A stretch of 64,000 nucleotides of DNA from Thermodesulfobacteriota bacterium (GTDB lineage Bacteria; Desulfobacterota; Desulfobacteria; Desulfobacterales; C00003060), in contig JAXHVD010000016.1 in NCBI GenBank assembly GCA_034189385.1, forward strand, positions 1 through 64,000, in the 5' to 3' direction. The notes below the pieces were generated by a model, which saw only the letters and a program-made list of their open reading frames with translations, made no database searches and was not told where the DNA came from. Of the stretch, positions 1 to 64,000 are shown one piece after another. Every line of letters starts with the position of its first letter. Position 1 is the stretch's first letter. The position numbers and the translations under genes are program-made.

Positions 1-394
1 AACTGAACCTATTTCAAAGGACCACAGTCCAGGAGTTATTTAAGCTTAAACCAGATAGACCACAAGTTACTCATGATATCAAACAGTTAACCCTTGCCTT
101 TTGCTAACCGGACAGTAATGAAGCAAAATCTGAAAATAAAAGCCTTCGTCGGCAACTCAGAAAATGCCGTTATGACCCAGGTCTATGCCGCCCTAATTAC
201 CTATTTGCTCCTGGCCTATCTGAAATTCTTGGCCAAGCTGAATGTGACTCTCACTACATTAATCCGAGTCCTACAACTGAACCTATTTCAAAGGACCACA
301 GTCCAGGAGTTATTTAAGCTTAAACCAGATAGACCACAAGTTACTCATGATATCAAACAGTTAACCCTTACCTTTTGCTAACCGGACAGTAATG
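1..394 (+). mobile_element. 3' end of an IS4-family element (transposase C-terminus plus right inverted repeat), present twice in tandem
   Basis: ORF 94-381 contains KQNLKIKAFVGNSENAVMTQVYAALITYLLL, typical of IS4-family DDE transposase C-termini. The stop is followed by CCGGACAGTAATG (IR-like). Bases 1-120 repeat at 275-394 with one mismatch. Confidence 0.8.
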
Positions 395-904
395 GTTCTA
401 TATAATTTGTAGGAATTACAAAAAGATGTCGTCTGATTCGAATAGTGCGAGACCTTTGCAAAACCTTTGCTGCTTTGGTATTCAGATACGACCCCGCTGC
501 GAGTTACAGCCCCCAAAAGGGCAGAAGAAAGTAAGCGTCTAGTAAGCTGCTCCTGGTGGAGCCTGGAGATACTGGGCGCGATCGAGATATTGAGGTAGGG
601 AGGATCTGAATTCGTCAGCGTTAGGGGCAGTGGGCAGGTAGTGAAAGAGGAATCGGCGATATAGATAAGGATCCAAAAGAGTCCAGAAACCGGCCTGTAG
701 TCGACTCATTTGCGCAAAATCTCGATCGGCTTCACTGATAAGTGCCAGCAAAAGCCTCCAAAGGCCAGAATCAGAAGTGCATCCGCCTAATTCAAGGGTC
801 TCAGTGCGCATTCGAATACGGCATCACATTTAAAAGCATTGAGTTTGAATGTAAATAAATCATGAAATGGATAAAAGAAGGTGAATGATTTGATATAATC
901 GATA

Positions 905-2197
905 TCATGAAGAAGTTTTGGAAAAATGTGGCGTTTTGGATCGTTCCATTTGGGGGGATAAATCGGCCAAAACAACTGAAACAGCAGCGAGCATATACCA
1001 AATGAATTTATGCAGGCTGTGGTCGAACATACCCACGACTAATCTAATCCCAGTAGAAACGATGATTGCTGTTGCGACAGCCTTTAAAGTCAATTCAGTG
1101 TATTCAGATTTTCTAATTTCCCAGGTGGTAAGGATATATTGTTTAGCTAGAAGCACCCATGAAACAGCTCCAAGAATACCCAGTTCACCGAGTAACTCGC
1201 CGTAATGGTTGTGGGCCCAAAGCCTCCAGCCCAGCCACGCCTTTCGGGCGACAGGGAAACAGCCTGGGCCTACACCTAGAACTGGTCTCTTGATCATTAG
1301 CTCTATCCCGCTTATTAGGCCCGCGATTCTGCTGGAGGCCGATTTATCTGAGGCGCCAAGCTCAAATATTGAGCGCATGTGATTCAAATATTCATCTCCC
1401 ATCCCAATTAAGATTGCGGATAAGAATAGTGCAAATAGTGTGAATAATAAGAGTCTTCTTTGTGAGAAGAGGGATATCAGGAGGAACATTACAACAATTC
1501 CGACCATCCCACCTCTACTGCCGCTAATTGCGACTCCAATCATACAAAAAACAAAAAGAGACAGGCCAGCAGACTTCAACCAATTGTTTTTTAATGATAA
1601 AGAAAGATACCACAGAAAAGGCATCCCTTGCAGCAGGTAATGAGCAAGACTGACGTGTCCTGAGGCTATGCCTTTATCAGCTACCGCGTATTCAATTCCG
1701 TAGGCAGAAACGGCTTTTCCTTCTAATACAAACCTGTAGAAGGGGTCATAGGCCAGGTAGGCAGTTAAAATTGCGAAAATCCATAAAAAAAGATTAAGCT
1801 GAGGTCTATTTGTGCAGTATAAAAGAACTAGAATAACGAGAAGTATATTTGGGAGAATCCAAATGTACATTCGATCCCATGAGGTCTTTATGTCAACGGC
1901 TTGAATAAATGAAAGAAGCAACACTATAAGATAAAAAAACATATAACGCATCGTTAGGCTTCGTCTGGCCGAGAGTAGTGTGTCTTTTTTGGCAGTTAAG
2001 AGAATTGCAATTATGCTGTATATTGCGACAATTAGTTCAAGTCTCAGTTTAGCTATAATCGGAAAATGTAAGCCAGGTTTGGTCACGATTAACGTCAAAT
2101 AAGCTGAAGGCAAAAGTACTTTGTGTTTTAGACTGCCTATCAACATGAGAATCGTGATTGACAAAAAAAGTAGATTTATGGTCTGTGGGTCTGGCAT
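905..2197 (-). CDS. O-antigen ligase / Wzy polymerase family membrane protein
   Basis: Many TM segments, SGSRGG motif, and periplasmic loop with GVGPGCF...AHNHYGELLGELGILG (Wzy_C-like). Confidence 0.85.
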   Translation of the reverse strand: MPDPQTINLLFLSITILMLIGSLKHKVLLPSAYLTLIVTKPGLHFPIIAKLRLELIVAIYSIIAILLTAKKDTLLSARRSLTMRYMFFYLIVLLLSFIQAVDIKTSWDRMYIWILPNILLVILVLLYCTNRPQLNLFLWIFAILTAYLAYDPFYRFVLEGKAVSAYGIEYAVADKGIASGHVSLAHYLLQGMPFLWYLSLSLKNNWLKSAGLSLFVFCMIGVAISGSRGGMVGIVVMFLLISLFSQRRLLLFTLFALFLSAILIGMGDEYLNHMRSIFELGASDKSASSRIAGLISGIELMIKRPVLGVGPGCFPVARKAWLGWRLWAHNHYGELLGELGILGAVSWVLLAKQYILTTWEIRKSEYTELTLKAVATAIIVSTGIRLVVGMFDHSLHKFIWYMLAAVSVVLADLSPQMERSKTPHFSKTSS

Positions 2198-2259
2198 CTG
2201 TAGAGTTGAATAATGGCGGGATTCCTAGGCGTGTAGCGCCGTGGAGTCGGAAATGTTTT

Positions 2260-2432
2260 TAGCAGATTGTTGAAAAAGTGTTTTTTGTGTTCAGAAATTG
2301 TACTGACGGTTTATAGTGCTTTCATCACCAAACTGAATGAAGTTATGGAAAATTGTGATGAGAGGCAGCGAAAGAAGACAAAAGGCACTATTCAGTTACG
2401 TTTCCCTGGAGCAACGTATTCCGTGCTCCTAA
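2260..2432 (+). pseudogene. Truncated IS5/IS1182-like element: left end plus first ~22 codons of the transposase
   Basis: TAGCAGATTGTTGAAAAAG (IS-end-like) at 2260-2278. ATG 2358 reads MRGSERRQKALFSYVSLEQRIP, resembling the DUF772-type transposase N-terminus, then stops at 2430-2432. Not in the ORF track. Confidence 0.7.
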
Positions 2433-2528
2433 ATGATGGCTTACCCGGGTGCTTGGCTTTATGGTTGACAAGGGTGCCGCGTTTGCCATTGCAAGGATTT
2501 TAAGAGGTCCAAATAGGAACCTCACGGA

Positions 2529-3662
2529 TCAAAGTTGTTGGGAAGAATTGACGAGGACATTTTCATAGATCGTTAAATAGTCCGAAGCCATCTTTTCGGC
2601 AGAATATTGGGTAGTTGATAATGAATAAGCGTATGAAATCATTTTCTTAAGGGAACCTTTATGACTTGAACAAAGTTCTATTGCGTTAACAAGATCTTTT
2701 ACACTGCGAGGAGCTACCAATATGCCGGCATTTCCGTTGCGCAGTACCATTGGTATGCCGCCAACTTTAGTGGCAACCACTGGAACTTTGGCCTGCATGG
2801 CCTCTAACAAGGTTATCGGGAAGCCTTCCGTAAGAGATGGGATCACAAAAACAGTGAACGTAGGAATGTAATTTCTGGCATCTTTGAGATAGCCTGGCAT
2901 TAGGACACTGCCTTCAATGGCACTTTTTTTAACTATTGATTCTAGAAATTGCCGCTCGGGACCTTCTCCTATAATAACAAGTCTTACGTTCAATCCCTTT
3001 CTTATCAAAACTTGAACACATTTGATAAGATATCGAAACCCTTTTTCTTCTGATAAACGTCCAATTGCGCCTATTGTAATCCCATTCTTGTCAAAGGATC
3101 CCGACTGTTTATCAAAAGAAACCTCGGAAGTTTTGAAGTCTATTTTCGAAATGCCATTATGCACGGTTAAAAGCTTTGATCTAATTGGTTTTAGGTTGGG
3201 ATGATATTTCATGGCCTCGGTTACAACGACTACCGCATCCATAAATCTCATACTAAATGCATCGAGTTGTTCATATATCCACATTTTAGAAAACTGTTCG
3301 GTACTGGTCCAGCCATGAACAGTAGTGACAATCGGCAATGTTCTTGAGAAAAAGGATGTCAATCCTAAAAGAATATTGGGTTTATAGCCATGACAGTGTA
3401 TAATGTCATAATTGTGATTCTTTGCCCATTTAGCGATTTTTGTTGCACGCAACAAATCCAGCCCCGGTCGTAATGGCAAAACACTAAACTCAATTCCTGT
3501 CTTGAATGCCTCTGACTCAATTGAGGGGTCAGTTCCATGAGCGGGCCTCATATTGAGGATTGCGGGTTGTAGCCCTACGCGGCTTTGTTCCACAGCAAGG
3601 TTTATTAAGACATTTTCCGCGCCATATTGGCCTTCGCTGTCTATGACATGAAGTAGTTTCAT
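2529..3662 (-). CDS. Glycosyltransferase family 4
   Basis: GAE N-terminal motif, GRLSEEKG, and EGFPITLLEAM (EX7E). Confidence 0.92.
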   Translation of the reverse strand: MKLLHVIDSEGQYGAENVLINLAVEQSRVGLQPAILNMRPAHGTDPSIESEAFKTGIEFSVLPLRPGLDLLRATKIAKWAKNHNYDIIHCHGYKPNILLGLTSFFSRTLPIVTTVHGWTSTEQFSKMWIYEQLDAFSMRFMDAVVVVTEAMKYHPNLKPIRSKLLTVHNGISKIDFKTSEVSFDKQSGSFDKNGITIGAIGRLSEEKGFRYLIKCVQVLIRKGLNVRLVIIGEGPERQFLESIVKKSAIEGSVLMPGYLKDARNYIPTFTVFVIPSLTEGFPITLLEAMQAKVPVVATKVGGIPMVLRNGNAGILVAPRSVKDLVNAIELCSSHKGSLKKMISYAYSLSTTQYSAEKMASDYLTIYENVLVNSSQQL

Positions 3663-3678
3663 ACCATTTTTGAAGTAA

Positions 3679-4464
3679 TTAGTCGGAAAGTCTATTCAAG
3701 AATATGGACTTAAGACGTATGTAGTTGCGGTATCCCAATAATAGTTTAAGATTTCGCAGTATTCCTTCACTACAATACCTTAAGATAAGACGAGCTTTGC
3801 GTCTTGTTATGATATCCATGAATTGCCGTATAGGTAGATCAGTTTTCACAGTAAACCTTGGCAGTACTTTGAACGCAGCCCTATTGGGTTTGTAATACCC
3901 GAAGTTTTCAGTTATGGCGGTATTGTATCCGGCATGTTCAACGAAAGTCAAAATCCGTCTATTGTAGAAACCATATGGTATAGAAAAATGACATACATCG
4001 TGCTTCAAAAGGTGGCTTATCTCAGTTCTAGATTGGACAAGTTCCTTATACAGCTCTGTGTCACTCAAAGAAAGCAAGTTGGTATGGGTTAACGAGTGAC
4101 TACCAAAGCCCATACCATCGTGATACATCTCAATGATATTCTTCTTTTGCAAATAGTCGTTAGTGCCGACACGTTCCCAGACAATAAGGAAAGTCGCCGA
4201 AAGGCGAAAGGTCTTTAGGATGGGATAGGCCAGTTCGTAGTTGCTTAGATGGCCGTCATCGAAAGTAAGAACAATAGATTTGTCATCAAGGCGTCCTGTT
4301 AATAGCTGGTCTAAAGTTAATGTTGTGTAACCAGTGGAATGAAGCCATTGCATTTGGTTGTAGAAATCCTGCACGTTAAGTATATAGGGTGAGTGGAATG
4401 ACTTGGTGGAATCAGTTTTGTGGCTCAGATCATGATATTCAAGTATCGGGACATGTATAGCCAT
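3679..4464 (-). CDS. Polysaccharide deacetylase (CE4/NodB-like)
   Basis: PILEYH, LTFDDG, GSHSLTH and SIPYG motifs. Confidence 0.92.
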   Translation of the reverse strand: MAIHVPILEYHDLSHKTDSTKSFHSPYILNVQDFYNQMQWLHSTGYTTLTLDQLLTGRLDDKSIVLTFDDGHLSNYELAYPILKTFRLSATFLIVWERVGTNDYLQKKNIIEMYHDGMGFGSHSLTHTNLLSLSDTELYKELVQSRTEISHLLKHDVCHFSIPYGFYNRRILTFVEHAGYNTAITENFGYYKPNRAAFKVLPRFTVKTDLPIRQFMDIITRRKARLILRYCSEGILRNLKLLLGYRNYIRLKSIFLNRLSD

Positions 4465-4485
4465 AGTTGTAAGCTTACAGCGTGA

Positions 4486-5457
4486 TCAAGCAGTTCTGGA
4501 CCTTATACCGAGGAAGCCAGTCAAGCTGACTAGGAGCGCCTTAATTTGCTTAAATGAGATTGAACGTCTAAAGCTTTTCAGGATAGCAACCGAAGCGGCA
4601 CCATATTCATTCTTCTTTCTATGAAGATAGGAAAGTTGTAAGAGCCTACGGGTAATAACGTCGTCAACAATGCTTTGTTCTGTCATTGTGAGAGGCCAAT
4701 TTGTTTCATATTTGCGCGACAAGAAAAGGCCAGTTTCAATGTGTCTTTGTTTCAAATCTAAGTCATTTCTGGTCAGGTTTAAATCGTGCCTACGTAGGAC
4801 AAAAACGGGATCTTCTCGATATGCAAATGTCGCGGTTCCGTCCTTATAAAGCCTTATAGCGTAATCCCGATCCTCACCAAAGAGTAGAGCCTCATCTAAA
4901 AGAATGTCGTTAGTTGCAGATGTTCTGATGATTGCACTTCCGAAATGAAAAAAGCCAGCTTGAAGCAGGGCCGTAAATAGGTTGCCCTCAACTACTCTGA
5001 AGTTCGGTTGTACTTCTGAGGATATGAGAGACAAAAGACTTTTGTGCTGGTCAAAGAAATCATATGGGTGCTTTCCATCATTCATGTCAACCACGCGAAA
5101 GTTGCCGAAGAGGACGCCGACGTGAGGGTGGTCATCAAGAAAGCTGACACCTTTTATCAAATGCCCATCAAGCCAAACATCATCAGAGTCGAGAAAGGCA
5201 AGATACTCTCCTCGTGCCTTGAGAATGCCGGCGTTGCGAGCACCGGCCGGACCGGTCTGCCGGTCGTTGGGACAGTATGAGATATAAGGAAACTGGAGCT
5301 GCATAGATTGTATCACGGATAGTGTGTCGTCGGTGGAGCCATCATCAACGATAATGATCTCTATGTCTGGACATTGTTGGTCATTTATGCTCTTTATAGC
5401 GGAAATAAGCAATCGCGCCCTGTTGTGAGTGGGTATTATGATGGTTACCTTTGGCAT
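4486..5457 (-). CDS. Glycosyltransferase family 2
   Basis: IIIPTHNR, VDDGSTD, ARNAG, FLDSDD and ED motifs. Confidence 0.92.
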   Translation of the reverse strand: MPKVTIIIPTHNRARLLISAIKSINDQQCPDIEIIIVDDGSTDDTLSVIQSMQLQFPYISYCPNDRQTGPAGARNAGILKARGEYLAFLDSDDVWLDGHLIKGVSFLDDHPHVGVLFGNFRVVDMNDGKHPYDFFDQHKSLLSLISSEVQPNFRVVEGNLFTALLQAGFFHFGSAIIRTSATNDILLDEALLFGEDRDYAIRLYKDGTATFAYREDPVFVLRRHDLNLTRNDLDLKQRHIETGLFLSRKYETNWPLTMTEQSIVDDVITRRLLQLSYLHRKKNEYGAASVAILKSFRRSISFKQIKALLVSLTGFLGIRSRTA

Positions 5458-5586
5458 TTGGTTGGATGATGCAATCCGAACTGCTACAAAAGCGGTTAAT
5501 GAAGTGTCGCTAAATGAGCCAGATACTGGCCGCGATCCAGATACTGAGACAACAAGGAGTTGAGTTCGTCTTGATTACTGTTTTCA

Positions 5587-6147
5587 ATACCCCACTCCTT
5601 GCGGCAGGCGCAAAAGGCAGTGTAATATAGCCGTCTCATGGAATTAGGAAAAAGATCACATAGCGTATACAAAAGCCGTTATCACATTGTAACGGCGGTC
5701 AAATATCGCAGGGTTTTGCTCAATAGAGAGATTGAGGAATGTGTCCGGGAGATCCTTAAAGGGATCTCGGAAGGATATGAAATAGTTATAGATGAAGGTG
5801 ACTTTTACGGAGATCATATTCACTTTTTTTGTGGCTTTCCGCCACGGATATCCGCGCTCCGTTTCGTAAGGACAATTAAATCGATTAATGCAAGGAGAAT
5901 ACTTGACAGGTTTCCCAAACTCAAGAGAGATGAGGTTGGGGGTGCAGCATTCTGGAGCCATGGCAAATACATTGGGACGGTAGGTGAAGCAAGATCCGAG
6001 AAGAGAATCAGAAATTACGTCCGGAATCAAGGTGAGACCAAGAAAGAGAGAGAAAATGGGATGAAGCAGCTCAAGTCGTTCACATTTTCATAAAACGTCC
6101 GAGGGGATTGGATACCCCGGGCGCTTGCGGTGGAGTCATTCATTCAA
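5587..6147 (+). mobile_element. IS200/IS605-family element (tnpA only)
   Basis: tnpA is flanked by related subterminal motifs ATACCCC...CTTGCGG at 5587-5608 and 6112-6133, with TTCAA at 6143-6147. It is inserted opposite to the operon orientation. Confidence 0.75.
5638..6093 (+). CDS. tnpA: IS200/IS605 HUH (Y1) transposase
   Basis: YHIV..VKYRR, HUH motif DHIHF, FWS.G.Y, and catalytic Y in YVRNQ; 151 aa. Confidence 0.93.
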   Translation: MELGKRSHSVYKSRYHIVTAVKYRRVLLNREIEECVREILKGISEGYEIVIDEGDFYGDHIHFFCGFPPRISALRFVRTIKSINARRILDRFPKLKRDEVGGAAFWSHGKYIGTVGEARSEKRIRNYVRNQGETKKERENGMKQLKSFTFS

Positions 6148-6277
6148 GAGGTGGGGCTTATAACCGTTTGGGAAGTGACTAAGCCATAACGTTCTGCATA
6201 AGAGGAGTAGAGCATAGGATGACCCAGATGGCACTCAGTTTGTATGCACGCGTGGGCTATTTTTGCTGGGCTTCTTG

Positions 6278-7183
6278 TCATCCCATTGTTGTTCTCCCAC
6301 GTTTCGTCAATTGTCGGCTGGCAATTGCGAGATCACTCTTTAGAAGCGGGAAGAACCATTTAAACCATCTCACAAGTTGAATATAGCAGGAAAGGCGTTC
6401 ATCGAACCTTAGGCTGACTTTGCCGACAGACTTGAAATACTCAATAAAGTAACGCCAAATGGGCATGTGAATCCTTGGATGGAGGTTTGGGTCAAACCAT
6501 TGTACTACATTAGGAACTGGTTTTCTTACAGACCTGGCAGAGTGCTCTCTTGAAAGGAAGAGGTAGTCATGTATTCTATATATCTTTCCCTCTAAACTTA
6601 ATGCAACCAAGAGGCAGCGATCCGAGCCAAAGTAAGGTGCAATCAAAGGGGTTTTGCTGAGGACATCGGAGCGGATCAAACCGAATATGTCATAGCAGTG
6701 AAGACTAAAACTCATAGCAGAAAAGAAGCGCCTATGAGGGTGAGGGGAATCAAGATGTGTTAGATTATCATTGTGGTCCTTTAATACGATTCCATTCTCA
6801 TCTATTATGCGTACTAGTGAATGACACAGAACCACGTCTCTGTTATTCTCAAGCACGTCAAAACATCTCGACAGAAACGTCTTGTTGAGTAAATCATCGT
6901 GCGCGGCCCATTTGAAATATTTGCCAAATGATAACGCAAAGGTGCGATTGAAATTATGAGCGGCACCAATGTTTTGATGATTACTATAATAACGTATGCG
7001 AGGATCCAGATTGGCGTAATGTAAACATATATCTTGGGTGCTGTCGTTTGAAGCATTGTCGGATATTAATAGTTCAAAATCTTCGAAGGTTTGGGAAAGT
7101 ATAGAAAGTATCGCCTCTTCTAAGTAAAGCTCACCGTTAAACACCGGAAGGCCAATGCTAACTGTTGGATGTGTTTGGTTCAT
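6278..7183 (-). CDS. Glycosyltransferase family 2
   Basis: VSIGLPVFNG, ISDNASND and WAAHDD motifs. Start reassigned to ATG 7183 (MNQTHP) from the track's upstream TTG. Confidence 0.9.
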   Translation of the reverse strand: MNQTHPTVSIGLPVFNGELYLEEAILSILSQTFEDFELLISDNASNDSTQDICLHYANLDPRIRYYSNHQNIGAAHNFNRTFALSFGKYFKWAAHDDLLNKTFLSRCFDVLENNRDVVLCHSLVRIIDENGIVLKDHNDNLTHLDSPHPHRRFFSAMSFSLHCYDIFGLIRSDVLSKTPLIAPYFGSDRCLLVALSLEGKIYRIHDYLFLSREHSARSVRKPVPNVVQWFDPNLHPRIHMPIWRYFIEYFKSVGKVSLRFDERLSCYIQLVRWFKWFFPLLKSDLAIASRQLTKRGRTTMG

Positions 7184-7519
7184 GAAAAGCGGCAAAGAAG
7201 GTGAGGAGTAAAATGTGCATGATATATTTAGTGGTATAGAGCACGGGAAGCCCAAGCTGCATATGAAGGCTTAAGAAGAGTAGAGAAGGTGTTCCCTACG
7301 CTGGGAATGGACAACCCTTTCAGACGAGGCCACATGGAAGGTGGCTTTCATGCGCGTTTGAAAATAGTTTCTTGCGGTCCTCATATGGAAGGAAGATTGG
7401 TAGTGATATTTAAACGGAGAGGATGGCAAACATGCTCAATGGGATTTGGTTGGGCCTAGCAGCAGGGTGTGACTCAGACCTAAACATAAAGAAGACTTGG
7501 AAGAGGGGATCATGAAAGG

Positions 7520-10500
7520 CTAGCTGCTGTCGCCATCCTCTGGGATAATAGGCGAGGCTGTATTAAAGAAATAGTCGATCACGGCAGTATGGGGTACATT
7601 GTCGGAACTGCCGCCGTACACACCTGCCGCTGTCACGGTCATAACCTGAGTAAATGTGGTGGCTGTGCTCCAGGAGCTACCATCATAGGAGTAGGAAACT
7701 GTCCATAAATTCCCCTCGCGACCTACCCGCAGATAGATCGGTTGCGCCGCGGTTATGCCCTTCATGACATGGATCTTATAGCTGGTCCCAAAGATACTAG
7801 CTGCAAAAACCTTGAAAACACCATTTACTCGATGAAACTCAATGCGTAAAAGATTCGCTGCATCCTCCTCAATCACAATGCCTTGAAGCTGGGAATTCTG
7901 GGTGATCGCGGACTCAAACTTGGCCTCTACTTCAAAATCCGTATTTTCTACATACTGCAGTATCCGAGGCAGGAAGTTTCCATTGGTCCAAACACTGTGA
8001 CTCTGAGTGGTTGCAGGTATCGTAAACTCCACTTGTGTCCCGGTCATGTCTAGTGCCACATCACCCACAGGATCTATAAAGGTCCATAGCTCAGAATTAA
8101 GAACCGCAGCACTAAAATCGTCTGAAATTACTGTACCTTCAACATCAACACTTGGTGTCGTAAACGCTAAATCAGTACTGTCAGCCGTGTTTCCGGAACC
8201 GTCCTCGGAACTGATTTGATAATGATACGTTGTGCCGGATTCAAGGCCGGTGAGTAACAGCTGATGGGAGCTCACTAAAGCCGCATCTGATTCCGAGCTG
8301 CCGTAACTTGTATCCAGGCCATAGTCCACGCGACTGTTTGCCGGCTCATCGGTCGTCCAGGTGATCGTGGCCGTACTCGTATCCGCAACCACATCCATCC
8401 CGCTGATAACCGGTGGCGTCGTGTCGCCAGCAGGGATACTTTCAGTGGCAAACGTCAGATCAGCACTGCTAGCTGTGTTTCCGGAACCGTCCTCGGAACT
8501 GATTTGATAATGATACGTTGTGCCGGATTCAAGCCCGGTGAGTAACACCTGATGGGAGTTCACTAAAGCTGCATGTGATTCCGAGCTGCCGTAACTGGTA
8601 TGCAGGCCATAGTCCACTTGACTCGTTGCCGGCTCATCGGTCGTCCACCTGATCGTGGCCGTACTCGTATCCGGAACCACATCCATCCCGGTGATAACCG
8701 GTGGCGTGGTGTCGCCGGCGCTGTCGCCATCCTCTGGGATAATAGGCGAGGCTGTATTAAAGAAATAGTCGATCACGGCAGTATGGGGTACATTGTCGGA
8801 ACTGCCGCCGTACACACCTGCCGCTGTCACGGTCATAACCTGAGTAAATGTGGTGGCTGTGCTCCAGGAGCTACCATCATAGGAGTAGGAAACTGTCCAT
8901 AAATTCCCCTCGCGACCTACCCGCAGATAGATCGGTTGCGCCGCGGTTATGCCCTTCATGACATGGATCTTATAGCTGGTCCCAAAGATACTAGCTGCAA
9001 AAACCTTGAAAACACCATTTACTCGATGAAACTCAATGCGTAAAAGATTCGCTGCATCCTCCTCAATCACAATGCCTTGAAGCTGGGAATTCTGGGTGAT
9101 CGCGGACTCAAACTTGGCCTCTACTTCAAAATCCGTATTTTCTACATACTGCAGTATCCGAGGCAGGAAGTTTCCATTGGTCCAAACACTGTGACTCTGA
9201 GTGGTTGCAGGTATCGTAAACTCCACTTGTGTCCCGGTCATGTCTAGTGCCACATCACCCACAGGATCTATAAAGGTCCATAGCTCAGAATTAAGAACCG
9301 CAGCACTAAAATCGTCTGAAATTACTGTACCTTCAACATCAACACTTGGTGTCGTAAACGCTAAATCAGTACTGTCAGCCGTGTTTCCGGAACCGTCCTC
9401 GGAACTGATTTGATAATGATACGTTGTGCCGGATTCAAGGCCGGTGAGTAACAGCTGATGGGAGCTCACTAAAGCCGCATCTGATTCCGAGCTGCCGTAA
9501 CTTGTATCCAGGCCATAGTCCACGCGACTGTTTGCCGGCTCATCGGTCGTCCAGGTGATCGTGGCCGTACTCGTATCCGCAACCACATCCATCCCGCTGA
9601 TAACCGGTGGCGTCGTGTCGCCAGCAGGGATACTTTCAGTGGCAAACGTCAGATCAGCACTGCTAGCTGTGTTTCCGGAACCGTCCTCGGAACTGATTTG
9701 ATAATGATACGTTGTGCCGGATTCAAGCCCGGTGAGTAACACCTGATGGGAGTTCACTAAAGCTGCATGTGATTCCGAGCTGCCGTAACTGGTATGCAGG
9801 CCATAGTCCACTTGACTCGTTGCCGGCTCATCGGTCGTCCACCTGATCGTGGCCGTACTCGTATCCGGAACCACATCCACCCCGCTGATAACCGGTGGCG
9901 TCGTGTCGCCAGCAGGGATACTTTCAGTGCTAAACGTCAGATCAGCACTGCTAGCTGTGTTTCCGGAACCGTCCTCAGAACTGATTTGATAATGATACGC
10001 TGTGCCGGATTCAAGACCGGTGAGTAAGACCTGATGGGAGCTCACCAAAGCCGCATGTGATTCCGAGCTGCCGTAACTGGTATCCAGGCCATAGTCCACT
10101 TGACTGGTTGCCGGCTCATCGGTCGTCCACCTGATCGTGGCCGTACTCGTATCCGCAACCACATCCATCCCGCTGATAAGCGGTGGCGTGGTGTCGCCGG
10201 CGCTGTCGCCATCCTCTGGGATAATAGGCGAGGCTGTATTAAAGAAATAGTCGATCACGGCAGTATGGGGTACATTGTTGGAACTGCCGCCGTACACACC
10301 TGCCGCCGTCACGGTCATAACCTGAGTAAATGTGGTGGCCGTGCTCCAGGAGCTACCATCATAGGAGTAGGAAACTGTCCATAAATTGCCCTCCCGACCT
10401 ACCCGCAGATACATCGGTTGCGCCGCGGTAATCTTCTTCATAACATGGATCTTGTAGCTGGTCCCAAAGATACTAGCTGCAAAAACCTTCAAATCACCAT

Positions 10501-13321
10501 TTACTCGATGAAACTCAATGCGTAAAAGATGCCCTGCATCCTCCTCAATCACAATGCCTTGAAGCTGGGAATTTTGGGTGATCGCGGACTCAAACTTGGC
10601 CTCTACTTCAAAATCCGTATTTTCTACATACTGCAGTATCCGAGGCAGGAAGTTTCCATCGGTCCAAACACTGTGACTCTGAGTCGTTGCAGGTATCGTA
10701 AGCTCCACTTGTGTCCCGGTCATGTCTAGTGCCACATCACCCACAGGGTCTACAAAAGTCCATAAAGATGTATTTAGTGTCATGGCCGAAAAATCATCAG
10801 ATTGGATGGTATTGTCTACAGGAACGATAACAACGTCACCGAAACTAGCATCCGTATGATGGGCAACCAGAAGGATTGAGCCATCGGCTAGGCCATCGGC
10901 ATTCACGTCGGTAATCTGCCAGGCTTCTGGCTCAGGGTTGCCGTCTTCCCATAGCTTGAAGCTGTATAGATTCTGATTTCCTGGGAGAGTTTGAACCCGC
11001 GTTTTCCAGAAGTAGGGAACTTCATATTCAACCTCTCTGCCTGCGGGGTCTGATACTCCATTAAGATTGAGCTCGCCACCTCCTCCACTCCAAAAATTGT
11101 ACCACGGTCCACCCCCTATGGGCTCATAGCCCCATCTAGGCTGTGAGCCGTCCCAATCGTAGTGCCCTCTCCATCTCAGGACAATCCCCAGGCCGGGGTT
11201 AACACTTGGCCACAGAAACCCACCAGGATCGATTCCATGAACGGTTATGGAAACGGTGACTTCATAATCATCCCATGCCATGTCACCTATGGCAATTATG
11301 CGGTCATAATCGATCTGTGCCGTTCTAATACTATCAGGCTGAAGCGTCCATAGCCCATCAACGATTTGCGCAACATCTTGGATTGTCGACACCGAAGCCC
11401 AGTTGATGGTGTATGCTTCCGGCCATACATTGCCAGCCGCATAATTGATGACAATACTCTCTTCGCTGATATTGTTTAAAGGATCTGAAGCCTTAATTGT
11501 AATTTCATTGTAGCCATCCAACAAATCAAGGTAATCAATTTCAATATTAAAATCACCCTCATTGGCTAGACGACGGTCATCCGGACCGATAGACAAAAGT
11601 AAATCTGGGCCGTTGTTCAGTGAATAGAAAATAGAGGATAGGCCATCGGAATCCATAACGCTTCCGAGAACATTGACCCATTGCTGTGGAACACCTAACT
11701 GTCCGAAATGCTGAGAGGAACTGTACCAAACGTCTATTTGAGGACCCTCCGATTGGGGGAGCCCGGCCGTGGTAAACGTAAGATCAGTACTGTCAGCCGT
11801 GTTGCCGGAACCGTCCTCAGAACTGATTTGATAATGATACGCTGTGCCGGATTCAAGACCGGTGAGTAACACCTGATGGGAGCTCACTAAAGCCGCATCT
11901 GATTCCGAGCTGCCGTAACTTGTATCCAGGCCATAGTCCACTTGACTGGTTGCCGGCTCATCGGTCGTCCAGGTGATCGTGGCCGTACTCGTATCCACAA
12001 CCACATCCACCCCGCTGATAACCGGTGGCGTCGTGTCGCCAGCAGGGATACTTTCAGTGCTAAACGTAAGATCAGTACTGTCAGCCGTGTTTCCGGAACC
12101 GTCCTCGGAACTGATTTGATAATGATACGTTGTGCCGGATTCAAGACCGGTGAGTAACACCTGATGGGAGCTCACTAAAGCCGCATCTGATTCCGAGCTG
12201 CCGTAACTTGTATCCAGGCCATAGTCCACTTGACTGGTTGCCGGCTCATCGGTCGTCCAGGTGATCGTGGCCGTACTCGTATCCACAACCACATCCACCC
12301 CGCTGATAACCGGTGGCGTCGTGTCGCCAGCAGGGATACTTTCAGTGCTAAACGTAAGATCAGTACTGTCAGCCGTGTTTCCGGAACCGTCCTCAGAACT
12401 GATTTGATAATGATACGCTGTGCCGGATTCAAGACCGGTGAGTAACACCTGATGGGAGTTCACTAAAGCCGCATCTGATTCCGAGCTGCCGTAACTTGTA
12501 TCCAGGCCATAGTCCACTTGACTCGTTGCCGGCTCATCGGTCGTCCAGGTGATCGTGGCCGTACTCGTATCCACAACCACATCCACCCCGCTGATAACCG
12601 GTGGCGTCGTGTCGCCAGCACTGTCGGCATCCTCTGGAATAATAGGGGCGGCTGTATTGAAAAAATAATCAACAACCGCCGTGTGTGGAGTGTCAGCAGA
12701 GTTACCGGCATAGACGCCAATACGGGTAACGGTCATCATCTCAGTGAAAGTAGTTGCCGTAATCCAGGTAGTATCATCATAGGAGTAGAAAACTCTCCAT
12801 AAATTGCCATCCCTACGCACCCGCAGATACATTGGCTGCGTCGCGGTTATGTTCTTCATAACGCGGATCCTATAGCTGCCCCCAAAGATACTCGCCGCAA
12901 AAACCTTGAAATCAGCATTTACTCGATGAAACTCAATGCGCAACACGTTCAAATCATCCTGCTCGATTAGGATACCCTGGCTTTGAAAACCCTGGGAAAT
13001 CAGTGACTCAAACTTGGCCTCGATCTCAAAGTCTGTGTCTTCTACTGATTGCGTGATTCGCGGCAAGGTGTTCACATTGGTCCATACATCATGGATCTCA
13101 CCCGTTGCTGGCACCACAATCTCAGCCTGACTGCCTGTCATGAAAATCGATGCATCATCCAAAGGATTAATGAACGTCCATATTGCTGGATTCAAGGCCG
13201 AACCACTGAAATCATCTGAAATCGGCTGAGCGATGGTGACTGCCGGAAATGTGAGACATAGTACACTCAGCCACAACAGAGAATTAAGCTTAGATATTGA
13301 TCGATTCCAGATCATGAGCAT
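7520..13321 (-). CDS. Large secreted repetitive protein: 4 concanavalin-A-like (DUF1349-like) domains, 8 FN3/purple-acid-phosphatase-N-like repeats and one unique central region
   Basis: N-terminal signal peptide. ~200-aa repeat starting SDDFS (x4) and 96-aa repeat GDTTPP...ATITWTTDEPA..VDYG...LTGLESGT.YHYQI (x8). Domain names are from motif resemblance. Confidence 0.8.
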   Translation of the reverse strand: MLMIWNRSISKLNSLLWLSVLCLTFPAVTIAQPISDDFSGSALNPAIWTFINPLDDASIFMTGSQAEIVVPATGEIHDVWTNVNTLPRITQSVEDTDFEIEAKFESLISQGFQSQGILIEQDDLNVLRIEFHRVNADFKVFAASIFGGSYRIRVMKNITATQPMYLRVRRDGNLWRVFYSYDDTTWITATTFTEMMTVTRIGVYAGNSADTPHTAVVDYFFNTAAPIIPEDADSAGDTTPPVISGVDVVVDTSTATITWTTDEPATSQVDYGLDTSYGSSESDAALVNSHQVLLTGLESGTAYHYQISSEDGSGNTADSTDLTFSTESIPAGDTTPPVISGVDVVVDTSTATITWTTDEPATSQVDYGLDTSYGSSESDAALVSSHQVLLTGLESGTTYHYQISSEDGSGNTADSTDLTFSTESIPAGDTTPPVISGVDVVVDTSTATITWTTDEPATSQVDYGLDTSYGSSESDAALVSSHQVLLTGLESGTAYHYQISSEDGSGNTADSTDLTFTTAGLPQSEGPQIDVWYSSSQHFGQLGVPQQWVNVLGSVMDSDGLSSIFYSLNNGPDLLLSIGPDDRRLANEGDFNIEIDYLDLLDGYNEITIKASDPLNNISEESIVINYAAGNVWPEAYTINWASVSTIQDVAQIVDGLWTLQPDSIRTAQIDYDRIIAIGDMAWDDYEVTVSITVHGIDPGGFLWPSVNPGLGIVLRWRGHYDWDGSQPRWGYEPIGGGPWYNFWSGGGGELNLNGVSDPAGREVEYEVPYFWKTRVQTLPGNQNLYSFKLWEDGNPEPEAWQITDVNADGLADGSILLVAHHTDASFGDVVIVPVDNTIQSDDFSAMTLNTSLWTFVDPVGDVALDMTGTQVELTIPATTQSHSVWTDGNFLPRILQYVENTDFEVEAKFESAITQNSQLQGIVIEEDAGHLLRIEFHRVNGDLKVFAASIFGTSYKIHVMKKITAAQPMYLRVGREGNLWTVSYSYDGSSWSTATTFTQVMTVTAAGVYGGSSNNVPHTAVIDYFFNTASPIIPEDGDSAGDTTPPLISGMDVVADTSTATIRWTTDEPATSQVDYGLDTSYGSSESHAALVSSHQVLLTGLESGTAYHYQISSEDGSGNTASSADLTFSTESIPAGDTTPPVISGVDVVPDTSTATIRWTTDEPATSQVDYGLHTSYGSSESHAALVNSHQVLLTGLESGTTYHYQISSEDGSGNTASSADLTFATESIPAGDTTPPVISGMDVVADTSTATITWTTDEPANSRVDYGLDTSYGSSESDAALVSSHQLLLTGLESGTTYHYQISSEDGSGNTADSTDLAFTTPSVDVEGTVISDDFSAAVLNSELWTFIDPVGDVALDMTGTQVEFTIPATTQSHSVWTNGNFLPRILQYVENTDFEVEAKFESAITQNSQLQGIVIEEDAANLLRIEFHRVNGVFKVFAASIFGTSYKIHVMKGITAAQPIYLRVGREGNLWTVSYSYDGSSWSTATTFTQVMTVTAAGVYGGSSDNVPHTAVIDYFFNTASPIIPEDGDSAGDTTPPVITGMDVVPDTSTATIRWTTDEPATSQVDYGLHTSYGSSESHAALVNSHQVLLTGLESGTTYHYQISSEDGSGNTASSADLTFATESIPAGDTTPPVISGMDVVADTSTATITWTTDEPANSRVDYGLDTSYGSSESDAALVSSHQLLLTGLESGTTYHYQISSEDGSGNTADSTDLAFTTPSVDVEGTVISDDFSAAVLNSELWTFIDPVGDVALDMTGTQVEFTIPATTQSHSVWTNGNFLPRILQYVENTDFEVEAKFESAITQNSQLQGIVIEEDAANLLRIEFHRVNGVFKVFAASIFGTSYKIHVMKGITAAQPIYLRVGREGNLWTVSYSYDGSSWSTATTFTQVMTVTAAGVYGGSSDNVPHTAVIDYFFNTASPIIPEDGDSS
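7526..9879. repeat. Intragenic tandem duplication, 1194-bp period
   Basis: 7526-8685 appears identical by eye to 8720-9879. Identical shadow ORFs occur at 8007 and 9201. Confidence 0.9.
11770..12620. repeat. Three near-identical 288-bp FN3-like coding repeats
   Basis: Shadow ORFs recur with a 288-bp period (11887/12175/12463 and 11942/12230/12518). Confidence 0.9.
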
Positions 13322-13478
13322 CTCCCCGTAAGACCCTTGCTATCGAAATGAGGGGCTGCGTGACAGATATCGCAATAATAAGTGTATTATCAGCTAGTTT
13401 ACCTTGAGAGGCCTAAGATCCCTTACAGTATGAAAAGACCTCTCGAAACAGTTTCTATAAAACTCCAGACATTTCAGC

Positions 13479-13494
13479 AGCAAAAATAGTGCCA
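13479..13494 (-). promoter_or_regulatory. Sigma-54 (-24/-12) promoter for the 1933-aa protein gene
   Basis: Minus strand reads TGGCACTATTTTTGCT, matching TGGCAC-N5-TTGCW, ~160 bp upstream of ATG 13321. Confidence 0.85.
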
Positions 13495-13566
13495 GGTAGT
13501 CGATCTAGGACCGAACCTTTGGATGTCAAGCTGTTACACATTCTCGTTAAAGGCGGAAGCTAACCC

Positions 13567-13655
13567 TATGTAAAAAAATGCTAAAGAACTCTGTAATTTT
13601 TATCCACTTTGTGGAATAAATTTACCCATCTTCTTTCAAGAAATTTACCCATCTT
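13567..13655. promoter_or_regulatory. Phased array of putative enhancer (activator-binding) boxes
   Basis: 17-mers TATGTAAAAAAATGCTA (13567), TCTGTAATTTTTATCCA (13590) and TGGAATAAATTTACCCA (13612), plus direct repeat AAATTTACCCATCTT at 13618 and 13641; spacing 22-23 bp. Confidence 0.6.
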
Positions 13656-13995
13656 GCTTTTAGGGAGTAGGGAGCGTTTAAACCCTGTCACTAAGGTAAA
13701 ACTTGTTAACAGTCCCGCATGATGTATCTGAAATCTCGATTCTGCCAAGGCGATTGGCAGCCTGTCTTTTAAGACGCTGGAGAGCACAGTGGCAACAAGG
13801 AGATAACAGATTGATTACAATTGATATATCATGACATCTCCGCCATCTCATTTTCAGTCTTCCATACCTTCGTAGGCGGAATTGTTGTCCATAAAAGACC
13901 TAATGAAAGAACAGGCTCCCTTGAACAGCCTATTTGAAATGCTGATAGTACCTCACGTGTTTGTTCTCGTCATGAGGTCGTTCAGATAATATTTT

Positions 13996-14011
13996 AGCAA
14001 GGATGATGCCG
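13996..14011 (-). promoter_or_regulatory. Second candidate sigma-54 promoter
   Basis: Minus strand reads CGGCATCATCCTTGCT, with GG and GC correctly spaced. Confidence 0.5.
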
Positions 14012-14314
14012 AATTAGTATGGATAACCGACTACCCACTGATTGAGCGCAAAAAGGGAGTTGATTTCCGGCAACTTGATTTCCACCATCTCAGCCGAGCG
14101 GTTGCGGGGGGGAGGTAAGGGACGACCCATAATGGAGGTCTAAGATTATCATCATGATTCGATCAGGATCTTCCAATGGGTTTCGTGTTCTCACACTGGC
14201 AGGCAATACAGAAAACGATCAACTGCCTACCGAGGCCTCTTGGACTAGTCGACCGCTCTCAAGGCAGAAATTTCTAATGTTCTGCAGTAAGAGGATGCCA
14301 TCTGTCATGGGTAC

Positions 14315-15340
14315 TCAGTTGTGTTGAAGGAAAGTAGCAGGGATAACGTTTGTAGAAGTTCCAGAATCATTTTGTTGTTTTGTTTCATGAAGATACTGGT
14401 ACATCTTTCGAATAATCTCATCCAATACAACTTTTGGCTTATAGTTTATCAAAGATTCCACCTTTCTTAAGTCGGGCAGGCGGACGGGCATATCTTCGAA
14501 ACCTTCTTCATAGGCTTCGTCATAGGGAACAAATACAATCTCGGAACTGCTGCTCAGTGTGCCCTTTATCTTTTTTGCCAAATCAGCAATAGAGATCTCT
14601 TCGGTACTTCCAACGTTGAAGATTTCTCCCTCCGCTTCAGCATGATTCCCAAGCTTGATAATCGCATCAACCACATCGCCGACGTACGTGAAGCATCTTT
14701 TTTGAGAACCATCACCAAACACAGTTATTGGTTCGCCCCTCATGGCCTGTTCAAGAAATCTGGGGACAACCATACCGTATTGCCCAGTTTGTCTCGGTCC
14801 AACCGTGTTGAAGAGCCTTACAATAACGATTGGCAATTTCTTTTCCTTGTAGTACGCCAACGACAGAAACTCGTCTATCCCTTTTGAACAGGAATAGCTC
14901 CATCGACTCTTTGTTGTGGGACCAAGCAACCGATCGTCATTTTCATTAAAAGGGACTTTTTCATTCTTACCATAGATTTCTGAGGAACTTGTGATAAGAA
15001 CCTTTTTCTTGTACCGATTGGCGATTCGAAGAACCATATCAGTGCCCAAGATGCACCTTTCGATAACCTCTACCGGCTTCCTCACAATCAAATCAACACC
15101 TACGGCAGAAGCCAGGTGATAGATAATGTCACATTCACTGACTAGCCTGTCCATGACGACTTCATTCATAATGGTCTCAATACAAAAGTGAAAATTCGGC
15201 AGATGGCGCACGTGAGCAAAATTCTCGGGTCTGCCCGTGGACAGATCATCGATAATGGTCACATCGTTTCCTCTTAACAGTAATGCATCGGCCAAGTGCG
15301 AACCAATGAACCCTGCTCCTCCCGTTATGAGTACCCTCAT
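14315..15340 (-). CDS. NAD-dependent nucleotide-sugar epimerase/dehydratase (extended SDR)
   Basis: GGAGFIG, YxxxK (YSCSK) and RLFNTVGPRQ motifs; GGAGG RBS upstream. Confidence 0.92.
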   Translation of the reverse strand: MRVLITGGAGFIGSHLADALLLRGNDVTIIDDLSTGRPENFAHVRHLPNFHFCIETIMNEVVMDRLVSECDIIYHLASAVGVDLIVRKPVEVIERCILGTDMVLRIANRYKKKVLITSSSEIYGKNEKVPFNENDDRLLGPTTKSRWSYSCSKGIDEFLSLAYYKEKKLPIVIVRLFNTVGPRQTGQYGMVVPRFLEQAMRGEPITVFGDGSQKRCFTYVGDVVDAIIKLGNHAEAEGEIFNVGSTEEISIADLAKKIKGTLSSSSEIVFVPYDEAYEEGFEDMPVRLPDLRKVESLINYKPKVVLDEIIRKMYQYLHETKQQNDSGTSTNVIPATFLQHN

Positions 15341-15367
15341 GAATTGTCCTCCCTACAAAGCAAGAAT

Positions 15368-16756
15368 CTAATTAAGGTGTTCTTCAAAGAAGTTGTGGAT
15401 GGCTTTTCCAACAATGTAATGCCCATGGTTATTAAAATGTATATCTCCTCCCTCCCTGAATGTATCAGGATAAATGGCCTTGTCCGCCTCCGATACATAA
15501 CTCCGTAAGATAGGCATAAGATCTAGGTAGGGGACCTCTTGTCTGAGGCAAAACTCCTCCAAGATCTTTTGTGGTAACCTCAGATCGTATTCAACCCCGT
15601 TGCGATCAGTCCCGGTTAATTGACGGCAATAGATCTGTTCCTCGAAAGGCACTGATACTAAGAGAAGCGCAACCTTGTTCTTTTGGCATAATAGACGAAT
15701 ACGCTCTAGGACACGTAAAGACTTCTCCCTCGCTTCAGACATTAGGGGATTGTATGCCTTCTGACACCAGAAAGTGAAGGACGTGAAAAAGTTGGACACC
15801 TGGAAATCTTCGAAATTGTGGGCAGCCTTGTGAACATTGTCCTTCTCATTCATATCGCTGTAAAAGACTTTGGAAAGACGTTTAAGGTATTTTGTTATTT
15901 GTCGCTCTTCAATAAATCCCATTACTCCAGGCGATTCTCTTCTTTGACCGCTTCCGCCAACTCTCCCGCCAAAAAAGCGCCCACCCCTGTATTCTTCGGG
16001 AATCTTCGAATTCACAACATCCATATTCCAAACGGCCACCCCTGTGGAGACGTCGAACTTATTAAGCCCCAAATATGTGTCTCTAAAATCATTTCCGTTA
16101 AATGATGCAAGAATGATATAGTTCGGTCTAAAAGGCAGAATATCCTCTCGAATCTGCAATTCTATGTCATCAAATCCGTATCCATCCACACCAAAATTCA
16201 ACACTTCATATGCTCTATTATCTATTAGACGATCAAAGACACCTACAAAGCTGTTCTCAACCTTGTCGGCAGATTCACCGAAGGTAAATGAATCGCCAAC
16301 GCAAGCTATCCTTTTCCTATTGGGTAGCCCTTCCAACGCCACTGGTCTCCAGCGCATCCCATGGGAATTTGTATTAATAATGAAATGGCCTTTCTTGTCC
16401 CAGATTTTGTACTCGAAACGGTAGTCCAGATGTGGAATTAAGCGGTAGGATCCAGTCCCATTGGGATTATGTCTAAAGACTTTAAAATCCATCTTAGGCT
16501 GAGATAGGTGCAGTCCTATTTCTAGCACCATGAGGCAAACGAATGAAGTGCCAAAAAGCAATGCCACCTCTGGCCATTTGATCTTGTTTCTGAACAGGAT
16601 GAAAAGACATCCGAGCGTTATGCATGTCACGTCAAAAAGAGCAATTGTCAGTCTTTTCCAGGCATCTATAACTCCGTCATGACTAAATAGGAATGCAAGG
16701 ATCCATTGATTGGCAAAAATGCCGATACTGATAAGTAGAAGGCCTACAGCACGCAA
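15368..16756 (-). CDS. Membrane-anchored SGNH/GDSL hydrolase-family protein
   Basis: Three N-terminal TM helices; GDSF, NFGVDGYG, FNGND and DIHF catalytic blocks. Confidence 0.85.
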   Translation of the reverse strand: MRAVGLLLISIGIFANQWILAFLFSHDGVIDAWKRLTIALFDVTCITLGCLFILFRNKIKWPEVALLFGTSFVCLMVLEIGLHLSQPKMDFKVFRHNPNGTGSYRLIPHLDYRFEYKIWDKKGHFIINTNSHGMRWRPVALEGLPNRKRIACVGDSFTFGESADKVENSFVGVFDRLIDNRAYEVLNFGVDGYGFDDIELQIREDILPFRPNYIILASFNGNDFRDTYLGLNKFDVSTGVAVWNMDVVNSKIPEEYRGGRFFGGRVGGSGQRRESPGVMGFIEERQITKYLKRLSKVFYSDMNEKDNVHKAAHNFEDFQVSNFFTSFTFWCQKAYNPLMSEAREKSLRVLERIRLLCQKNKVALLLVSVPFEEQIYCRQLTGTDRNGVEYDLRLPQKILEEFCLRQEVPYLDLMPILRSYVSEADKAIYPDTFREGGDIHFNNHGHYIVGKAIHNFFEEHLN

Positions 16757-16810
16757 TGTATGACCTCTATAAATACTATAGATAAAGAAATTGGTCTCAC
16801 GTTCTCATAA

Positions 16811-16928
16811 TTGAAGACCCTGCAGCAAGCTGCAGAGAATCTTCGACCGTAAGGAACATGTCTCATTTTGTATACGCTCGCTAACCCCGCAGCAAGCTAC
16901 GGGGAATGCGCTCGCTTAATCGGTTCAA
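16811..16928. mobile_element. Non-autonomous palindromic mini-element (PATE/REP-like, IS200-related)
   Basis: Two imperfect palindromes, CCCTGCAGCAAGCTGCAGAG (16818-16837) and CCCCGCAGCAAGCTACGGGG (16885-16904), bounded by TTGAA...TTCAA; intergenic. Confidence 0.65.
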
Positions 16929-17008
16929 ACTCTCTCATTCCCACAACCCACCAATCATGTGGTTATGGAGATGTGGCGGAGAGATAGCCTCTGTGCAGGC
17001 TGATTCAT

Positions 17009-18871
17009 TCAGTCCAGTTCGAATTCATCCTTCCATTTGTCGTCCTTCATCCAGGGGGATTGTTCTCCTTTATTCAGCAGATAGTTACCCATCACCAGAA
17101 TGTCCATCTCTGTGCGCATAAAACACACATATGCATCACTGGGAGTACACACAATGGGTTCTCCACGCACATTAAAACTCGTGTTGACCAACAATCCGCA
17201 ACCAGTCTTCTTCTTAAAGGCATTGATCAGATTCCAGTACTTTGGGTTGGTTTCTCGACTTACACTTTGAATTCTAGCTGAGTAATCCACGTGGGTGACG
17301 GCCGGGATCTCTGACCTGATGACGTAAAGCCTTTCATGAAGAGGCATTCGGGAATAATTGTCTGGTCTCGGTTTGCATATATCTTTCTGTACGGGAGAGA
17401 CGAGTAGCATGTAAGGAGTAATGTCGGACAAATCAAAATATGTAAGAATGTCTTCTTCTATAACAGATGGGGCAAAAGGTCTAAATCCCTCGCGATACTT
17501 AATTTTGAGGTTCATCTTCTTTTGCATTTCGGGATTTCTGGGATCCCCCAATATACTACGGTTACCCAAGGCTCGCGGTCCGTACTCCATCCTGCCTTGA
17601 AACCAGCCGATCACCTCTCCCTTGGTGAGAGATTCTGCCACATCATCACAAAGACTCTCGAAACTATCGAACTTCCTGTAAATTCCTCCATATTTGTTGA
17701 TTACCCTCTCAATGTCAATTTCAGAAAACTGTGGTCCCAAATAAGCCCCTTTCATTGAATCCTTGGCCGTGTTAATCTTGCGGTCATTTCCGTCCCACAA
17801 ATGCCAAGCAGCGTATGCCGCGCCAAGAGCACCACCTGCGTCACCGGCCGCAGGCTGAATCCATATCTTCTTGAATTTCCCGCTTCTTAGGAGCTTTCCA
17901 TTGGCAACGCAGTTGAGGGCCACGCCCCCGGCCAAAGTGAGACAATCAGCTTCTGTAAGAGATTTGGCAGTGTCAGCCATCTTGAAGACGATACCCTCTG
18001 TTATCCTTTGAATAGCAGAAGCCAAATTCATGTATGGTTGTGTGATATCGGTTTCAGGTTCTCTTCTGACTACTCCAAATAGTTCTTCCCATTTCCGTTC
18101 GTTGCACATTGTAAGACCTGTGGCAAAATCAAAATATTCCATATTTAGAATAATGGAACCGTCATCTCGAATATCCACTAGGTTGTCACCTATAATACGT
18201 ATCCAGTTCTTTGTTTGAGGTGAATCTTCGTCTCCATAGGGTGCCAACCCCATGAGTTTGTATTCACCACTGTTAACCTTAAAGCCACAGAAATATGTGA
18301 AAGCTGAATACAAAAGGCCCACGGAATGGGGAAAATCAAGTTGGCGCATTATCTTAATAGTGTTTCCTTCGCCAAAACCAATGGTAGCCGTGGCCCATTC
18401 ACCAACCCCATCAATGGTTAGGATCGCAGCTTGTTCAAAGGGAGATGGATAGAAAGCGCTTGCAGCATGGGAAAGATGGTGTTCTGGAAATAGGACTTTT
18501 CTTGGTTGTCCCCCACCAATTTCCGAAAGCTCATTCTTAATGGTATCCCGCATGACAAGCTTTTCTTTGATCCAAACAGGTATGGCAGATAGAAAACTCT
18601 TTAAACCTCTCGGGGCGAATGCGTGATAGGTTTCCAATAATCTTTCAAATGTGAGGTAAGGTTTGTCATAAAAGGCGACTGCGTCCAAATCCTCAAGCCC
18701 TAATCCACTCTCCTGCAGAACATATCTTGTTGCATTAGCCGGAAAAGAGGAGTCATGCTTCTTCCTGGTGAAACGCTCTTCATGGGCAGCGGCCACAATG
18801 TCACCATCTCTGATAAGAGCAGCCGCACTGTCATGATAGAATGCCGAAAGGCCAAGAATAGTCCTTGCCAT
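17009..18871 (-). CDS. Carbamoyltransferase (NodU/CmcH/SxtI family)
   Basis: YHDSAAAL, EERFTRKKHD, EHHLSHAASAF, EYKLMGLAPYG, GPRALGNRSIL and NTSFNVRGEPIV motifs; start set at MARTILG. Confidence 0.95.
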   Translation of the reverse strand: MARTILGLSAFYHDSAAALIRDGDIVAAAHEERFTRKKHDSSFPANATRYVLQESGLGLEDLDAVAFYDKPYLTFERLLETYHAFAPRGLKSFLSAIPVWIKEKLVMRDTIKNELSEIGGGQPRKVLFPEHHLSHAASAFYPSPFEQAAILTIDGVGEWATATIGFGEGNTIKIMRQLDFPHSVGLLYSAFTYFCGFKVNSGEYKLMGLAPYGDEDSPQTKNWIRIIGDNLVDIRDDGSIILNMEYFDFATGLTMCNERKWEELFGVVRREPETDITQPYMNLASAIQRITEGIVFKMADTAKSLTEADCLTLAGGVALNCVANGKLLRSGKFKKIWIQPAAGDAGGALGAAYAAWHLWDGNDRKINTAKDSMKGAYLGPQFSEIDIERVINKYGGIYRKFDSFESLCDDVAESLTKGEVIGWFQGRMEYGPRALGNRSILGDPRNPEMQKKMNLKIKYREGFRPFAPSVIEEDILTYFDLSDITPYMLLVSPVQKDICKPRPDNYSRMPLHERLYVIRSEIPAVTHVDYSARIQSVSRETNPKYWNLINAFKKKTGCGLLVNTSFNVRGEPIVCTPSDAYVCFMRTEMDILVMGNYLLNKGEQSPWMKDDKWKDEFELD

Positions 18872-18878
18872 ATCTACC

Positions 18879-19028
18879 CTAGAACAATGTATAAATGAAT
18901 GGTGCAATGGCTGTCCCACTCGTAAACACGATCAAACCTCCGAGAAGGACTAATGTCAAAATTATGGGCAATAACCAGTATTTTTTTCTTTCCTTCAAAA
19001 AGCCAAACATATCTCCAAGAAAACTCAT
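18879..19028 (-). CDS. Small membrane protein, DUF5989/SxtK-like (49 aa)
   Basis: Not in the ORF track. Reads MSFLGDMFGFLKERKKYWLLPIILTLVLLGGLIVFTSGTAIAPFIYTLF*, with RBS GAGGAGG; RKK.WL.P and APFIYTLF are characteristic. Confidence 0.9.
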   Translation of the reverse strand: MSFLGDMFGFLKERKKYWLLPIILTLVLLGGLIVFTSGTAIAPFIYTLF

Positions 19029-19039
19029 GGGTGCCTCCT

Positions 19040-19462
19040 CTAATAAGGCCTTTCCAAATCCTTACGTTGATATAGATGCTCACGATCCTTAAAAGTTGAT
19101 CCTGAGCCCGTCTTCCATTCTTTCAGTCTTAACGGATCGAATCCTAAGAGTTGTCTTATTACGCCAACGGGAGTCACCAATATGAAGAAGACCATTGTTA
19201 AGACTATTCTTGATACAACACTTCCTACCATGTAGGATATGCCAATCCAAAGTCTGGCTATAGGCCGAAACAGGCCAGGAAATATCATATCTGTCACAAG
19301 GACCAGCATCGCCAATATTAGACAGATTCTGCTGTTAGCAAAATAGGCAATCAGGCAAAAGATTAGACAAATAGCCATGCCTGTATCCTTTGCCTGATGG
19401 TTGCTTATCCTTTTTGGAAAGAGACTACTGCCCTGCATTATTTGCGGATAGGGCATATCCAA
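19040..19462 (-). CDS. SxtJ-family membrane protein
   Basis: TM segments, P...W..., FFILVTPVG..RQLLGFDPLRL, and C-terminal DLERPY; start uncertain. Confidence 0.85.
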   Translation of the reverse strand: MDMPYPQIMQGSSLFPKRISNHQAKDTGMAICLIFCLIAYFANSRICLILAMLVLVTDMIFPGLFRPIARLWIGISYMVGSVVSRIVLTMVFFILVTPVGVIRQLLGFDPLRLKEWKTGSGSTFKDREHLYQRKDLERPY

Positions 19463-19636
19463 ATCCTTTTTGTGCTAATGATCATGACATTTGTATATAT
19501 CGATTGCGAGCATGCTTCTTAGGCGTACATATTAACCTTAGATGGGGTTCTGGAATGTTAGTGATATCTAATAGCTCGATGTCACCTAGGGTAAGGATAT
19601 AACGAAGATAGCCCTGAAGGCCGTGCTTACGACAAC

Positions 19637-20713
19637 CTATTCGAAGGCCTTGAACCGCTCTATACGAGCGAGGCCTCTATCCGCTAGTATCCTGAGTTTT
19701 GTGCCAAGAGCTTTACGAAGTATTATTACATTTGATGCATACCTTTCCTCGGCTCCGAGAGCATATTTATACTTTTCATCACCTCGAAGAAAGTCGTATT
19801 TTTGAAAGCCGTGGTCAATGGCGTAACGAATATTGTGGGCTACGGCTAATTGACCTGGAGATCTTATCTGAGTGTAGGATGCATTATAGCAATTGAAAAA
19901 TTCAAAAATAGTCTGCCTGTGTCGATCAGGAAATGATGCGACTCCCGCGACCGGTGTATTCATGTCCCAAAGAAGCATGATGCGAAGACAGTCATTATGA
20001 TGGCAACTCTCAAAAACATTGTGAATGTGATCCAAATAGTTTCTCTGCTTGGATCCCCAACGTTTCTGCCACAAGGCGAGGAGTGCGTCAACCTGAGGAA
20101 CCAAGTTGGTCTTATCGGCTACAGTGACAGTCAAATCGTCAACATTTTCCATTTCTGTGAAAGAACGACGCACATTCCTTCGGGTTTTCGGCCCTAATGA
20201 GGCTGTTAGGTACTGGTCCCACGAGGATGGAAGATTTATGTATGGGCAGCCAGTCTGCGTTAGTTCCACAGTATCAAACTCCTTTGAATCAAACTCCAGT
20301 AGAAACCGCTCGAGTCGTTCGTCCAAAACACCGTTCAATCGAAATCGTTCCCACTTGATTTTCCTTTTAATGTAATAAGCGAAAGCTGACATGGCCTTTT
20401 CTTCGTATTCCGAGGAGCAAAGAAAACCGGTGTAGTCCGCCATGGGATAGCCTCCCAAGGCGAGCTCTCGGACTAGCTTAGATCTCCAGTCTGGTCTTAC
20501 ACGTAGGACAAGTGGAAGAAAGGCAACGTAAGGTGATGTACTAGTGGATCTCAAACCAAGAATAAGCCACTGATGTGAAGTTCTTTCAAGCCATCCGAAC
20601 AACCATGCCCACGACAAGAAGAATGTAGCCTTTTTGTCGTGGGCATAAAGTTCATTCCATGCGGGCTTCAAATATGTCAATTGGGTCAACTTTTCAAAGA
20701 CGTCTATTTTCAT
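19637..20713 (-). CDS. GNAT-family acyltransferase (CelD/BcsL-like)
   Basis: W..L...FFLSWAW, ADYTGFL, SPG.L and YDFLRGDEKYK motifs; start set at MKIDVFE. Confidence 0.85.
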   Translation of the reverse strand: MKIDVFEKLTQLTYLKPAWNELYAHDKKATFFLSWAWLFGWLERTSHQWLILGLRSTSTSPYVAFLPLVLRVRPDWRSKLVRELALGGYPMADYTGFLCSSEYEEKAMSAFAYYIKRKIKWERFRLNGVLDERLERFLLEFDSKEFDTVELTQTGCPYINLPSSWDQYLTASLGPKTRRNVRRSFTEMENVDDLTVTVADKTNLVPQVDALLALWQKRWGSKQRNYLDHIHNVFESCHHNDCLRIMLLWDMNTPVAGVASFPDRHRQTIFEFFNCYNASYTQIRSPGQLAVAHNIRYAIDHGFQKYDFLRGDEKYKYALGAEERYASNVIILRKALGTKLRILADRGLARIERFKAFE

Positions 20714-20898
20714 TGACCAACCATTAGGCTCAAATTCTCTGTGGAAACTGTGGACCGTTAGAGTCGAGCGTCTGCCGAAGAGTGGGGGTAGGCATGACCT
20801 TGCGTTCGGTTCTGAAGAGCGCTGAATGTAACTGATTAATCCTCCGCAAACACAATGGAAAAAGTGGAGATTGTGAGGCCGAAGCAATCGTGGTTAGT

Positions 20899-22149
20899 CT
20901 AGAGAATTGTTCTATATCTGGATAATAGGTCCTCTGCTCTTTGTTCCCATGAGAAGGTCTCAATGGCGCGCTGACGCGCAGCCTTTCCCATAGATGTTCT
21001 CAACTCGGCATGGGAAAGAAGATGAATGATCGCTTCAGCCAAAGGTGAAGCATCACCAGGATCAGTTAAGTAGCCGGTCTCACCGTCGACCACAATGTCT
21101 GTCATCCCGCCGATACGGGTAGCTATTACCGGTGTGCTTGCAGCCATCGCTTCAACAAGTGTCATTCCAAATGACTCACTTAACGATGGGTTTATAAGCA
21201 TTTTCGCTGCGTGATAATGCCGTACTAAATCCTTCCGAGGAAGCTTTCCCAAAAAACTTATTGCGGTTTCAAGCTTTAGCTGTCTAACTTGAGCTACTAA
21301 CTGGTCGTAGTAGGACGAGTTCTGACGATAGAAGAATGAAAGCTCAGAGACAACGTCCTCGTCGCTTAAGCCAACAATATATTCGAAAGGCAATTGCCCC
21401 TTGGCTCCTATAATCGCGAGTCTTACCTTCGGGAAGCTCCTCCTTACTATTTGCACCGCTTCTATTAAGATATGGACGCCTTTCTCTGGCGAAACTCTCC
21501 CTACAAAAAGCAAGTCCGGGGGCTTTGTGCCGGTCTCGTTCTTGGCAATGCGGTAGTCGTATTTAGCTATATCAACATCAACGCCATTAAAAACGGTTTG
21601 ACAGCGACTTGAATATTGAGGGAAGCGCGCTTGAATCTTATTAGTAATGTGATTGCTGACCCCTGATATGAGATCGACCCGGCTGAGGCGATTCTCGATT
21701 AACGGTTTATCGAGTTGAGTCAACCATTCGCACTGCATTTCTAATAACACCTTGATCGTAGGATTGAAGAACTTAATTATTGATACATACTGAGAGAAGT
21801 TGAAGAGATGAACGATATCGCATTGGCGCAACCTTAAGTCAAGTGCAACTTGTAGGATGTATAGGAAATAATAGAGACTAGAGGAAAAGAAGTGATCGGT
21901 GGGAAACAGATGTTTTGATATGCGGCTTAACAAAGGAAACAGGAAGGCATCCGAAGCCAAGGGAATAAACCGGTAATTGACCCCCTGTATAACGCGCTGT
22001 GTTTTTGTATACTCATTGCCTTTTGAGTAGACTGTGGTGTGGCAGTTTTGAGATAATCTTATGGCAGTCTCATAAATGATGATACCAATTGAGTTTTGAC
22101 CTGGTGGAAGAACTTTGTCGAAAGGCTGTGCGACGAGAGCAATCCGCAT
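20899..22149 (-). CDS. Glycosyltransferase family 4
   Basis: FVGRVSPEKG and ESFGMTLVEAM motifs. Confidence 0.92.
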   Translation of the reverse strand: MRIALVAQPFDKVLPPGQNSIGIIIYETAIRLSQNCHTTVYSKGNEYTKTQRVIQGVNYRFIPLASDAFLFPLLSRISKHLFPTDHFFSSSLYYFLYILQVALDLRLRQCDIVHLFNFSQYVSIIKFFNPTIKVLLEMQCEWLTQLDKPLIENRLSRVDLISGVSNHITNKIQARFPQYSSRCQTVFNGVDVDIAKYDYRIAKNETGTKPPDLLFVGRVSPEKGVHILIEAVQIVRRSFPKVRLAIIGAKGQLPFEYIVGLSDEDVVSELSFFYRQNSSYYDQLVAQVRQLKLETAISFLGKLPRKDLVRHYHAAKMLINPSLSESFGMTLVEAMAASTPVIATRIGGMTDIVVDGETGYLTDPGDASPLAEAIIHLLSHAELRTSMGKAARQRAIETFSWEQRAEDLLSRYRTIL

Positions 22150-22255
22150 CAATACCCCCACAGTTTACACTATCTTGGGTGTGTTTTGAGAATGGTCGAT
22201 GTAAAGTAGGCCGACATCTTGTAGTTGCTCAGGAGGCACGTCGGGCGCAGATACT

Positions 22256-23497
22256 CTATGGTGCATTCAGGTGCCAATGGCATGGGAAGAAAACTGTACC
22301 GTGCCGACTATCTATCCCCCGTCCTGAGTTATAAACATCGGATGGCTCAATATCTAAAACGGCGCAATGTTCTAGAATATCGTAGTCTGGCCTGCCAACA
22401 CTAGCTATCCAAAGAGTAAGATAGTACCTGGCTGGCATTAGGTTCACAAAATCAAAGTTCACATCAATATATCCACATCCACGTGGCAAATGATCTATGT
22501 CATACCGGGCCGCCCAGGTACTAACCTCTGTGACAAGAACTCCCAGTTCAGTGTAAATCTCTAGCCCGAAGTGGGGCCTATTTGTGTTCTCGTGGACCCT
22601 ATAGTGGAGCCTTACAATGAAAGAATCGCCGCTACGAACTAATTGTTTAGGTCGCTTATCAGAAGTGAGATATTCAATCCCCGTAAACTGAATATTACCA
22701 GTCCCTCTTCTGTCCTCTATTTTGCTCAGGTCAGATGCACATTTTTCGAGTCGCGTGAAGGTAGACATATATTCCTTTATAATGTGGCTGGTTGCCCCAT
22801 CCTGGCGGATGCTCCCTTTGTCTACCCAAATTGTACGCGGACAAAGATTCTCCACGGCGAGCATGTTGTGAGAAACAAGGAGCACTGTTCTGCCGCTGCC
22901 GCTCAAATCGTCCATAGCTTTAAGGCATTTTTTTTGAAATTCCGCATCGCCGACTGCCAAGACCTCATCCACAAGCAATACATCTGCATCTAAATGAGCA
23001 GCCACAGAAAAGCCAAGTCGTAAGCGCATGCCGGACGAATAACGTTTAATAGGAGTATCGATGAATGTTGCGACATCAGCAAATGCTACAATCTGATCCA
23101 GTCTATCGTTTATCTCCCTTTTGGTCATACCCAATATGGACCCATTCAGATAGATATTCTCTCGCCCGGTTAGCTCCTCATGGAAACCAGTGCCCACTTC
23201 TAGAAGCGATGCCACCCGGCCAGAAACGTTTACAGTTCCCGATGTCGGGTAGGTGATCTTTGAAAGCACCTTTAAGAGCGTGCTCTTCCCGGCGCCATTT
23301 CGTCCTATAATGCCAAGAACTTCTCCTTGCTTAACTTCAAAAGTGACATCCTGAAGCGCCCATACGGTATGAAGTTTGCGCTTCATTAGAGGGCGCTTTA
23401 TGAAGTCAATTAGTGCATCGCGAAGCTGCGTTTGGCCATGGAGCTCTCCAATTTGGTATTGTTTCGATAGCTTGTCAACGGTTATAGAATGTGGCAT
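22256..23497 (-). CDS. wzt: Polysaccharide ABC exporter ATPase with Wzt_C domain
   Basis: GRNGAGKST, YSSGM signature, DEVLAVGD, and C-terminal carbohydrate-binding extension. Confidence 0.93.
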   Translation of the reverse strand: MPHSITVDKLSKQYQIGELHGQTQLRDALIDFIKRPLMKRKLHTVWALQDVTFEVKQGEVLGIIGRNGAGKSTLLKVLSKITYPTSGTVNVSGRVASLLEVGTGFHEELTGRENIYLNGSILGMTKREINDRLDQIVAFADVATFIDTPIKRYSSGMRLRLGFSVAAHLDADVLLVDEVLAVGDAEFQKKCLKAMDDLSGSGRTVLLVSHNMLAVENLCPRTIWVDKGSIRQDGATSHIIKEYMSTFTRLEKCASDLSKIEDRRGTGNIQFTGIEYLTSDKRPKQLVRSGDSFIVRLHYRVHENTNRPHFGLEIYTELGVLVTEVSTWAARYDIDHLPRGCGYIDVNFDFVNLMPARYYLTLWIASVGRPDYDILEHCAVLDIEPSDVYNSGRGIDSRHGTVFFPCHWHLNAP

Positions 23498-23515
23498 TAA
23501 GAGACCTCAGTTGTG

Positions 23516-24301
23516 CTAAATAATATCCGCAAAGCGTTTCTCAGTCTTGTGAAAGTAGACCATACCGATTGAGAATATACTTAACGCGAGGAGAGACGAC
23601 ACACCTAGCATTAGCCAATCAATCTCTCTGGTAGGAATGAGAGAAGCGCGAAATGCCTCAATGATTCCACTCAAGGGATTGATTGCGACAAGCACTCGAA
23701 AGCGGTCAGGGATGATACTAGTAGGGTAGATGATTGGTGTCAAGAACAGCCATAGCTGTATCACAAAAGGTATGGCATATTTAACATCTCTATATTTCAC
23801 GTTTAATGCTGCGAGTATCATTCCGACACCCATGGCGAGTATCAAGAGAGTAAGAATAAGGACAGGCCACAAAAGAAGAGAGATTGTCGGCTGAATACGG
23901 TAGTATACCATCATTCCCAATAAGACTACGAAGGCGATGCCAAAATCGAGCAAGCCGCTTATTGTTGCTGATGCAGGAATAGTCATTCTTGGAAAATACA
24001 CTTTTGTAAGGAGGTTCGCGTTGCCGACGAGACTATTCCCGGCGTTGGAAAGGGCTCCAGAAAAGTATGTCCAGGGAAGAAGAGCACTGTACGAAAAGAG
24101 CGGATATGGAATCCCGTCGCTGGGCATCCTGGCCAAACGGCCAAAGAAGAGAGTAAAAACGATCATGGTAAAAAAAGGCTGAATTACAGCCCAGGATGCG
24201 CCGAGCACGGTTTGTTTGTAACGAACCTTGATGTCCCGCCATACGAAGAAGTAGAACAGTTCTCTGTAGCGCCAGAGCTCTCTAAAAAACTCCCTATCCA
24301 T
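23516..24301 (-). CDS. wzm: Polysaccharide ABC exporter permease
   Basis: RDIKVRYKQTVLG..W, KVYFPR, TPIIYP and NP motifs; six TMs. Confidence 0.93.
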   Translation of the reverse strand: MDREFFRELWRYRELFYFFVWRDIKVRYKQTVLGASWAVIQPFFTMIVFTLFFGRLARMPSDGIPYPLFSYSALLPWTYFSGALSNAGNSLVGNANLLTKVYFPRMTIPASATISGLLDFGIAFVVLLGMMVYYRIQPTISLLLWPVLILTLLILAMGVGMILAALNVKYRDVKYAIPFVIQLWLFLTPIIYPTSIIPDRFRVLVAINPLSGIIEAFRASLIPTREIDWLMLGVSSLLALSIFSIGMVYFHKTEKRFADII

Positions 24302-24426
24302 GACTGTGTCCCTCTGGTTTTGACGTTCCAACTCAGCTCTTACTGAGATCTGGGTAACTACGGCAAGACTCTGTTGAACATTGGCTTATTAGTGGACCCG
24401 GCGGTACTATTTCGGCAAAAGTAGGT

Positions 24427-25614
24427 TCATACTGAAAGAAGGTCACTTGATATCCCCATCTGTTGCAGGAGATCATGAATCTCCTTCTTGTATATTGGAT
24501 TCATGACGATTATTGCGTCAGGATCATAATGGCGCAAAACATCCGGAGTCACAATTTGTTGGGCTGTCCCTGGAATATGCCTGCCATGCTTAAAGGGATT
24601 AATATCTACTACATATGGAATCTGGTCGGTCACATTGCAGGTATTCAAAAAGGTAACCCCTTTGGATCCTGCCCCCCAAAGCACTACTCTCATGTCGTGA
24701 GTGGCGATTCTTTCCAGTTCTTCTTTCCACCATTCGAGCCGTCTGTGGTACCTATCGGAAAAGGCCTTAGTAGCTTCAGTAAATTTAGCGGTGCCCTTGC
24801 ATTTGCTTTCATTGAAGGGGGAAGGTACGAGAAGGGGGATTGCGTCGACACAAAGAAACTGCGTTTCGTATGATTCGCTCACTTTTGTGGGTAAAAAGCC
24901 TAGAGAACGAAATAGATAGGCAAGAGATTGTGGAGTAAAATATCCGCAATGTTCGTAAATTACATCCCAGATACCAAGTCCCTTCAAAGTGTATAGGACA
25001 TTTGGCACTTCAAAGAAAACAACTGTTTCTAGCCTGTTTCCTATTGCTCGGCGGATTGTTGACAAGAATTCGATGGGATCATGTATATGCTCTAAAACGT
25101 GAGAACAACATATGAGGTCTGCACTATATGTGTTGTAATGCTCTGAGTAGAAGTCCTTTATTACAGTAATGCGAGCCTCGGGGTCGAAGGCAATACGATC
25201 AGACTCGAAGCTGGGATCAAAGCCGGTACCTCTATTTCGGCCAACTTTACAAAGCAGGTTCAAAAACTCACCTTTTCCGCATCCAATTTCAACAATATGC
25301 TTGTCGTGCAATCCATAGTCTTTAATTAGTCTCTCCGCCAGAGATTCGGCGTATTCGCGGAAGCGGGGAGAGAAATATAGGGAATTGTCGTAGTACTGCC
25401 CGTATTCCATAAGCTTTGGATCGAAGGCAGCATTAAAAACATGGGTGCAATTGACGCAGGATGCCAAGCGAATGTCTCCTCGAGGGACGGCAAGAGCCTC
25501 TTGGCGGGTCGATAAGAGTCGATTGCAATGAACAGGGACGTTGGGTATCTCAACAAATAATGATATGTCTTCGGAATTGCATACCGGACATGTATTGTGA
25601 TATGGATTAGCCAC
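24427..25614 (-). CDS. SAM-dependent sugar C-methyltransferase-like protein (paralog 3)
   Basis: CPVC...CVNC Zn site, EIGCGKG, HVLEH, YEHCGYF, WGAGSKG and VDINP motifs. Confidence 0.85.
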   Translation of the reverse strand: MANPYHNTCPVCNSEDISLFVEIPNVPVHCNRLLSTRQEALAVPRGDIRLASCVNCTHVFNAAFDPKLMEYGQYYDNSLYFSPRFREYAESLAERLIKDYGLHDKHIVEIGCGKGEFLNLLCKVGRNRGTGFDPSFESDRIAFDPEARITVIKDFYSEHYNTYSADLICCSHVLEHIHDPIEFLSTIRRAIGNRLETVVFFEVPNVLYTLKGLGIWDVIYEHCGYFTPQSLAYLFRSLGFLPTKVSESYETQFLCVDAIPLLVPSPFNESKCKGTAKFTEATKAFSDRYHRRLEWWKEELERIATHDMRVVLWGAGSKGVTFLNTCNVTDQIPYVVDINPFKHGRHIPGTAQQIVTPDVLRHYDPDAIIVMNPIYKKEIHDLLQQMGISSDLLSV

Positions 25615-25708
25615 TTGGAACTACCGGCTCCCCGAGGGAACGGGGGGCTTTGAGTCTAAGGATCTGCTGAGATACTGCGAGAAGCCTCGGTCTGGTGAAT
25701 TTCCGGTC

Positions 25709-26938
25709 TTAATGGAAAGCGACAAGTTCTGGGGCCAAGTTCATTTTGGTGAGATCGTGTTGGATTTCTTCACGATAAATGGCATTCATGGCAATGACCA
25801 CATCCGGCCTATAATCTTTTAGGAAGTTTGGATGTACAATTTCTTGGCCAGTCCCCGCCATGAAGGTCCCTTGCCGGTATGGATTGATGTCGACGACGTA
25901 CTCAACGCCTTCGGTAACGGGAAAGGTTGTCAGGAATGCTACAGCCTTGGACCCTGATCCCCAGAGGACGAGACGTTGCTTTTTGGCAAGGACCTGTTCA
26001 ACGTATCTCTGCCAGGCTGCGACCTTCTCTTGATATTTTGTTTTGAAGGCATTGACACAGGTTCTAAGGTTCTCAATATCATTTTCTTCAGGAAAGGGGG
26101 CGGAAGTTGGTGGCACTGCCGGCTTGGCTTCAAGGGTAAGGTATTGATTGTCATAGTCCGTTGCCAGATTGAGTACATCGAAGCCGCACCTTCTAAAAAG
26201 TCTTGCCATAGAGCCAGGGCTAAAATAGGAACAGTGTTCATAATAGATATCCTGAAAGGCGGTATCTCGCAAAATACGGGTTGCGTCCGGAACCTGAAAA
26301 AAAAGAATAGTCTCATTCCGATTGCCGATAGTCCGCCTCACCATGTTCACAAAGTCTGCGGTATTGTAAATGTGCTCAAGCGTCATGACGCAACACAGGA
26401 AATCTGCGCTATGATCAGCGTATTTCTCTGAGAAATAGTCCTGGATGAAGACGATCCGGTCACTCCCTTCACCGCTAACCCTGCCGGGAACGAAGGCAGG
26501 GTCAAAACCTACACCGCGGTTTTCACCTAGCTCGCAAAGGAGGGATAAGAAATCCCCTTTTCCACATCCGATTTCAAGGACTTCTTTGTGACGAAGATCG
26601 TACTTTTGTGTTAGGTAACCTGCAAGGCGGCGAGAGTAGGCGTTGTGCGTGGGTGAGAAACTTTGAGATTCTTCACACTCAGCCGAGTATTTGAGTAATC
26701 GGCCATCAAACGCAACATTGGAGACAAATCCACAATCGTGGCAAAAGGCCAACGAAACATCGCCCCTGGGATAATCAAGTGCCTTCCCACGAGTTGGCAA
26801 ATTTACAACGCTATTAACAGGGACGTTTCTCACCTCGTGAAAGACAGTCATTCCTTCTCTTTTACAGCTTGGGCACACGTGGGGATCCATTTCGGCATTC
26901 TCGGCTCCCTGAAAGTTTTCTCCTAAGTCACCTGTCAT
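25709..26938 (-). CDS. SAM-dependent sugar C-methyltransferase-like protein (paralog 2)
   Basis: CPSC...CHDC, EIGCGKG, TLEH, YEHCSYF and WGSGSK motifs. Confidence 0.85.
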   Translation of the reverse strand: MTGDLGENFQGAENAEMDPHVCPSCKREGMTVFHEVRNVPVNSVVNLPTRGKALDYPRGDVSLAFCHDCGFVSNVAFDGRLLKYSAECEESQSFSPTHNAYSRRLAGYLTQKYDLRHKEVLEIGCGKGDFLSLLCELGENRGVGFDPAFVPGRVSGEGSDRIVFIQDYFSEKYADHSADFLCCVMTLEHIYNTADFVNMVRRTIGNRNETILFFQVPDATRILRDTAFQDIYYEHCSYFSPGSMARLFRRCGFDVLNLATDYDNQYLTLEAKPAVPPTSAPFPEENDIENLRTCVNAFKTKYQEKVAAWQRYVEQVLAKKQRLVLWGSGSKAVAFLTTFPVTEGVEYVVDINPYRQGTFMAGTGQEIVHPNFLKDYRPDVVIAMNAIYREEIQHDLTKMNLAPELVAFH

Positions 26939-27082
26939 TGAACTATCGTATTCTCATCGTAAAAAGCAGTGCCAGTGAGTGCCTCTGTGCCCTAAAGGGT
27001 GAATGTCTCCCGAAAGTAGGGTTTTTGAGCAAAAACAGGCGAGGTCCTATTTTGGAATTCAGTGGAGACATTAGACTTCGCG

Positions 27083-28315
27083 CTAGACTATCTTGGGCTC
27101 AGGGACAGGTATTATGAACCGTCCTCCAGCTTTTAGAAAGGGGTCTTGCTGTTGTAAGATCTCTTCTGCAAAATTCCAGGCAAGGAGTAAAACGTAATCT
27201 GGCATTTCTTGTAGAAGCTTTTCAGTGCCATAAATTGGAAGATGTTTTCCAGGCATATACTTTCCGTGCTTATGTGAATTCCTATCTACAACAAAGTCAA
27301 TAATGCTACTGTCAATTCCAACGTAATTTATCAAGGTCGCCCCTTTTGCTGCGGCACCGTAAGCAGCAATTGTCTTCCCATCCGCTCTGAGTGATAAGAG
27401 GAGATCTCTTAGGGTGTGCTTTAGCTGAACAACCGTTTTCGAAAAGTCGTAATAATAGGTAAACTTATCCGTCTCCAGTTCAGTCTCTGTCTGCAGGAAT
27501 GAATGCACTGACTCCTGAACAGATTCATACCTGTTTACATATAGTCTCAGGGAGCCACCATGAATCGGTAGGGGTTTTACGTGATTCAGATATAGTGAAT
27601 GCCTTCGAAAGAGATGATCTAGAGAAGTAACAGAAAAATAACACAGGTGTTCGTGATAGATTGTGTCGAACTCGCAGTGGTCCACCAAATCCCTTACGTA
27701 AGGGACTTCTATGACCGCAACACCATCTTCTTTCAATAATACTCCTATTCCTTCTACGAAACGGTTGGTGTCCGCCACATGTGCCAGTACGTTATTAGCG
27801 TGTACAACATCAGCTGCACGGCCTTCGTGACGCAGGCTTTGGGCCAGTTCCACATCAAAGAAAGTGGTAAGTGTTGGAATGTTGTTCTTTATAGCCTCCT
27901 TGGCTGGCCCCTCTGCTGGGTCTATCCCGAGGCAAGGGATGCCATTTTGTACATAATTCCTAAGGAGATAACCGTCATTGCTGGCGAGCTCAACAACCAT
28001 ACTGTTGGCATTGAGATCTCTGGATGCAATGAGATCCAGAACGTTTTCTCGGGAATGTTTCAACAGGGCAGGAGAGAAGGAGGAAAAATAGGGATAGTCG
28101 TCACAAAATAGGACCTCTGGAGAGACTGTCTTCAAAATTTGGATCAAACTGCAATGGGGACAGAATGCAACCTCGAGTGGATAAAGGGGTTCTGGATGCT
28201 TGAGCATCTCCTCAGTCAAAAGACGATCGGCTAGTGGGGTTTCACCTAAATCCAGAAATACCTGTAGCCCAGGTTCGTTACATGAACGACAGTCATAGAA
28301 TTTGGTATCCTTCAT
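27083..28315 (-). CDS. NDP-hexose C-methyltransferase (TylCIII/NovU-like)
   Basis: CRSC...[37 protein letters not shown] and LLAWNF motifs. Confidence 0.92.
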
Positions 28316-28319
28316 GTTT

Positions 28320-29369
28320 CTAAGCCCCCAATGTCGTCTGTTGTGATGGCTTCCATCTTAGATCCTCATTCAGCAATCCTGTTGAAATTAGTTGCTTGAC
28401 GTGAGCAATTCGCATATATTTGGGGCCTTCAAACTCCTCTAGACTGAGACTTGCCCTCTTATAGGCCTCATAGAGCTGTTCTATGCCTTGCCGCGCCGTC
28501 CACTGTGGCTTGAACTCATGAAGGATGCGGGCGATCTTGCTACAGTCGACACGGTAGCACCGCGTGTCCGGACCAGCATCGGGAGCAAAGGCGATCTTGC
28601 ACCCGGGCACTATCTCTTTGACCAATTCCGCTATATCACGGATCTGATAGTTCTCAGTGGTGGTTCCAACATTGAAGGCTTCATTATGGATCAGTTCGCG
28701 AGGAGCATGTAGTGCCGCAACATAGGCTAAGCTTACGTCTTCAACATGCACGATAGGCCGCCATGGTGTCCCGTCACTCTTAAGATAGACATCGCCGGTA
28801 GTGTATGCCCATGCAGTCAGGTTGTTAGTAACCAAATCAAAGCGTATCCGGGGCGATAAGCCGTAAGCTGTGGATGCACGGATATGCGTAGGACTGAAAT
28901 CCCTATCCGCCATATCCGATAGGGCTGCTTCCACGTGGACCTTGGACCACCCATAGGGCGTGACTGGATTGAAGGAAGCTGCTTCGGTGAGGAAATCGGT
29001 GCCTGCCGCCCCATAGTTACTGCAAGAAGAAGCAAACAAAAAGCGTTTCACGCCAACTTCTTTAGCAGTTCTTGCCAACCTGATTGAGGCCTTTTCATTG
29101 ATCGCTGCGGTTAACTCTGGCTTGTAGTCTCCGAGCGGATCGTTGGAAAGACCGGCGAGATGGATGATTGCATCAAACCCCTCTACATGACGGGCTTGCG
29201 CATCTCGCACATCGATCTTCATGGTTTCAATCTCAGGGATCTCCCCGCCGAAGGTACTGCGTTCGTATAAGTCAGTGTCCATTCCAAGAACGTCGTGCCC
29301 GTGTTTAAGGAGCATAGGACACAAGACGGTTCCAATGTAACCGTTGTTTCCAGTAACCAGAACACGCAT
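28320..29369 (-). CDS. NAD-dependent nucleotide-sugar epimerase/dehydratase (SDR)
   Basis: [24 protein letters not shown] and YGWSK motifs. Confidence 0.9.
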
Positions 29370-29432
29370 GAGTACCCTCCGTGGCGGCTGAAAAGAAACC
29401 TCTTGGTTTCAAAGCCTCTTTGGTATTATCTG

Positions 29433-30254
29433 TCAGTTGCGGTTTTTGCAGTAGTCGTGTCGGTAGAAGATCTCATTTTGATGGAAGAAGCACTGGAGCC
29501 ATTCACCGTTTGATATGTCAGACAGAGTGAGCCAGTGGGGATCAGCTACCAACCTCGTCATTTGGGATCTATGCTGACTTAATGCCTCATATTTCTGGCT
29601 TAAAACGTCTCCTATCCATACAGCATGACCGAAATCCGTTAGCATGCGAACATTTGACAGACAGGTTTTAAATGCGGCATCTAACTTCTCTCTCATGCAG
29701 TATTGTGACCAGGTGACCCATGGCCATTGATGCCAAAACCATACTGGGTATTCATAGACTGTTATCTCGGCCTCATAGTCTCTTAGTGCAGCCAATACGC
29801 ACCTATTCGTTGCCCAATGATCCTCAAGGGCCTCTAAACGGTAGGGAATGAAAATTTCACGCGGCTCTGCAAGACATAAAATAGCCATCACCTTTTTGCG
29901 GGCAGCTTCCAGTCCGTCTCTCAATTTAGCGTCCTCGTATCCGAGGAACGTAATGTGATCCTCGTAAACCCCAAGTTTCTGGCATGCCTTGAGTGCCTCT
30001 CTTGCGCGCACTTCAGCCAAGGTCTCCTCATCAATGAGAGGCACGTGAGATCGTCTCCCATCCGTCATATAGACGATCTGAACACGAGCTCCTTCCTTTC
30101 TTTTCTTAATGATAGTACCCCCACACCCCAGAGTTTCGTCATCGGGATGGGGGGAGAAAACAATAGCAGAGTGACCTAAGTCCCGGATGGTAAGTTGGTG
30201 TCCTAAATACTGCATCAAGGACAAGTATAGCCGTTGGATGTGACTTCTTAACAC
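29433..30254 (-). CDS. PIG-L/LmbE family deacetylase
   Basis: SPHPDDETLGCGG, R..E, DH and H.SQ motifs. Confidence 0.9.
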   Translation of the reverse strand: MLRSHIQRLYLSLMQYLGHQLTIRDLGHSAIVFSPHPDDETLGCGGTIIKKRKEGARVQIVYMTDGRRSHVPLIDEETLAEVRAREALKACQKLGVYEDHITFLGYEDAKLRDGLEAARKKVMAILCLAEPREIFIPYRLEALEDHWATNRCVLAALRDYEAEITVYEYPVWFWHQWPWVTWSQYCMREKLDAAFKTCLSNVRMLTDFGHAVWIGDVLSQKYEALSQHRSQMTRLVADPHWLTLSDISNGEWLQCFFHQNEIFYRHDYCKNRN

Positions 30255-30285
30255 TGCTTACATGAGGAGGCCCTGGGAGTTTCAG

Positions 30286-31056
30286 TTACTTCCATACTGC
30301 CCAGGGCGCCTTCCCCGAATCCCAGAGGCTTTGAAGGATATGCTTTTCTCGCAGGGTGTCCATACACTGCCAGAAGGAGGTGTGGCGATAGGCCATCAGT
30401 TCACCGTCCCGGGCCAGTCCCTCCAAGGGCTCCTTTTCCCACTGAGTGTCGTCTCCCTGAATATAGTCAAATATTCCTGGCTCCAACACAAAGAAAGCAC
30501 CACTTATCCACCCCTCTCGTGTCTGCGGCTTTTCAGAGAATTCGTTGATAACATCTCCGTCCAGTTCCAGGTGACCATAGCGAGCTGGAGGTCTAACGGC
30601 TGTCAATGTAGCCAGTTTCCCGTGCGAATGATGGAAAGCCAAAAGGTCACGGATGTTGATATCCGAAACGCCGTCTCCCCAGGTGAGCATGAAAGTCTCG
30701 TCACCCATATAGGGTCTAAGGCGCTTAATACGCCCGCCTGTCTGGGTATGCAAACCAGTGTCAATTAACTCCACTTCCCAATCTAGCTTGCTCCCATTAT
30801 GAAATGTCACGTCTCCATTCTTCAAATTGACGGTGAGGTCGCTAGATAAAGCACAATAATCCAACATGTATTTCTTGATCATCTCACCTTTATACCCAAG
30901 TGCAACGATGAAGTCCTTAAAGCCATGGTAGGCGTAAATCATCATGATGTGCCAAAGTATTGGCTTGCCTCCAATCTCAACCATAGGTTTAGGTTTCACT
31001 TCGGTTTCCTCGGCAAGACGAGTTCCATGGCCTCCTGCTAGTATAACTACTTGCAT
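30286..31056 (-). CDS. rfbF: Glucose-1-phosphate cytidylyltransferase
   Basis: LAGGHGTRLAEET..KPKPMVEIG, TGGRIKR and FWQCMDTLREK...APW motifs. Confidence 0.95.
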   Translation of the reverse strand: MQVVILAGGHGTRLAEETEVKPKPMVEIGGKPILWHIMMIYAYHGFKDFIVALGYKGEMIKKYMLDYCALSSDLTVNLKNGDVTFHNGSKLDWEVELIDTGLHTQTGGRIKRLRPYMGDETFMLTWGDGVSDINIRDLLAFHHSHGKLATLTAVRPPARYGHLELDGDVINEFSEKPQTREGWISGAFFVLEPGIFDYIQGDDTQWEKEPLEGLARDGELMAYRHTSFWQCMDTLREKHILQSLWDSGKAPWAVWK

Positions 31057-31217
31057 TCTGTCCTCCTGCGACTACTTCTTATCCCGATTAAGATACTACT
31101 AGCCTCGTTTGCTATCGCTTCCATTTCCAAGCTGTGTGAGGTCATATGTTGTGCAATTAGAAACCTAGGGCAAGGGGCCTTCGTCAATGAGGAGTTGTGG
31201 AGGTTAGACCGCAGAAA

Positions 31218-32366
31218 CTAATGTCGGACAGGTTTCCAGGATGTGACCTTTTTTCTGCTCAGTAAGTCTAAAATCCCCATGGTAGCAGCAATGTTAACGA
31301 GACTGAAATAGTACGGAACCGTAAAGAGTTTTTGGCGTATTGACAGGCGCTCGGTCAACCATCCGATTGCCGCAGCTGTGAAAAAGGTACAGTAGAACAC
31401 CAGGATGCATTTGAATATCCAGTGGGTTGAGAGCGCTAGACAAGCCAACACATTTAGAATGAAGGTAATCCCAACGCACCATCTTAGAACTTTGTGAAAG
31501 AATATCTGAAACGTCAGCCCGGGATACTTGAAAGGGTTCATTAGCTGGCTATTGGCCAAAAGACCGACCAAGCCTCTAAGGGTAATACGGCGGCGTGTGG
31601 CAAACTCCTCGGAAGATGTATGCGTGGGGTCTTCATCCACGATTGCCTGAGGTTCCCATATGACTCTTTTGCCCTGTGACAAAACCAGGAGGGGTGTTAT
31701 CAAATCACTGATGATGTGACTGGCCAGAGGTACGTAACAATCACGCCTCACGGCATAGAGTGGTCCATCAACACCTATCAGTCTGCCCAACTTCGATTCC
31801 ATATTCTTAATGATGACTTCATAGCGCCAGTACAGGCCTTGAGACTTGGTAGTCAAATTTGTGTCTGTGCCTATGAAGCGCATTCGTCCGGCGACACATC
31901 CGATGCGCTTATCAGCAAAATTTCTGACAATCATATTCAAGGCATTGGGGTGCAAAAAAGAGGCAGCATCTGTGAAGATCAAAATCTCAGCGCTCGAATG
32001 TTCCACAAGATCATTCTGCACTTCGGTTTTACCCCTATTTTCCATAAATCTTATGGTCTTGACGCCGCGGTCTGAGAATTGAGCTGCCAGATCCGCTGTT
32101 TCATCAGTTGAGCCATCGGAACCGACCAGGATCTCCATCTTGTCCCTCGGGTAGTTCAAAGACAAGGTATTCTCAAGTTTTTGTTCAATAGACTTGGACT
32201 CATTATGGGCTGGTATAATAATGGACACTTCCGGTCTAATGTCCCGGTGTTGAGTGCTGTGAGAAACAAACTTGCCCATAATCCAAAGAAGTATTGGATA
32301 AAGGACATAGGTACAAAGTGGGAAAAGAAGGGTTAGCAAATAGAGCGCTATGAAAAATCTAAACAT
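31218..32366 (-). CDS. Membrane glycosyltransferase family 2 (CESA/PgaC-like)
   Basis: N- and C-terminal TMs, SDGSTD, GK, FTDA, YWRYE and RRRI motifs; start set at MFRFF. Confidence 0.88.
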   Translation of the reverse strand: MFRFFIALYLLTLLFPLCTYVLYPILLWIMGKFVSHSTQHRDIRPEVSIIIPAHNESKSIEQKLENTLSLNYPRDKMEILVGSDGSTDETADLAAQFSDRGVKTIRFMENRGKTEVQNDLVEHSSAEILIFTDAASFLHPNALNMIVRNFADKRIGCVAGRMRFIGTDTNLTTKSQGLYWRYEVIIKNMESKLGRLIGVDGPLYAVRRDCYVPLASHIISDLITPLLVLSQGKRVIWEPQAIVDEDPTHTSSEEFATRRRITLRGLVGLLANSQLMNPFKYPGLTFQIFFHKVLRWCVGITFILNVLACLALSTHWIFKCILVFYCTFFTAAAIGWLTERLSIRQKLFTVPYYFSLVNIAATMGILDLLSRKKVTSWKPVRH

Positions 32367-32394
32367 GGTTGGTTGTCGAAAGCGGTATGGAGCT

Positions 32395-33045
32395 TCAGTG
32401 TTCCGCACTGACTACGTATTCAAGAAAGATGGGATAAAAGGCCCCAAGGAAGGCCATGCCGGTTCGCATTGCGACGACTGGTGGCACCTCCTCCCCGAGT
32501 GGTAAGGAAATACGCACGAAAGCGGTATCCTCACGGCCATGAAGCCATTTTGTCCAAAAGGCATAGAGCTTCTGGAAGAAAGTGCCCTGAAAGGTCTTGT
32601 CAAATGCCTGAAACCAATAAAGTAGAAGCTGCCTTTCCTTGCTGCGAGTGACAATAGCACTCACAAAATGAAGTTTATGGCCGCCCAAATCGGTGCTTAT
32701 GTTTTCCGTTTTTGATATAGTCCATCCTGCTCCGTGAAAACAGACTAGAGGTGAGTGAGGCGCTCCAACCTTTTCTGTACTAAGGTAGTACCCTACATAT
32801 AGAAAGACCCTGTCCTTTCCTCTAGAATAATACTGATTTACGTAGTCATGTACCTCCAAAGCCTTTAGGATTTTCGAGTGCAATGGAACTGGCTCTCCAC
32901 TTTTCCAACCCTCAATGTTTAGGCTATTGACTAAACTTGCTTTTTTGGCAACGGGGGTTGATGGGGGAGTCTGATAAATCAATAAACTCGTAATGGAAAA
33001 AACGATTACCAGAACGACTATTCGACGATGGTAGCTTTGTCCCAA
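32395..33045 (-). CDS. epsI: EpsI family exosortase-associated protein
   Basis: LYVGYY, HSPLVCF.GAGW, LLYWFQ and AFVRIS motifs. TTG start with GGAG RBS overlaps the exosortase 3' end. Confidence 0.88.
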   Translation of the reverse strand: MGQSYHRRIVVLVIVFSITSLLIYQTPPSTPVAKKASLVNSLNIEGWKSGEPVPLHSKILKALEVHDYVNQYYSRGKDRVFLYVGYYLSTEKVGAPHSPLVCFHGAGWTISKTENISTDLGGHKLHFVSAIVTRSKERQLLLYWFQAFDKTFQGTFFQKLYAFWTKWLHGREDTAFVRISLPLGEEVPPVVAMRTGMAFLGAFYPIFLEYVVSAEH

Positions 33046-33875
33046 CGCGAAAGTACTCCTCTCATGGCTACGAGGATAACGAAGGAAAGTGCAAAAATAA
33101 AAATGCTGAATAATATATGGACACCCTCGGCAGTAAGATCAATACTGAAATAGTCAAACAAAACAATGAGTAAGAGGACTCTAACTATGTTAACAAAAAT
33201 GGCAGTGGGTATTCCGGAGAGAAACAAGGCCGCTCTCAAAAGGTTTGATCTCAACGTGAAGAAGGCCAAAATCAGAGCCAAGGCTGAGAGAGAAGCCATA
33301 GACCGTAAGCCACTGCAAGCCTGGACAACCTGCATAGTTAAGCCCGGAAGGTGAATGATATTCCCCTCACGGTACAAAGGGATGCCCAAATGCATAGCGA
33401 GCCAGGAACTAGTTTGACTAACAAATAGCTGCAATGAAATAGTGAGCGCAGCGTATATCTGTGATGGAATGGGTATCATAAAAAGGAGAAAGAAGATAGG
33501 AAAGGCAAGTTCCTTTAAGATGGGAGCTCCATAGAGATAAAGTACAATTGCAGCGATCATCAGCACCGTGGAGGATGAGGAAAGAGTGAGTATTTGAGCA
33601 AAGTGGGCAATCAGGTAGAGAAATGAAGAAAGAATGACAAGGCCTAAGCCGCACAAGGAAGATTGAACCGGAATCTGACAGAGCTTGGTTTTCTTCTTCA
33701 AAAGGATGTAAAAGAAGATTGGAATCACAAGAAACCCATGGGAATACTCTCCGTAAGTGTACCACGCCAGGATGAGTCTTTTCCAGGCCGGGAAGTAGGC
33801 AATGATGAAGGAGGCGACGAGAATAGCGGTCAGCCCAATGGTGGTGTATTTGAGTTTGATGTTGTGCTGAGACAT
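33018..33875 (-). CDS. xrt: Exosortase (EpsH-type)
   Basis: YSHGFLV, LFMIPIP, LQ, REGNII, catalytic ACSGLRS, N.VR and His; multi-TM. Confidence 0.93.
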   Translation of the reverse strand: MSQHNIKLKYTTIGLTAILVASFIIAYFPAWKRLILAWYTYGEYSHGFLVIPIFFYILLKKKTKLCQIPVQSSLCGLGLVILSSFLYLIAHFAQILTLSSSSTVLMIAAIVLYLYGAPILKELAFPIFFLLFMIPIPSQIYAALTISLQLFVSQTSSWLAMHLGIPLYREGNIIHLPGLTMQVVQACSGLRSMASLSALALILAFFTLRSNLLRAALFLSGIPTAIFVNIVRVLLLIVLFDYFSIDLTAEGVHILFSIFIFALSFVILVAMRGVLSRWDKATIVE

Positions 33876-34192
33876 GTTTGGATTGATGGTCAATAGGTTG
33901 ACTTAGTCATATCAGGAAATATTTCTCGTGGCGGCGCAAAGAAGGCGGAGGAACATCACGTTCTCCAGAGTATAGCTAAGACGAAAGCTTGTAGAGCCGG
34001 ACAGAGTCGCGGCTTGCTTGCTAAATGCGAAAAAGATGTGCCCCGGCGGAAAAAGGAGCGAAGGATCTGAAATTGATGCCGGGACGTTTCCACTTCCCCA
34101 AGGCAGGTGCCCTGAAAAGCTTGTAATGGGCGCCCCGAACAGTTGTGCAAGGCTCTCCTGATATCAATATGCTTGAGTTTTACAGTCACTGG

Positions 34193-35233
34193 TCATGCTT
34201 TAGGGCACAGCAGTTCTTGCAGTCTGAGGTAGTCATAACAATTGGTAAAAGTACAATGTCTAAAAGCGGCAATAAAGGAAAACAACTTAGCTTCAGTTTT
34301 ATCCAGGTTGGTGTAGTGTCTGAGCCGAAAGGATTTTGGGACGTCCGGGACCTGAGGTTGTTGTGGGTCGATCTCCCATGGATGTAGATAAAAAAGGTAT
34401 GCACCTTGCTTTTTGAGAATTGCTTTTACGCCCATTTTGAAAAATAAAGTGGGCAATAGCCGAAAGTATCCCCCTCCACCCCAAGGGAGTACAAGAGTAC
34501 CTCTGTTTTGCTGGTTGCTGTTGGCTGATAGCCTATAGCTAAAAAGATTCTTGACATTTAGGTTGCTGATTGGAAGCTCGAAGAGGGTACTGGATGCTGG
34601 ATCCTGGCTCTTGGGTGCTGGATGTTGGGTTTTGGGGATCTCAAGTGCGATACCCCTTTTTCCATTTTGAGATAGATCCATTTGCCCATAGCGCCCGTGT
34701 ATAGCGAAGGAATTGTAACTCGAATCGTACAGATAGCCGCAGTTGGCAACAATCTTCAAGATATCATCGCTTATGGAAAAACTGGGGGCCCGATAGCCGA
34801 AAACAGGCGCTGCCAGGATATCTTCAAGAAGCTTTTTGGTATCACTTAAATCCTTTTTTAAGTTGTCGGGTGTTTGTTGTTTGCAGAGGGTGTGATAATA
34901 TCCGTGGGAGGCGACTTCATGGCCTCGGGCATGAATCTCTCGAATCAGATGAGGCCTCCGTTTTGCAATCCAGCCCAGGACGAAGAAGGTGGCTTTGGGG
35001 TTGCGGAAGCAACGCAGTTCAGGGCTTCCCAGTGAGGCATGCTTTGCGTTGCGCGGAGCGAACATGGCGGATGGCTGAACTTCCACTGAATCGAAAAGGT
35101 CGAGGATGCGATGGGTGTTCTTCTCGACACGTAAGTCATGGGATGACCATGAGGAAAACGGGATCCATGGCTTGAAGTTTTCAACCTGGAACCAATCTTC
35201 AACATCAATAGTCAGAAGAATGGATGGGGTCAT
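34193..35233 (-). CDS. PEP-CTERM/exosortase-system polysaccharide deacetylase (DUF3473-type)
   Basis: TIDVEDWFQV, ATFFVLGW, HEVASHG, GYRAPSFS, GGGYFRL and YLHPWEID motifs; carries loop insertions. Confidence 0.92.
   Translation of the reverse strand: MTPSILLTIDVEDWFQVENFKPWIPFSSWSSHDLRVEKNTHRILDLFDSVEVQPSAMFAPRNAKHASLGSPELRCFRNPKATFFVLGWIAKRRPHLIREIHARGHEVASHGYYHTLCKQQTPDNLKKDLSDTKKLLEDILAAPVFGYRAPSFSISDDILKIVANCGYLYDSSYNSFAIHGRYGQMDLSQNGKRGIALEIPKTQHPAPKSQDPASSTLFELPISNLNVKNLFSYRLSANSNQQNRGTLVLPWGGGGYFRLLPTLFFKMGVKAILKKQGAYLFYLHPWEIDPQQPQVPDVPKSFRLRHYTNLDKTEAKLFSFIAAFRHCTFTNCYDYLRLQELLCPKA
34508..34636. repeat. Degenerate 7-bp tandem repeats within the deacetylase CDS
   Basis: TGGATGC TGGATCC TGGCTCT TGGGTGC TGGATGT TGGGTTT (34591-34632) and TTGCTGG TTGCTGT TGGCTGA TAGCCTA TAGCTAA (34508-34542). 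Confidence 0.75.
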
Positions 35234-35715
35234 GAATTAATCGGATGTTCATTGTGGGCTTTCGGGCTCACCATCAGGCTGCGGTGAGCGGCCCACGAAA
35301 GGGGACAAATCGCGGACAGTTTCATGCTGTTAAGCCGAGTTTTCAGGATTTAAATAAAAAGCCGAAAATGGGTCAAAAAACTCAATGAATTAGGTGAGAA
35401 ACGTTGTGCAAGGGTCTCGAAGCCAAAAGGCTTATTGTCTGTCCATTTTCGCGATATCTTAGCTGGCTTCAGTGATCAGTCCCACAAAAAAGGCTCCAAA
35501 GTGCCAAATCACGATTCTTACCCCTTTATTCAAAGCCCTCATCATAGACTACTTCTCATACAGCTCCGCCCCCTAAGTTACATGAAGGTGATGAATGCAA
35601 CCAGTTGAAGTTACACAACATGGGAGTGGCCAGCCTTGACAGCAGGTTGACTATCTCCCCGTAGAAGTTGGCCCAGATTTTAAAGGCAGAGCAACTAGGT
35701 ATTCGTGGGTGAGCA

Positions 35716-37113
35716 CTATCTGCTCCCCCTGCCCAAGAGCACTGTCTTAACAGTATGGAAAATGACCATCAAGTCCAGGACAAGAGACATGTTCTTAATA
35801 TAGTAAAGGTCATACTTCAGTTTCTCAAGAGCATCCTTTTCAGACGATCCATAGGGATACTTGATCTGGGCCCACCCTGTTACCCCCGGTTTGACAGTAA
35901 ATCTCTGGTTGTAGTAAGGAATGATGCTTTTGAGTCTGTCGGCGAAATAGGGACGTTCGGGCCTGGGCCCGACGAAGCTCATGTCTCCTGTGAGGACATT
36001 CCACAATTGAGGAAACTCGTCTATTCTGAGCCTTCTAATGATCCTGCCAACGCTAGTGATCCTCGGGTCGTTCTTTCTGGTCCATACGGGTCCGGTACCC
36101 TTTTCAGCATCGTGTCTCATAGAGCGAAACTTGTGGAGCGTAAATAGCTTTCCACTTTCGCCAACTCTTCTTTGGGAAAAGAGGACAGGACCTCGTGAAT
36201 CCAGTTTTATCGCCACAGCAACCAAAAGCATCAGGGGAAAGAAAACAACCAGCATGGCGGTAGACATTGCAAGGCCGATCAGTCTCTTTGTGGCCCTAGC
36301 CGTTTTTGACTTAACAAATCCGTTGGAGAGGATGAGCCAGGTTGGATTGATTCTTTCCACCAGAAGTTTCCCAGTGATCCTCTCGTAGAAGCTCTCTCCG
36401 TCGATGATGTTTATCCCCCGCACCTTGCAATTGAGAAGTTCCTTGTAGGGGAAAATGCCACGCTTTTCGTCTAAAGCTACAATAAGACTCTTGACATTCT
36501 CAGCCTCTGCCCAATCGCATATATGGCCAAAGCCATGCTTGACCGACATACCCTTGAAGGCATCATTTCCCACAGGAGTCTTGTCATGTGAGACCACCGA
36601 GCTGATATGATAACTCACATCGCCATTGCCATTCATTGCCCTGAGGATGTCTTTGGCCAACTCACCAGAACCCACCATAATAGCCCTTTCTGTAAGGAAA
36701 TTCTTCCGAATGAGAAAATAGTATAGCAGCCGCCACACAACCAGGAAAAGGAGCAGGAAAAGAAGGCTCCCAAAGAAGATCCATTTTCCAATAATCATCT
36801 CTGGCAAGAAAAAATAAAGGATAGCCAGGGCTATGGACAGGATGCCAATAGACTGAACCAGTCTGGATGCCAGGTCAAGAGTGGTGTCAGTGGTCTTAAA
36901 TTCATAGAGATCATTAAAATACAAGCTGAGCTGGGCGATGACAGAGATAAGCAGTACCTTAGGCCAGATCATTTCCAGCATGAAGGCGAGGCCCACATCT
37001 TGTCCCATAATGAGATAGGATGCCACGCAGACTGCCAGGAAGATCAAGATGCCTTCCCCGACAACAAAGATCATCTTCCTGGGAGAAAAGTGCTGTCTAA
37101 ATAGCTGAATCAT
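35716..37113 (-). CDS. Priming undecaprenyl-phosphate sugar transferase (PEP-CTERM-system type, WcaJ-like)
   Basis: KFRSM, DPRIT, RIDEFPQLWNV..GDMSFVGPRPE, KPGVTGWAQ and DLYYIKN motifs. Confidence 0.95.
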   Translation of the reverse strand: MIQLFRQHFSPRKMIFVVGEGILIFLAVCVASYLIMGQDVGLAFMLEMIWPKVLLISVIAQLSLYFNDLYEFKTTDTTLDLASRLVQSIGILSIALAILYFFLPEMIIGKWIFFGSLLFLLLFLVVWRLLYYFLIRKNFLTERAIMVGSGELAKDILRAMNGNGDVSYHISSVVSHDKTPVGNDAFKGMSVKHGFGHICDWAEAENVKSLIVALDEKRGIFPYKELLNCKVRGINIIDGESFYERITGKLLVERINPTWLILSNGFVKSKTARATKRLIGLAMSTAMLVVFFPLMLLVAVAIKLDSRGPVLFSQRRVGESGKLFTLHKFRSMRHDAEKGTGPVWTRKNDPRITSVGRIIRRLRIDEFPQLWNVLTGDMSFVGPRPERPYFADRLKSIIPYYNQRFTVKPGVTGWAQIKYPYGSSEKDALEKLKYDLYYIKNMSLVLDLMVIFHTVKTVLLGRGSR

Positions 37114-37206
37114 TGGTTCCTATACGAAGCGCAAGTGGTAACGCGACAACGCCCTCCATCGAAAGCGCCCCGATCTTAAGCGTTGGAGTCTTCTGTCTTG
37201 CTATTT

Positions 37207-38046
37207 CTAGTACTCTCCGTAGTATTTATGATAAGCCTTGTAACTCTGGGCGTAACCGTTAAAAACGATGCCACGGATCTTTTCCCTGCCCAAGGGTTCA
37301 ATGCCTTTTTGAATTGTTTCCCTGGGAGCCCTCTCGGCCATGACTACATAGACAATGCCGTCTACATGGTTTGATAGCACACCGACCTCTGCCGTGAGGT
37401 GGCTTGGAGCTGTGTCAAGAATAACATATGTTTCCTCATGGCGTCCCTTTACGTTCTCGGGAAATTTTTCCTCATGGCGTCCCTTTACGTCCTCGAGAAA
37501 TTCTTTCATCTTGGTTGATGAGAGCAACTCCGGCCCGTCTGGGCCTGGTCTTCCCGCAGTCAAGAGGGAGAGTTTATCCATTTTTGTGCCAACGAGTAAT
37601 TCAGACAAGGTCTTCTTCGCAGTTAAATACTCATAGAGGCCTTCTATATTAGCATAGCCCAACATATCGTGTAAGCTGGGACTGCGAAAGTCACAGTCCA
37701 CTAGTAAGACATGCTCGTTGACCCCCATGGCAATGCTTGCAGCCAGGTTGGCAGCCACAAATGTTTTCCCTTCGCCAGGAAAGGCACTGGTTATCATAAT
37801 GGTTCTGGGCTTGCTGCCATCCTTTGGATAGAGGATCTGAGACCGCAAGACCTTAAAATTCTCAGCATCTATGGAGTCCGGGGCTGAAACAGCTATCAGT
37901 TTAGGGCTGAAGCCATTTTGAACGGGAAACCCCTGGGCACGGGGTGCCTGGGGGACTTGATGGGTGACGTCTTGAGGGCCAAGGCGATTTGGCCTTATGA
38001 GCCTGTCCTGCTTGTGCTTCTCCAATGCATCAAATACCTTGCCCAT
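37207..38046 (-). CDS. Polysaccharide biosynthesis tyrosine autokinase (CpsD/CapB-like)
   Basis: PGEGKT Walker A, LVDCD, ILDTAP, and C-terminal Tyr cluster YAQSYKAYHKYYGEY. Confidence 0.92.
   Translation of the reverse strand: MGKVFDALEKHKQDRLIRPNRLGPQDVTHQVPQAPRAQGFPVQNGFSPKLIAVSAPDSIDAENFKVLRSQILYPKDGSKPRTIMITSAFPGEGKTFVAANLAASIAMGVNEHVLLVDCDFRSPSLHDMLGYANIEGLYEYLTAKKTLSELLVGTKMDKLSLLTAGRPGPDGPELLSSTKMKEFLEDVKGRHEEKFPENVKGRHEETYVILDTAPSHLTAEVGVLSNHVDGIVYVVMAERAPRETIQKGIEPLGREKIRGIVFNGYAQSYKAYHKYYGEY
37431..37502. repeat. 36-bp in-frame tandem duplication
   Basis: 37431-37466 versus 37467-37502, two mismatches; encodes FLEDVKGRHEEK / FPENVKGRHEET. Confidence 0.9.
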
Positions 38047-38115
38047 TAGATTCCCTCACCAACTGCCACAGCTCACACTCTGCCATGGTTCCATTATATA
38101 TGATCCAACGCCCTC

Positions 38116-39489
38116 TCATTTGTTCGACACGAGAGGGGGGAAAAGTATCTCCTGTCCTACCTCAATATAGTCCACGTCTTTGATATGAGGATTGGACTCC
38201 CAGACAAGTTCCAGAATGTTTCCCTCAGCCTGGCCATAGACCGCTGTTGCTAACTCTGAAAAGGTATCGCCCTTCTTCACAACCAGTATTGTCTTTGAGA
38301 TATTGTCGTGATCCTGTAAAGAGCCTTGCCATGGGGCTGGCAGACTTGATAGCAGGGCCATGGTTTTTTCTTTTTCAAACACCTGGCTTAAGGGCACTGA
38401 ACCGACCCTTGGCTCATCTTGTACTCTTGGAATGGTCCTGTCCTGGATAGGTGCTTGATCTTGGCCAGCCTTGGTGGGTGTTGGCATGTAACCCACTGGT
38501 ACGATGCGGGTCAATCGCTGCGCGACCTTTCTACCATGGGGGCTCATAAATAAGGCCAGAAGTGCCATGATGATGAGAAAGATGGCCGCCCACCTCAAGG
38601 GGTGCCTCACTTTGGTCGGCGCTGCCTTTCTTGTCTCCAGCTGCTTTAGTTCTTCTAACGGGCTCGGTGAAGACGAAACGTGGGGTCGCAACTCGTCATA
38701 GCATTCTTTTACCATTGAGGGCGTGATCTTCCTTTGTCCCCTTGAATAGGCAAGTAGCAGGACGTTGTCTGCGAGGATATTGATCATCCTAGGATAGCCT
38801 TCGGAATACTGATGAATGGCCCTTACCACGCTATTGGGGAGGATTGCCTGTGGGTTTTTTGCTCCTGCTATCTGCAGGGCGGTGGCAACATATTCCTGAG
38901 TGCCTTTTAGGTCCAAGGGATTCATATGATAACGGGTGCCAATTCTTTGTAGAAGGGCCCTGCACCTCGGCTGATTTAATTTTTCGTTCAACTCTGGTTG
39001 GCCGACGAGGAAGATATTGACCAGTTTCTTTTCGGCCGTTCCCATATTGGAAAGGAGCCGAACCTCCTCCAAAAGTTCGAGAGAGACTTCCTGGGCCTCG
39101 TCAATGATCAGTACAAAACTTTCCTGGTGCTGCAGCGTCTCCTTTAGGAAGTGTTCAAAGGCTATGAGGAACTCTGCCTTGGATTTGACGTTAAACGTTT
39201 TGTCAAATGCGGTGAGGGCAAGATAGCGCATGAACTCCTCGGCGGAGAGGAGCGGGTTCGGGAGGTAGACGTACTTCACACCCTTTTCAAGATTGGCAAG
39301 GAGGGCGTGGACCATGGTACTCTTGCCCGTCCCTGTCTCCCCTGTGAGAAGGACAAACCCTTTTCGCTCAACAACCCCGTATGTCAGCACTGCCAAGGCT
39401 TCTTTATGGACCTCACCCAAATAGAGAAAGCGGGGTGACGGGGTAAGGTGGAAAGGTTGTTCCTTCAGATTGAAAAAATCAGCATACAA
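38116..39489 (-). CDS. ExeA-like AAA ATPase with TM helix and C-terminal LysM-like domain
   Basis: MY..FF.L...PF, GETGTGKS, IIDEAQ, LVGQPEL and G.PR.IN motifs; C-terminal VVKKGDTFSELA..VYG...NP.I....IEVGQEI.FP. Confidence 0.88.
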   Translation of the reverse strand: MYADFFNLKEQPFHLTPSPRFLYLGEVHKEALAVLTYGVVERKGFVLLTGETGTGKSTMVHALLANLEKGVKYVYLPNPLLSAEEFMRYLALTAFDKTFNVKSKAEFLIAFEHFLKETLQHQESFVLIIDEAQEVSLELLEEVRLLSNMGTAEKKLVNIFLVGQPELNEKLNQPRCRALLQRIGTRYHMNPLDLKGTQEYVATALQIAGAKNPQAILPNSVVRAIHQYSEGYPRMINILADNVLLLAYSRGQRKITPSMVKECYDELRPHVSSSPSPLEELKQLETRKAAPTKVRHPLRWAAIFLIIMALLALFMSPHGRKVAQRLTRIVPVGYMPTPTKAGQDQAPIQDRTIPRVQDEPRVGSVPLSQVFEKEKTMALLSSLPAPWQGSLQDHDNISKTILVVKKGDTFSELATAVYGQAEGNILELVWESNPHIKDVDYIEVGQEILFPPLVSNK

Positions 39490-39572
39490 GGAAAGAGCCC
39501 CTCAACAACTCTCAAAAACGCGGTCAATCCCCGTGCCTTGGACGGCTCATGGGGATATCTCGACCACTATTC

Positions 39573-39588
39573 AGCCACAGTTGTGCCA
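39573..39588 (-). promoter_or_regulatory. Candidate internal sigma-54 promoter
   Basis: Minus strand reads TGGCACAACTGTGGCT (GG/GC spacing correct, one mismatch before -12), in the intergenic gap ahead of the ATPase gene. Confidence 0.4.
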
Positions 39589-39650
39589 ATACTGCATCGC
39601 CTATAATTCATTGATGTCATTATTAATCCTGCCTAGGTCTCCTTACCTTC

Positions 39651-41219
39651 TCATATTGCCGCAAGAATCCCTTTTGCGTAACTTAGGGTAGCATCCACTC
39701 CTTTATAAGCAAGAATGATGCCAATAGCTGAGAGGACAAATCCCAGAGTTACAGTGACGAGGGCCAGCCCCCTTTTTAGTCTCTTTGTCCTTATTTCCTT
39801 TTGAGTGTATCTAATGGGTATGCTCACCAAAACAGGCAATTGGAGGTCTTTTTCCACCTCCTCTGGGGTCTTATAAGAGGTGTCCATGGTCTCCCTTAAA
39901 AAGGCCAATCCACCACCTAGGGCAAGGCCACAAGCCAAAGTCAATAGAAGGATTCTACGAAAATCAGGTTCTACCGGTCGCGTCGGAGTCTTGGCAGGAT
40001 CAATTACTCTAAACTGCTCTCCTTTCTGTTTCTTCTCCATGCTCACAGCGATCTGAGCTTCTAATTTCCTGTTCAAGAGAGAATTGTACAGCTCCCTTAG
40101 GTTTCCATAGTCACGGTTTAGGCTCAGCAACTCCTGTTCCCTCTTGGGTGTGTCTTCCACCTTCTTCTGGTACCACTGTGTCTGAGACTGAACCTCCTTG
40201 ATCTCGGCCTTCAGAGTGTCAATTTCAAATGAAAGATCATGCAGTTGACGTTTCAAGCCGTGATCCACTGGGGTCAGAGAAGTCTCCGGTTTCAATGAAC
40301 CGGTTTCGTTTTCCGACCTTTGTCCTTCCAGTCTTGCGATCGTTTGCGTCAAGCGGATGACATCAGGATGGTTTTTTGTGTATTTTGCCTCAAGGGAAGC
40401 AAGCTCATTTCTGAGTGATGTAATATTCGTTGGTGTGCCCCCCTCGGAGGTCGCGCCAATCAGAGGTTCTGCTCGAAGCTTTTCTTGTTCGGCAATCTGT
40501 GTCTGCACTAGTATTTTTCTGTTCTCTGCATCTCTCAGACGATCGTGGAGTTGATCCAGTTGAGCCTGAAGCCTTTCCAGAATACTTAAATTGGTCTGAA
40601 GCTGTTCGGGCAACCCACCTATATAGCGCTGTCGATACTGCTTTAATTCTTCTTCCTTTTCCAAGAGGCGCCTTTCCACGGATTCCAGTTCGTCAGATAT
40701 AAAGGCCGATGTCCCTATGGCCTGCGATTCCCTGATCTTCAGGTTCTCTGAGATGAAATTGGAGGCTAGGGCATTGGTCACCTCCATTACTTTCTTTGGG
40801 TCCTTACCCCTAAAAGCAATGGTGAAGGCATCGGTTCCCCTGCCTCTCCCCCCCCCGTAGTTCACGTCAATCTTGATCATGTTTCTAAGCAACGCTACCT
40901 TGTCGTCCGTGAACATCTGTTGGTCAGATGAGCTGTATAGATTGTGTTCTTTGATGATCTTCTCCAGGTTGGTTCGACTGGTGACCTGCTGCGAAATGGT
41001 ACTGAGTCTATCTTCAACAGTGGCAGATACAATGGTCCGGACAAAATCCTCTGGGACCTTCTGGGGTTGGACCAAGATCAGGGTCTCTGCCTCATAGATC
41101 TTTGGAGTCTTTAGGCAGTAGGCTAGCCCCCCAAGAAGGGTCAACAGGAAGGGGATAATGGTCCACCATATCCTACGCTTGGCCATGTTTATATATCTTG
41201 TAAGTTCAAAAGGTTCCAT
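39651..41219 (-). CDS. Polysaccharide co-polymerase / chain-length determinant (GumC/Wzc N-part)
   Basis: Two TMs flanking long coiled coils; YTKNHPDV and FRVIDPA..P..P motifs. Confidence 0.92.
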   Translation of the reverse strand: MEPFELTRYINMAKRRIWWTIIPFLLTLLGGLAYCLKTPKIYEAETLILVQPQKVPEDFVRTIVSATVEDRLSTISQQVTSRTNLEKIIKEHNLYSSSDQQMFTDDKVALLRNMIKIDVNYGGGRGRGTDAFTIAFRGKDPKKVMEVTNALASNFISENLKIRESQAIGTSAFISDELESVERRLLEKEEELKQYRQRYIGGLPEQLQTNLSILERLQAQLDQLHDRLRDAENRKILVQTQIAEQEKLRAEPLIGATSEGGTPTNITSLRNELASLEAKYTKNHPDVIRLTQTIARLEGQRSENETGSLKPETSLTPVDHGLKRQLHDLSFEIDTLKAEIKEVQSQTQWYQKKVEDTPKREQELLSLNRDYGNLRELYNSLLNRKLEAQIAVSMEKKQKGEQFRVIDPAKTPTRPVEPDFRRILLLTLACGLALGGGLAFLRETMDTSYKTPEEVEKDLQLPVLVSIPIRYTQKEIRTKRLKRGLALVTVTLGFVLSAIGIILAYKGVDATLSYAKGILAAI

Positions 41220-41234
41220 ACGTAAATCCTGGCT

Positions 41235-42578
41235 CTACCATTGCCAGAGTTTGCTCGCTGTCAGGTTCAGCATGAACCGATGGTCCCTGTAGTCTTCAGT
41301 CACAAGATCATCTTCTCTATCGGCATAAGTGTAATCCAAAGAGAGGGAAAACCACCGGAAAAAGGTCCATGTGAGGCCACAGTTTCTTCGCCACGTTTTC
41401 CAATCTCGGTTTTCCCCGTCGTCGTAGTCTCCTTTATCAAGGCGATAAGACCAGCCACCATAAGCGGCTAAGGGTGACATAATCTGGTATTCCAGCTGCG
41501 CCTGTACGCTCCAATAGCGACTAAATCCCCTTCTTTCTGCTTCCAGATATGCCTCGTCCCAACCGCCTTTCCCCCCGATGAAGAAGCTTCCGCGTTCAAA
41601 TCTCTTTCCAACTGAGGCGTTGTAAGAGTAACCAGTCTGGTCATCAGATGCGTCGTTTTCCCGGACAAAATAACCACCGCCTACAGAAACGGATAGATCT
41701 TGGGCAAAGGACTGTTCAAGTCCGATTGATCCATGGTGAACCGTATAGTCTTCAGTTTCTCCCTCAAAATGGCGGTGCGTGAAACGGTAGCCTGCAAAAC
41801 CGGTGGCGTGCTGGGTAAACCGGTGGATATAGCGCATTCCTGCGCCATGGCCTGTATAGTCATCTCCGGCCTCTTCGTCATCGCCCCGCCAAAAGATGGC
41901 ATCAGTGTATTCGTATTCAAGCTCAACGCCATTCTTCAGATTGATCCAATACGTCACCGTGGAGAAAGGAATACGTATTTTTCCGTCATCCACAGTAGGG
42001 TCTTCGTTTTTGAGCAAGAAATGTCTAAAGCCTACGGTGAAGAGATCTTCCGATCCAAAAAGATACCCCAAACTGGCACTAAAGGCATTTCTTTGGTACG
42101 TGTCCCTGGTTTCCCTTACGTTTTCTACCTCTTCAGTCTCTTCCATGGGTTCTTCGGACTTGATGTACGTATCGCTGAGATTGAAGGTCAGGCATTGTGT
42201 GAGGCCCTGGCCAAAGCTAGCGGTCCCAGAGTGTCTTACTGTATTGTTCTGGTCCTCCCTATTATACCAGACAAAGGTGGGAGCATACTGTAGTTCCAGA
42301 TGCGTTTTCTCCGACATTAAGTGAAGGCTCAAACTAGGGGAGACCGTGGTGATGTAATCCGATTGCTCGTCCGTGGCATCGAGATAAATGTTATCATCAT
42401 ATATCTCACTCACGAACAGACTAGGTGTTAACTCAAAAAGGCATTGGGCAAAAGAGGGTTGGGGGAGAAAAAAGAGCCAGACCAGCCAAATAATCAAAAG
42501 TTTGTTTCTGAGCGATCTTTGCATCACTAAGCCGGTTGAAACCGAACTGATAAAACGTATTGATAAGGAAGTTGTCAT
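41235..42578 (-). CDS. Outer-membrane beta-barrel protein, polysaccharide-export associated
   Basis: Signal peptide, YDDNI motif, alternating aromatic beta-strands and terminal W; start may be 42524. Confidence 0.82.
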   Translation of the reverse strand: MTTSLSIRFISSVSTGLVMQRSLRNKLLIIWLVWLFFLPQPSFAQCLFELTPSLFVSEIYDDNIYLDATDEQSDYITTVSPSLSLHLMSEKTHLELQYAPTFVWYNREDQNNTVRHSGTASFGQGLTQCLTFNLSDTYIKSEEPMEETEEVENVRETRDTYQRNAFSASLGYLFGSEDLFTVGFRHFLLKNEDPTVDDGKIRIPFSTVTYWINLKNGVELEYEYTDAIFWRGDDEEAGDDYTGHGAGMRYIHRFTQHATGFAGYRFTHRHFEGETEDYTVHHGSIGLEQSFAQDLSVSVGGGYFVRENDASDDQTGYSYNASVGKRFERGSFFIGGKGGWDEAYLEAERRGFSRYWSVQAQLEYQIMSPLAAYGGWSYRLDKGDYDDGENRDWKTWRRNCGLTWTFFRWFSLSLDYTYADREDDLVTEDYRDHRFMLNLTASKLWQW

Positions 42579-42669
42579 GGATCAGCTTTTTTCAACACAA
42601 TTACGAAAACGCGAAAGCAGTAATGGTTAAAGGCTGAAGGACAGAAGTGGCTTCTTCCTCAGCCCCTTA

Positions 42670-43251
42670 TCATGGCACCACAATGGTGTCGTTTGGCTGC
42701 AGAATAATGTTCTCTTCCACTTTCTTGCCACCAATGAAACCCTCGTAATCAAAACGGAGCTGCATCTCCCTCTTGTCGGTCCTCCGAATGATGAGGATGT
42801 TTTTTGTGTCTGCCCATTCTGCAAAGCCGCCTGCCGTGGAAATGGCCTGGAGGACGGTCATGTCCGCTGCCAACGGGTAGGCGCCAGGTCGATTCAGCTT
42901 GCCTACGGTATAGATGCGGCGGCTGTGACTCTCCCTGAGAATGACGGTTACCTCCGGTGCCGTGACGTAGGCCCTCAGTTTCTCGGTTATCGTTTCTTTG
43001 AGGGCTGTTACGGTTTGACCCTGGGCCATGATTTCTCCAATCAATGGAAACGTGATTCTCCCATCAGACATGACAGTAACATCCTGGGTCAGTTCTGGTT
43101 CTTTCCAGACATAGATATTCAGGATATCGCTGGGGCCCACGACATAAGACGGTGATTCTGCTCTTGCCAGGCAATGGTCTGTCCAACACGAAAGGCTGAG
43201 AATACAAATGCCCAGAGACAAGAGAACAATCCACCTAGACATCCTTCTCAT
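42670..43251 (-). CDS. Polysaccharide export (OPX/Wza-like) protein, short form
   Basis: Y.VGPSD.L.I.VWKEPEL, DGRITFPLIG, SLBB-like domain ending LQPNDTIVVP; ATG 43251 with GGAGGT RBS. Confidence 0.92.
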   Translation of the reverse strand: MRRMSRWIVLLSLGICILSLSCWTDHCLARAESPSYVVGPSDILNIYVWKEPELTQDVTVMSDGRITFPLIGEIMAQGQTVTALKETITEKLRAYVTAPEVTVILRESHSRRIYTVGKLNRPGAYPLAADMTVLQAISTAGGFAEWADTKNILIIRRTDKREMQLRFDYEGFIGGKKVEENIILQPNDTIVVP

Positions 43252-43316
43252 GGAATGACCTCCTAGGAAGAAGATGGTAAGATGAATGCCGAAAGGTCCT
43301 CGGCTGCCCCGTGAAA

Positions 43317-44357
43317 TCACGGTCGTTTCACCAGGGGGCTGCGATATTTGTTGTTCCTGATTCCCACGTTTGCCATCTTGTAGAACAGCGCCTTGTAACT
43401 GATCTTGAGGATCTTGGCTGCCTCTTTTTTGTTCCACCCCGTGAGATTGAGTGCATGCATGATGGCCTCCCTTTCAACATGTCTTGTGGCCTCAACCTTT
43501 AGGTCCTTTAGCGATTTCGGCGGGTTTCGTTCTATGGTGTCCTTGGCCGGCAGCCCAGGCCCATCAGAGGACTCCGTAACGGCCTCGGCACGCATGTCGT
43601 CCGCGGCCATGTTGCTCAGAAGCTCAGAGCTAACCTCTTCCTGGTTGTAGCCCACCATAAGCATGGCGATGGTGTTACTCAGTTCTCTCACGTTTCCAGG
43701 CCAGGCATAAGAGTCAAAGAGCTTTTTCAAATCTCCATCCAGGCGGAAGGGCTCTATCATCTCAAGGTCGCGACGGTGCTTTTCAACAAAGTATTTGGTC
43801 AACAAAGGAATGTCTCCTGTTCTATCTCGCAAAGGAGGGATGTCTATTTTGATGATATTCAAACGATAATAGAGGTCCACTCTGAAGAAGCCGTCCTTCA
43901 TGTCTTTTTCCAGATCATGATTGGTCGCTGCGATGACCCAGGAATTGACCTGGACATCTCTCGTACCACCAAGTCTGGAAAACCTTCCGCTCTGCAGTAC
44001 CTCCAGGAGCTTGGCCTGGAGTACCACGGGCATGTCTCCGATCTCGTCCAAAAAGATGACGCCGTCTGATGCTAGTTCGAATTTTCCTGGTTTCAATTGG
44101 TCCGCCCCGGTGAAGGCACCCTTTTCGTAACCGAAAAGTTCGCTCTCAAGGAGCGTCATTGGAAGGGCAGGGCAGTTGACTTTAATAAACCTCTTATCGC
44201 GGCGGTTGGAGGCACGATGAAGTAACCTTGCTACGACCTCCTTGCCGGTACCCGTCTCTCCCATGATGAGAACGTTGAAGGCAGTATCCGAGATCATGGT
44301 GATGAGCTCCCGGATTTTTTGGATAGACGGATGATTGCCGATTAGGGCGTACTCCAT
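43317..44357 (-). CDS. Sigma-54 enhancer-binding protein lacking an N-terminal sensory domain
   Basis: Begins MEYALIG directly at the AAA+ domain; GETGTGKE, GAFTGA, FLDEI, DLYYRL, WPGNVREL and Fis-type HTH. Confidence 0.92.
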   Translation of the reverse strand: MEYALIGNHPSIQKIRELITMISDTAFNVLIMGETGTGKEVVARLLHRASNRRDKRFIKVNCPALPMTLLESELFGYEKGAFTGADQLKPGKFELASDGVIFLDEIGDMPVVLQAKLLEVLQSGRFSRLGGTRDVQVNSWVIAATNHDLEKDMKDGFFRVDLYYRLNIIKIDIPPLRDRTGDIPLLTKYFVEKHRRDLEMIEPFRLDGDLKKLFDSYAWPGNVRELSNTIAMLMVGYNQEEVSSELLSNMAADDMRAEAVTESSDGPGLPAKDTIERNPPKSLKDLKVEATRHVEREAIMHALNLTGWNKKEAAKILKISYKALFYKMANVGIRNNKYRSPLVKRP

Positions 44358-44361
44358 AATG

Positions 44362-44396
44362 TGGCAAATTTTTACATAGGTTGGCGGGTTTGTCAA
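44362..44396 (-). promoter_or_regulatory. Sigma-70-like promoter overlapped by operator box TATGTAAAAATTTGCCA
   Basis: TTGACA at 44396-44391 with an imperfect -10 at ~44374-44368. The box (44378-44362) matches boxes upstream of two sigma-54 promoters. Confidence 0.6.
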
Positions 44397-44836
44397 TATT
44401 AAAGAAGGATTAGAGGTGGAAAGGGAAGTAACACCCTGTTGGAGGGCAAGGGGCCGCCCTATTCGGGCCGTCGCCAAAATGCCTTTTCGCTTTTCTGAAA
44501 CGTCTTTTGATCCGCCTTCGGAGGACTCCAGGGATTAGCGCTGACGGTTGCGCCTGGTCGGTTGAAGAAAAGCACTGCCTGTACAAGATGCGCCCTTTCG
44601 GCTCAACCATTTGCAATTGCTGATCTTTCACTTTGCCGAAATTCGCGAGTCAAAAATGTTTCAATTCATCGCTTCAAAGGAATTTTTGCTTCGGCAATAG
44701 CCCACATTCATGGGACCCTGTGTAGGCTCGGCTAGCGGTGAATGGACACTGGCGGGGATCTACAAAAAGCAAAGGCAGGGGAGACGCATCATCAATGCAC
44801 CTGCCCTGCCTTTGCTTAACCAGAGTGGAAAGAAGG

Positions 44837-45031
44837 TCAAAGTTGAAAGGCGGATCTTCGATCAAAGCTGCTTCTTCGCTCCATGCCGCTTCTTCGGTCT
44901 AGCCCGTTTCGGCGGTCGTCGCTGGCCCTTCTTTCAGGGATGTGGCCTGTGTACGAAAAGCGCCTCCGATCCACGCCCGAACGTCTCCCCCCGTTGTCAC
45001 TCAATTTAACTGCCACGCTAGCCATTCCCAC
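44837..45031 (-). CDS. Small Arg-rich [DE]RRxxx-repeat protein (62-64 aa)
   Basis: DNGGRRSGVDRRRFSYTGHIPERRASDDRRNGLDRRSGMERRSSFDRRS: 6-residue periodicity kept at protein level despite divergent codons. Confidence 0.7.
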   Translation of the reverse strand: MGMASVAVKLSDNGGRRSGVDRRRFSYTGHIPERRASDDRRNGLDRRSGMERRSSFDRRSAFQL

Positions 45032-45343
45032 TTTCGGCCGTCCTTTTCTGAGACTGCGTTATGATTCTCCTTTATTCCTTAATTACCGTATGGCAGGTCA
45101 CGGCGACCTGTTTTGAATAAATCAACTGACGATATCTTCGAATTCCTCCATGTCAGGGTCAATGCCAATGTCTGCCCTTTTCTCACAAACCTGATAAAGC
45201 AATAATAGACTTGTGGACATAGACTTGTGGAGATTTAGACTGTGATGAGTGTTTGGTGGCTAATCCCCGGTCCACCTATCCAACAGACAACAGTTCGATC
45301 TCTTGGCCCCCTTCACTCTTGTTACACTCAGGCGTGCATCAGT

Positions 45344-45925
45344 CTATTTCATTAAGGTTTTCCGAAGCTTCTTCCTGCCCAAAAGGCCGGCCAGACCGAT
45401 CAGGCCTGTGCCCATAAGCAGCATGGAGGCTGGTTCTGGGACGGGGCTCTCTGGGCACTGGGTTGCCTCGACGACGAGCTTTGCCGATTCAAAGTAAAAA
45501 TTTCCTCCCTTGGCTTCCAACATAGCATTAACAATACCATCGTCGCTGAGAGTCAATTCCACGGCGGGTGAGAGCGCGAAGGGTAAGCCAGAGGTTGGGT
45601 ACTCAAGTCTCCAGCCGCCGAATATGTCTGTCCCTACTGTTAGCTTCACCCATTCATGTGGAAAATCGGGGTTGTCTGGAGTATGATCACTAAGAGTTAC
45701 GAAGACTTTAGCGGTACCAGGTACCACATTTTGACAGTCTGGGTTGAATCCGTCATCAGTAAGATCAAATGTCCAACTATACTGATCCACGCTTCCGTCC
45801 GATAGATCAGCGTCCATAAAGACATCGGCGGGATCCCAGATGTCTTCGATCGGAATAGCACTGGCTATGCCGACGGCAGAAAAAACCATGGCTATAGTGC
45901 ATAAAAACACTAAAAACTTGTTCAT
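45344..45925 (-). CDS. PEP-CTERM sorting-domain protein
   Basis: Signal peptide (ASA cleavage), acidic mature domain, C-terminal VPEPASMLLMGTGLIGLAGLLGRKKLRK; RBS AAGGAGG. Confidence 0.95.
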   Translation of the reverse strand: MNKFLVFLCTIAMVFSAVGIASAIPIEDIWDPADVFMDADLSDGSVDQYSWTFDLTDDGFNPDCQNVVPGTAKVFVTLSDHTPDNPDFPHEWVKLTVGTDIFGGWRLEYPTSGLPFALSPAVELTLSDDGIVNAMLEAKGGNFYFESAKLVVEATQCPESPVPEPASMLLMGTGLIGLAGLLGRKKLRKTLMK

Positions 45926-46105
45926 TGCAGTCCTCCTTCCCTGTCTCGGCCGATTAAGCAGTTAGTGCCTCAGTCCACTTCTCAGGCACCCGTACGTCTC
46001 TCGCCCCCCCTTTTGTTCGAGCGACGTGCCCAGTGGGAACTGTCGCTCTCTCGTGTTTCGGTATTCCCCCTTCGACTATTTGGACTAATGGTTTCAACAA
46101 CATTT

Positions 46106-46121
46106 TGCAATAAACATGCCG
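46106..46121 (-). promoter_or_regulatory. Sigma-54 promoter for the PEP-CTERM gene
   Basis: Minus strand reads CGGCATGTTTATTGCA, ~180 bp upstream of the ATG. Confidence 0.8.
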
Positions 46122-46246
46122 ACCGGCAAAGAGCCTAAAAGAACAGAGCAATTACAATATTAAATCAAGGAAATAAAAGAGTTAAGGCGTAAGTCTCAAT
46201 GAAGATCCACGAAAGGGCAAGGGCTCTCAAAAAGGGAGGATAGAGG

Positions 46247-46308
46247 TATGTATTTTATTGCCAACTATATGAGAAAAGTTATGCCAATATGTGGAAAAAG
46301 ATTATATA
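46247..46308. promoter_or_regulatory. Phased putative enhancer boxes
   Basis: TATGTATTTTATTGCCA (46247) and TGAGAAAAGTTATGCCA (46270), then TGTGGAA at the same 43-bp offset as in the 13567 array. Confidence 0.6.
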
Positions 46309-46414
46309 TGGATGTGGCGAACAATGGGAGGATCTGGAGCCCAAGTTGCGCAACGATCAGGAAATGGCGACAAAAGGCCTAAGACGAACGGACGGGGCGG
46401 GGAAAAAGGAGATG

Positions 46415-47821
46415 CTATGGTTTCAGATCAAATTCCTTGATACGGTTTAGGAGGGTCTTATAGCTCACCTGGAGCAATCGGGCAGCCTGTCTTCTGTTCC
46501 ACTGAGTCTCGCTGAGAGCGTTCAAAATCGCCTCCCGCTCTGCTTGGGAAACATAGGCCTTGGATATCTTCTTCAAGGAGAAATCATTATCTCTAAAAAG
46601 CCTTGAAAGCTTGTCGTCACGCCAATCAGAACCTTGAGACTCAACCTCAGATAAAGAGCCACTCTCTACGCTGTGGACTCCCATATGTAGGTTTAGATCT
46701 TTAAAAGCAAAATCCCAACTTCTAAGGACAATGGCCCGACGGATCACATTCTCAAGCTCTCTCACATTGCCGGGCCATTCGTAGGCCAAGAAAAGCTCAG
46801 CGATCTCATCGGGTATGTCCATGACCCCTTTTCTGAGCTCAAAGCAATACTTGTTCATAAAGTAGTGGGTCAAGAAAGGGATATCTTCTTTTCTCGTTCT
46901 AAGGGAGGGGACATCCATGGCCACCACCTTCAGGCGGTAGAACAGATCCTTTCTAAAAGACCCTTCCAGCACCTTCTGCTGGAGATCTGAATTCGTAGCA
47001 GCCAACACGCGGATATCCATGGCTTCGTCTTCTGTGCCGCCAAGGGGTGAAAAGGCTTCCCCTTCAAAGATCTGAAGCAGTTTAACCTGCAAAGACAAGG
47101 AAAGATCGCCGATTTCGTCAATAAACAGGGTTCCTCCCGCTGCCAGCTGAAGACGCCCGGGCTTGTCTTTATGGGCCCCCGTAAAAGCCCCTCTCTGAAA
47201 ACCGAAGACCTCACTCTCTAGCAAGTCGTCAGGGAGAGCCCCGCAATTCACCTTCACCAGTGCGCCTTTTCGCCGATAGGAATGATAGTGGATAGAACGG
47301 GCTATCAGCTCCTTGCCAGTACCGGTCTCCCCCGTGATCAATACGGTGACGTCCTTGTGGGCCACCTTTCGAATTTTTTCCCTGATGTTCATCAGTTGAG
47401 GGCTTTGTCCAACAATGACCACGGGGCTGTCGTCTAAAGGGCCTCGGGCAGCTCGCTGTTTCCATGCCTTGTGTATGGCCCTTGATATCTCGTCAAGGTC
47501 CGGATCTGGGCTCAGGTGATGGATTGTACCGCTAGGGGAATGATCAGATCCGTTCAAAAGCAACGCCTCTTCACAGGAGGTCAAAATCGGCATTACAGGG
47601 TCAATCAATCCCAAATTGTGAATGTTCTTCAGGCAGGTTTGTGTTTCTACAGAAGGCCCGATAATGGCCAAATCAGGACTCAAAGAGGCCAGTTGCTCGG
47701 CAGACCTATCGGGGGGCGCGGTAGAACAAAGCTTGAATCCCAGGCCTCTGACCTTTTCCTGCAAGATTTGGGAACGGGAAGGATCTGACTCAACCACAAG
47801 AATGTTCGGATTGGCTTTCAT
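46415..47821 (-). CDS. Sigma-54 enhancer-binding protein with degenerate (pseudo-)receiver domain
   Basis: REC-like N-terminus ILVVESD...DLAIIG (Gly at the phospho-Asp position, no KP); GETGTGKE, GAFTGA, FIDEI, WPGNVREL and HTH. Confidence 0.9.
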   Translation of the reverse strand: MKANPNILVVESDPSRSQILQEKVRGLGFKLCSTAPPDRSAEQLASLSPDLAIIGPSVETQTCLKNIHNLGLIDPVMPILTSCEEALLLNGSDHSPSGTIHHLSPDPDLDEISRAIHKAWKQRAARGPLDDSPVVIVGQSPQLMNIREKIRKVAHKDVTVLITGETGTGKELIARSIHYHSYRRKGALVKVNCGALPDDLLESEVFGFQRGAFTGAHKDKPGRLQLAAGGTLFIDEIGDLSLSLQVKLLQIFEGEAFSPLGGTEDEAMDIRVLAATNSDLQQKVLEGSFRKDLFYRLKVVAMDVPSLRTRKEDIPFLTHYFMNKYCFELRKGVMDIPDEIAELFLAYEWPGNVRELENVIRRAIVLRSWDFAFKDLNLHMGVHSVESGSLSEVESQGSDWRDDKLSRLFRDNDFSLKKISKAYVSQAEREAILNALSETQWNRRQAARLLQVSYKTLLNRIKEFDLKP

Positions 47822-47925
47822 AAGTCTCTCCTGTGGGCCTTGATATTGGCAAAGTCTGTCCTTATCTTTCCGTTCAACGATTCAAGAGTGGACCTCACTG
47901 CCCTGAAGAAACATGGCAAGCGCCA

Positions 47926-48312
47926 CTACTTTTTCTCTTGCTGCATGAGGAGCCTAGCTATATGATCCTTCAGAACCGACATCTTGAAAGGCTTGGCCAG
48001 CACCAGGTCTGCCTTCTTTTCCGTGGCCGCCATTTCGGGCTCCTTGCCATAACCCGTGATGGCGATCACGGGGATATGTGGGGTTTTTTTCTTAATCGCC
48101 GTGATCATTCCCACTCCACTCACGTAGGGCATGACAATGTCTGTGACCACTAGGTCATAACCTCCTGATTCTAGCATCTTTAACCCTTCCATACCATCGG
48201 AAGCTGCCAAGACCTCGTAGCCCAGGCGTCTCAGATGCTTGGCGATTACTGAGAGGATATCAGAGTCGTCTTCTATTACTAAAATCGTCCTTTTTTGAGA
48301 CGTCTTATTCAT
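47926..48312 (-). CDS. Single-domain response regulator
   Basis: ILVIEDD, LVVTDIVMP, AITG and AKP are all intact. Confidence 0.93.
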   Translation of the reverse strand: MNKTSQKRTILVIEDDSDILSVIAKHLRRLGYEVLAASDGMEGLKMLESGGYDLVVTDIVMPYVSGVGMITAIKKKTPHIPVIAITGYGKEPEMAATEKKADLVLAKPFKMSVLKDHIARLLMQQEKK

Positions 48313-48327
48313 TGTCAGATTCTTGTC

Positions 48328-50640
48328 TCAGGATGTGCCTGAGGCCTGAATTTGTTTCAGGATACTGCGTGCCTCATCTGCGCCGTCGAAGTCCTGGGCT
48401 ATATCAAGTGCCTTTTGTAGGAACTCTAGGGATCTTTCGGGCTCGTTGTTCTTATAAAAGGCAAGGCCTAAATGGTAGTTGATCACTGGATTGTCAGGCT
48501 CTAGTTCCAAGCTGTCCTGAAATTCCGCAATAGCGCTCAAGTAGCTTCCCTTTAAATAGTATATCCAACCCAGGGTGTCCATGGTGGAGCTGCTCTCAGG
48601 CATATTCTCCTTGGCGATTTGTGCCAATCCCAAGGCTTCATCAATGTTGCCTCCCCGTTGTGCCAGATTCCAGGCTAGGTTGTTGGCTGCAGGCGCAAAA
48701 TCGTCTTTTAGCTCCAATGCCTTTCTGTAATAGGATTCGGCCTTTTCGGCATTGCCCCGTTGATCATAGATAGTGCCCAGGGCCATGTAACCTGCCACGT
48801 AGTTCGGATTCTTATCCAAAACCTCCTCAAATTGAGAAATGGCCTCTGTCAACCTGTCCTCTTTCACGTAGATCTTGGCCAAGGCCACATAGGGAGCCAG
48901 AATGTTTTCTTGCGTCTCAATGGCCTTTTCAAAGTGTTGTTGGGCTTTAGTCAAATCCTCCTGGGACCAAAAAATCGTCCCTTCCAGGTATTCGATCCAT
49001 GCCAAGTTAGAAGGAGACTCTGAGGCCTTTCCCTTGTATTCCTCACATAGTTGAAGAGCTTCGTCATATCTTTTGTCTTGCAGTTGCACACGCACCATGT
49101 GGGCGAGGGCATCGGTCCGGTGAGGATCCAACTCCAGCACCTTTTTCAAGGATTTCAGCGCCTCGTGGCGTCGATTTGTGACACTATAAAGAAACCCAAG
49201 ACGCAGATGAGCAGATACAGAGTCGGGGTCAAGATCAAGGGCCTTCTTGAAAAGGGCCTCCGCTTGCTTTGTGTCTTTTTCCAGGGTGTTCAGATTTCCT
49301 TTCAGAATCAGGGCCGGAACATGAGAGGGAGCCTGGCCGAGTACTGTCTCTATTTGCTGATCAGCCAGGTTCAATCTCCTGTTACGAAGATATATCTCTG
49401 CTAACACGAGCCTGGCATCTAACTGACGAGGGCCCATCTCTATGGCCTTCACCAGGTCGTGTTCAGCGAGCTTTCGTTTCCCTTTTGCCATGAGGCACAA
49501 GGCCTTGTAATAGTAGGCTCTGGCATTATCGGGGTTTTCTCTCACCACCAGGTCAAGTCGCTTAAGGGCATTGTCAACATCTTCTCTCGCCAGATAAAGC
49601 CTTCCCTTTAAGAAACTTGCTTCCACGTGCCCCTTGTCTTTTTCTAAGACTTGATCGACGAGTTCTTCAGCCGCGCCCGTCTTTTGGAAACGGAGATACA
49701 ACTTTGCCATGGCCAAGAGGATCTCCGGATCCCCCTTCTTTATCTTCAAAGCCTTCTCCATGGTCTCTAGGGCTTTGTCAAAGGATTGCCTTCGGGCATA
49801 ATGCCGAGCCAGCTCCATCAGGGGCGCAATGTCCTCCTGGGATGCGGCATTGACTGCCTCCAAGTACGTCTTCTCCGACTCCTCCCATCTTTTTTGGGTC
49901 TCGTAGAAGAATGCGAGTATAATGAGATCTTGTTCCTTGGAGGCAGAGGCATCCACCATCTTTTTCAGCTCTGACTCGGCGTTATCCCATTCCCCCTTCG
50001 TGCCGTAGATGCGAGAGAGCTCCACGCGAGGCTTGCGTGCAGATGGCTCCACGGACAGGGCCATTAAATAGGCCTTCTCCGCCCCTTCAATATCGCCGGT
50101 GAGGAGCAGCAGGCGGGCGAGCGATAGGTTCGCCTGAAAATGCTTGGGGTCCATGGAAGTGGCCTGCTGCAATGTCTTTATGGCAGCGTCCACATGGTTT
50201 TCCATGACCTCTACATCTGATAGCAGTAACAGGGCCTCTATGTTTTGGGGTGATTCTTGTAAGACAATCTCGGCCTTTTCCCTGGCATCGTCAGGCTGTT
50301 TCCCTAGCAGAAAGATTTGTCCCATCTTCAGCTGGGCCTTGAGGTCTTCTGGGTTGATGGATACAGCACGGGAAAATGATTTAAAGGCCTCTTGGCCTTG
50401 TTTCAACTTGAGATAGGTCTCGCCCAGCTCGTAGCAAGCAGCACTGTTTTCAGGGTGCAGCTGAAGCACGTTCTTGAATTCAATGACCGCCTTTTTGAGT
50501 TCATTCCTTTCAACATATTGTTTTGCTCTTTCAAGGTGTTTCGCTGCCCGCTCTTCCTTGCTGGCGCACCCGATGAGAACAAACAAAAAAAGGACTGGCA
50601 CCATCCAGAGTTGTCTAGTCTTCCATGTATTCGTTCTCAT
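48328..50640 (-). CDS. TPR-repeat lipoprotein (PrsT-like, PEP-CTERM system)
   Basis: Lipobox VLIGC, many TPRs, C-terminal ANNLAW...DTLGWIYY; ATG 50640 with AAGGAG RBS. Confidence 0.88.
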   Translation of the reverse strand: MRTNTWKTRQLWMVPVLFLFVLIGCASKEERAAKHLERAKQYVERNELKKAVIEFKNVLQLHPENSAACYELGETYLKLKQGQEAFKSFSRAVSINPEDLKAQLKMGQIFLLGKQPDDAREKAEIVLQESPQNIEALLLLSDVEVMENHVDAAIKTLQQATSMDPKHFQANLSLARLLLLTGDIEGAEKAYLMALSVEPSARKPRVELSRIYGTKGEWDNAESELKKMVDASASKEQDLIILAFFYETQKRWEESEKTYLEAVNAASQEDIAPLMELARHYARRQSFDKALETMEKALKIKKGDPEILLAMAKLYLRFQKTGAAEELVDQVLEKDKGHVEASFLKGRLYLAREDVDNALKRLDLVVRENPDNARAYYYKALCLMAKGKRKLAEHDLVKAIEMGPRQLDARLVLAEIYLRNRRLNLADQQIETVLGQAPSHVPALILKGNLNTLEKDTKQAEALFKKALDLDPDSVSAHLRLGFLYSVTNRRHEALKSLKKVLELDPHRTDALAHMVRVQLQDKRYDEALQLCEEYKGKASESPSNLAWIEYLEGTIFWSQEDLTKAQQHFEKAIETQENILAPYVALAKIYVKEDRLTEAISQFEEVLDKNPNYVAGYMALGTIYDQRGNAEKAESYYRKALELKDDFAPAANNLAWNLAQRGGNIDEALGLAQIAKENMPESSSTMDTLGWIYYLKGSYLSAIAEFQDSLELEPDNPVINYHLGLAFYKNNEPERSLEFLQKALDIAQDFDGADEARSILKQIQASGTS

Positions 50641-50807
50641 GTTGCCCCTCTCCTTTGGAATCATGGCCGAGACAAGTCTTGGGGCACAGTTGGGCAGACT
50701 GCGGATAGCTAGCCTGTCTTGACGCCGAACATCCAAGTGCTTTCCTCCCAAAATGCGCAATGTCCTTTGCGTAAGACCTTTTACCATTTCATCTAGTTGG
50801 CACATAC

Positions 50808-50836
50808 AGGATAGAACCCGATGTAATCATTGTCAA
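50808..50836 (-). promoter_or_regulatory. Sigma-70 promoter for the TPR / receiver / activator genes
   Basis: TTGACA-17 bp-TATCCT. Confidence 0.65.
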
Positions 50837-50888
50837 ACTGATTCTTTTTCTAATCATAGAAGAGGGTGGAGTGATCGCATCGGCCGTA

Positions 50889-51593
50889 TTAGCCCCTTTT
50901 GCCAAAAATGGCGGTGCCGATTCGTACCAGGGTTGCGCCTTCCTCGATAGCCGCCTCAAAATCTCCACTCATACCCATGGAAAGCTCTGTCATGTGCACA
51001 TTGGGAAAGTGCTCGTTGCCGATCAGCCCCTGCAGTTTTCTGAGGGTCCTAAAATAGGGACGGACCTTTTCCGGTGCATTAAAGTAGGGGGGCATAGTCA
51101 TGAGCCCGCAAATGGCAAGGTTTTCAAGATGGGCCATCTGGCTTACCAGATCCATGGCCATATGTGTCTCAATACCCGACTTAGTCCTTTCGGCTGAGAT
51201 GTTCACTTGTACCAAAACCTTTTGGACCTTGCCAAGATTGGCCGAGCGCTTGTTCAGCTCCGTTGCCAGCCTAAGACTATCAACGGAGTGGATGAGGTCA
51301 AAGAGTCTCACTGCATACTTGGCCTTGTTGGTTTGAAGGTGACCTATAAAATGCCATGACACTTCTTCATCACCAAGGGCGCTGATCTTTGCTTCGGCTT
51401 CCTGGACATAGTTCTCTCCCAGGTCTGTTACCCCAGCCCGAATGGCAGCCAAGACACGATCGGCAGATACTGTCTTGCTTACAGCCACCAATCTCGCGGA
51501 ATTGGGATCACGACCACACCTAACGGCTGCGCCCCTCATTTGATCTGTGACCCCTTTGAGCCTGCTTTCAATCTCTTCTGTCATTGTCCACAT
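50889..51593 (-). CDS. yggS: Pyridoxal phosphate homeostasis protein
   Basis: [39 protein letters not shown] and VRIGTAIFG motifs. Confidence 0.96.
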
Positions 51594-51714
51594 CTCAGTA
51601 ACTTTCTGTTAATGCACCGGCCATGCCAGTGAGGATCTAAAAGGTCTTGCCGCTTTCTGCGCATTTCAATCATTGGTCAATCATGAAGAATAGCCGGGGG
51701 AGAGCCGCACAGTA

Positions 51715-52308
51715 TCAGCGTTTTACCACACCCTTTTTCACCAGATAGTCTACCACTTCGCAGACGGGCAGTCCAACGACACTGGTGTAGGAACCTTCGA
51801 GACGCCTTATTAAGAAGGCCCCAAGACCCTGGGCCCCATAGCCGCCGGCTTTGTCAAAGGGTTCTGCCGTGTCAATGTACCAGTCGATCTCTCCCTCGGT
51901 CAGGGTCTTAAACAGGACCTTTGTTTCCACCGTGTCCGAAAAGGCCTGTTTTGCTGCATTGCAGCAGATACAATACCCTGTGAGCACCCTGTGTGTCTTG
52001 CCGCTGAGGGAACGAAGCATGTGCCGTGCCTCATCGGCGGTCCGGGGCTTTCCCAATACATTGTTTCCAATCACCACCATGGTATCGGCTCCGATAACCC
52101 AGCTCCGCGGGTAGCGCAAAGAAACTTCGTGGGCCTTGGCTTCGGCAAGAAGTCTCACCCGGCTTTCTGGTAATGATGCCGTTACTTGGCTTTCGTCCAC
52201 AGAGCTAGGCACCACGCCAAAGGCCAAACCAGCTTGATTAAGAAGCGCGCTGCGTCTGGGGGAGTTTGAAGCCAGAACGAGGGCGCCTGTCCGAAAAGAG
52301 GCATTCAT
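51715..52308 (-). CDS. maf: Maf-family nucleoside triphosphate pyrophosphatase
   Basis: LASNSPRR, GADT, LGKP, DKAGGYG.QG and VVGLP motifs. Confidence 0.95.
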   Translation of the reverse strand: MNASFRTGALVLASNSPRRSALLNQAGLAFGVVPSSVDESQVTASLPESRVRLLAEAKAHEVSLRYPRSWVIGADTMVVIGNNVLGKPRTADEARHMLRSLSGKTHRVLTGYCICCNAAKQAFSDTVETKVLFKTLTEGEIDWYIDTAEPFDKAGGYGAQGLGAFLIRRLEGSYTSVVGLPVCEVVDYLVKKGVVKR

Positions 52309-52338
52309 GAGACATAGAGTTACCAGAAGGCAGGGCAT

Positions 52339-52367
52339 TTGACAACGTTCCTTTCGTGCCATATAAA
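52339..52367 (+). promoter_or_regulatory. Sigma-70 promoter for the REC-HD-GYP gene
   Basis: TTGACA-17 bp-TATAAA, ~50 bp before ATG 52417 (RBS GAGGAG). Confidence 0.75.
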
Positions 52368-52416
52368 TGCACGCGACCGTCTAGGCCTATCTTGATGTAC
52401 CTTCGAGGAGCGGATA

Positions 52417-53442
52417 ATGACGAACATATTGATCGTGGACGACGAAGAAGCCATTCGGAACTTGCTCAGGAGAATCCTTGAAGGCAAAGGTTATTCCTGC
52501 GAATTAGCTGCCAGCGGAGCGGAGGGGCGAGAGTGCCTGAAGGAGCAAAATTGCGAATTGCTTCTTTGCGACATACGCATGCCAGGCGAATCAGGACTGG
52601 ATTTCGTAAGGTACGCCCTCTCTGAATATCCAGACACAGCAGCCGTTATGGTAACGGGCGTAGATGATCCATTGGTCGCAGGCGAGGCCCTGCTGATCGG
52701 CGTCTATGACTATCTGGTCAAACCGCTTCAGCCCAATGCGGTGATCATCACAGTAGCCAACGCATTGCGTCGCCGGGAGCTTGAACTGGCTGATCGTGCT
52801 CATAGAGAAGATCTCGAAAATCTAGTCGTGGAAAGGACTGCCACGCTCCAGAACACTACGGAAAAGTTACGCAAGGCACTGGACGGCACCGTCCATGCGC
52901 TGGCATTGACGGTGGAAATGAGGGATCCGTATACAGCAGGACATCAAAGACGCGTGGCCGACCTGGCCTCTGCCATGGCAAGAAGAATTGGCCTGTCATC
53001 TGATCAGATAGAAGGCATCCGTATGGCAGGGATTGTTCACGATTTGGGAAAGATATCGGTACCCACAGCCATCCTGAACAAACCCGGTCGGTTGACCAAG
53101 AATGAATTCAACCTGATCAAAGATCACTCACAGATCGGATACGACATTCTCAAAGACATCGAGTTTCCCTGGCCTATTGCCCAGATGGTTCTTCAACACC
53201 ATGAAAGGATGGACGGCTCCGGATATCCACAGGGTCTGTCTGGTGAAGAGATCCTCCTAGAAGCAAGGATGCTTGCCGTAGCCGACGTTGTAGAGGCCAT
53301 GGCCTCACACCGGCCATACCGACCTGCCCTGGGCATAGATAAGGCGTTAGACGAGATCTCGCGGAACAAGGGGATTTTTTACGATCCTGAAGTCGTAGAC
53401 ACTTGCTTGGCACTCTTTACTGAGGAAGGGTTTAAGCTTTAG
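52417..53442 (+). CDS. Response regulator with HD-GYP cyclic-dinucleotide phosphodiesterase domain (RpfG-like)
   Basis: Intact REC (DD, D, T, KP); RDPYTAGH, HDLGK, HHERMDGSGYP and RPYR motifs. Confidence 0.95.
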   Translation: MTNILIVDDEEAIRNLLRRILEGKGYSCELAASGAEGRECLKEQNCELLLCDIRMPGESGLDFVRYALSEYPDTAAVMVTGVDDPLVAGEALLIGVYDYLVKPLQPNAVIITVANALRRRELELADRAHREDLENLVVERTATLQNTTEKLRKALDGTVHALALTVEMRDPYTAGHQRRVADLASAMARRIGLSSDQIEGIRMAGIVHDLGKISVPTAILNKPGRLTKNEFNLIKDHSQIGYDILKDIEFPWPIAQMVLQHHERMDGSGYPQGLSGEEILLEARMLAVADVVEAMASHRPYRPALGIDKALDEISRNKGIFYDPEVVDTCLALFTEEGFKL

Positions 53443-53496
53443 AATTCCAAGAAAAGGCGTCTTCTTTATTCAGGATGGAGCGCCAGCATCTCCATG

Positions 53497-54933
53497 CTAA
53501 GTCATGAGTTCAGAGAGCAAGTCTTCAGCCGCTCGCTCTCCCGCACGAACACAGTCTGGGATCCCGACCCCTTCAAATCCGTTACCTGCCAGCTCCAAGC
53601 CTTTATGCCTCATAAGCCTTTGGCGCATCGTGGCCACCCTTTCGAGGTGTCCTACATCATATTGTGCCATGGAATCTGGCCAGCGACTCACGATGGCAAA
53701 TTGGGGAGGCGTTGTGATGCCCAACAAGGCATCCAGGTCCCGTCGGGCGGTTTGGGTGATCTCTTCATCACTGCGTTGGACGATTTCCGGTTGCAACGCA
53801 CCACCCATGAAGGCACGAAGCAACACATAACCCACCGGTGCCCGGCCTGCGTATTTGACACTGCTGAAGGATGCCGCAATGATGTTTTGCCTTTCAGTAA
53901 TGGGGACGACACAACCAAAGGCATTCAGCGGATGGGCGATGTGTGATCGTTTGTACGCAAGATGGACCACAGCGGAAGAGGCATAGCCCACGGCCGACAA
54001 CTGCCGGGACAGGTCGGCGTCCACGGCTGTCAGCAGCCTTGCGGCGTGTTTGGAGGGGCCGGCAATGATGACACCATCTGCTTCAACGGAAAGACCGTCT
54101 TCCATCTTAACTTTCCACAAGGGCACAGCGTTATCAGTTGGGCTTTTCTCCAACTGAGCGGCCCTCTCACCCAAGCGGAAACGAACGTGGCCCAGGCGCT
54201 CTTCCAAGGCTCGAATCAAGGTATGCAAACCATCTTTGAACGTTACAAACATGGAGTAACGGGCGCCACTTCCAGAAGTCTTTCTCTTTTTCCCCTCAGC
54301 CCGCATCCCCAGTATGACACTGCGGTACTTGGTCTCAAGATCAAGGAACCGAGGCATGGTCGCTCTGAGGCTTAGTCTGTGAGGTTTGGCAGTGTAGATG
54401 CCGCTGATCAGGGGTTGCACGAGACGGTCGAGGGCTTCCTGTCCAAATCGCCGGATGACAAAGGAGGCCAGCGACTCGTCGCCATTTTGTTTTCTGGGAG
54501 GGACGAAGAGCTCCATACCCATTCGGACTTTGCCAGGCAGCGAAAAGAGGGGGGTTGTGACCATGGGAAGGAACTTGGTTGGGGCCATGAGGAGAAACCC
54601 TTCAGGGATAGGCATCATTTTCCCGTTGCGAACGACCATGGCGCTGCGGTGGGCCTCATTGGTCGATATGAGCTCAGATGCTATCCCCAATCGTCGTGCT
54701 AAGGCTATGGCCCATGGTTTGGCCGTGACAAAGTTGTCCGGTCCTGAATCGATGAGGAAGCCGTCCTGCTTGATGGTGTGAATAACGCCGCCCAACTGAT
54801 CTCGTGCCTCGATCAAGGTCACATGCAGCAGGCCATTTTCATCTTTGCTCAGTTCGGAGAGGCGATGGGCAGCAGACAACCCTGTGATGCCTCCTCCAAT
54901 GATAACGATCTTTTTTCCCTCTGTTCTATTCAC
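53497..54933 (-). CDS. hemY: Copro/protoporphyrinogen oxidase (HemY/CgoX)
   Basis: IIGGGITGLSAA, GPDNF, PLISGIY, QY.VGH and GVGIPDC motifs; GTG start coupled to the hemH stop. Confidence 0.93.
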   Translation of the reverse strand: MNRTEGKKIVIIGGGITGLSAAHRLSELSKDENGLLHVTLIEARDQLGGVIHTIKQDGFLIDSGPDNFVTAKPWAIALARRLGIASELISTNEAHRSAMVVRNGKMMPIPEGFLLMAPTKFLPMVTTPLFSLPGKVRMGMELFVPPRKQNGDESLASFVIRRFGQEALDRLVQPLISGIYTAKPHRLSLRATMPRFLDLETKYRSVILGMRAEGKKRKTSGSGARYSMFVTFKDGLHTLIRALEERLGHVRFRLGERAAQLEKSPTDNAVPLWKVKMEDGLSVEADGVIIAGPSKHAARLLTAVDADLSRQLSAVGYASSAVVHLAYKRSHIAHPLNAFGCVVPITERQNIIAASFSSVKYAGRAPVGYVLLRAFMGGALQPEIVQRSDEEITQTARRDLDALLGITTPPQFAIVSRWPDSMAQYDVGHLERVATMRQRLMRHKGLELAGNGFEGVGIPDCVRAGERAAEDLLSELMT

Positions 54934-55873
54934 CTTTTTGACAATCCTTAACTGCCTCCAAAACCAAACGTGCAAGGGCCTTGATGAACAAGTGATGGTC
55001 GCCAACGGTCTTGGCCCGATGGAACGTCACGCCAGCCTTTTTGGCCGTGTCCATGGCTTCAATATCCAAATCGTAGAGAACTTCGATGTTATCACATACA
55101 AATCCGATCGGTACGGCAATGACATGCTTCACCTCGTGAGCTCCCAGGTCTCTCAAAACGGTATTGACATCCGGCTCAAGCCAGGGGTCATGAGGGCGTC
55201 CGCTGCGGCTTTGGTAAACTGCCTGCCAATGGGGGTGCCCTAATATGCTCGCAACAGAGGCCGCTGAATCATGTACCTGTTTTTCATAGACTTCAACCTG
55301 GGGATCACTGAACGGAAGGCTGTGGGCGGTGAAAAGAATATGGGCAGATGGTCGATGGCGCAGGGGAATCTCTTCAAGGCATTGCCTGACTCGAATTGAG
55401 ACGGCCTCAAGGAATTCAGGTTGGTCAAAAAGAGGCTCTGTATAAACAACACGGAGGCCGCCTCCCGCGTGGTCTATGGCACGGGCCACATCCTCCTTGT
55501 ACTGATCCCAACTCGATCTGCTTTGGTAAACAGACATGATCACGGCTACCGCTCCCTTTACCCCGGCCCGTTTCATCTGCCCAATAGTGTCCTTCAAAAA
55601 AGGGTGCCAGTTACGCATACCCACGCAGACTGGTAAGGGCGTGCCTTCATTCCTGAGCGTCGTTTCCAAAGCCTCTGCCTGCTTGCAAGTCACCTCTTTG
55701 ACCGGGGATTTCCCCTCAAAAAGCTCATAATGCCGGGCCACTGCCTCCAGCCGTTCCGGCGGTACCCGGCCCTTGGTGACTTGGGCCAGAAAGGGACGGA
55801 TATCCTCTGGCTTGTCTGGTCCTCCAAAGGCGATGACTAAGGCAGTGTCGAGTCTGTTTTTGTCTTCATCCAT
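54926..55873 (-). CDS. hemH: Ferrochelatase (HemH/CpfC)
   Basis: FGGP, GMRNWHP, FTAHSLP, YQSRSG...WLEPD and PIGFVCDNIEVLYDLD motifs. Confidence 0.94.
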   Translation of the reverse strand: MDEDKNRLDTALVIAFGGPDKPEDIRPFLAQVTKGRVPPERLEAVARHYELFEGKSPVKEVTCKQAEALETTLRNEGTPLPVCVGMRNWHPFLKDTIGQMKRAGVKGAVAVIMSVYQSRSSWDQYKEDVARAIDHAGGGLRVVYTEPLFDQPEFLEAVSIRVRQCLEEIPLRHRPSAHILFTAHSLPFSDPQVEVYEKQVHDSAASVASILGHPHWQAVYQSRSGRPHDPWLEPDVNTVLRDLGAHEVKHVIAVPIGFVCDNIEVLYDLDIEAMDTAKKAGVTFHRAKTVGDHHLFIKALARLVLEAVKDCQKGE

Positions 55874-55946
55874 AGTGAATCTCTAGCCTGAAGTACGGAG
55901 GAAATGAGCGATTAAAGGCACAGGCTTACACTTGAGATTTTAGCCA

Positions 55947-57896
55947 TCATCTTACAGAGAGTTCGTGGACTGCATCGACCAATTCAGCCACATTTTCGGG
56001 AGGCATGTCTGGCAAGATCCCATGGCCGAGATTGAAGATGTGCCCTGGCCGGGCTGCCGCCTTGTCCAATATAGCTTGAACGTGGGCCCATATTTCCTTC
56101 GGTGACGCATAAAGGACGATGGGGTCCATGTTGCCCATGACGGCCACATCATCGCCGAGGACAGACCAGGCTTGGGCAAGATCACAACGCCAATCAAGGC
56201 CGATTACATGGCCACCTGCCTCTTTCATCAGGGGTAAGAGAGCTGGATTGCCCGTGCTGAAATGAATAACCGGCACGGACCTGTCAAGCCCTTGTATGAG
56301 GCGTTTTACGTGAGGCATGACGAACTGGCAATAGTCATCAGGCGACAGGGAACCGACCCAACTGTCAAAGAGCTGGAGGGCGTTAGCCCCGGCGGCAATT
56401 TGTCCGTTTAGGTACGCAATCAGCACCTCCACCAGGCGTTCCATAAGTCTGTGCCATGTGGCCTTCTCCCGGTACATCATCGTCTTGGTTTTGACGTAGT
56501 GGCTAGATTTGCCTCCTTCAATCATGTAAGAGGCAATCGTAAAAGGGGCACCGGCAAAGCCGATTAATGCCACATCAGGCGGTAGGGCGCGACGGGTGAT
56601 CTTTAGGGCATCAAAGACATAGGCCAATTCATCGATGCTGGGTTCCCTCAGTCGCTCCACGTCTTGTCCAGTCCGTATTGGATTGTGGATGACAGGGCCT
56701 TCGCCTTTAAGGAATTCCAGGGCAAGTCCCATGGGCTCAGCAACGAGAAGAATGTCGGCAAAGATGATTGCCGCGTCCACGCCAAGGCGCTCCACGGCCA
56801 TCAATGTGACCTCTGCTGCCAGTTCCGGCGTCTTGCAGAGCTCCAACATGGTCACCCTTTTCCGAATTCTTAGGTATTCACGCTGGTACCGCCCAGCCTG
56901 TCTCATGATCCATATGGGCGTGTATGGTGTTGGCTCCCGTCTGCATGCCTTCATGAATACGGAATCATCAATGCTAGGCTGTCCGTGGACACGGGGCTCC
57001 CACACCATATCAATGCGCCGCCACTTGTTCGTATCCACCTTGTTCGCAAAGGCTGTCCGCTTTTTGTGGAGTAAGTCCCCCCCGCGGCGGGCCATCTCTC
57101 TCACAAGGTGGGGCATTCTGGGAGCATCGGGTTCGTAGTCCACGGCCAATCCTTTTTCGGCAATGGCTCTACTCGCAGTGGGTCCGACGGATCCGATGCA
57201 GACTTTAGCGAAGGCCGCCCGGAGCTTGTCTTCAAGCCCGTCTATCTTCGCTACCTTGAAAAGGTGCCGCACTTGGGTGGCGCTGGTAAACAACGCCACA
57301 TCGGCCTGTCCCTCGCCGTTGCCAAGGATGAGGCGAATAGCCCTGCGAATGGGCTCTAAGTCTTCAGGGAGCTCCCACCTATAGACGGGAACAGCCAATA
57401 TTTGGGCGCCGCGCTCCTCCAATGCCTTGATCAAATCAGGATCAGACTGCCCATATTCCTGGACGGCCACGCGTTTGTTCTCCAAAGGGTATTTCTCGTC
57501 GAATATGGTGAGCAGGTCCGTCACTGTATGCGGTTTTGCAACAGGCATGGTGGGGGCTAGCCCCATCTCTCGGAGCGCCGCCACGGCCTTAGGTCCAAGG
57601 GCAAAAGTGTCTACCCTCTTGAGGGCGTCAATGAACTCCTGAACGTCGTACTTGGTCGACACAGTTTGAACGAGCAGTCGGGTGCCAACCCCTGTCAACA
57701 GAATCAACGCGTCGATCCAGCCGGCCAGCAGAAGTTTGGCAAAGGTCAGGGCTTCACTATTGTGCTCAAGAGGCACTTCACGCATGCTTGGAGCTATGAG
57801 TGGCTCCCCCCCAGCCTCCCGGATGAGCTCTTCCATCTCATCGGAATGCCGACTTTCAAAGGAAACCACTCTGAGGCCTTTAAAATCTACTGGCAT
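55947..57896 (-). CDS. hemE: Fusion of uroporphyrinogen-III synthase (HemD-like) and uroporphyrinogen decarboxylase
   Basis: N-terminal ~280 aa with FESR, LTGVG, VYRW, FTSA.QV and VGP; C-terminal PIWIMRQAGRY, FADIL, FDSW, GNMDP and IFNLGHG. Confidence 0.92.
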   Translation of the reverse strand: MPVDFKGLRVVSFESRHSDEMEELIREAGGEPLIAPSMREVPLEHNSEALTFAKLLLAGWIDALILLTGVGTRLLVQTVSTKYDVQEFIDALKRVDTFALGPKAVAALREMGLAPTMPVAKPHTVTDLLTIFDEKYPLENKRVAVQEYGQSDPDLIKALEERGAQILAVPVYRWELPEDLEPIRRAIRLILGNGEGQADVALFTSATQVRHLFKVAKIDGLEDKLRAAFAKVCIGSVGPTASRAIAEKGLAVDYEPDAPRMPHLVREMARRGGDLLHKKRTAFANKVDTNKWRRIDMVWEPRVHGQPSIDDSVFMKACRREPTPYTPIWIMRQAGRYQREYLRIRKRVTMLELCKTPELAAEVTLMAVERLGVDAAIIFADILLVAEPMGLALEFLKGEGPVIHNPIRTGQDVERLREPSIDELAYVFDALKITRRALPPDVALIGFAGAPFTIASYMIEGGKSSHYVKTKTMMYREKATWHRLMERLVEVLIAYLNGQIAAGANALQLFDSWVGSLSPDDYCQFVMPHVKRLIQGLDRSVPVIHFSTGNPALLPLMKEAGGHVIGLDWRCDLAQAWSVLGDDVAVMGNMDPIVLYASPKEIWAHVQAILDKAAARPGHIFNLGHGILPDMPPENVAELVDAVHELSVR

Positions 57897-58053
57897 GACA
57901 CTCCTTTCAGTCAGATCCTGTTGTTAGTGGGGGGACCCTAGAAGCATGACCTTCCAGGCATGACAAAGACACACCCTTCATCCATGCCGAGGCGCTGCCA
58001 GGCGTCCCATACACGGTGTAACTATTGAAAAGAATTCCCATTTGCATAAATAG

Positions 58054-58082
58054 ACTATAGGAAAAAGGGGGCAATCTGTCAA
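58054..58082 (-). promoter_or_regulatory. Sigma-70 promoter of the hem operon
   Basis: TTGACA-17 bp-TATAGT. Confidence 0.8.
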
Positions 58083-58106
58083 GAGGCAAGGAAAGGTATC
58101 GTGCTG

Positions 58107-59111
58107 TTACCCAAGAACCTCAATGCTCTCCGCTGGACAGGTTATCCACACAGGGTCTCCAACGCCTAGATCCATACCACTGAAGACATCTTTGGGCACT
58201 AGAACGCTTAAGAGCATCCCGACGTCAACATGGGCCCTCACCCGGTTCTCTTCGTCAGCCAGTTGAACGAGCCTCCCCTGGAAAGTGTTGTCCTCAGAAC
58301 TCCCACTTCGCGAAAGCCTTACCGCCCTCGGATCAATACAGATTCGAACCCGGCCTAATTTTTCAGACTGCACACGCAGCCTCAGTCCGTTTTGGAGCAC
58401 GGAGTACTTCCAGGGATCCTCATCAAGTTCCATGTGAGCACTGAAGATGTTTTCATAGGTAGACCGTGCCTTTTTTCCCTCGAACAGGAACACAGTCTCT
58501 TCTGCAATCCTTGACGCTTGGATCATGTCATGAGTCGTAAAGATGACTGAAATCCCTTTTGTCCGGTTGATATCCCGGATGGTGCGCTCGATAGCCATCT
58601 GGTTTTCCACGTCCACGTTGGCAGTGGGTTCGTCCAATAGAATAACTTCCGGATAACAGGCAAGGGCCTGTGCTATGGCCACGCGCTGTGTCTCGCCTCC
58701 CGATAGCCTGTGGGCTCTTGCATCCCCCAACGCCTCCATTCCCACGAGGTTTAGGAGATCCTCAACGATTTGTTTCCTCGCCCTTTTAGGCGTCTTCCGT
58801 ATTCTTAAAGGGAGTTCCACGTTTCTTGAAACGGTAGTGGTGAACAAGATAGCGTGCTGCTGAACGAGGACCACCTTTTGCCGAAGGCCCATAAGACTGT
58901 TGCCTGTGAAATCGACTTTCCGGCCATCAAACCACATTTCTCCGGACGTGGGACTGGAAAGAAAGGCCATTATCTCCAAGAGCGTGGTCTTCCCCGCACC
59001 ATTTGGACCCTGGAGGACCAGAATCTTCCCTTTGCCAAGAGATAGTGCTTCCAGGTCCAGAACCGTTCGTCCCTCGTACCGCTTCTTTACGTTCTTCATC
59101 GCATAGAGCAT
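58107..59111 (-). CDS. tupC: Tungstate ABC transporter ATPase with TOBE-like C-terminus
   Basis: GPNGAGKT, LSGGETQR, LLDEPTAN and TTH motifs; follows tupAB. Confidence 0.85.
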   Translation of the reverse strand: MLYAMKNVKKRYEGRTVLDLEALSLGKGKILVLQGPNGAGKTTLLEIMAFLSSPTSGEMWFDGRKVDFTGNSLMGLRQKVVLVQQHAILFTTTVSRNVELPLRIRKTPKRARKQIVEDLLNLVGMEALGDARAHRLSGGETQRVAIAQALACYPEVILLDEPTANVDVENQMAIERTIRDINRTKGISVIFTTHDMIQASRIAEETVFLFEGKKARSTYENIFSAHMELDEDPWKYSVLQNGLRLRVQSEKLGRVRICIDPRAVRLSRSGSSEDNTFQGRLVQLADEENRVRAHVDVGMLLSVLVPKDVFSGMDLGVGDPVWITCPAESIEVLG

Positions 59112-59116
59112 GGAAG

Positions 59117-59812
59117 TTATACCCTCGCCTTGCCCTGAAAATAGTTAAAAAAGAGGTTTACCGCAAAGCTTACAGTGAGGAGCACGATGCCCAGTGCCAC
59201 ACTGAGTACGAACAACCCCTTGTCATACTCCAGAGCCATAGCTGTGGTCATTGTACGGGTGAATCCCTTGGCGTTGCCGCCCAGCATCATACTGATTCCA
59301 ACCTCGGCGATGACCCTTCCGAAGGCAGCAATGATGGCTGCTGCAATGCCAAACCTGGCTTCCCGAAGGATCAGCCATGCTGTCTGTAAAAGGTTGGCCC
59401 CAAGGGTAAGGGCCGTCTTACGATAACGCTCATCTATGCGGCTAATAGCTGCAATGGTGAAAGTAGTAACGATAGGAACGATGAGGATGACCTGGCCGAT
59501 GACCATGGCTTTCTGCGTGTAAAGAAGGTCATACACCCCAAAGACCCCTCTTCTAGAGATGAAGGCATAAACGAAGAGGCCCACTACGACAGTAGGCAGA
59601 GATAGCAACGTGTTGAGTATGGTAATGAGCAAACGCCTTCCACGAAATTCAGTAAAAGCGATGAGAAATCCAGTTGGAACCCCTACAATGCTGGCAATGA
59701 GCGTGGACGTGGAACTCACCTTCAAAGACACATAGACAACAACAAGGAACTCCGGGTCCATGGACCAAATGAGGGACGCCGCAGACAAGAAGCTGTCGAT
59801 GAAAAAATCCAT
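59117..59812 (-). CDS. tupB: Tungstate ABC transporter permease
   Basis: LPTVVVGL, LLYTQKAMVIGQ and FGR.IAEVG.SMMLGGN..G.TRTMTTA motifs. Confidence 0.92.
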   Translation of the reverse strand: MDFFIDSFLSAASLIWSMDPEFLVVVYVSLKVSSTSTLIASIVGVPTGFLIAFTEFRGRRLLITILNTLLSLPTVVVGLFVYAFISRRGVFGVYDLLYTQKAMVIGQVILIVPIVTTFTIAAISRIDERYRKTALTLGANLLQTAWLILREARFGIAAAIIAAFGRVIAEVGISMMLGGNAKGFTRTMTTAMALEYDKGLFVLSVALGIVLLTVSFAVNLFFNYFQGKARV

Positions 59813-59855
59813 AAAGTCTATCTACTATCTCTCCCAGGATTGCGCGGGTCGGAGA

Positions 59856-60761
59856 TTATTTCAGTGTAGAAATGACATCCGGAAAGAACGCCTGTTGACC
59901 CTCGATCTTGTACTGGGCAATGAGATGCTGGGCCTTTGGGGACACCAGCCAGTTAGCAAGCCGATCTGCCCACTGGAATTTGACGTGAGGATGCTTCTTG
60001 GGATCAACAGGGATAATGCCATAAGGATTAAACAGTCTGTTGTCTCCTTGACAGAGAATCTCGAGATCCAGGCCTCCCTTTCTGCCGAACTTGTACTTCA
60101 AATAGGTCCCCCGATCAGCCATGGTGTAGGCCTGTTTCTCCTCGGCATAGGTAAGGGCCTTGCCCATCCCCTGTCCGATGGAATGGTACCACTGGCCCAG
60201 TCCCTCGGGATGTTGGGAAGAGAAGCTGTGCTTTTTCAGGTTTTTCACAATTTGTACAGTCTCTGTCTTAAGAGGCAAGCCGGTGGCCTTCCACAGGGAC
60301 TGTTCTTTAGTGTGGGTGCCACTGTCGTCTCCTCGAGACACAAAGGCAGCTCCTTTTTCAGCAATTTTCTTCAGTGCCATGGGCGCATCATGCATCCCCT
60401 TGATCTCTGCGGGGTCTGTGAAAGGCCCGAGAATAACGAAATCGTTATGCATGACCCCTAATCGGTATGCGCCGTAACCGTCGGCCACGAATCTCTCTTC
60501 TCTATCCTTGGCGTGGACAAAGACAATGTCCACATTGCCGTCCATGCCGTCACGGATGGCTGCGCCCGTTCCTTTTGCAAAGACCTTGACGCGAATTCCG
60601 GTCTCCTCGGTGAAGTGGGGAAGTAACATGTCTAGGAGCCCAGAGTTCTCAGTGCTCGTGGTCGTGGCCATTTTAAGGACGTTCTCTGTTGCGTTGGCAA
60701 TACCAGGAATCATGAAGAGTCCCATGGTGACTGTGATAATCCATAGGATCTGTCTTTGCAT
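59856..60761 (-). CDS. tupA: Tungstate ABC transporter substrate-binding protein
   Basis: Signal peptide, ATTTSTENSGLL (TTTS signature), GTG.A, VHA, SRGDDSGTH, GQGMG and DRGTY motifs. Confidence 0.94.
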   Translation of the reverse strand: MQRQILWIITVTMGLFMIPGIANATENVLKMATTTSTENSGLLDMLLPHFTEETGIRVKVFAKGTGAAIRDGMDGNVDIVFVHAKDREERFVADGYGAYRLGVMHNDFVILGPFTDPAEIKGMHDAPMALKKIAEKGAAFVSRGDDSGTHTKEQSLWKATGLPLKTETVQIVKNLKKHSFSSQHPEGLGQWYHSIGQGMGKALTYAEEKQAYTMADRGTYLKYKFGRKGGLDLEILCQGDNRLFNPYGIIPVDPKKHPHVKFQWADRLANWLVSPKAQHLIAQYKIEGQQAFFPDVISTLK

Positions 60762-60764
60762 GTC

Positions 60765-61703
60765 TCATCTCCCCTTGTTTGGTGGTGACTGTTGTGGAAA
60801 TACCATCTTTCCGGCCAGGCTCAGATCGTAGCCCTCGATTTGCTGGGAAAGCTCCCCGAAGGCTTGCTCGTGGAGAAGACCCACAAAAAGCTGGACCCCT
60901 TCTTCGAAGAAGTGATCCTTAGAAATGAGGAGATCGTAGCGCTCCCAGCGAAGAGGGACAAAGTCTAGCCCCAAAAGATGGGCAACCGGTCGGATGGCGG
61001 GCGCAGCGTCAGCCCGTCCAGACAGCACCTCAAGACCCACGTCCATGTGGCTCCGGAACTCACGTTCGTAACCCGTTACCTGCCGGCCTTTCATGCCTGC
61101 CTTCTGAAGCCCTCGGTCAAGGAGAAGCCGAGTGCCGGTCCCGACCGGGCGATTGGCGATCTTTGTTCCTGGCTGATCCAGATCAGGAATGCCTTTGATC
61201 CCCTTGGGGTTTCCTTTGGACACCAGAAGCCCTTGTTCTCGTCTGCAGAAGTTTACCAAAGCCGGCAAGTCTCCCTTGAACTCCTGAAAGGCAAACTCGA
61301 AGTTGTAGTCTTCCTCATTTTCCTGGAGAAGATGACTTGAGGCTATGTGACAGAGGCCCCGGCTAAGGGCCTTTAGCCCCCCCTGACTTCCAAGATTCCC
61401 GAACACTGCGATATGGTCTCCGTAGAGTTGGTTGAAGAGGGATATGCTTCGGTCCAGTAAGATGTCGTTACTCCCGCTAATGATGAGCAAGCCTTCATAA
61501 GGAGGCAGGCGATGTGCACCGTGAGGGTAGTTAATGGTCTGGTTCTCCAGCCAACGTTCCACCAGGTGCTTGGGGAAGAGCCATTTTCCCGTCACCTTGG
61601 TGGCTGGAAGTCCCTTGTCAGCGATGAGGGAATAGACCATCTTCTCATTGATGTCCAAAAAATGGGAGATCTCCTTGGTGTTAAGCAGTGCCCTTTCCTT
61701 CAT
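60765..61703 (-). CDS. Excisionase-type HTH + periplasmic-binding-protein-like transcriptional regulator (TaoR-like, Mo/W-responsive)
   Basis: LLNTKE...L.INEKMVY.L.....LPATKVTGKWLFP; GSND, GS.GGL, R.QGL, NR..GTGTR and ERYDL motifs; ATG 61703 with AGGAG RBS. Confidence 0.85.
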   Translation of the reverse strand: MKERALLNTKEISHFLDINEKMVYSLIADKGLPATKVTGKWLFPKHLVERWLENQTINYPHGAHRLPPYEGLLIISGSNDILLDRSISLFNQLYGDHIAVFGNLGSQGGLKALSRGLCHIASSHLLQENEEDYNFEFAFQEFKGDLPALVNFCRREQGLLVSKGNPKGIKGIPDLDQPGTKIANRPVGTGTRLLLDRGLQKAGMKGRQVTGYEREFRSHMDVGLEVLSGRADAAPAIRPVAHLLGLDFVPLRWERYDLLISKDHFFEEGVQLFVGLLHEQAFGELSQQIEGYDLSLAGKMVFPQQSPPNKGR

Positions 61704-61925
61704 GCCCTTCTCCTTTCTTGGAAAGGATTGGACCATATCTGTAAGAATAAGTCAATTTAAACCATTCTGGGGCAGAACGATTACTGTCTCATACGGTGCC
61801 TGTGCACGAACGCTAAGAGGAGGTGGTCGCTGAGAACGGCAGGGTAGGGGGCGGCCATGGGCGAGGGATGGCACCCTACGTTTGATGACTCCTGGAAGGC
61901 AGAAAACATGGTTTGGGGTGAGAAC

Positions 61926-61967
61926 AGGCGTCCCTTTCCTGAAACACACTTCAGAAAAGGGGCGCCT
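61926..61967 (-). terminator. Long stem-loop after the diheme protein gene
   Basis: AGGCGTCCCTTTCCTGAA-6 nt-TTCAGAAAAGGGGCGCCT; U-tract weak. Confidence 0.55.
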
Positions 61968-61975
61968 AGTATTCG

Positions 61976-63700
61976 TCAGAGACTATTTAGGACCGTGTCA
62001 ATAAAGCACGAACTGCCGCCGCCGCCTGATTTTTTCTTCACCTCAGGAACAGCCAAGGCGGTGGGGTCCGTAATGGTACCATCCTCAAGGCCGTCTCCGT
62101 CGGTGAGTGGATCTCCGTCCGTAAGGGTTACGGTAACACTGTCTGGGCCGTTCTTTGTGTGGGGTATCTCTCGCCATCCATCCACGGCATCGATCTTATA
62201 GACCTCGGCCCTTGCTGGCACGTCGTCTGGGAAGACCATGGTAAGGGTCACCGATTCTCCTGGATTTAGGCCCGTAATCTTCAACTTGATGGTTCCGTAA
62301 GGAAAGCTGGATGCGGGCTTTCCCTCTTGGGGAACGGCCAGGTCCTCGTCGCCTAGGGCTTCTATATTTGTGAAGGCACCACCGGACGTGTGGAGACAGA
62401 CCTTGTCAATGCCGTTGGCGTGTCTTACAAGGGCCGTATCCGTGTCTTGGTAGTCAGGAGTGCCATCGCCGTCGAAGTCGCTATTTCCGTCAGTCCCTTC
62501 CTCGCTGTCCAAAACACCGTTTCCGTTGGAATCGGATCCGTCTATGGCGCCGTAGACGATGATCTTGGCCTGATCCACATAGCCCCATCCCGCCTCCAGT
62601 TTGTTGATATCTGTGGTTCCTTCCGGCAAGGGCTCCACGCGAACGATTGTGGCAGAACGGGAGGCTGCCCCCTTGTTGTGGTCCCAGGAAGATTCATAAG
62701 GCCAGATCACATCCTGATTTACCGCCCTACTACCCTGATCCGGGGGGCCGGGATTCTTCTGAGGAGGGACCACCCTATAGGGCCCTTCGCCATCCAGCTT
62801 GTTGTCTTCGTTTAAGATCCCGGGCTGTAGGTACACGCCGTCGCGCTTGTAGGCAACGATCATTTTAAGCCCGCCTGATACCTGAATGGGATCTCCGTCA
62901 TCTCGGCCTTTGGCTGATGGGGCGCTATAGTCACACCACCCGTCTTCAGGGTTTAAGGCAATGTCCGCCTCCTCATGGTAGTAATAGACTGCTTCTGGAT
63001 ACACACCGTTCACATGATAGAATTCGGCCTCCTCTGGGTCCTCTTCCAAAGGATGGTAGTTGGACCAGCCGTCCGGGGCAAAGACCGTGATGCTTGTTGC
63101 GGTCTCCAACATGCCCGCATCCTGTAACAAATCCTCCATGGGAACCCCTTTGTACTCCACGTAATCGTCGGTCTGGCGCGAGGCGTTCATGAGCATGAAC
63201 TGGCTGTGGCCAGGCATGGCGGCCAACTGGGCCTTTGTGTAGACGCGATAAGGGGCAGCCACTTTGCTCGGGTCGTCATCGGCATCGCCAGGAAAGCGGT
63301 CTGCCGCGATCTCTGCCCCATTGGCATAACCGTCTTCATCAGAGTCCTCACTATTGATGGCCTCTATGGCAGCAGCGTTTCTGCCCTTGTCTTTATAGTC
63401 TATGCCGTAAGGATTCATGGTCTCGGCGATATCGCCAGCACCGTCATATCCATAGCTGTAGTGGCACCACTGGCAACTTCCCAGACTCACCCATTTAGGA
63501 TCTTCATCCGTACCCTTATTGTATTGGCCCCCGCTGTGGCACAGGGCACAGTGATCCAGCTTTGTTCCTGCCTTCTCAGAATAGACATCTAAGAATTTGG
63601 CTGCGTCTCGCTCTCCTTCGTGATGATAGGCGGCGAAAAGAGGAGACACCAATAAGACAATGAGAAGCACCGTTCCCGTGAACACGATTGTACACTTCAT
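61976..63700 (-). CDS. Secreted diheme c-type protein with GEGP motif, Ca-binding repeats, choice-of-anchor-U-like domain and GGGG-CFI C-terminal signal
   Basis: Signal peptide; CALCH and CQWCH; DGEGPYRVVPPQ; DxDxDG repeats; FPYG...TLTDG...DG.I.DP; tail KKKSGGGGSSCFIDTV. Confidence 0.85.
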   Translation of the reverse strand: MKCTIVFTGTVLLIVLLVSPLFAAYHHEGERDAAKFLDVYSEKAGTKLDHCALCHSGGQYNKGTDEDPKWVSLGSCQWCHYSYGYDGAGDIAETMNPYGIDYKDKGRNAAAIEAINSEDSDEDGYANGAEIAADRFPGDADDDPSKVAAPYRVYTKAQLAAMPGHSQFMLMNASRQTDDYVEYKGVPMEDLLQDAGMLETATSITVFAPDGWSNYHPLEEDPEEAEFYHVNGVYPEAVYYYHEEADIALNPEDGWCDYSAPSAKGRDDGDPIQVSGGLKMIVAYKRDGVYLQPGILNEDNKLDGEGPYRVVPPQKNPGPPDQGSRAVNQDVIWPYESSWDHNKGAASRSATIVRVEPLPEGTTDINKLEAGWGYVDQAKIIVYGAIDGSDSNGNGVLDSEEGTDGNSDFDGDGTPDYQDTDTALVRHANGIDKVCLHTSGGAFTNIEALGDEDLAVPQEGKPASSFPYGTIKLKITGLNPGESVTLTMVFPDDVPARAEVYKIDAVDGWREIPHTKNGPDSVTVTLTDGDPLTDGDGLEDGTITDPTALAVPEVKKKSGGGGSSCFIDTVLNSL

Positions 63701-63854
63701 TTTCTTTCTCCTCTATGCATGGCGAGAAGTCAATTCCTCTTCTCGGAAAGAGAAAAACACCTGTCTGGCACCCAAAGAGAACAGGCAATCCTTACCCCAC
63801 AGTGCCTGCCCCTTGCGAAAAATGATCGATCCTTTGCTGCTGGGGACGCACCCG

Positions 63855-64000
63855 TCAAAAACGGAACTGAAACCGCCCCGTGAACACATCCTCACGGTCA
63901 CTGTATACGGCCTCCCCGGTAATGGGGTCCCGGTCAATGAGCAAGGGCTGGTCAAAATCTGTCCTAGTGGCATCAAGGACCAAACGAACCGTTTCATCCA
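63855..64000 (-). CDS. 3' end of an outer-membrane porin (OprO/OprP-like), truncated by the window edge
   Basis: Not in the ORF track. Open frame DETVRLVLDATRTDFDQPLLIDRDPITGEAVYSDREDVFTGRFQFRF* ends in an amphipathic strand with terminal Phe (beta-barrel signal). Confidence 0.65.
   Translation of the reverse strand, partial: DETVRLVLDATRTDFDQPLLIDRDPITGEAVYSDREDVFTGRFQFRF

Follow-up and report, generated by a model that had tools for sequence, protein, structure and literature searches.

We suggest that the genes at 43317-50640 of the 64,000-nt stretch of contig JAXHVD010000016.1 analysed here (the window) form a conserved set without an existing name, in which a sensor-less sigma-54 activator has a newly found DNA motif as its likely binding site. 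No module with this gene set was found described in the literature searched. Judged from sequence conservation, the core of the module is the short activator, a lone receiver, and an Arg-rich microprotein, and the short activator is probably the principal sigma-54 activator for PEP-CTERM genes and other surface genes. Haft et al. (2006, PMC1569441) stated that PEP-CTERM systems had regulators and DNA motifs still to be discovered; the module supplies one such regulator, with its activator and operator, the promoters that it targets, and a candidate input. The short activator occurs in roughly one in three genomes sampled from its order, which consists of sediment sulfate reducers.

Every gene of the module is on the minus strand. 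PrsT (48328-50640), a 770-aa TPR lipoprotein with lipobox Cys25 and a TIGR02917 score of 423.7 (cut-off 312.2), is the first gene of a unit that continues with the stand-alone receiver (47926-48312, 128 aa) and the pseudo-receiver activator paralogue (46415-47821, 468 aa), and it has a sigma-70-like promoter at 50808-50836. There follow the PEP-CTERM target gene (45344-45925, 193 aa; PF07589 31.3 bits, above cut-off), the 62-aa Arg-rich microprotein (44837-45025), and the input-less activator (43317-44357, 346 aa), which ends 66 bp from the start of an EPS export cluster (33018-43251, minus strand). By NCBIfam and Pfam, this cluster contains wza, a beta-barrel protein, wzz, an ATPase, a tyrosine kinase, a priming transferase, a deacetylase, and an exosortase that passes the general model (187.6 vs 105.55) and scores below the exosortase A cut-off (168.6 vs 208). 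An earlier note on this DNA had listed the two bEBPs, the lone receiver, and the PrsT-like lipoprotein correctly, and had missed the 62-codon ORF at 44837-45025.

The Sigma54_activat domain (Pfam) of the short activator begins at residue 5, leaving AAA+ and HTH only. Because the top 120 among 1629 homologues all have lengths of 339-358 aa, the missing input domain, already pointed out in the earlier note, is a family trait and not a start-codon error. Walker A (GETGTGKE), GAFTGA, Walker B DE, both arginine fingers, sensor II, and the HTH (SYKALF) are all present, and the catalytic motifs are intact in 73/73 family rows, 70 of which share a Trp ahead of the sensor-I motif. The clade has a support of 99 and occurs in 83 of the 251 genomes of the order; EPS or PEP genes are close by in only 38 of 88 loci. 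With AAA+ and HTH intact and no N-terminal regulatory domain, the protein has the architecture of a group 4 bEBP (PspF/HrpRS type). Ahead of the gene (44361-44396, minus strand) are a sigma-70-like promoter (10/12 in a promoter scan), with TTGACA at 44391-44396, and an operator-like palindrome copy at 44361-44378, which ends 3 bp before the ATG. This layout is shared by five of the six closest relatives, and no Shine-Dalgarno sequence was seen ahead of the ATG. The mRNA is possibly leaderless and the gene possibly autoregulated.

What does the short activator bind? The predicted operator, from a matrix trained on 26 promoters of relatives only, consists of tandem TGTG-AA-N4-TT-CACA sites. Among 39 sigma-54-like sites of the window's own genome, the top five by this motif (scores 18-23) are three PEP-CTERM promoters, C10:85840, and window 13495; the window's PEP-CTERM promoter ranks second and the 13479 promoter fifth. 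A score of 18 is reached by 0.3% of 3000 random intergenic stretches, the only background used for this AT-rich motif. By pattern search, a sigma-54 promoter precedes three of the six PEP-CTERM genes of the genome. The sigma-54 sites claimed earlier at 13479 and 46106 are indeed found, at 13479-13495 and 46106-46122 (both minus strand). The latter, TCGGCATGTTTATTGCA, has two tandem predicted activator sites (46247-46287, comprising 46247-46264 and 46270-46287) 142 and 165 bp upstream of its -24 element. The former (second target promoter, 13479-13628) has predicted sites at 13567-13584 and 13611-13628, and the gene downstream of it encodes a 1933-aa Fn3-repeat secreted protein. A motif score of 14 is reached by 0/17 promoters of PrsR-positive genomes. 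A further set of PEP promoters, taken from activator-positive genomes, has a median score of 12.0, with only 1/7 reaching 14; among the training promoters, one (G363) bears the PrsR box instead. In the near-complete genome G237, where neither the paralogue nor PrsR was found, the short activator occurs together with a motif-bearing PEP promoter (17.9). From these comparisons, the short activator probably reads the TGTG-AA-N4-TT-CACA motif.

The stand-alone receiver was correctly described as intact (PF00072 85.6 bits). It belongs to a module-specific family in which D58, T86, K107, and P108 are invariant (48/48 rows) and a family-specific surface is kept. In 50 of 88 loci, 81 of which had room for it, the receiver is the gene immediately upstream of the short activator, and these 50 span many families and gene contexts; in 35 of the 88, no family receiver occurs within the fetched stretch. 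In this window, it is the paralogue and not the short activator that the receiver precedes. No kinase ORF occurs in the window; the closest one on the contig is at 65798. This agrees with the earlier note; its reading of the circuit as kinase-less by design is not supported, given the invariant receiver residues and an FHA-GAF hybrid kinase that adjoins the receiver in 6/8 closest relatives (absent at the locus in G363 and G002). The kinase of this lineage was not found in the window's own 90%-complete genome (best match 29%, GAF part only).

Predicted docking of the receiver and the short activator scored 0.51, against 0.00 for the best control, with at least 92% of contacts agreeing between runs and a partner pLDDT of at least 80. 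The docking mark was reached by 116/157 solved pairs and 2/215 mismatched pairs; at scores of 0.60 or below, however, only 18 solved pairs reached it, along with both mismatches, and 0.51 is in a range more often wrong than right. The score may also stem from likeness to the solved receiver-AAA+ structures of NtrC1 and NtrC4. Protein contact with the lone receiver, as proposed earlier, is the best current guess from adjacency (50/88), with weak support from docking. We give a little less than an even chance to the idea that the receiver serves as an input domain encoded apart from its activator and is phosphorylated by a soluble hybrid kinase, which here would have to come from elsewhere in the genome. 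The group 4 bEBPs of the PspF-PspA and HrpS-HrpV systems also consist of AAA+ and HTH only and need a partner protein for control (PMC7175178, PMC3105312), but the candidate partner here is a phosphorylatable receiver domain, unlike the PspA/HrpV-type inhibitor. No bEBP paired with a phosphorylatable receiver in trans was found in the portions of the group 4 bEBP literature searched.

The microprotein has the repeats DNGGRR..DRR.FSY..HIPERR..DRR, is conserved at the protein level across 28 relatives' copies, has 687 cluster representatives at E ≤ 1e-10, and matches no Pfam, NCBIfam, or PDB entry. It is found in 19/20 activator genomes vs 2/20 others, and in 35/88 loci its distance from the short activator is at most 2.5 kb. 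It mostly has a sigma-54 promoter of its own that carries the motif (seven cases), which marks it as a probable target of the circuit. As in the Arg-rich region of Caulobacter Cle and the CSP peptides (PMC5677366, PMC7382256), DRR is followed by aromatic residues and P-E-R-R, and the window copy reads DRR-x10-RRxxD; unlike them, the microprotein is free-standing (45-95 aa), with six-residue DRR repeats and a spacing of x10, not x11. The exact Cle motif, DRR-x11-(R/K)RxxD, is present in only 1/23 copies, and the CSP c-di-GMP peptide motif, [YF]xGP[DE][RK]R, in 0/23, the Gly being missing in 23/23. Peptides of the Cle/CSP class bind a c-di-GMP dimer, and CSP4 with single-residue loop deletions still bound at 0.3-1.9 μM (PMC7382256). 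The window's own genome has only two full GGDEF domains. That the microprotein is a co-regulated output, and possibly a c-di-GMP buffer, is a tentative idea with less than an even chance. The earlier suggestion of c-di-GMP as a ligand of the activators fails for a FleQ-type site (LFR144S, R185-N186, ExxxR334; PMC9303241), since R144, N186, E330, and R334 are kept in neither: the short activator has Y for R144, R-L, and Y and K for E330/R334, and the paralogue, read through the short-long alignment, has V, R-S, Y, and K.

The paralogue combines an intact AAA+ domain and HTH (SYKTLL) with an N-terminus that gives no Pfam receiver match at E ≤ 0.001. Its N-terminal 125 aa nevertheless match the lone-receiver profile at 97.8%, and the predicted fold is a five-strand receiver-like domain (pLDDT mostly 80-90). 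Strand 3 does not end in an Asp and the KP is missing, so the description as a pseudo-receiver is upheld; G55 is at the strand's end by register, and hhalign and phmmer put a 3-residue gap, not G55, at the phospho-Asp position. The two activators share one clade (support 100, starred), outside which the PrsR rows fall, and their recognition helices, called similar in the earlier note, are near-identical. A pair from the same clade also occurs in EPS loci of Acidobacteria. The pair is conserved in relatives, with the paralogue optional: it was seen in 5/22 activator-positive genomes tested, near-complete genomes without it being G641, G237, G489, G488, and G614, and never without the short activator (0/14 genomes). 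In 15 relatives (10 in the family alignment and 5 more), it is crippled by loss of GAFTGA (14/15) and/or Walker B DE, with both arginine fingers and the HTH kept in 15/15. The window copy and nine others are fully intact, and the window copy is sister to the crippled clade (support 84-86, unstarred). Paralogues near the short activator accompany EPS genes in 18/21 cases, and in nine relatives (six crippled, three intact) the operon headed by the paralogue has a sigma-54 promoter, with the motif lying 100-250 bp upstream.

In the mechanism that we propose, a soluble hybrid kinase, adjoining the receiver in most of the lineage, would phosphorylate the receiver, which would then switch in trans the short activator bound to the tandem sites; the paralogue would join it there as an optional tuner. 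A paralogue lacking GAFTGA or Walker B would likely exert negative feedback, and the intact window copy could co-activate. We slightly favour the view that the circuit induces the paralogue, which co-assembles with the short activator by means of its arginine fingers, although these could also serve homo-oligomers. The overall scheme, a split NtrC-like switch with a feedback paralogue, we judge about as probable as not. The fuller picture of a response regulator split in two genes, soluble hybrid kinases, and self-induced brakes, namely a dead-ring paralogue and a c-di-GMP-sequestering microprotein, is doubtful as a whole. Were that fuller picture true, the PEP-CTERM and biofilm surface genes of Desulfobacterota would have a second master switch, widespread and equipped with an operator of its own. 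A receiver acting in trans would add a form of bEBP control intermediate between group 1, in which the activator has its own receiver, and group 4, in which an inhibitor protein acts. The paralogue's stages of decay, from intact copies through loss of GAFTGA to loss of Walker B, always with the arginine fingers, suit the study of dead AAA+ ring subunits.

Could the short activator read the motif without receiver control? A PspF-like, default-active protein, kept in check by how strongly it is expressed or by another partner, for example the microprotein (acting with c-di-GMP or alone), would fit the conserved autoregulation-like promoter, the microprotein that tracks the activator, and the 35 loci lacking a family receiver; the receiver would then serve a parallel phosphorelay that shares the operon. 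We consider this unlikely, given the receiver's position and conserved surface, the weak docking support, and the promoter that makes the microprotein a target.

Paralogue pairs with similar recognition helices are known in HrpR/HrpS, FleQ/FleT, VnfA1/VnfA3, and RedR1/RedR2 (PMC3105312, PMC10084136, PMC9542535). In these, one paralogue may induce the other (FleQ-fleT, VnfA1-vnfA3), and an inactive RedR form can poison the active one. Unlike them, the present paralogue is optional, has a pseudo-receiver, and ranges from intact to lacking GAFTGA and Walker B; unlike FleT, it keeps its HTH, and its arginine fingers are kept throughout. The strictly co-dependent, mixed-ring-only pair of the HrpR/HrpS kind, the model of the earlier note, is rather improbable. 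The common clade and helices, the arginine fingers of crippled partners, the Acidobacteria pair, and the five of five own-lineage genomes tested that hold both this short activator and the paralogue, even unlinked, speak for it, and dependence could hold for this lineage only. However, 17/22 activator-positive genomes, several near-complete, show no partner; HrpR/HrpS need both GAFTGA motifs (PMC3105312), which crippled partners lose; and the partner's own promoter requires an activator before the partner exists.

Less probable still is a paralogue that works alone in the manner of the atypical bEBPs VpsR and NtrX, as a sigma-70 activator or repressor that never mixes with the short protein. 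VpsR has lost GAFTGA and Walker B DE and controls a polysaccharide operon (PMC6158489), and relatives' crippled paralogues show the same losses and head such operons. Unlike VpsR, though, the window copy has intact catalytic motifs, the target promoters and those of the paralogue operons are of the sigma-54 type, and wherever the paralogue was found it accompanies an active one.

Like PrsK/PrsR/PrsT, the module has a PrsT lipoprotein, sigma-54 promoters in front of PEP-CTERM genes, an activator motif upstream of these promoters, and a place in an exosortase/EPS locus (PMC1569441; TIGR02916/02915/02917). It differs in its separate clade, SYK instead of SRPTL helix, DNA motif, lack of a membrane kinase such as PrsK, which is usually a neighbour in that system, and receiver, which is a separate gene and not a phosphorylatable domain on either activator. 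The earlier view of an alternative to PrsK/PrsR agrees with the profile searches of the own genome (90% complete): no PrsR exceeds the TIGR02915 cut-off of 502.6 (best 431.6; the two window activators 283.1 and 295.7), and the best PrsK match has 122 bits, in the catalytic part only (TIGR02916 cut-off 300). The PrsR box TGTCGgatTTTTTTACA is clear in PrsR-positive genomes and matches the TTTACA-ending motif of PMC1569441; as judged by our own matrix, this 17-nt PEP-CTERM box is not found here. With this matrix, from 17 promoters of PrsR-positive genomes (training median 19.6), six own promoters score 1.8-9.4 (PEP-CTERM promoter 2.2; 13479 promoter highest, 9.4); the target promoters carry the different motif instead. 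That an unassembled PrsK/PrsR pair drives these promoters while the two activators do something else has a very small chance: the incomplete genome, PrsT, and PrsR in some activator-positive genomes leave room for it, but none of the six carries the PrsR box. The module is also found outside EPS loci and may coexist with PrsK (8/83 activator-positive vs 22/168 other genomes, p=0.54) and PrsR (11/83 vs 22/168, p=1.0), being exclusive of neither.

All the elements claimed in the earlier note are present. They share the minus strand and run PrsT, stand-alone receiver (47926-48312), pseudo-receiver sigma-54 activator (46415-47821, here the long activator or partner), PEP-CTERM gene, input-less activator (43317-44357, the short activator), wza and EPS cluster. 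That gene list was incomplete; a 62-codon ORF at 44837-45025 had been overlooked. The AAA+ domain of the short activator begins at residue 5 (Pfam), and by architecture the protein belongs to the group 4 bEBPs. A TTG start at 44477, which would add an N-terminal domain, was ruled out by the length of the homologues, 339-358 aa among the best 120 of 1629, all with generic names. The N-terminus of the long activator has no receiver match in Pfam, gives a 97.8% match to the lone-receiver profile, and has a receiver-like predicted fold, with best Foldseek matches to NtrC4, NtrC1, NtrX and FleQ. The Asp after strand 3 and the KP are both absent, as the pseudo-receiver assignment had it. The TPR protein scores above the PrsT cut-off. 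A terminator scan gave 11 against 9.6, which is chance level, so transcription from the PEP promoter may run on into wza. Elsewhere in the window, a receiver-HD-GYP protein (52417-53442, plus strand) lies two genes upstream of PrsT and is the sole HD-GYP motif match in its own genome by pattern search. An exosortase (33018-33893, minus) exceeds the general model cut-off and falls below those for exosortases A, W, D and V. Genes for a GDSL-like protein, a carbamoyltransferase and a small SxtJ-family membrane protein within the EPS cluster (15368-19462, minus) probably serve polysaccharide carbamoylation.

The module is real and conserved. A short-activator profile, with the top 8 candidates scored per genome so that misses are possible, found the protein in at least 83 of the 251 genomes sampled from the order. 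The names of homologues, together with the title of one record, indicate Desulfobacterales and Desulfatiglandales. We fetched 100 regions, selected on high score and long contigs, and 88 hold a short-clade protein. The family receiver is immediately upstream in 50 of these 88 loci (81 have room for it), the microprotein encoded by the 62-codon ORF lies within 2.5 kb in 35 (room on both sides in 69), and EPS or PEP-CTERM markers occur at 38. A partner activator is found at 21, beside EPS genes in 18 of them, and a kinase within 4 kb at 15. One weak pseudo-receiver match (G195) and one locus outside the short clade (L137) were left out before counting. A generic bEBP pattern search with the short-activator alignment gave at least 604 stretches, of which we kept one close orthologue and four Acidobacteria pairs. 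The tree places the two window activators together in a clade separate from the 28 other bEBPs of their genome (support 99) and from PrsR (support 100). The short forms make up a starred clade, and the long activator groups as sister of the crippled partners, with a support of only 84-86. A full-text search, with most subscription papers outside its scope, found no description of the module; the supplements of PMC4641369 and PMC3333781 may hold a similar motif.

The nearest kin of the window pair (43317-47821) are in other orders of the phylum (G339, G363, G071). Most genomes of the same genus (L022-L030) have more distant copies, of another sub-lineage and in the order receiver-short-long-wza; the locus may have been transferred. 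One genome, G599, holds five short-activator copies (L160, L166, L176, L184, L187).

PrsK and PrsR models run on the window's own genome, which is 90% complete, found no PrsR over the cut-off (best 431.6) and no PrsK (best 122), in keeping with the alternative circuit proposed earlier. The two window activators score 283 and 296 on the PrsR model, so neither passes its cut-off of 502.6. The module is like PrsK/PrsR in its predicted action at PEP-CTERM promoters; in four of six tests for membership of the PrsK/PrsR/PrsT system, it fell outside. Mutual exclusion of the two systems was ruled out, since PrsK occurs in 8 of 83 activator-positive and 22 of 168 other genomes (p = 0.54) and PrsR in 11 of 83 and 22 of 168 (p = 1.0). 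Among the 95 exosortase-positive genomes, PrsK/PrsR is rarer with the activator (6/39 vs 21/56, p = 0.022, with kin counted as independent).

We learned a motif by expectation-maximisation on 26 sigma-54 promoters of relatives' loci, which lie before PEP-CTERM, microprotein, partner, wzz and wza genes. The own genome was not in the training set; two training promoters (L122, L040) are orthologous to the window's. The resulting palindrome, TGTGaAA-w4-TTtCACA, is a predicted new operator. When the 39 intergenic sigma-54-like sites of the own genome were scored, the top five were the PEP-CTERM promoters at C64, window 46122 and C34, a promoter at C10:85840 and window 13495; a score of 18 is reached by 0.3% of 3000 random intergenic stretches. 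The same method applied to 17 promoters of ten PrsR-positive genomes gave TGTCGgatTTTTTTACA, which fits the 17-nt box ending in TTTACA described in the text of PMC1569441. On the new matrix all 17 of these promoters stay below 14. On the PrsR matrix, for which the training median is 19.6, the scores of six promoters of the own genome are 1.8-9.4. Two results speak against the new operator: just one of seven PEP promoters from four other activator-positive genomes reaches 14 (median 12.0), and the PEP promoter of G363 carries a PrsR box. Upstream of the short gene, a TTGACA lies at -39 and an 18-mer resembling the motif at -21 relative to the ATG, as in five of the six closest relatives. This layout suggests that the gene is autoregulated and that its sigma-70 transcript is leaderless.

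The window 13495 site and C10:85840 lie before genes for secreted proteins. The 1933-aa protein at 7520-13321 (minus) has Fn3-like and lectin-like repeats and no PEP-CTERM tail that we could see; its sigma-54 promoter carries a pair of predicted operator sites. An 802-aa secreted repeat protein (C10:83129-85537, minus) has a sigma-54 promoter whose two operator sites, at -88 and -132, are spaced as in the 13479 promoter. A further good sigma-54 site, at 13996-14012 (minus), matches the operator only weakly (5.9 bits), and no ORF ahead of the 13479 promoter is convincing; the site may serve a small RNA or act as an additional promoter.

The short activator likely binds the tandem sites and opens the sigma-54 promoters, and it would suffice without its partner, because genomes without the partner or PrsR have the same promoters. 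It is intact in all 73 aligned rows. By contrast, half of the 20 aligned partners are intact, and the other 10 lack both GAFTGA and the Walker B DE; five more each lack one or the other. A pseudo-receiver profile with a clear gap (matches at 106-141 bits, all else at 50 or below) was run on 22 activator-positive genomes, mostly picked because no partner lay close to the activator, and detected the partner in 5; it detected none in 14 genomes in which the activator was not found; the dependence is therefore one-way. This profile also found no partner in the near-complete genomes G641, G237, G489, G488 and G614. The pair, for which a hetero-oligomer was suggested earlier, fails as a strictly co-dependent pair of the HrpR/HrpS type. 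Within the window's own lineage all five genomes tested hold both activators, unlinked cases included, so a tighter dependence there is possible. By comparison with VpsR (PMC6158489), the window's long activator is not VpsR-like.

In nine relatives a sigma-54 promoter bearing the new motif precedes the partner gene, so the partner is likely a modulator induced by the circuit. Arginine fingers act on the adjacent subunit (PMC7175178), and both are retained in all 10 crippled partners, with the helix SYKS[ML]LNK, and in the five further ones, which points to assembly of the partner into the ring. Co-activation has precedents in FleT and VnfA3. By analogy, damping is favoured, since RedR1/RedR2 show poisoning of active subunits by inactive ones (PMC10084136) and the GAFTGA motif of each protein is needed in HrpR/HrpS (PMC3105312).

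Input-less bEBPs are described as controlled in trans (PMC7175178, Table 1; PMC4641369). A ligand such as c-di-GMP was proposed earlier; FleQ-type binding of it by the activators is not supported, as the c-di-GMP residues of FleQ given in PMC9303241 are missing from both. The lone receiver is the best candidate, because of its conserved adjacency, invariant active site (D58, T86 and K107-P108 in 48/48 rows) and weak predicted support for docking. The receiver and short activator scored 0.51, against 0.00 for the best control, with contacts agreeing to at least 92% and a partner pLDDT of at least 80. Of 157 solved pairs, 116 reached the docking mark, as did 2 of 215 mismatched ones; those that reached it with 0.60 or less comprise only 18 solved pairs and both mismatches; likeness to NtrC1/NtrC4 may explain the score. 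Operator-like sites precede 15 of 46 lone receiver genes, a count made with no control and given no weight here.

The description of the module as kinase-less holds only locally. A kinase of roughly 810 aa adjoins the receiver and paralogue in six of eight other genomes with a window-type paralogue, G363 and G002 having none there. In L122, which otherwise has the window gene order, it is FHA-GAF-HisKA-HATPase-receiver. The own genome has 59 kinase-like ORFs by profile search; a search of this genome with the N-terminal half found no orthologue of the FHA-GAF kinase. The partial matches in G363 and G011 (32-33%) do not establish orthology, and the kinase pair adjoining the short activator in other families has best matches of just 35-41% in the own genome.

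The overlooked ORF is a protein-coding gene, as judged from its codon-position pattern (majority frequencies 0.77, 0.88 and 0.49 over 28 relatives' copies) and synonymous excess (4114 synonymous and 2729 non-synonymous pairwise differences). In its core, 10 of 24 positions vary little or not at all. There are 687 cluster representatives at E ≤ 1e-10, no match in Pfam, NCBIfam or PDB, and unnamed Atlas clusters at 0.89-0.90, with a recognition value under the trust mark. Three copies occur in the own genome, and a PEP-CTERM gene lies upstream of each. The microprotein was found in 19 of 20 activator-positive genomes, 6 of which supplied sequences for the profile, against 2 of 20 others; a larger profile found no activator in those two either. 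It resembles the Cle c-di-GMP peptide, whose motif is given as DRR-x11-(R/K)RxxD (PMC7382256, PMC5677366); just 1 of 23 copies has the exact motif, and none has [YF]xGP. GGDEF matches in the own genome number four, two of them full and two weak. In one wetland metatranscriptome (5% of words), contigs cover the microprotein ORF, differing at 4 of 243 nt, and the 3' end of the PEP-CTERM gene, which without a silent control is no evidence of expression. Two long matches, P0007 and P0011, are pentapeptide-repeat and PilZ proteins with two Arg-rich units at the end, behind the PilZ domain.

In at least four Acidobacteria EPS loci among the matches listed, a related set comprises a kinase, a receiver-bearing activator and an input-less activator. 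The two members of this pair cluster with each other (support 91), so input loss may have occurred twice. L056, L059, L086 and L091 each have two same-clade activators, one with and one without a receiver; L086 and L091 adjoin wza/wzz, and three of the four have an upstream kinase. In L143 (9521-17877), lptB-rpoN-hpf-ptsN-rapZ-gap-tpi is followed by the receiver and short activator, a gene-size pattern that recurs in about a dozen other loci, with the Pfam check covering L143 alone. In L153 (534-15376), the short activator diverges from a PilM/secretin/MshEN-ATPase cluster, and after it come the microprotein and a pair of hybrid kinases, one of which has an Hpt domain; this arrangement recurs in several families.
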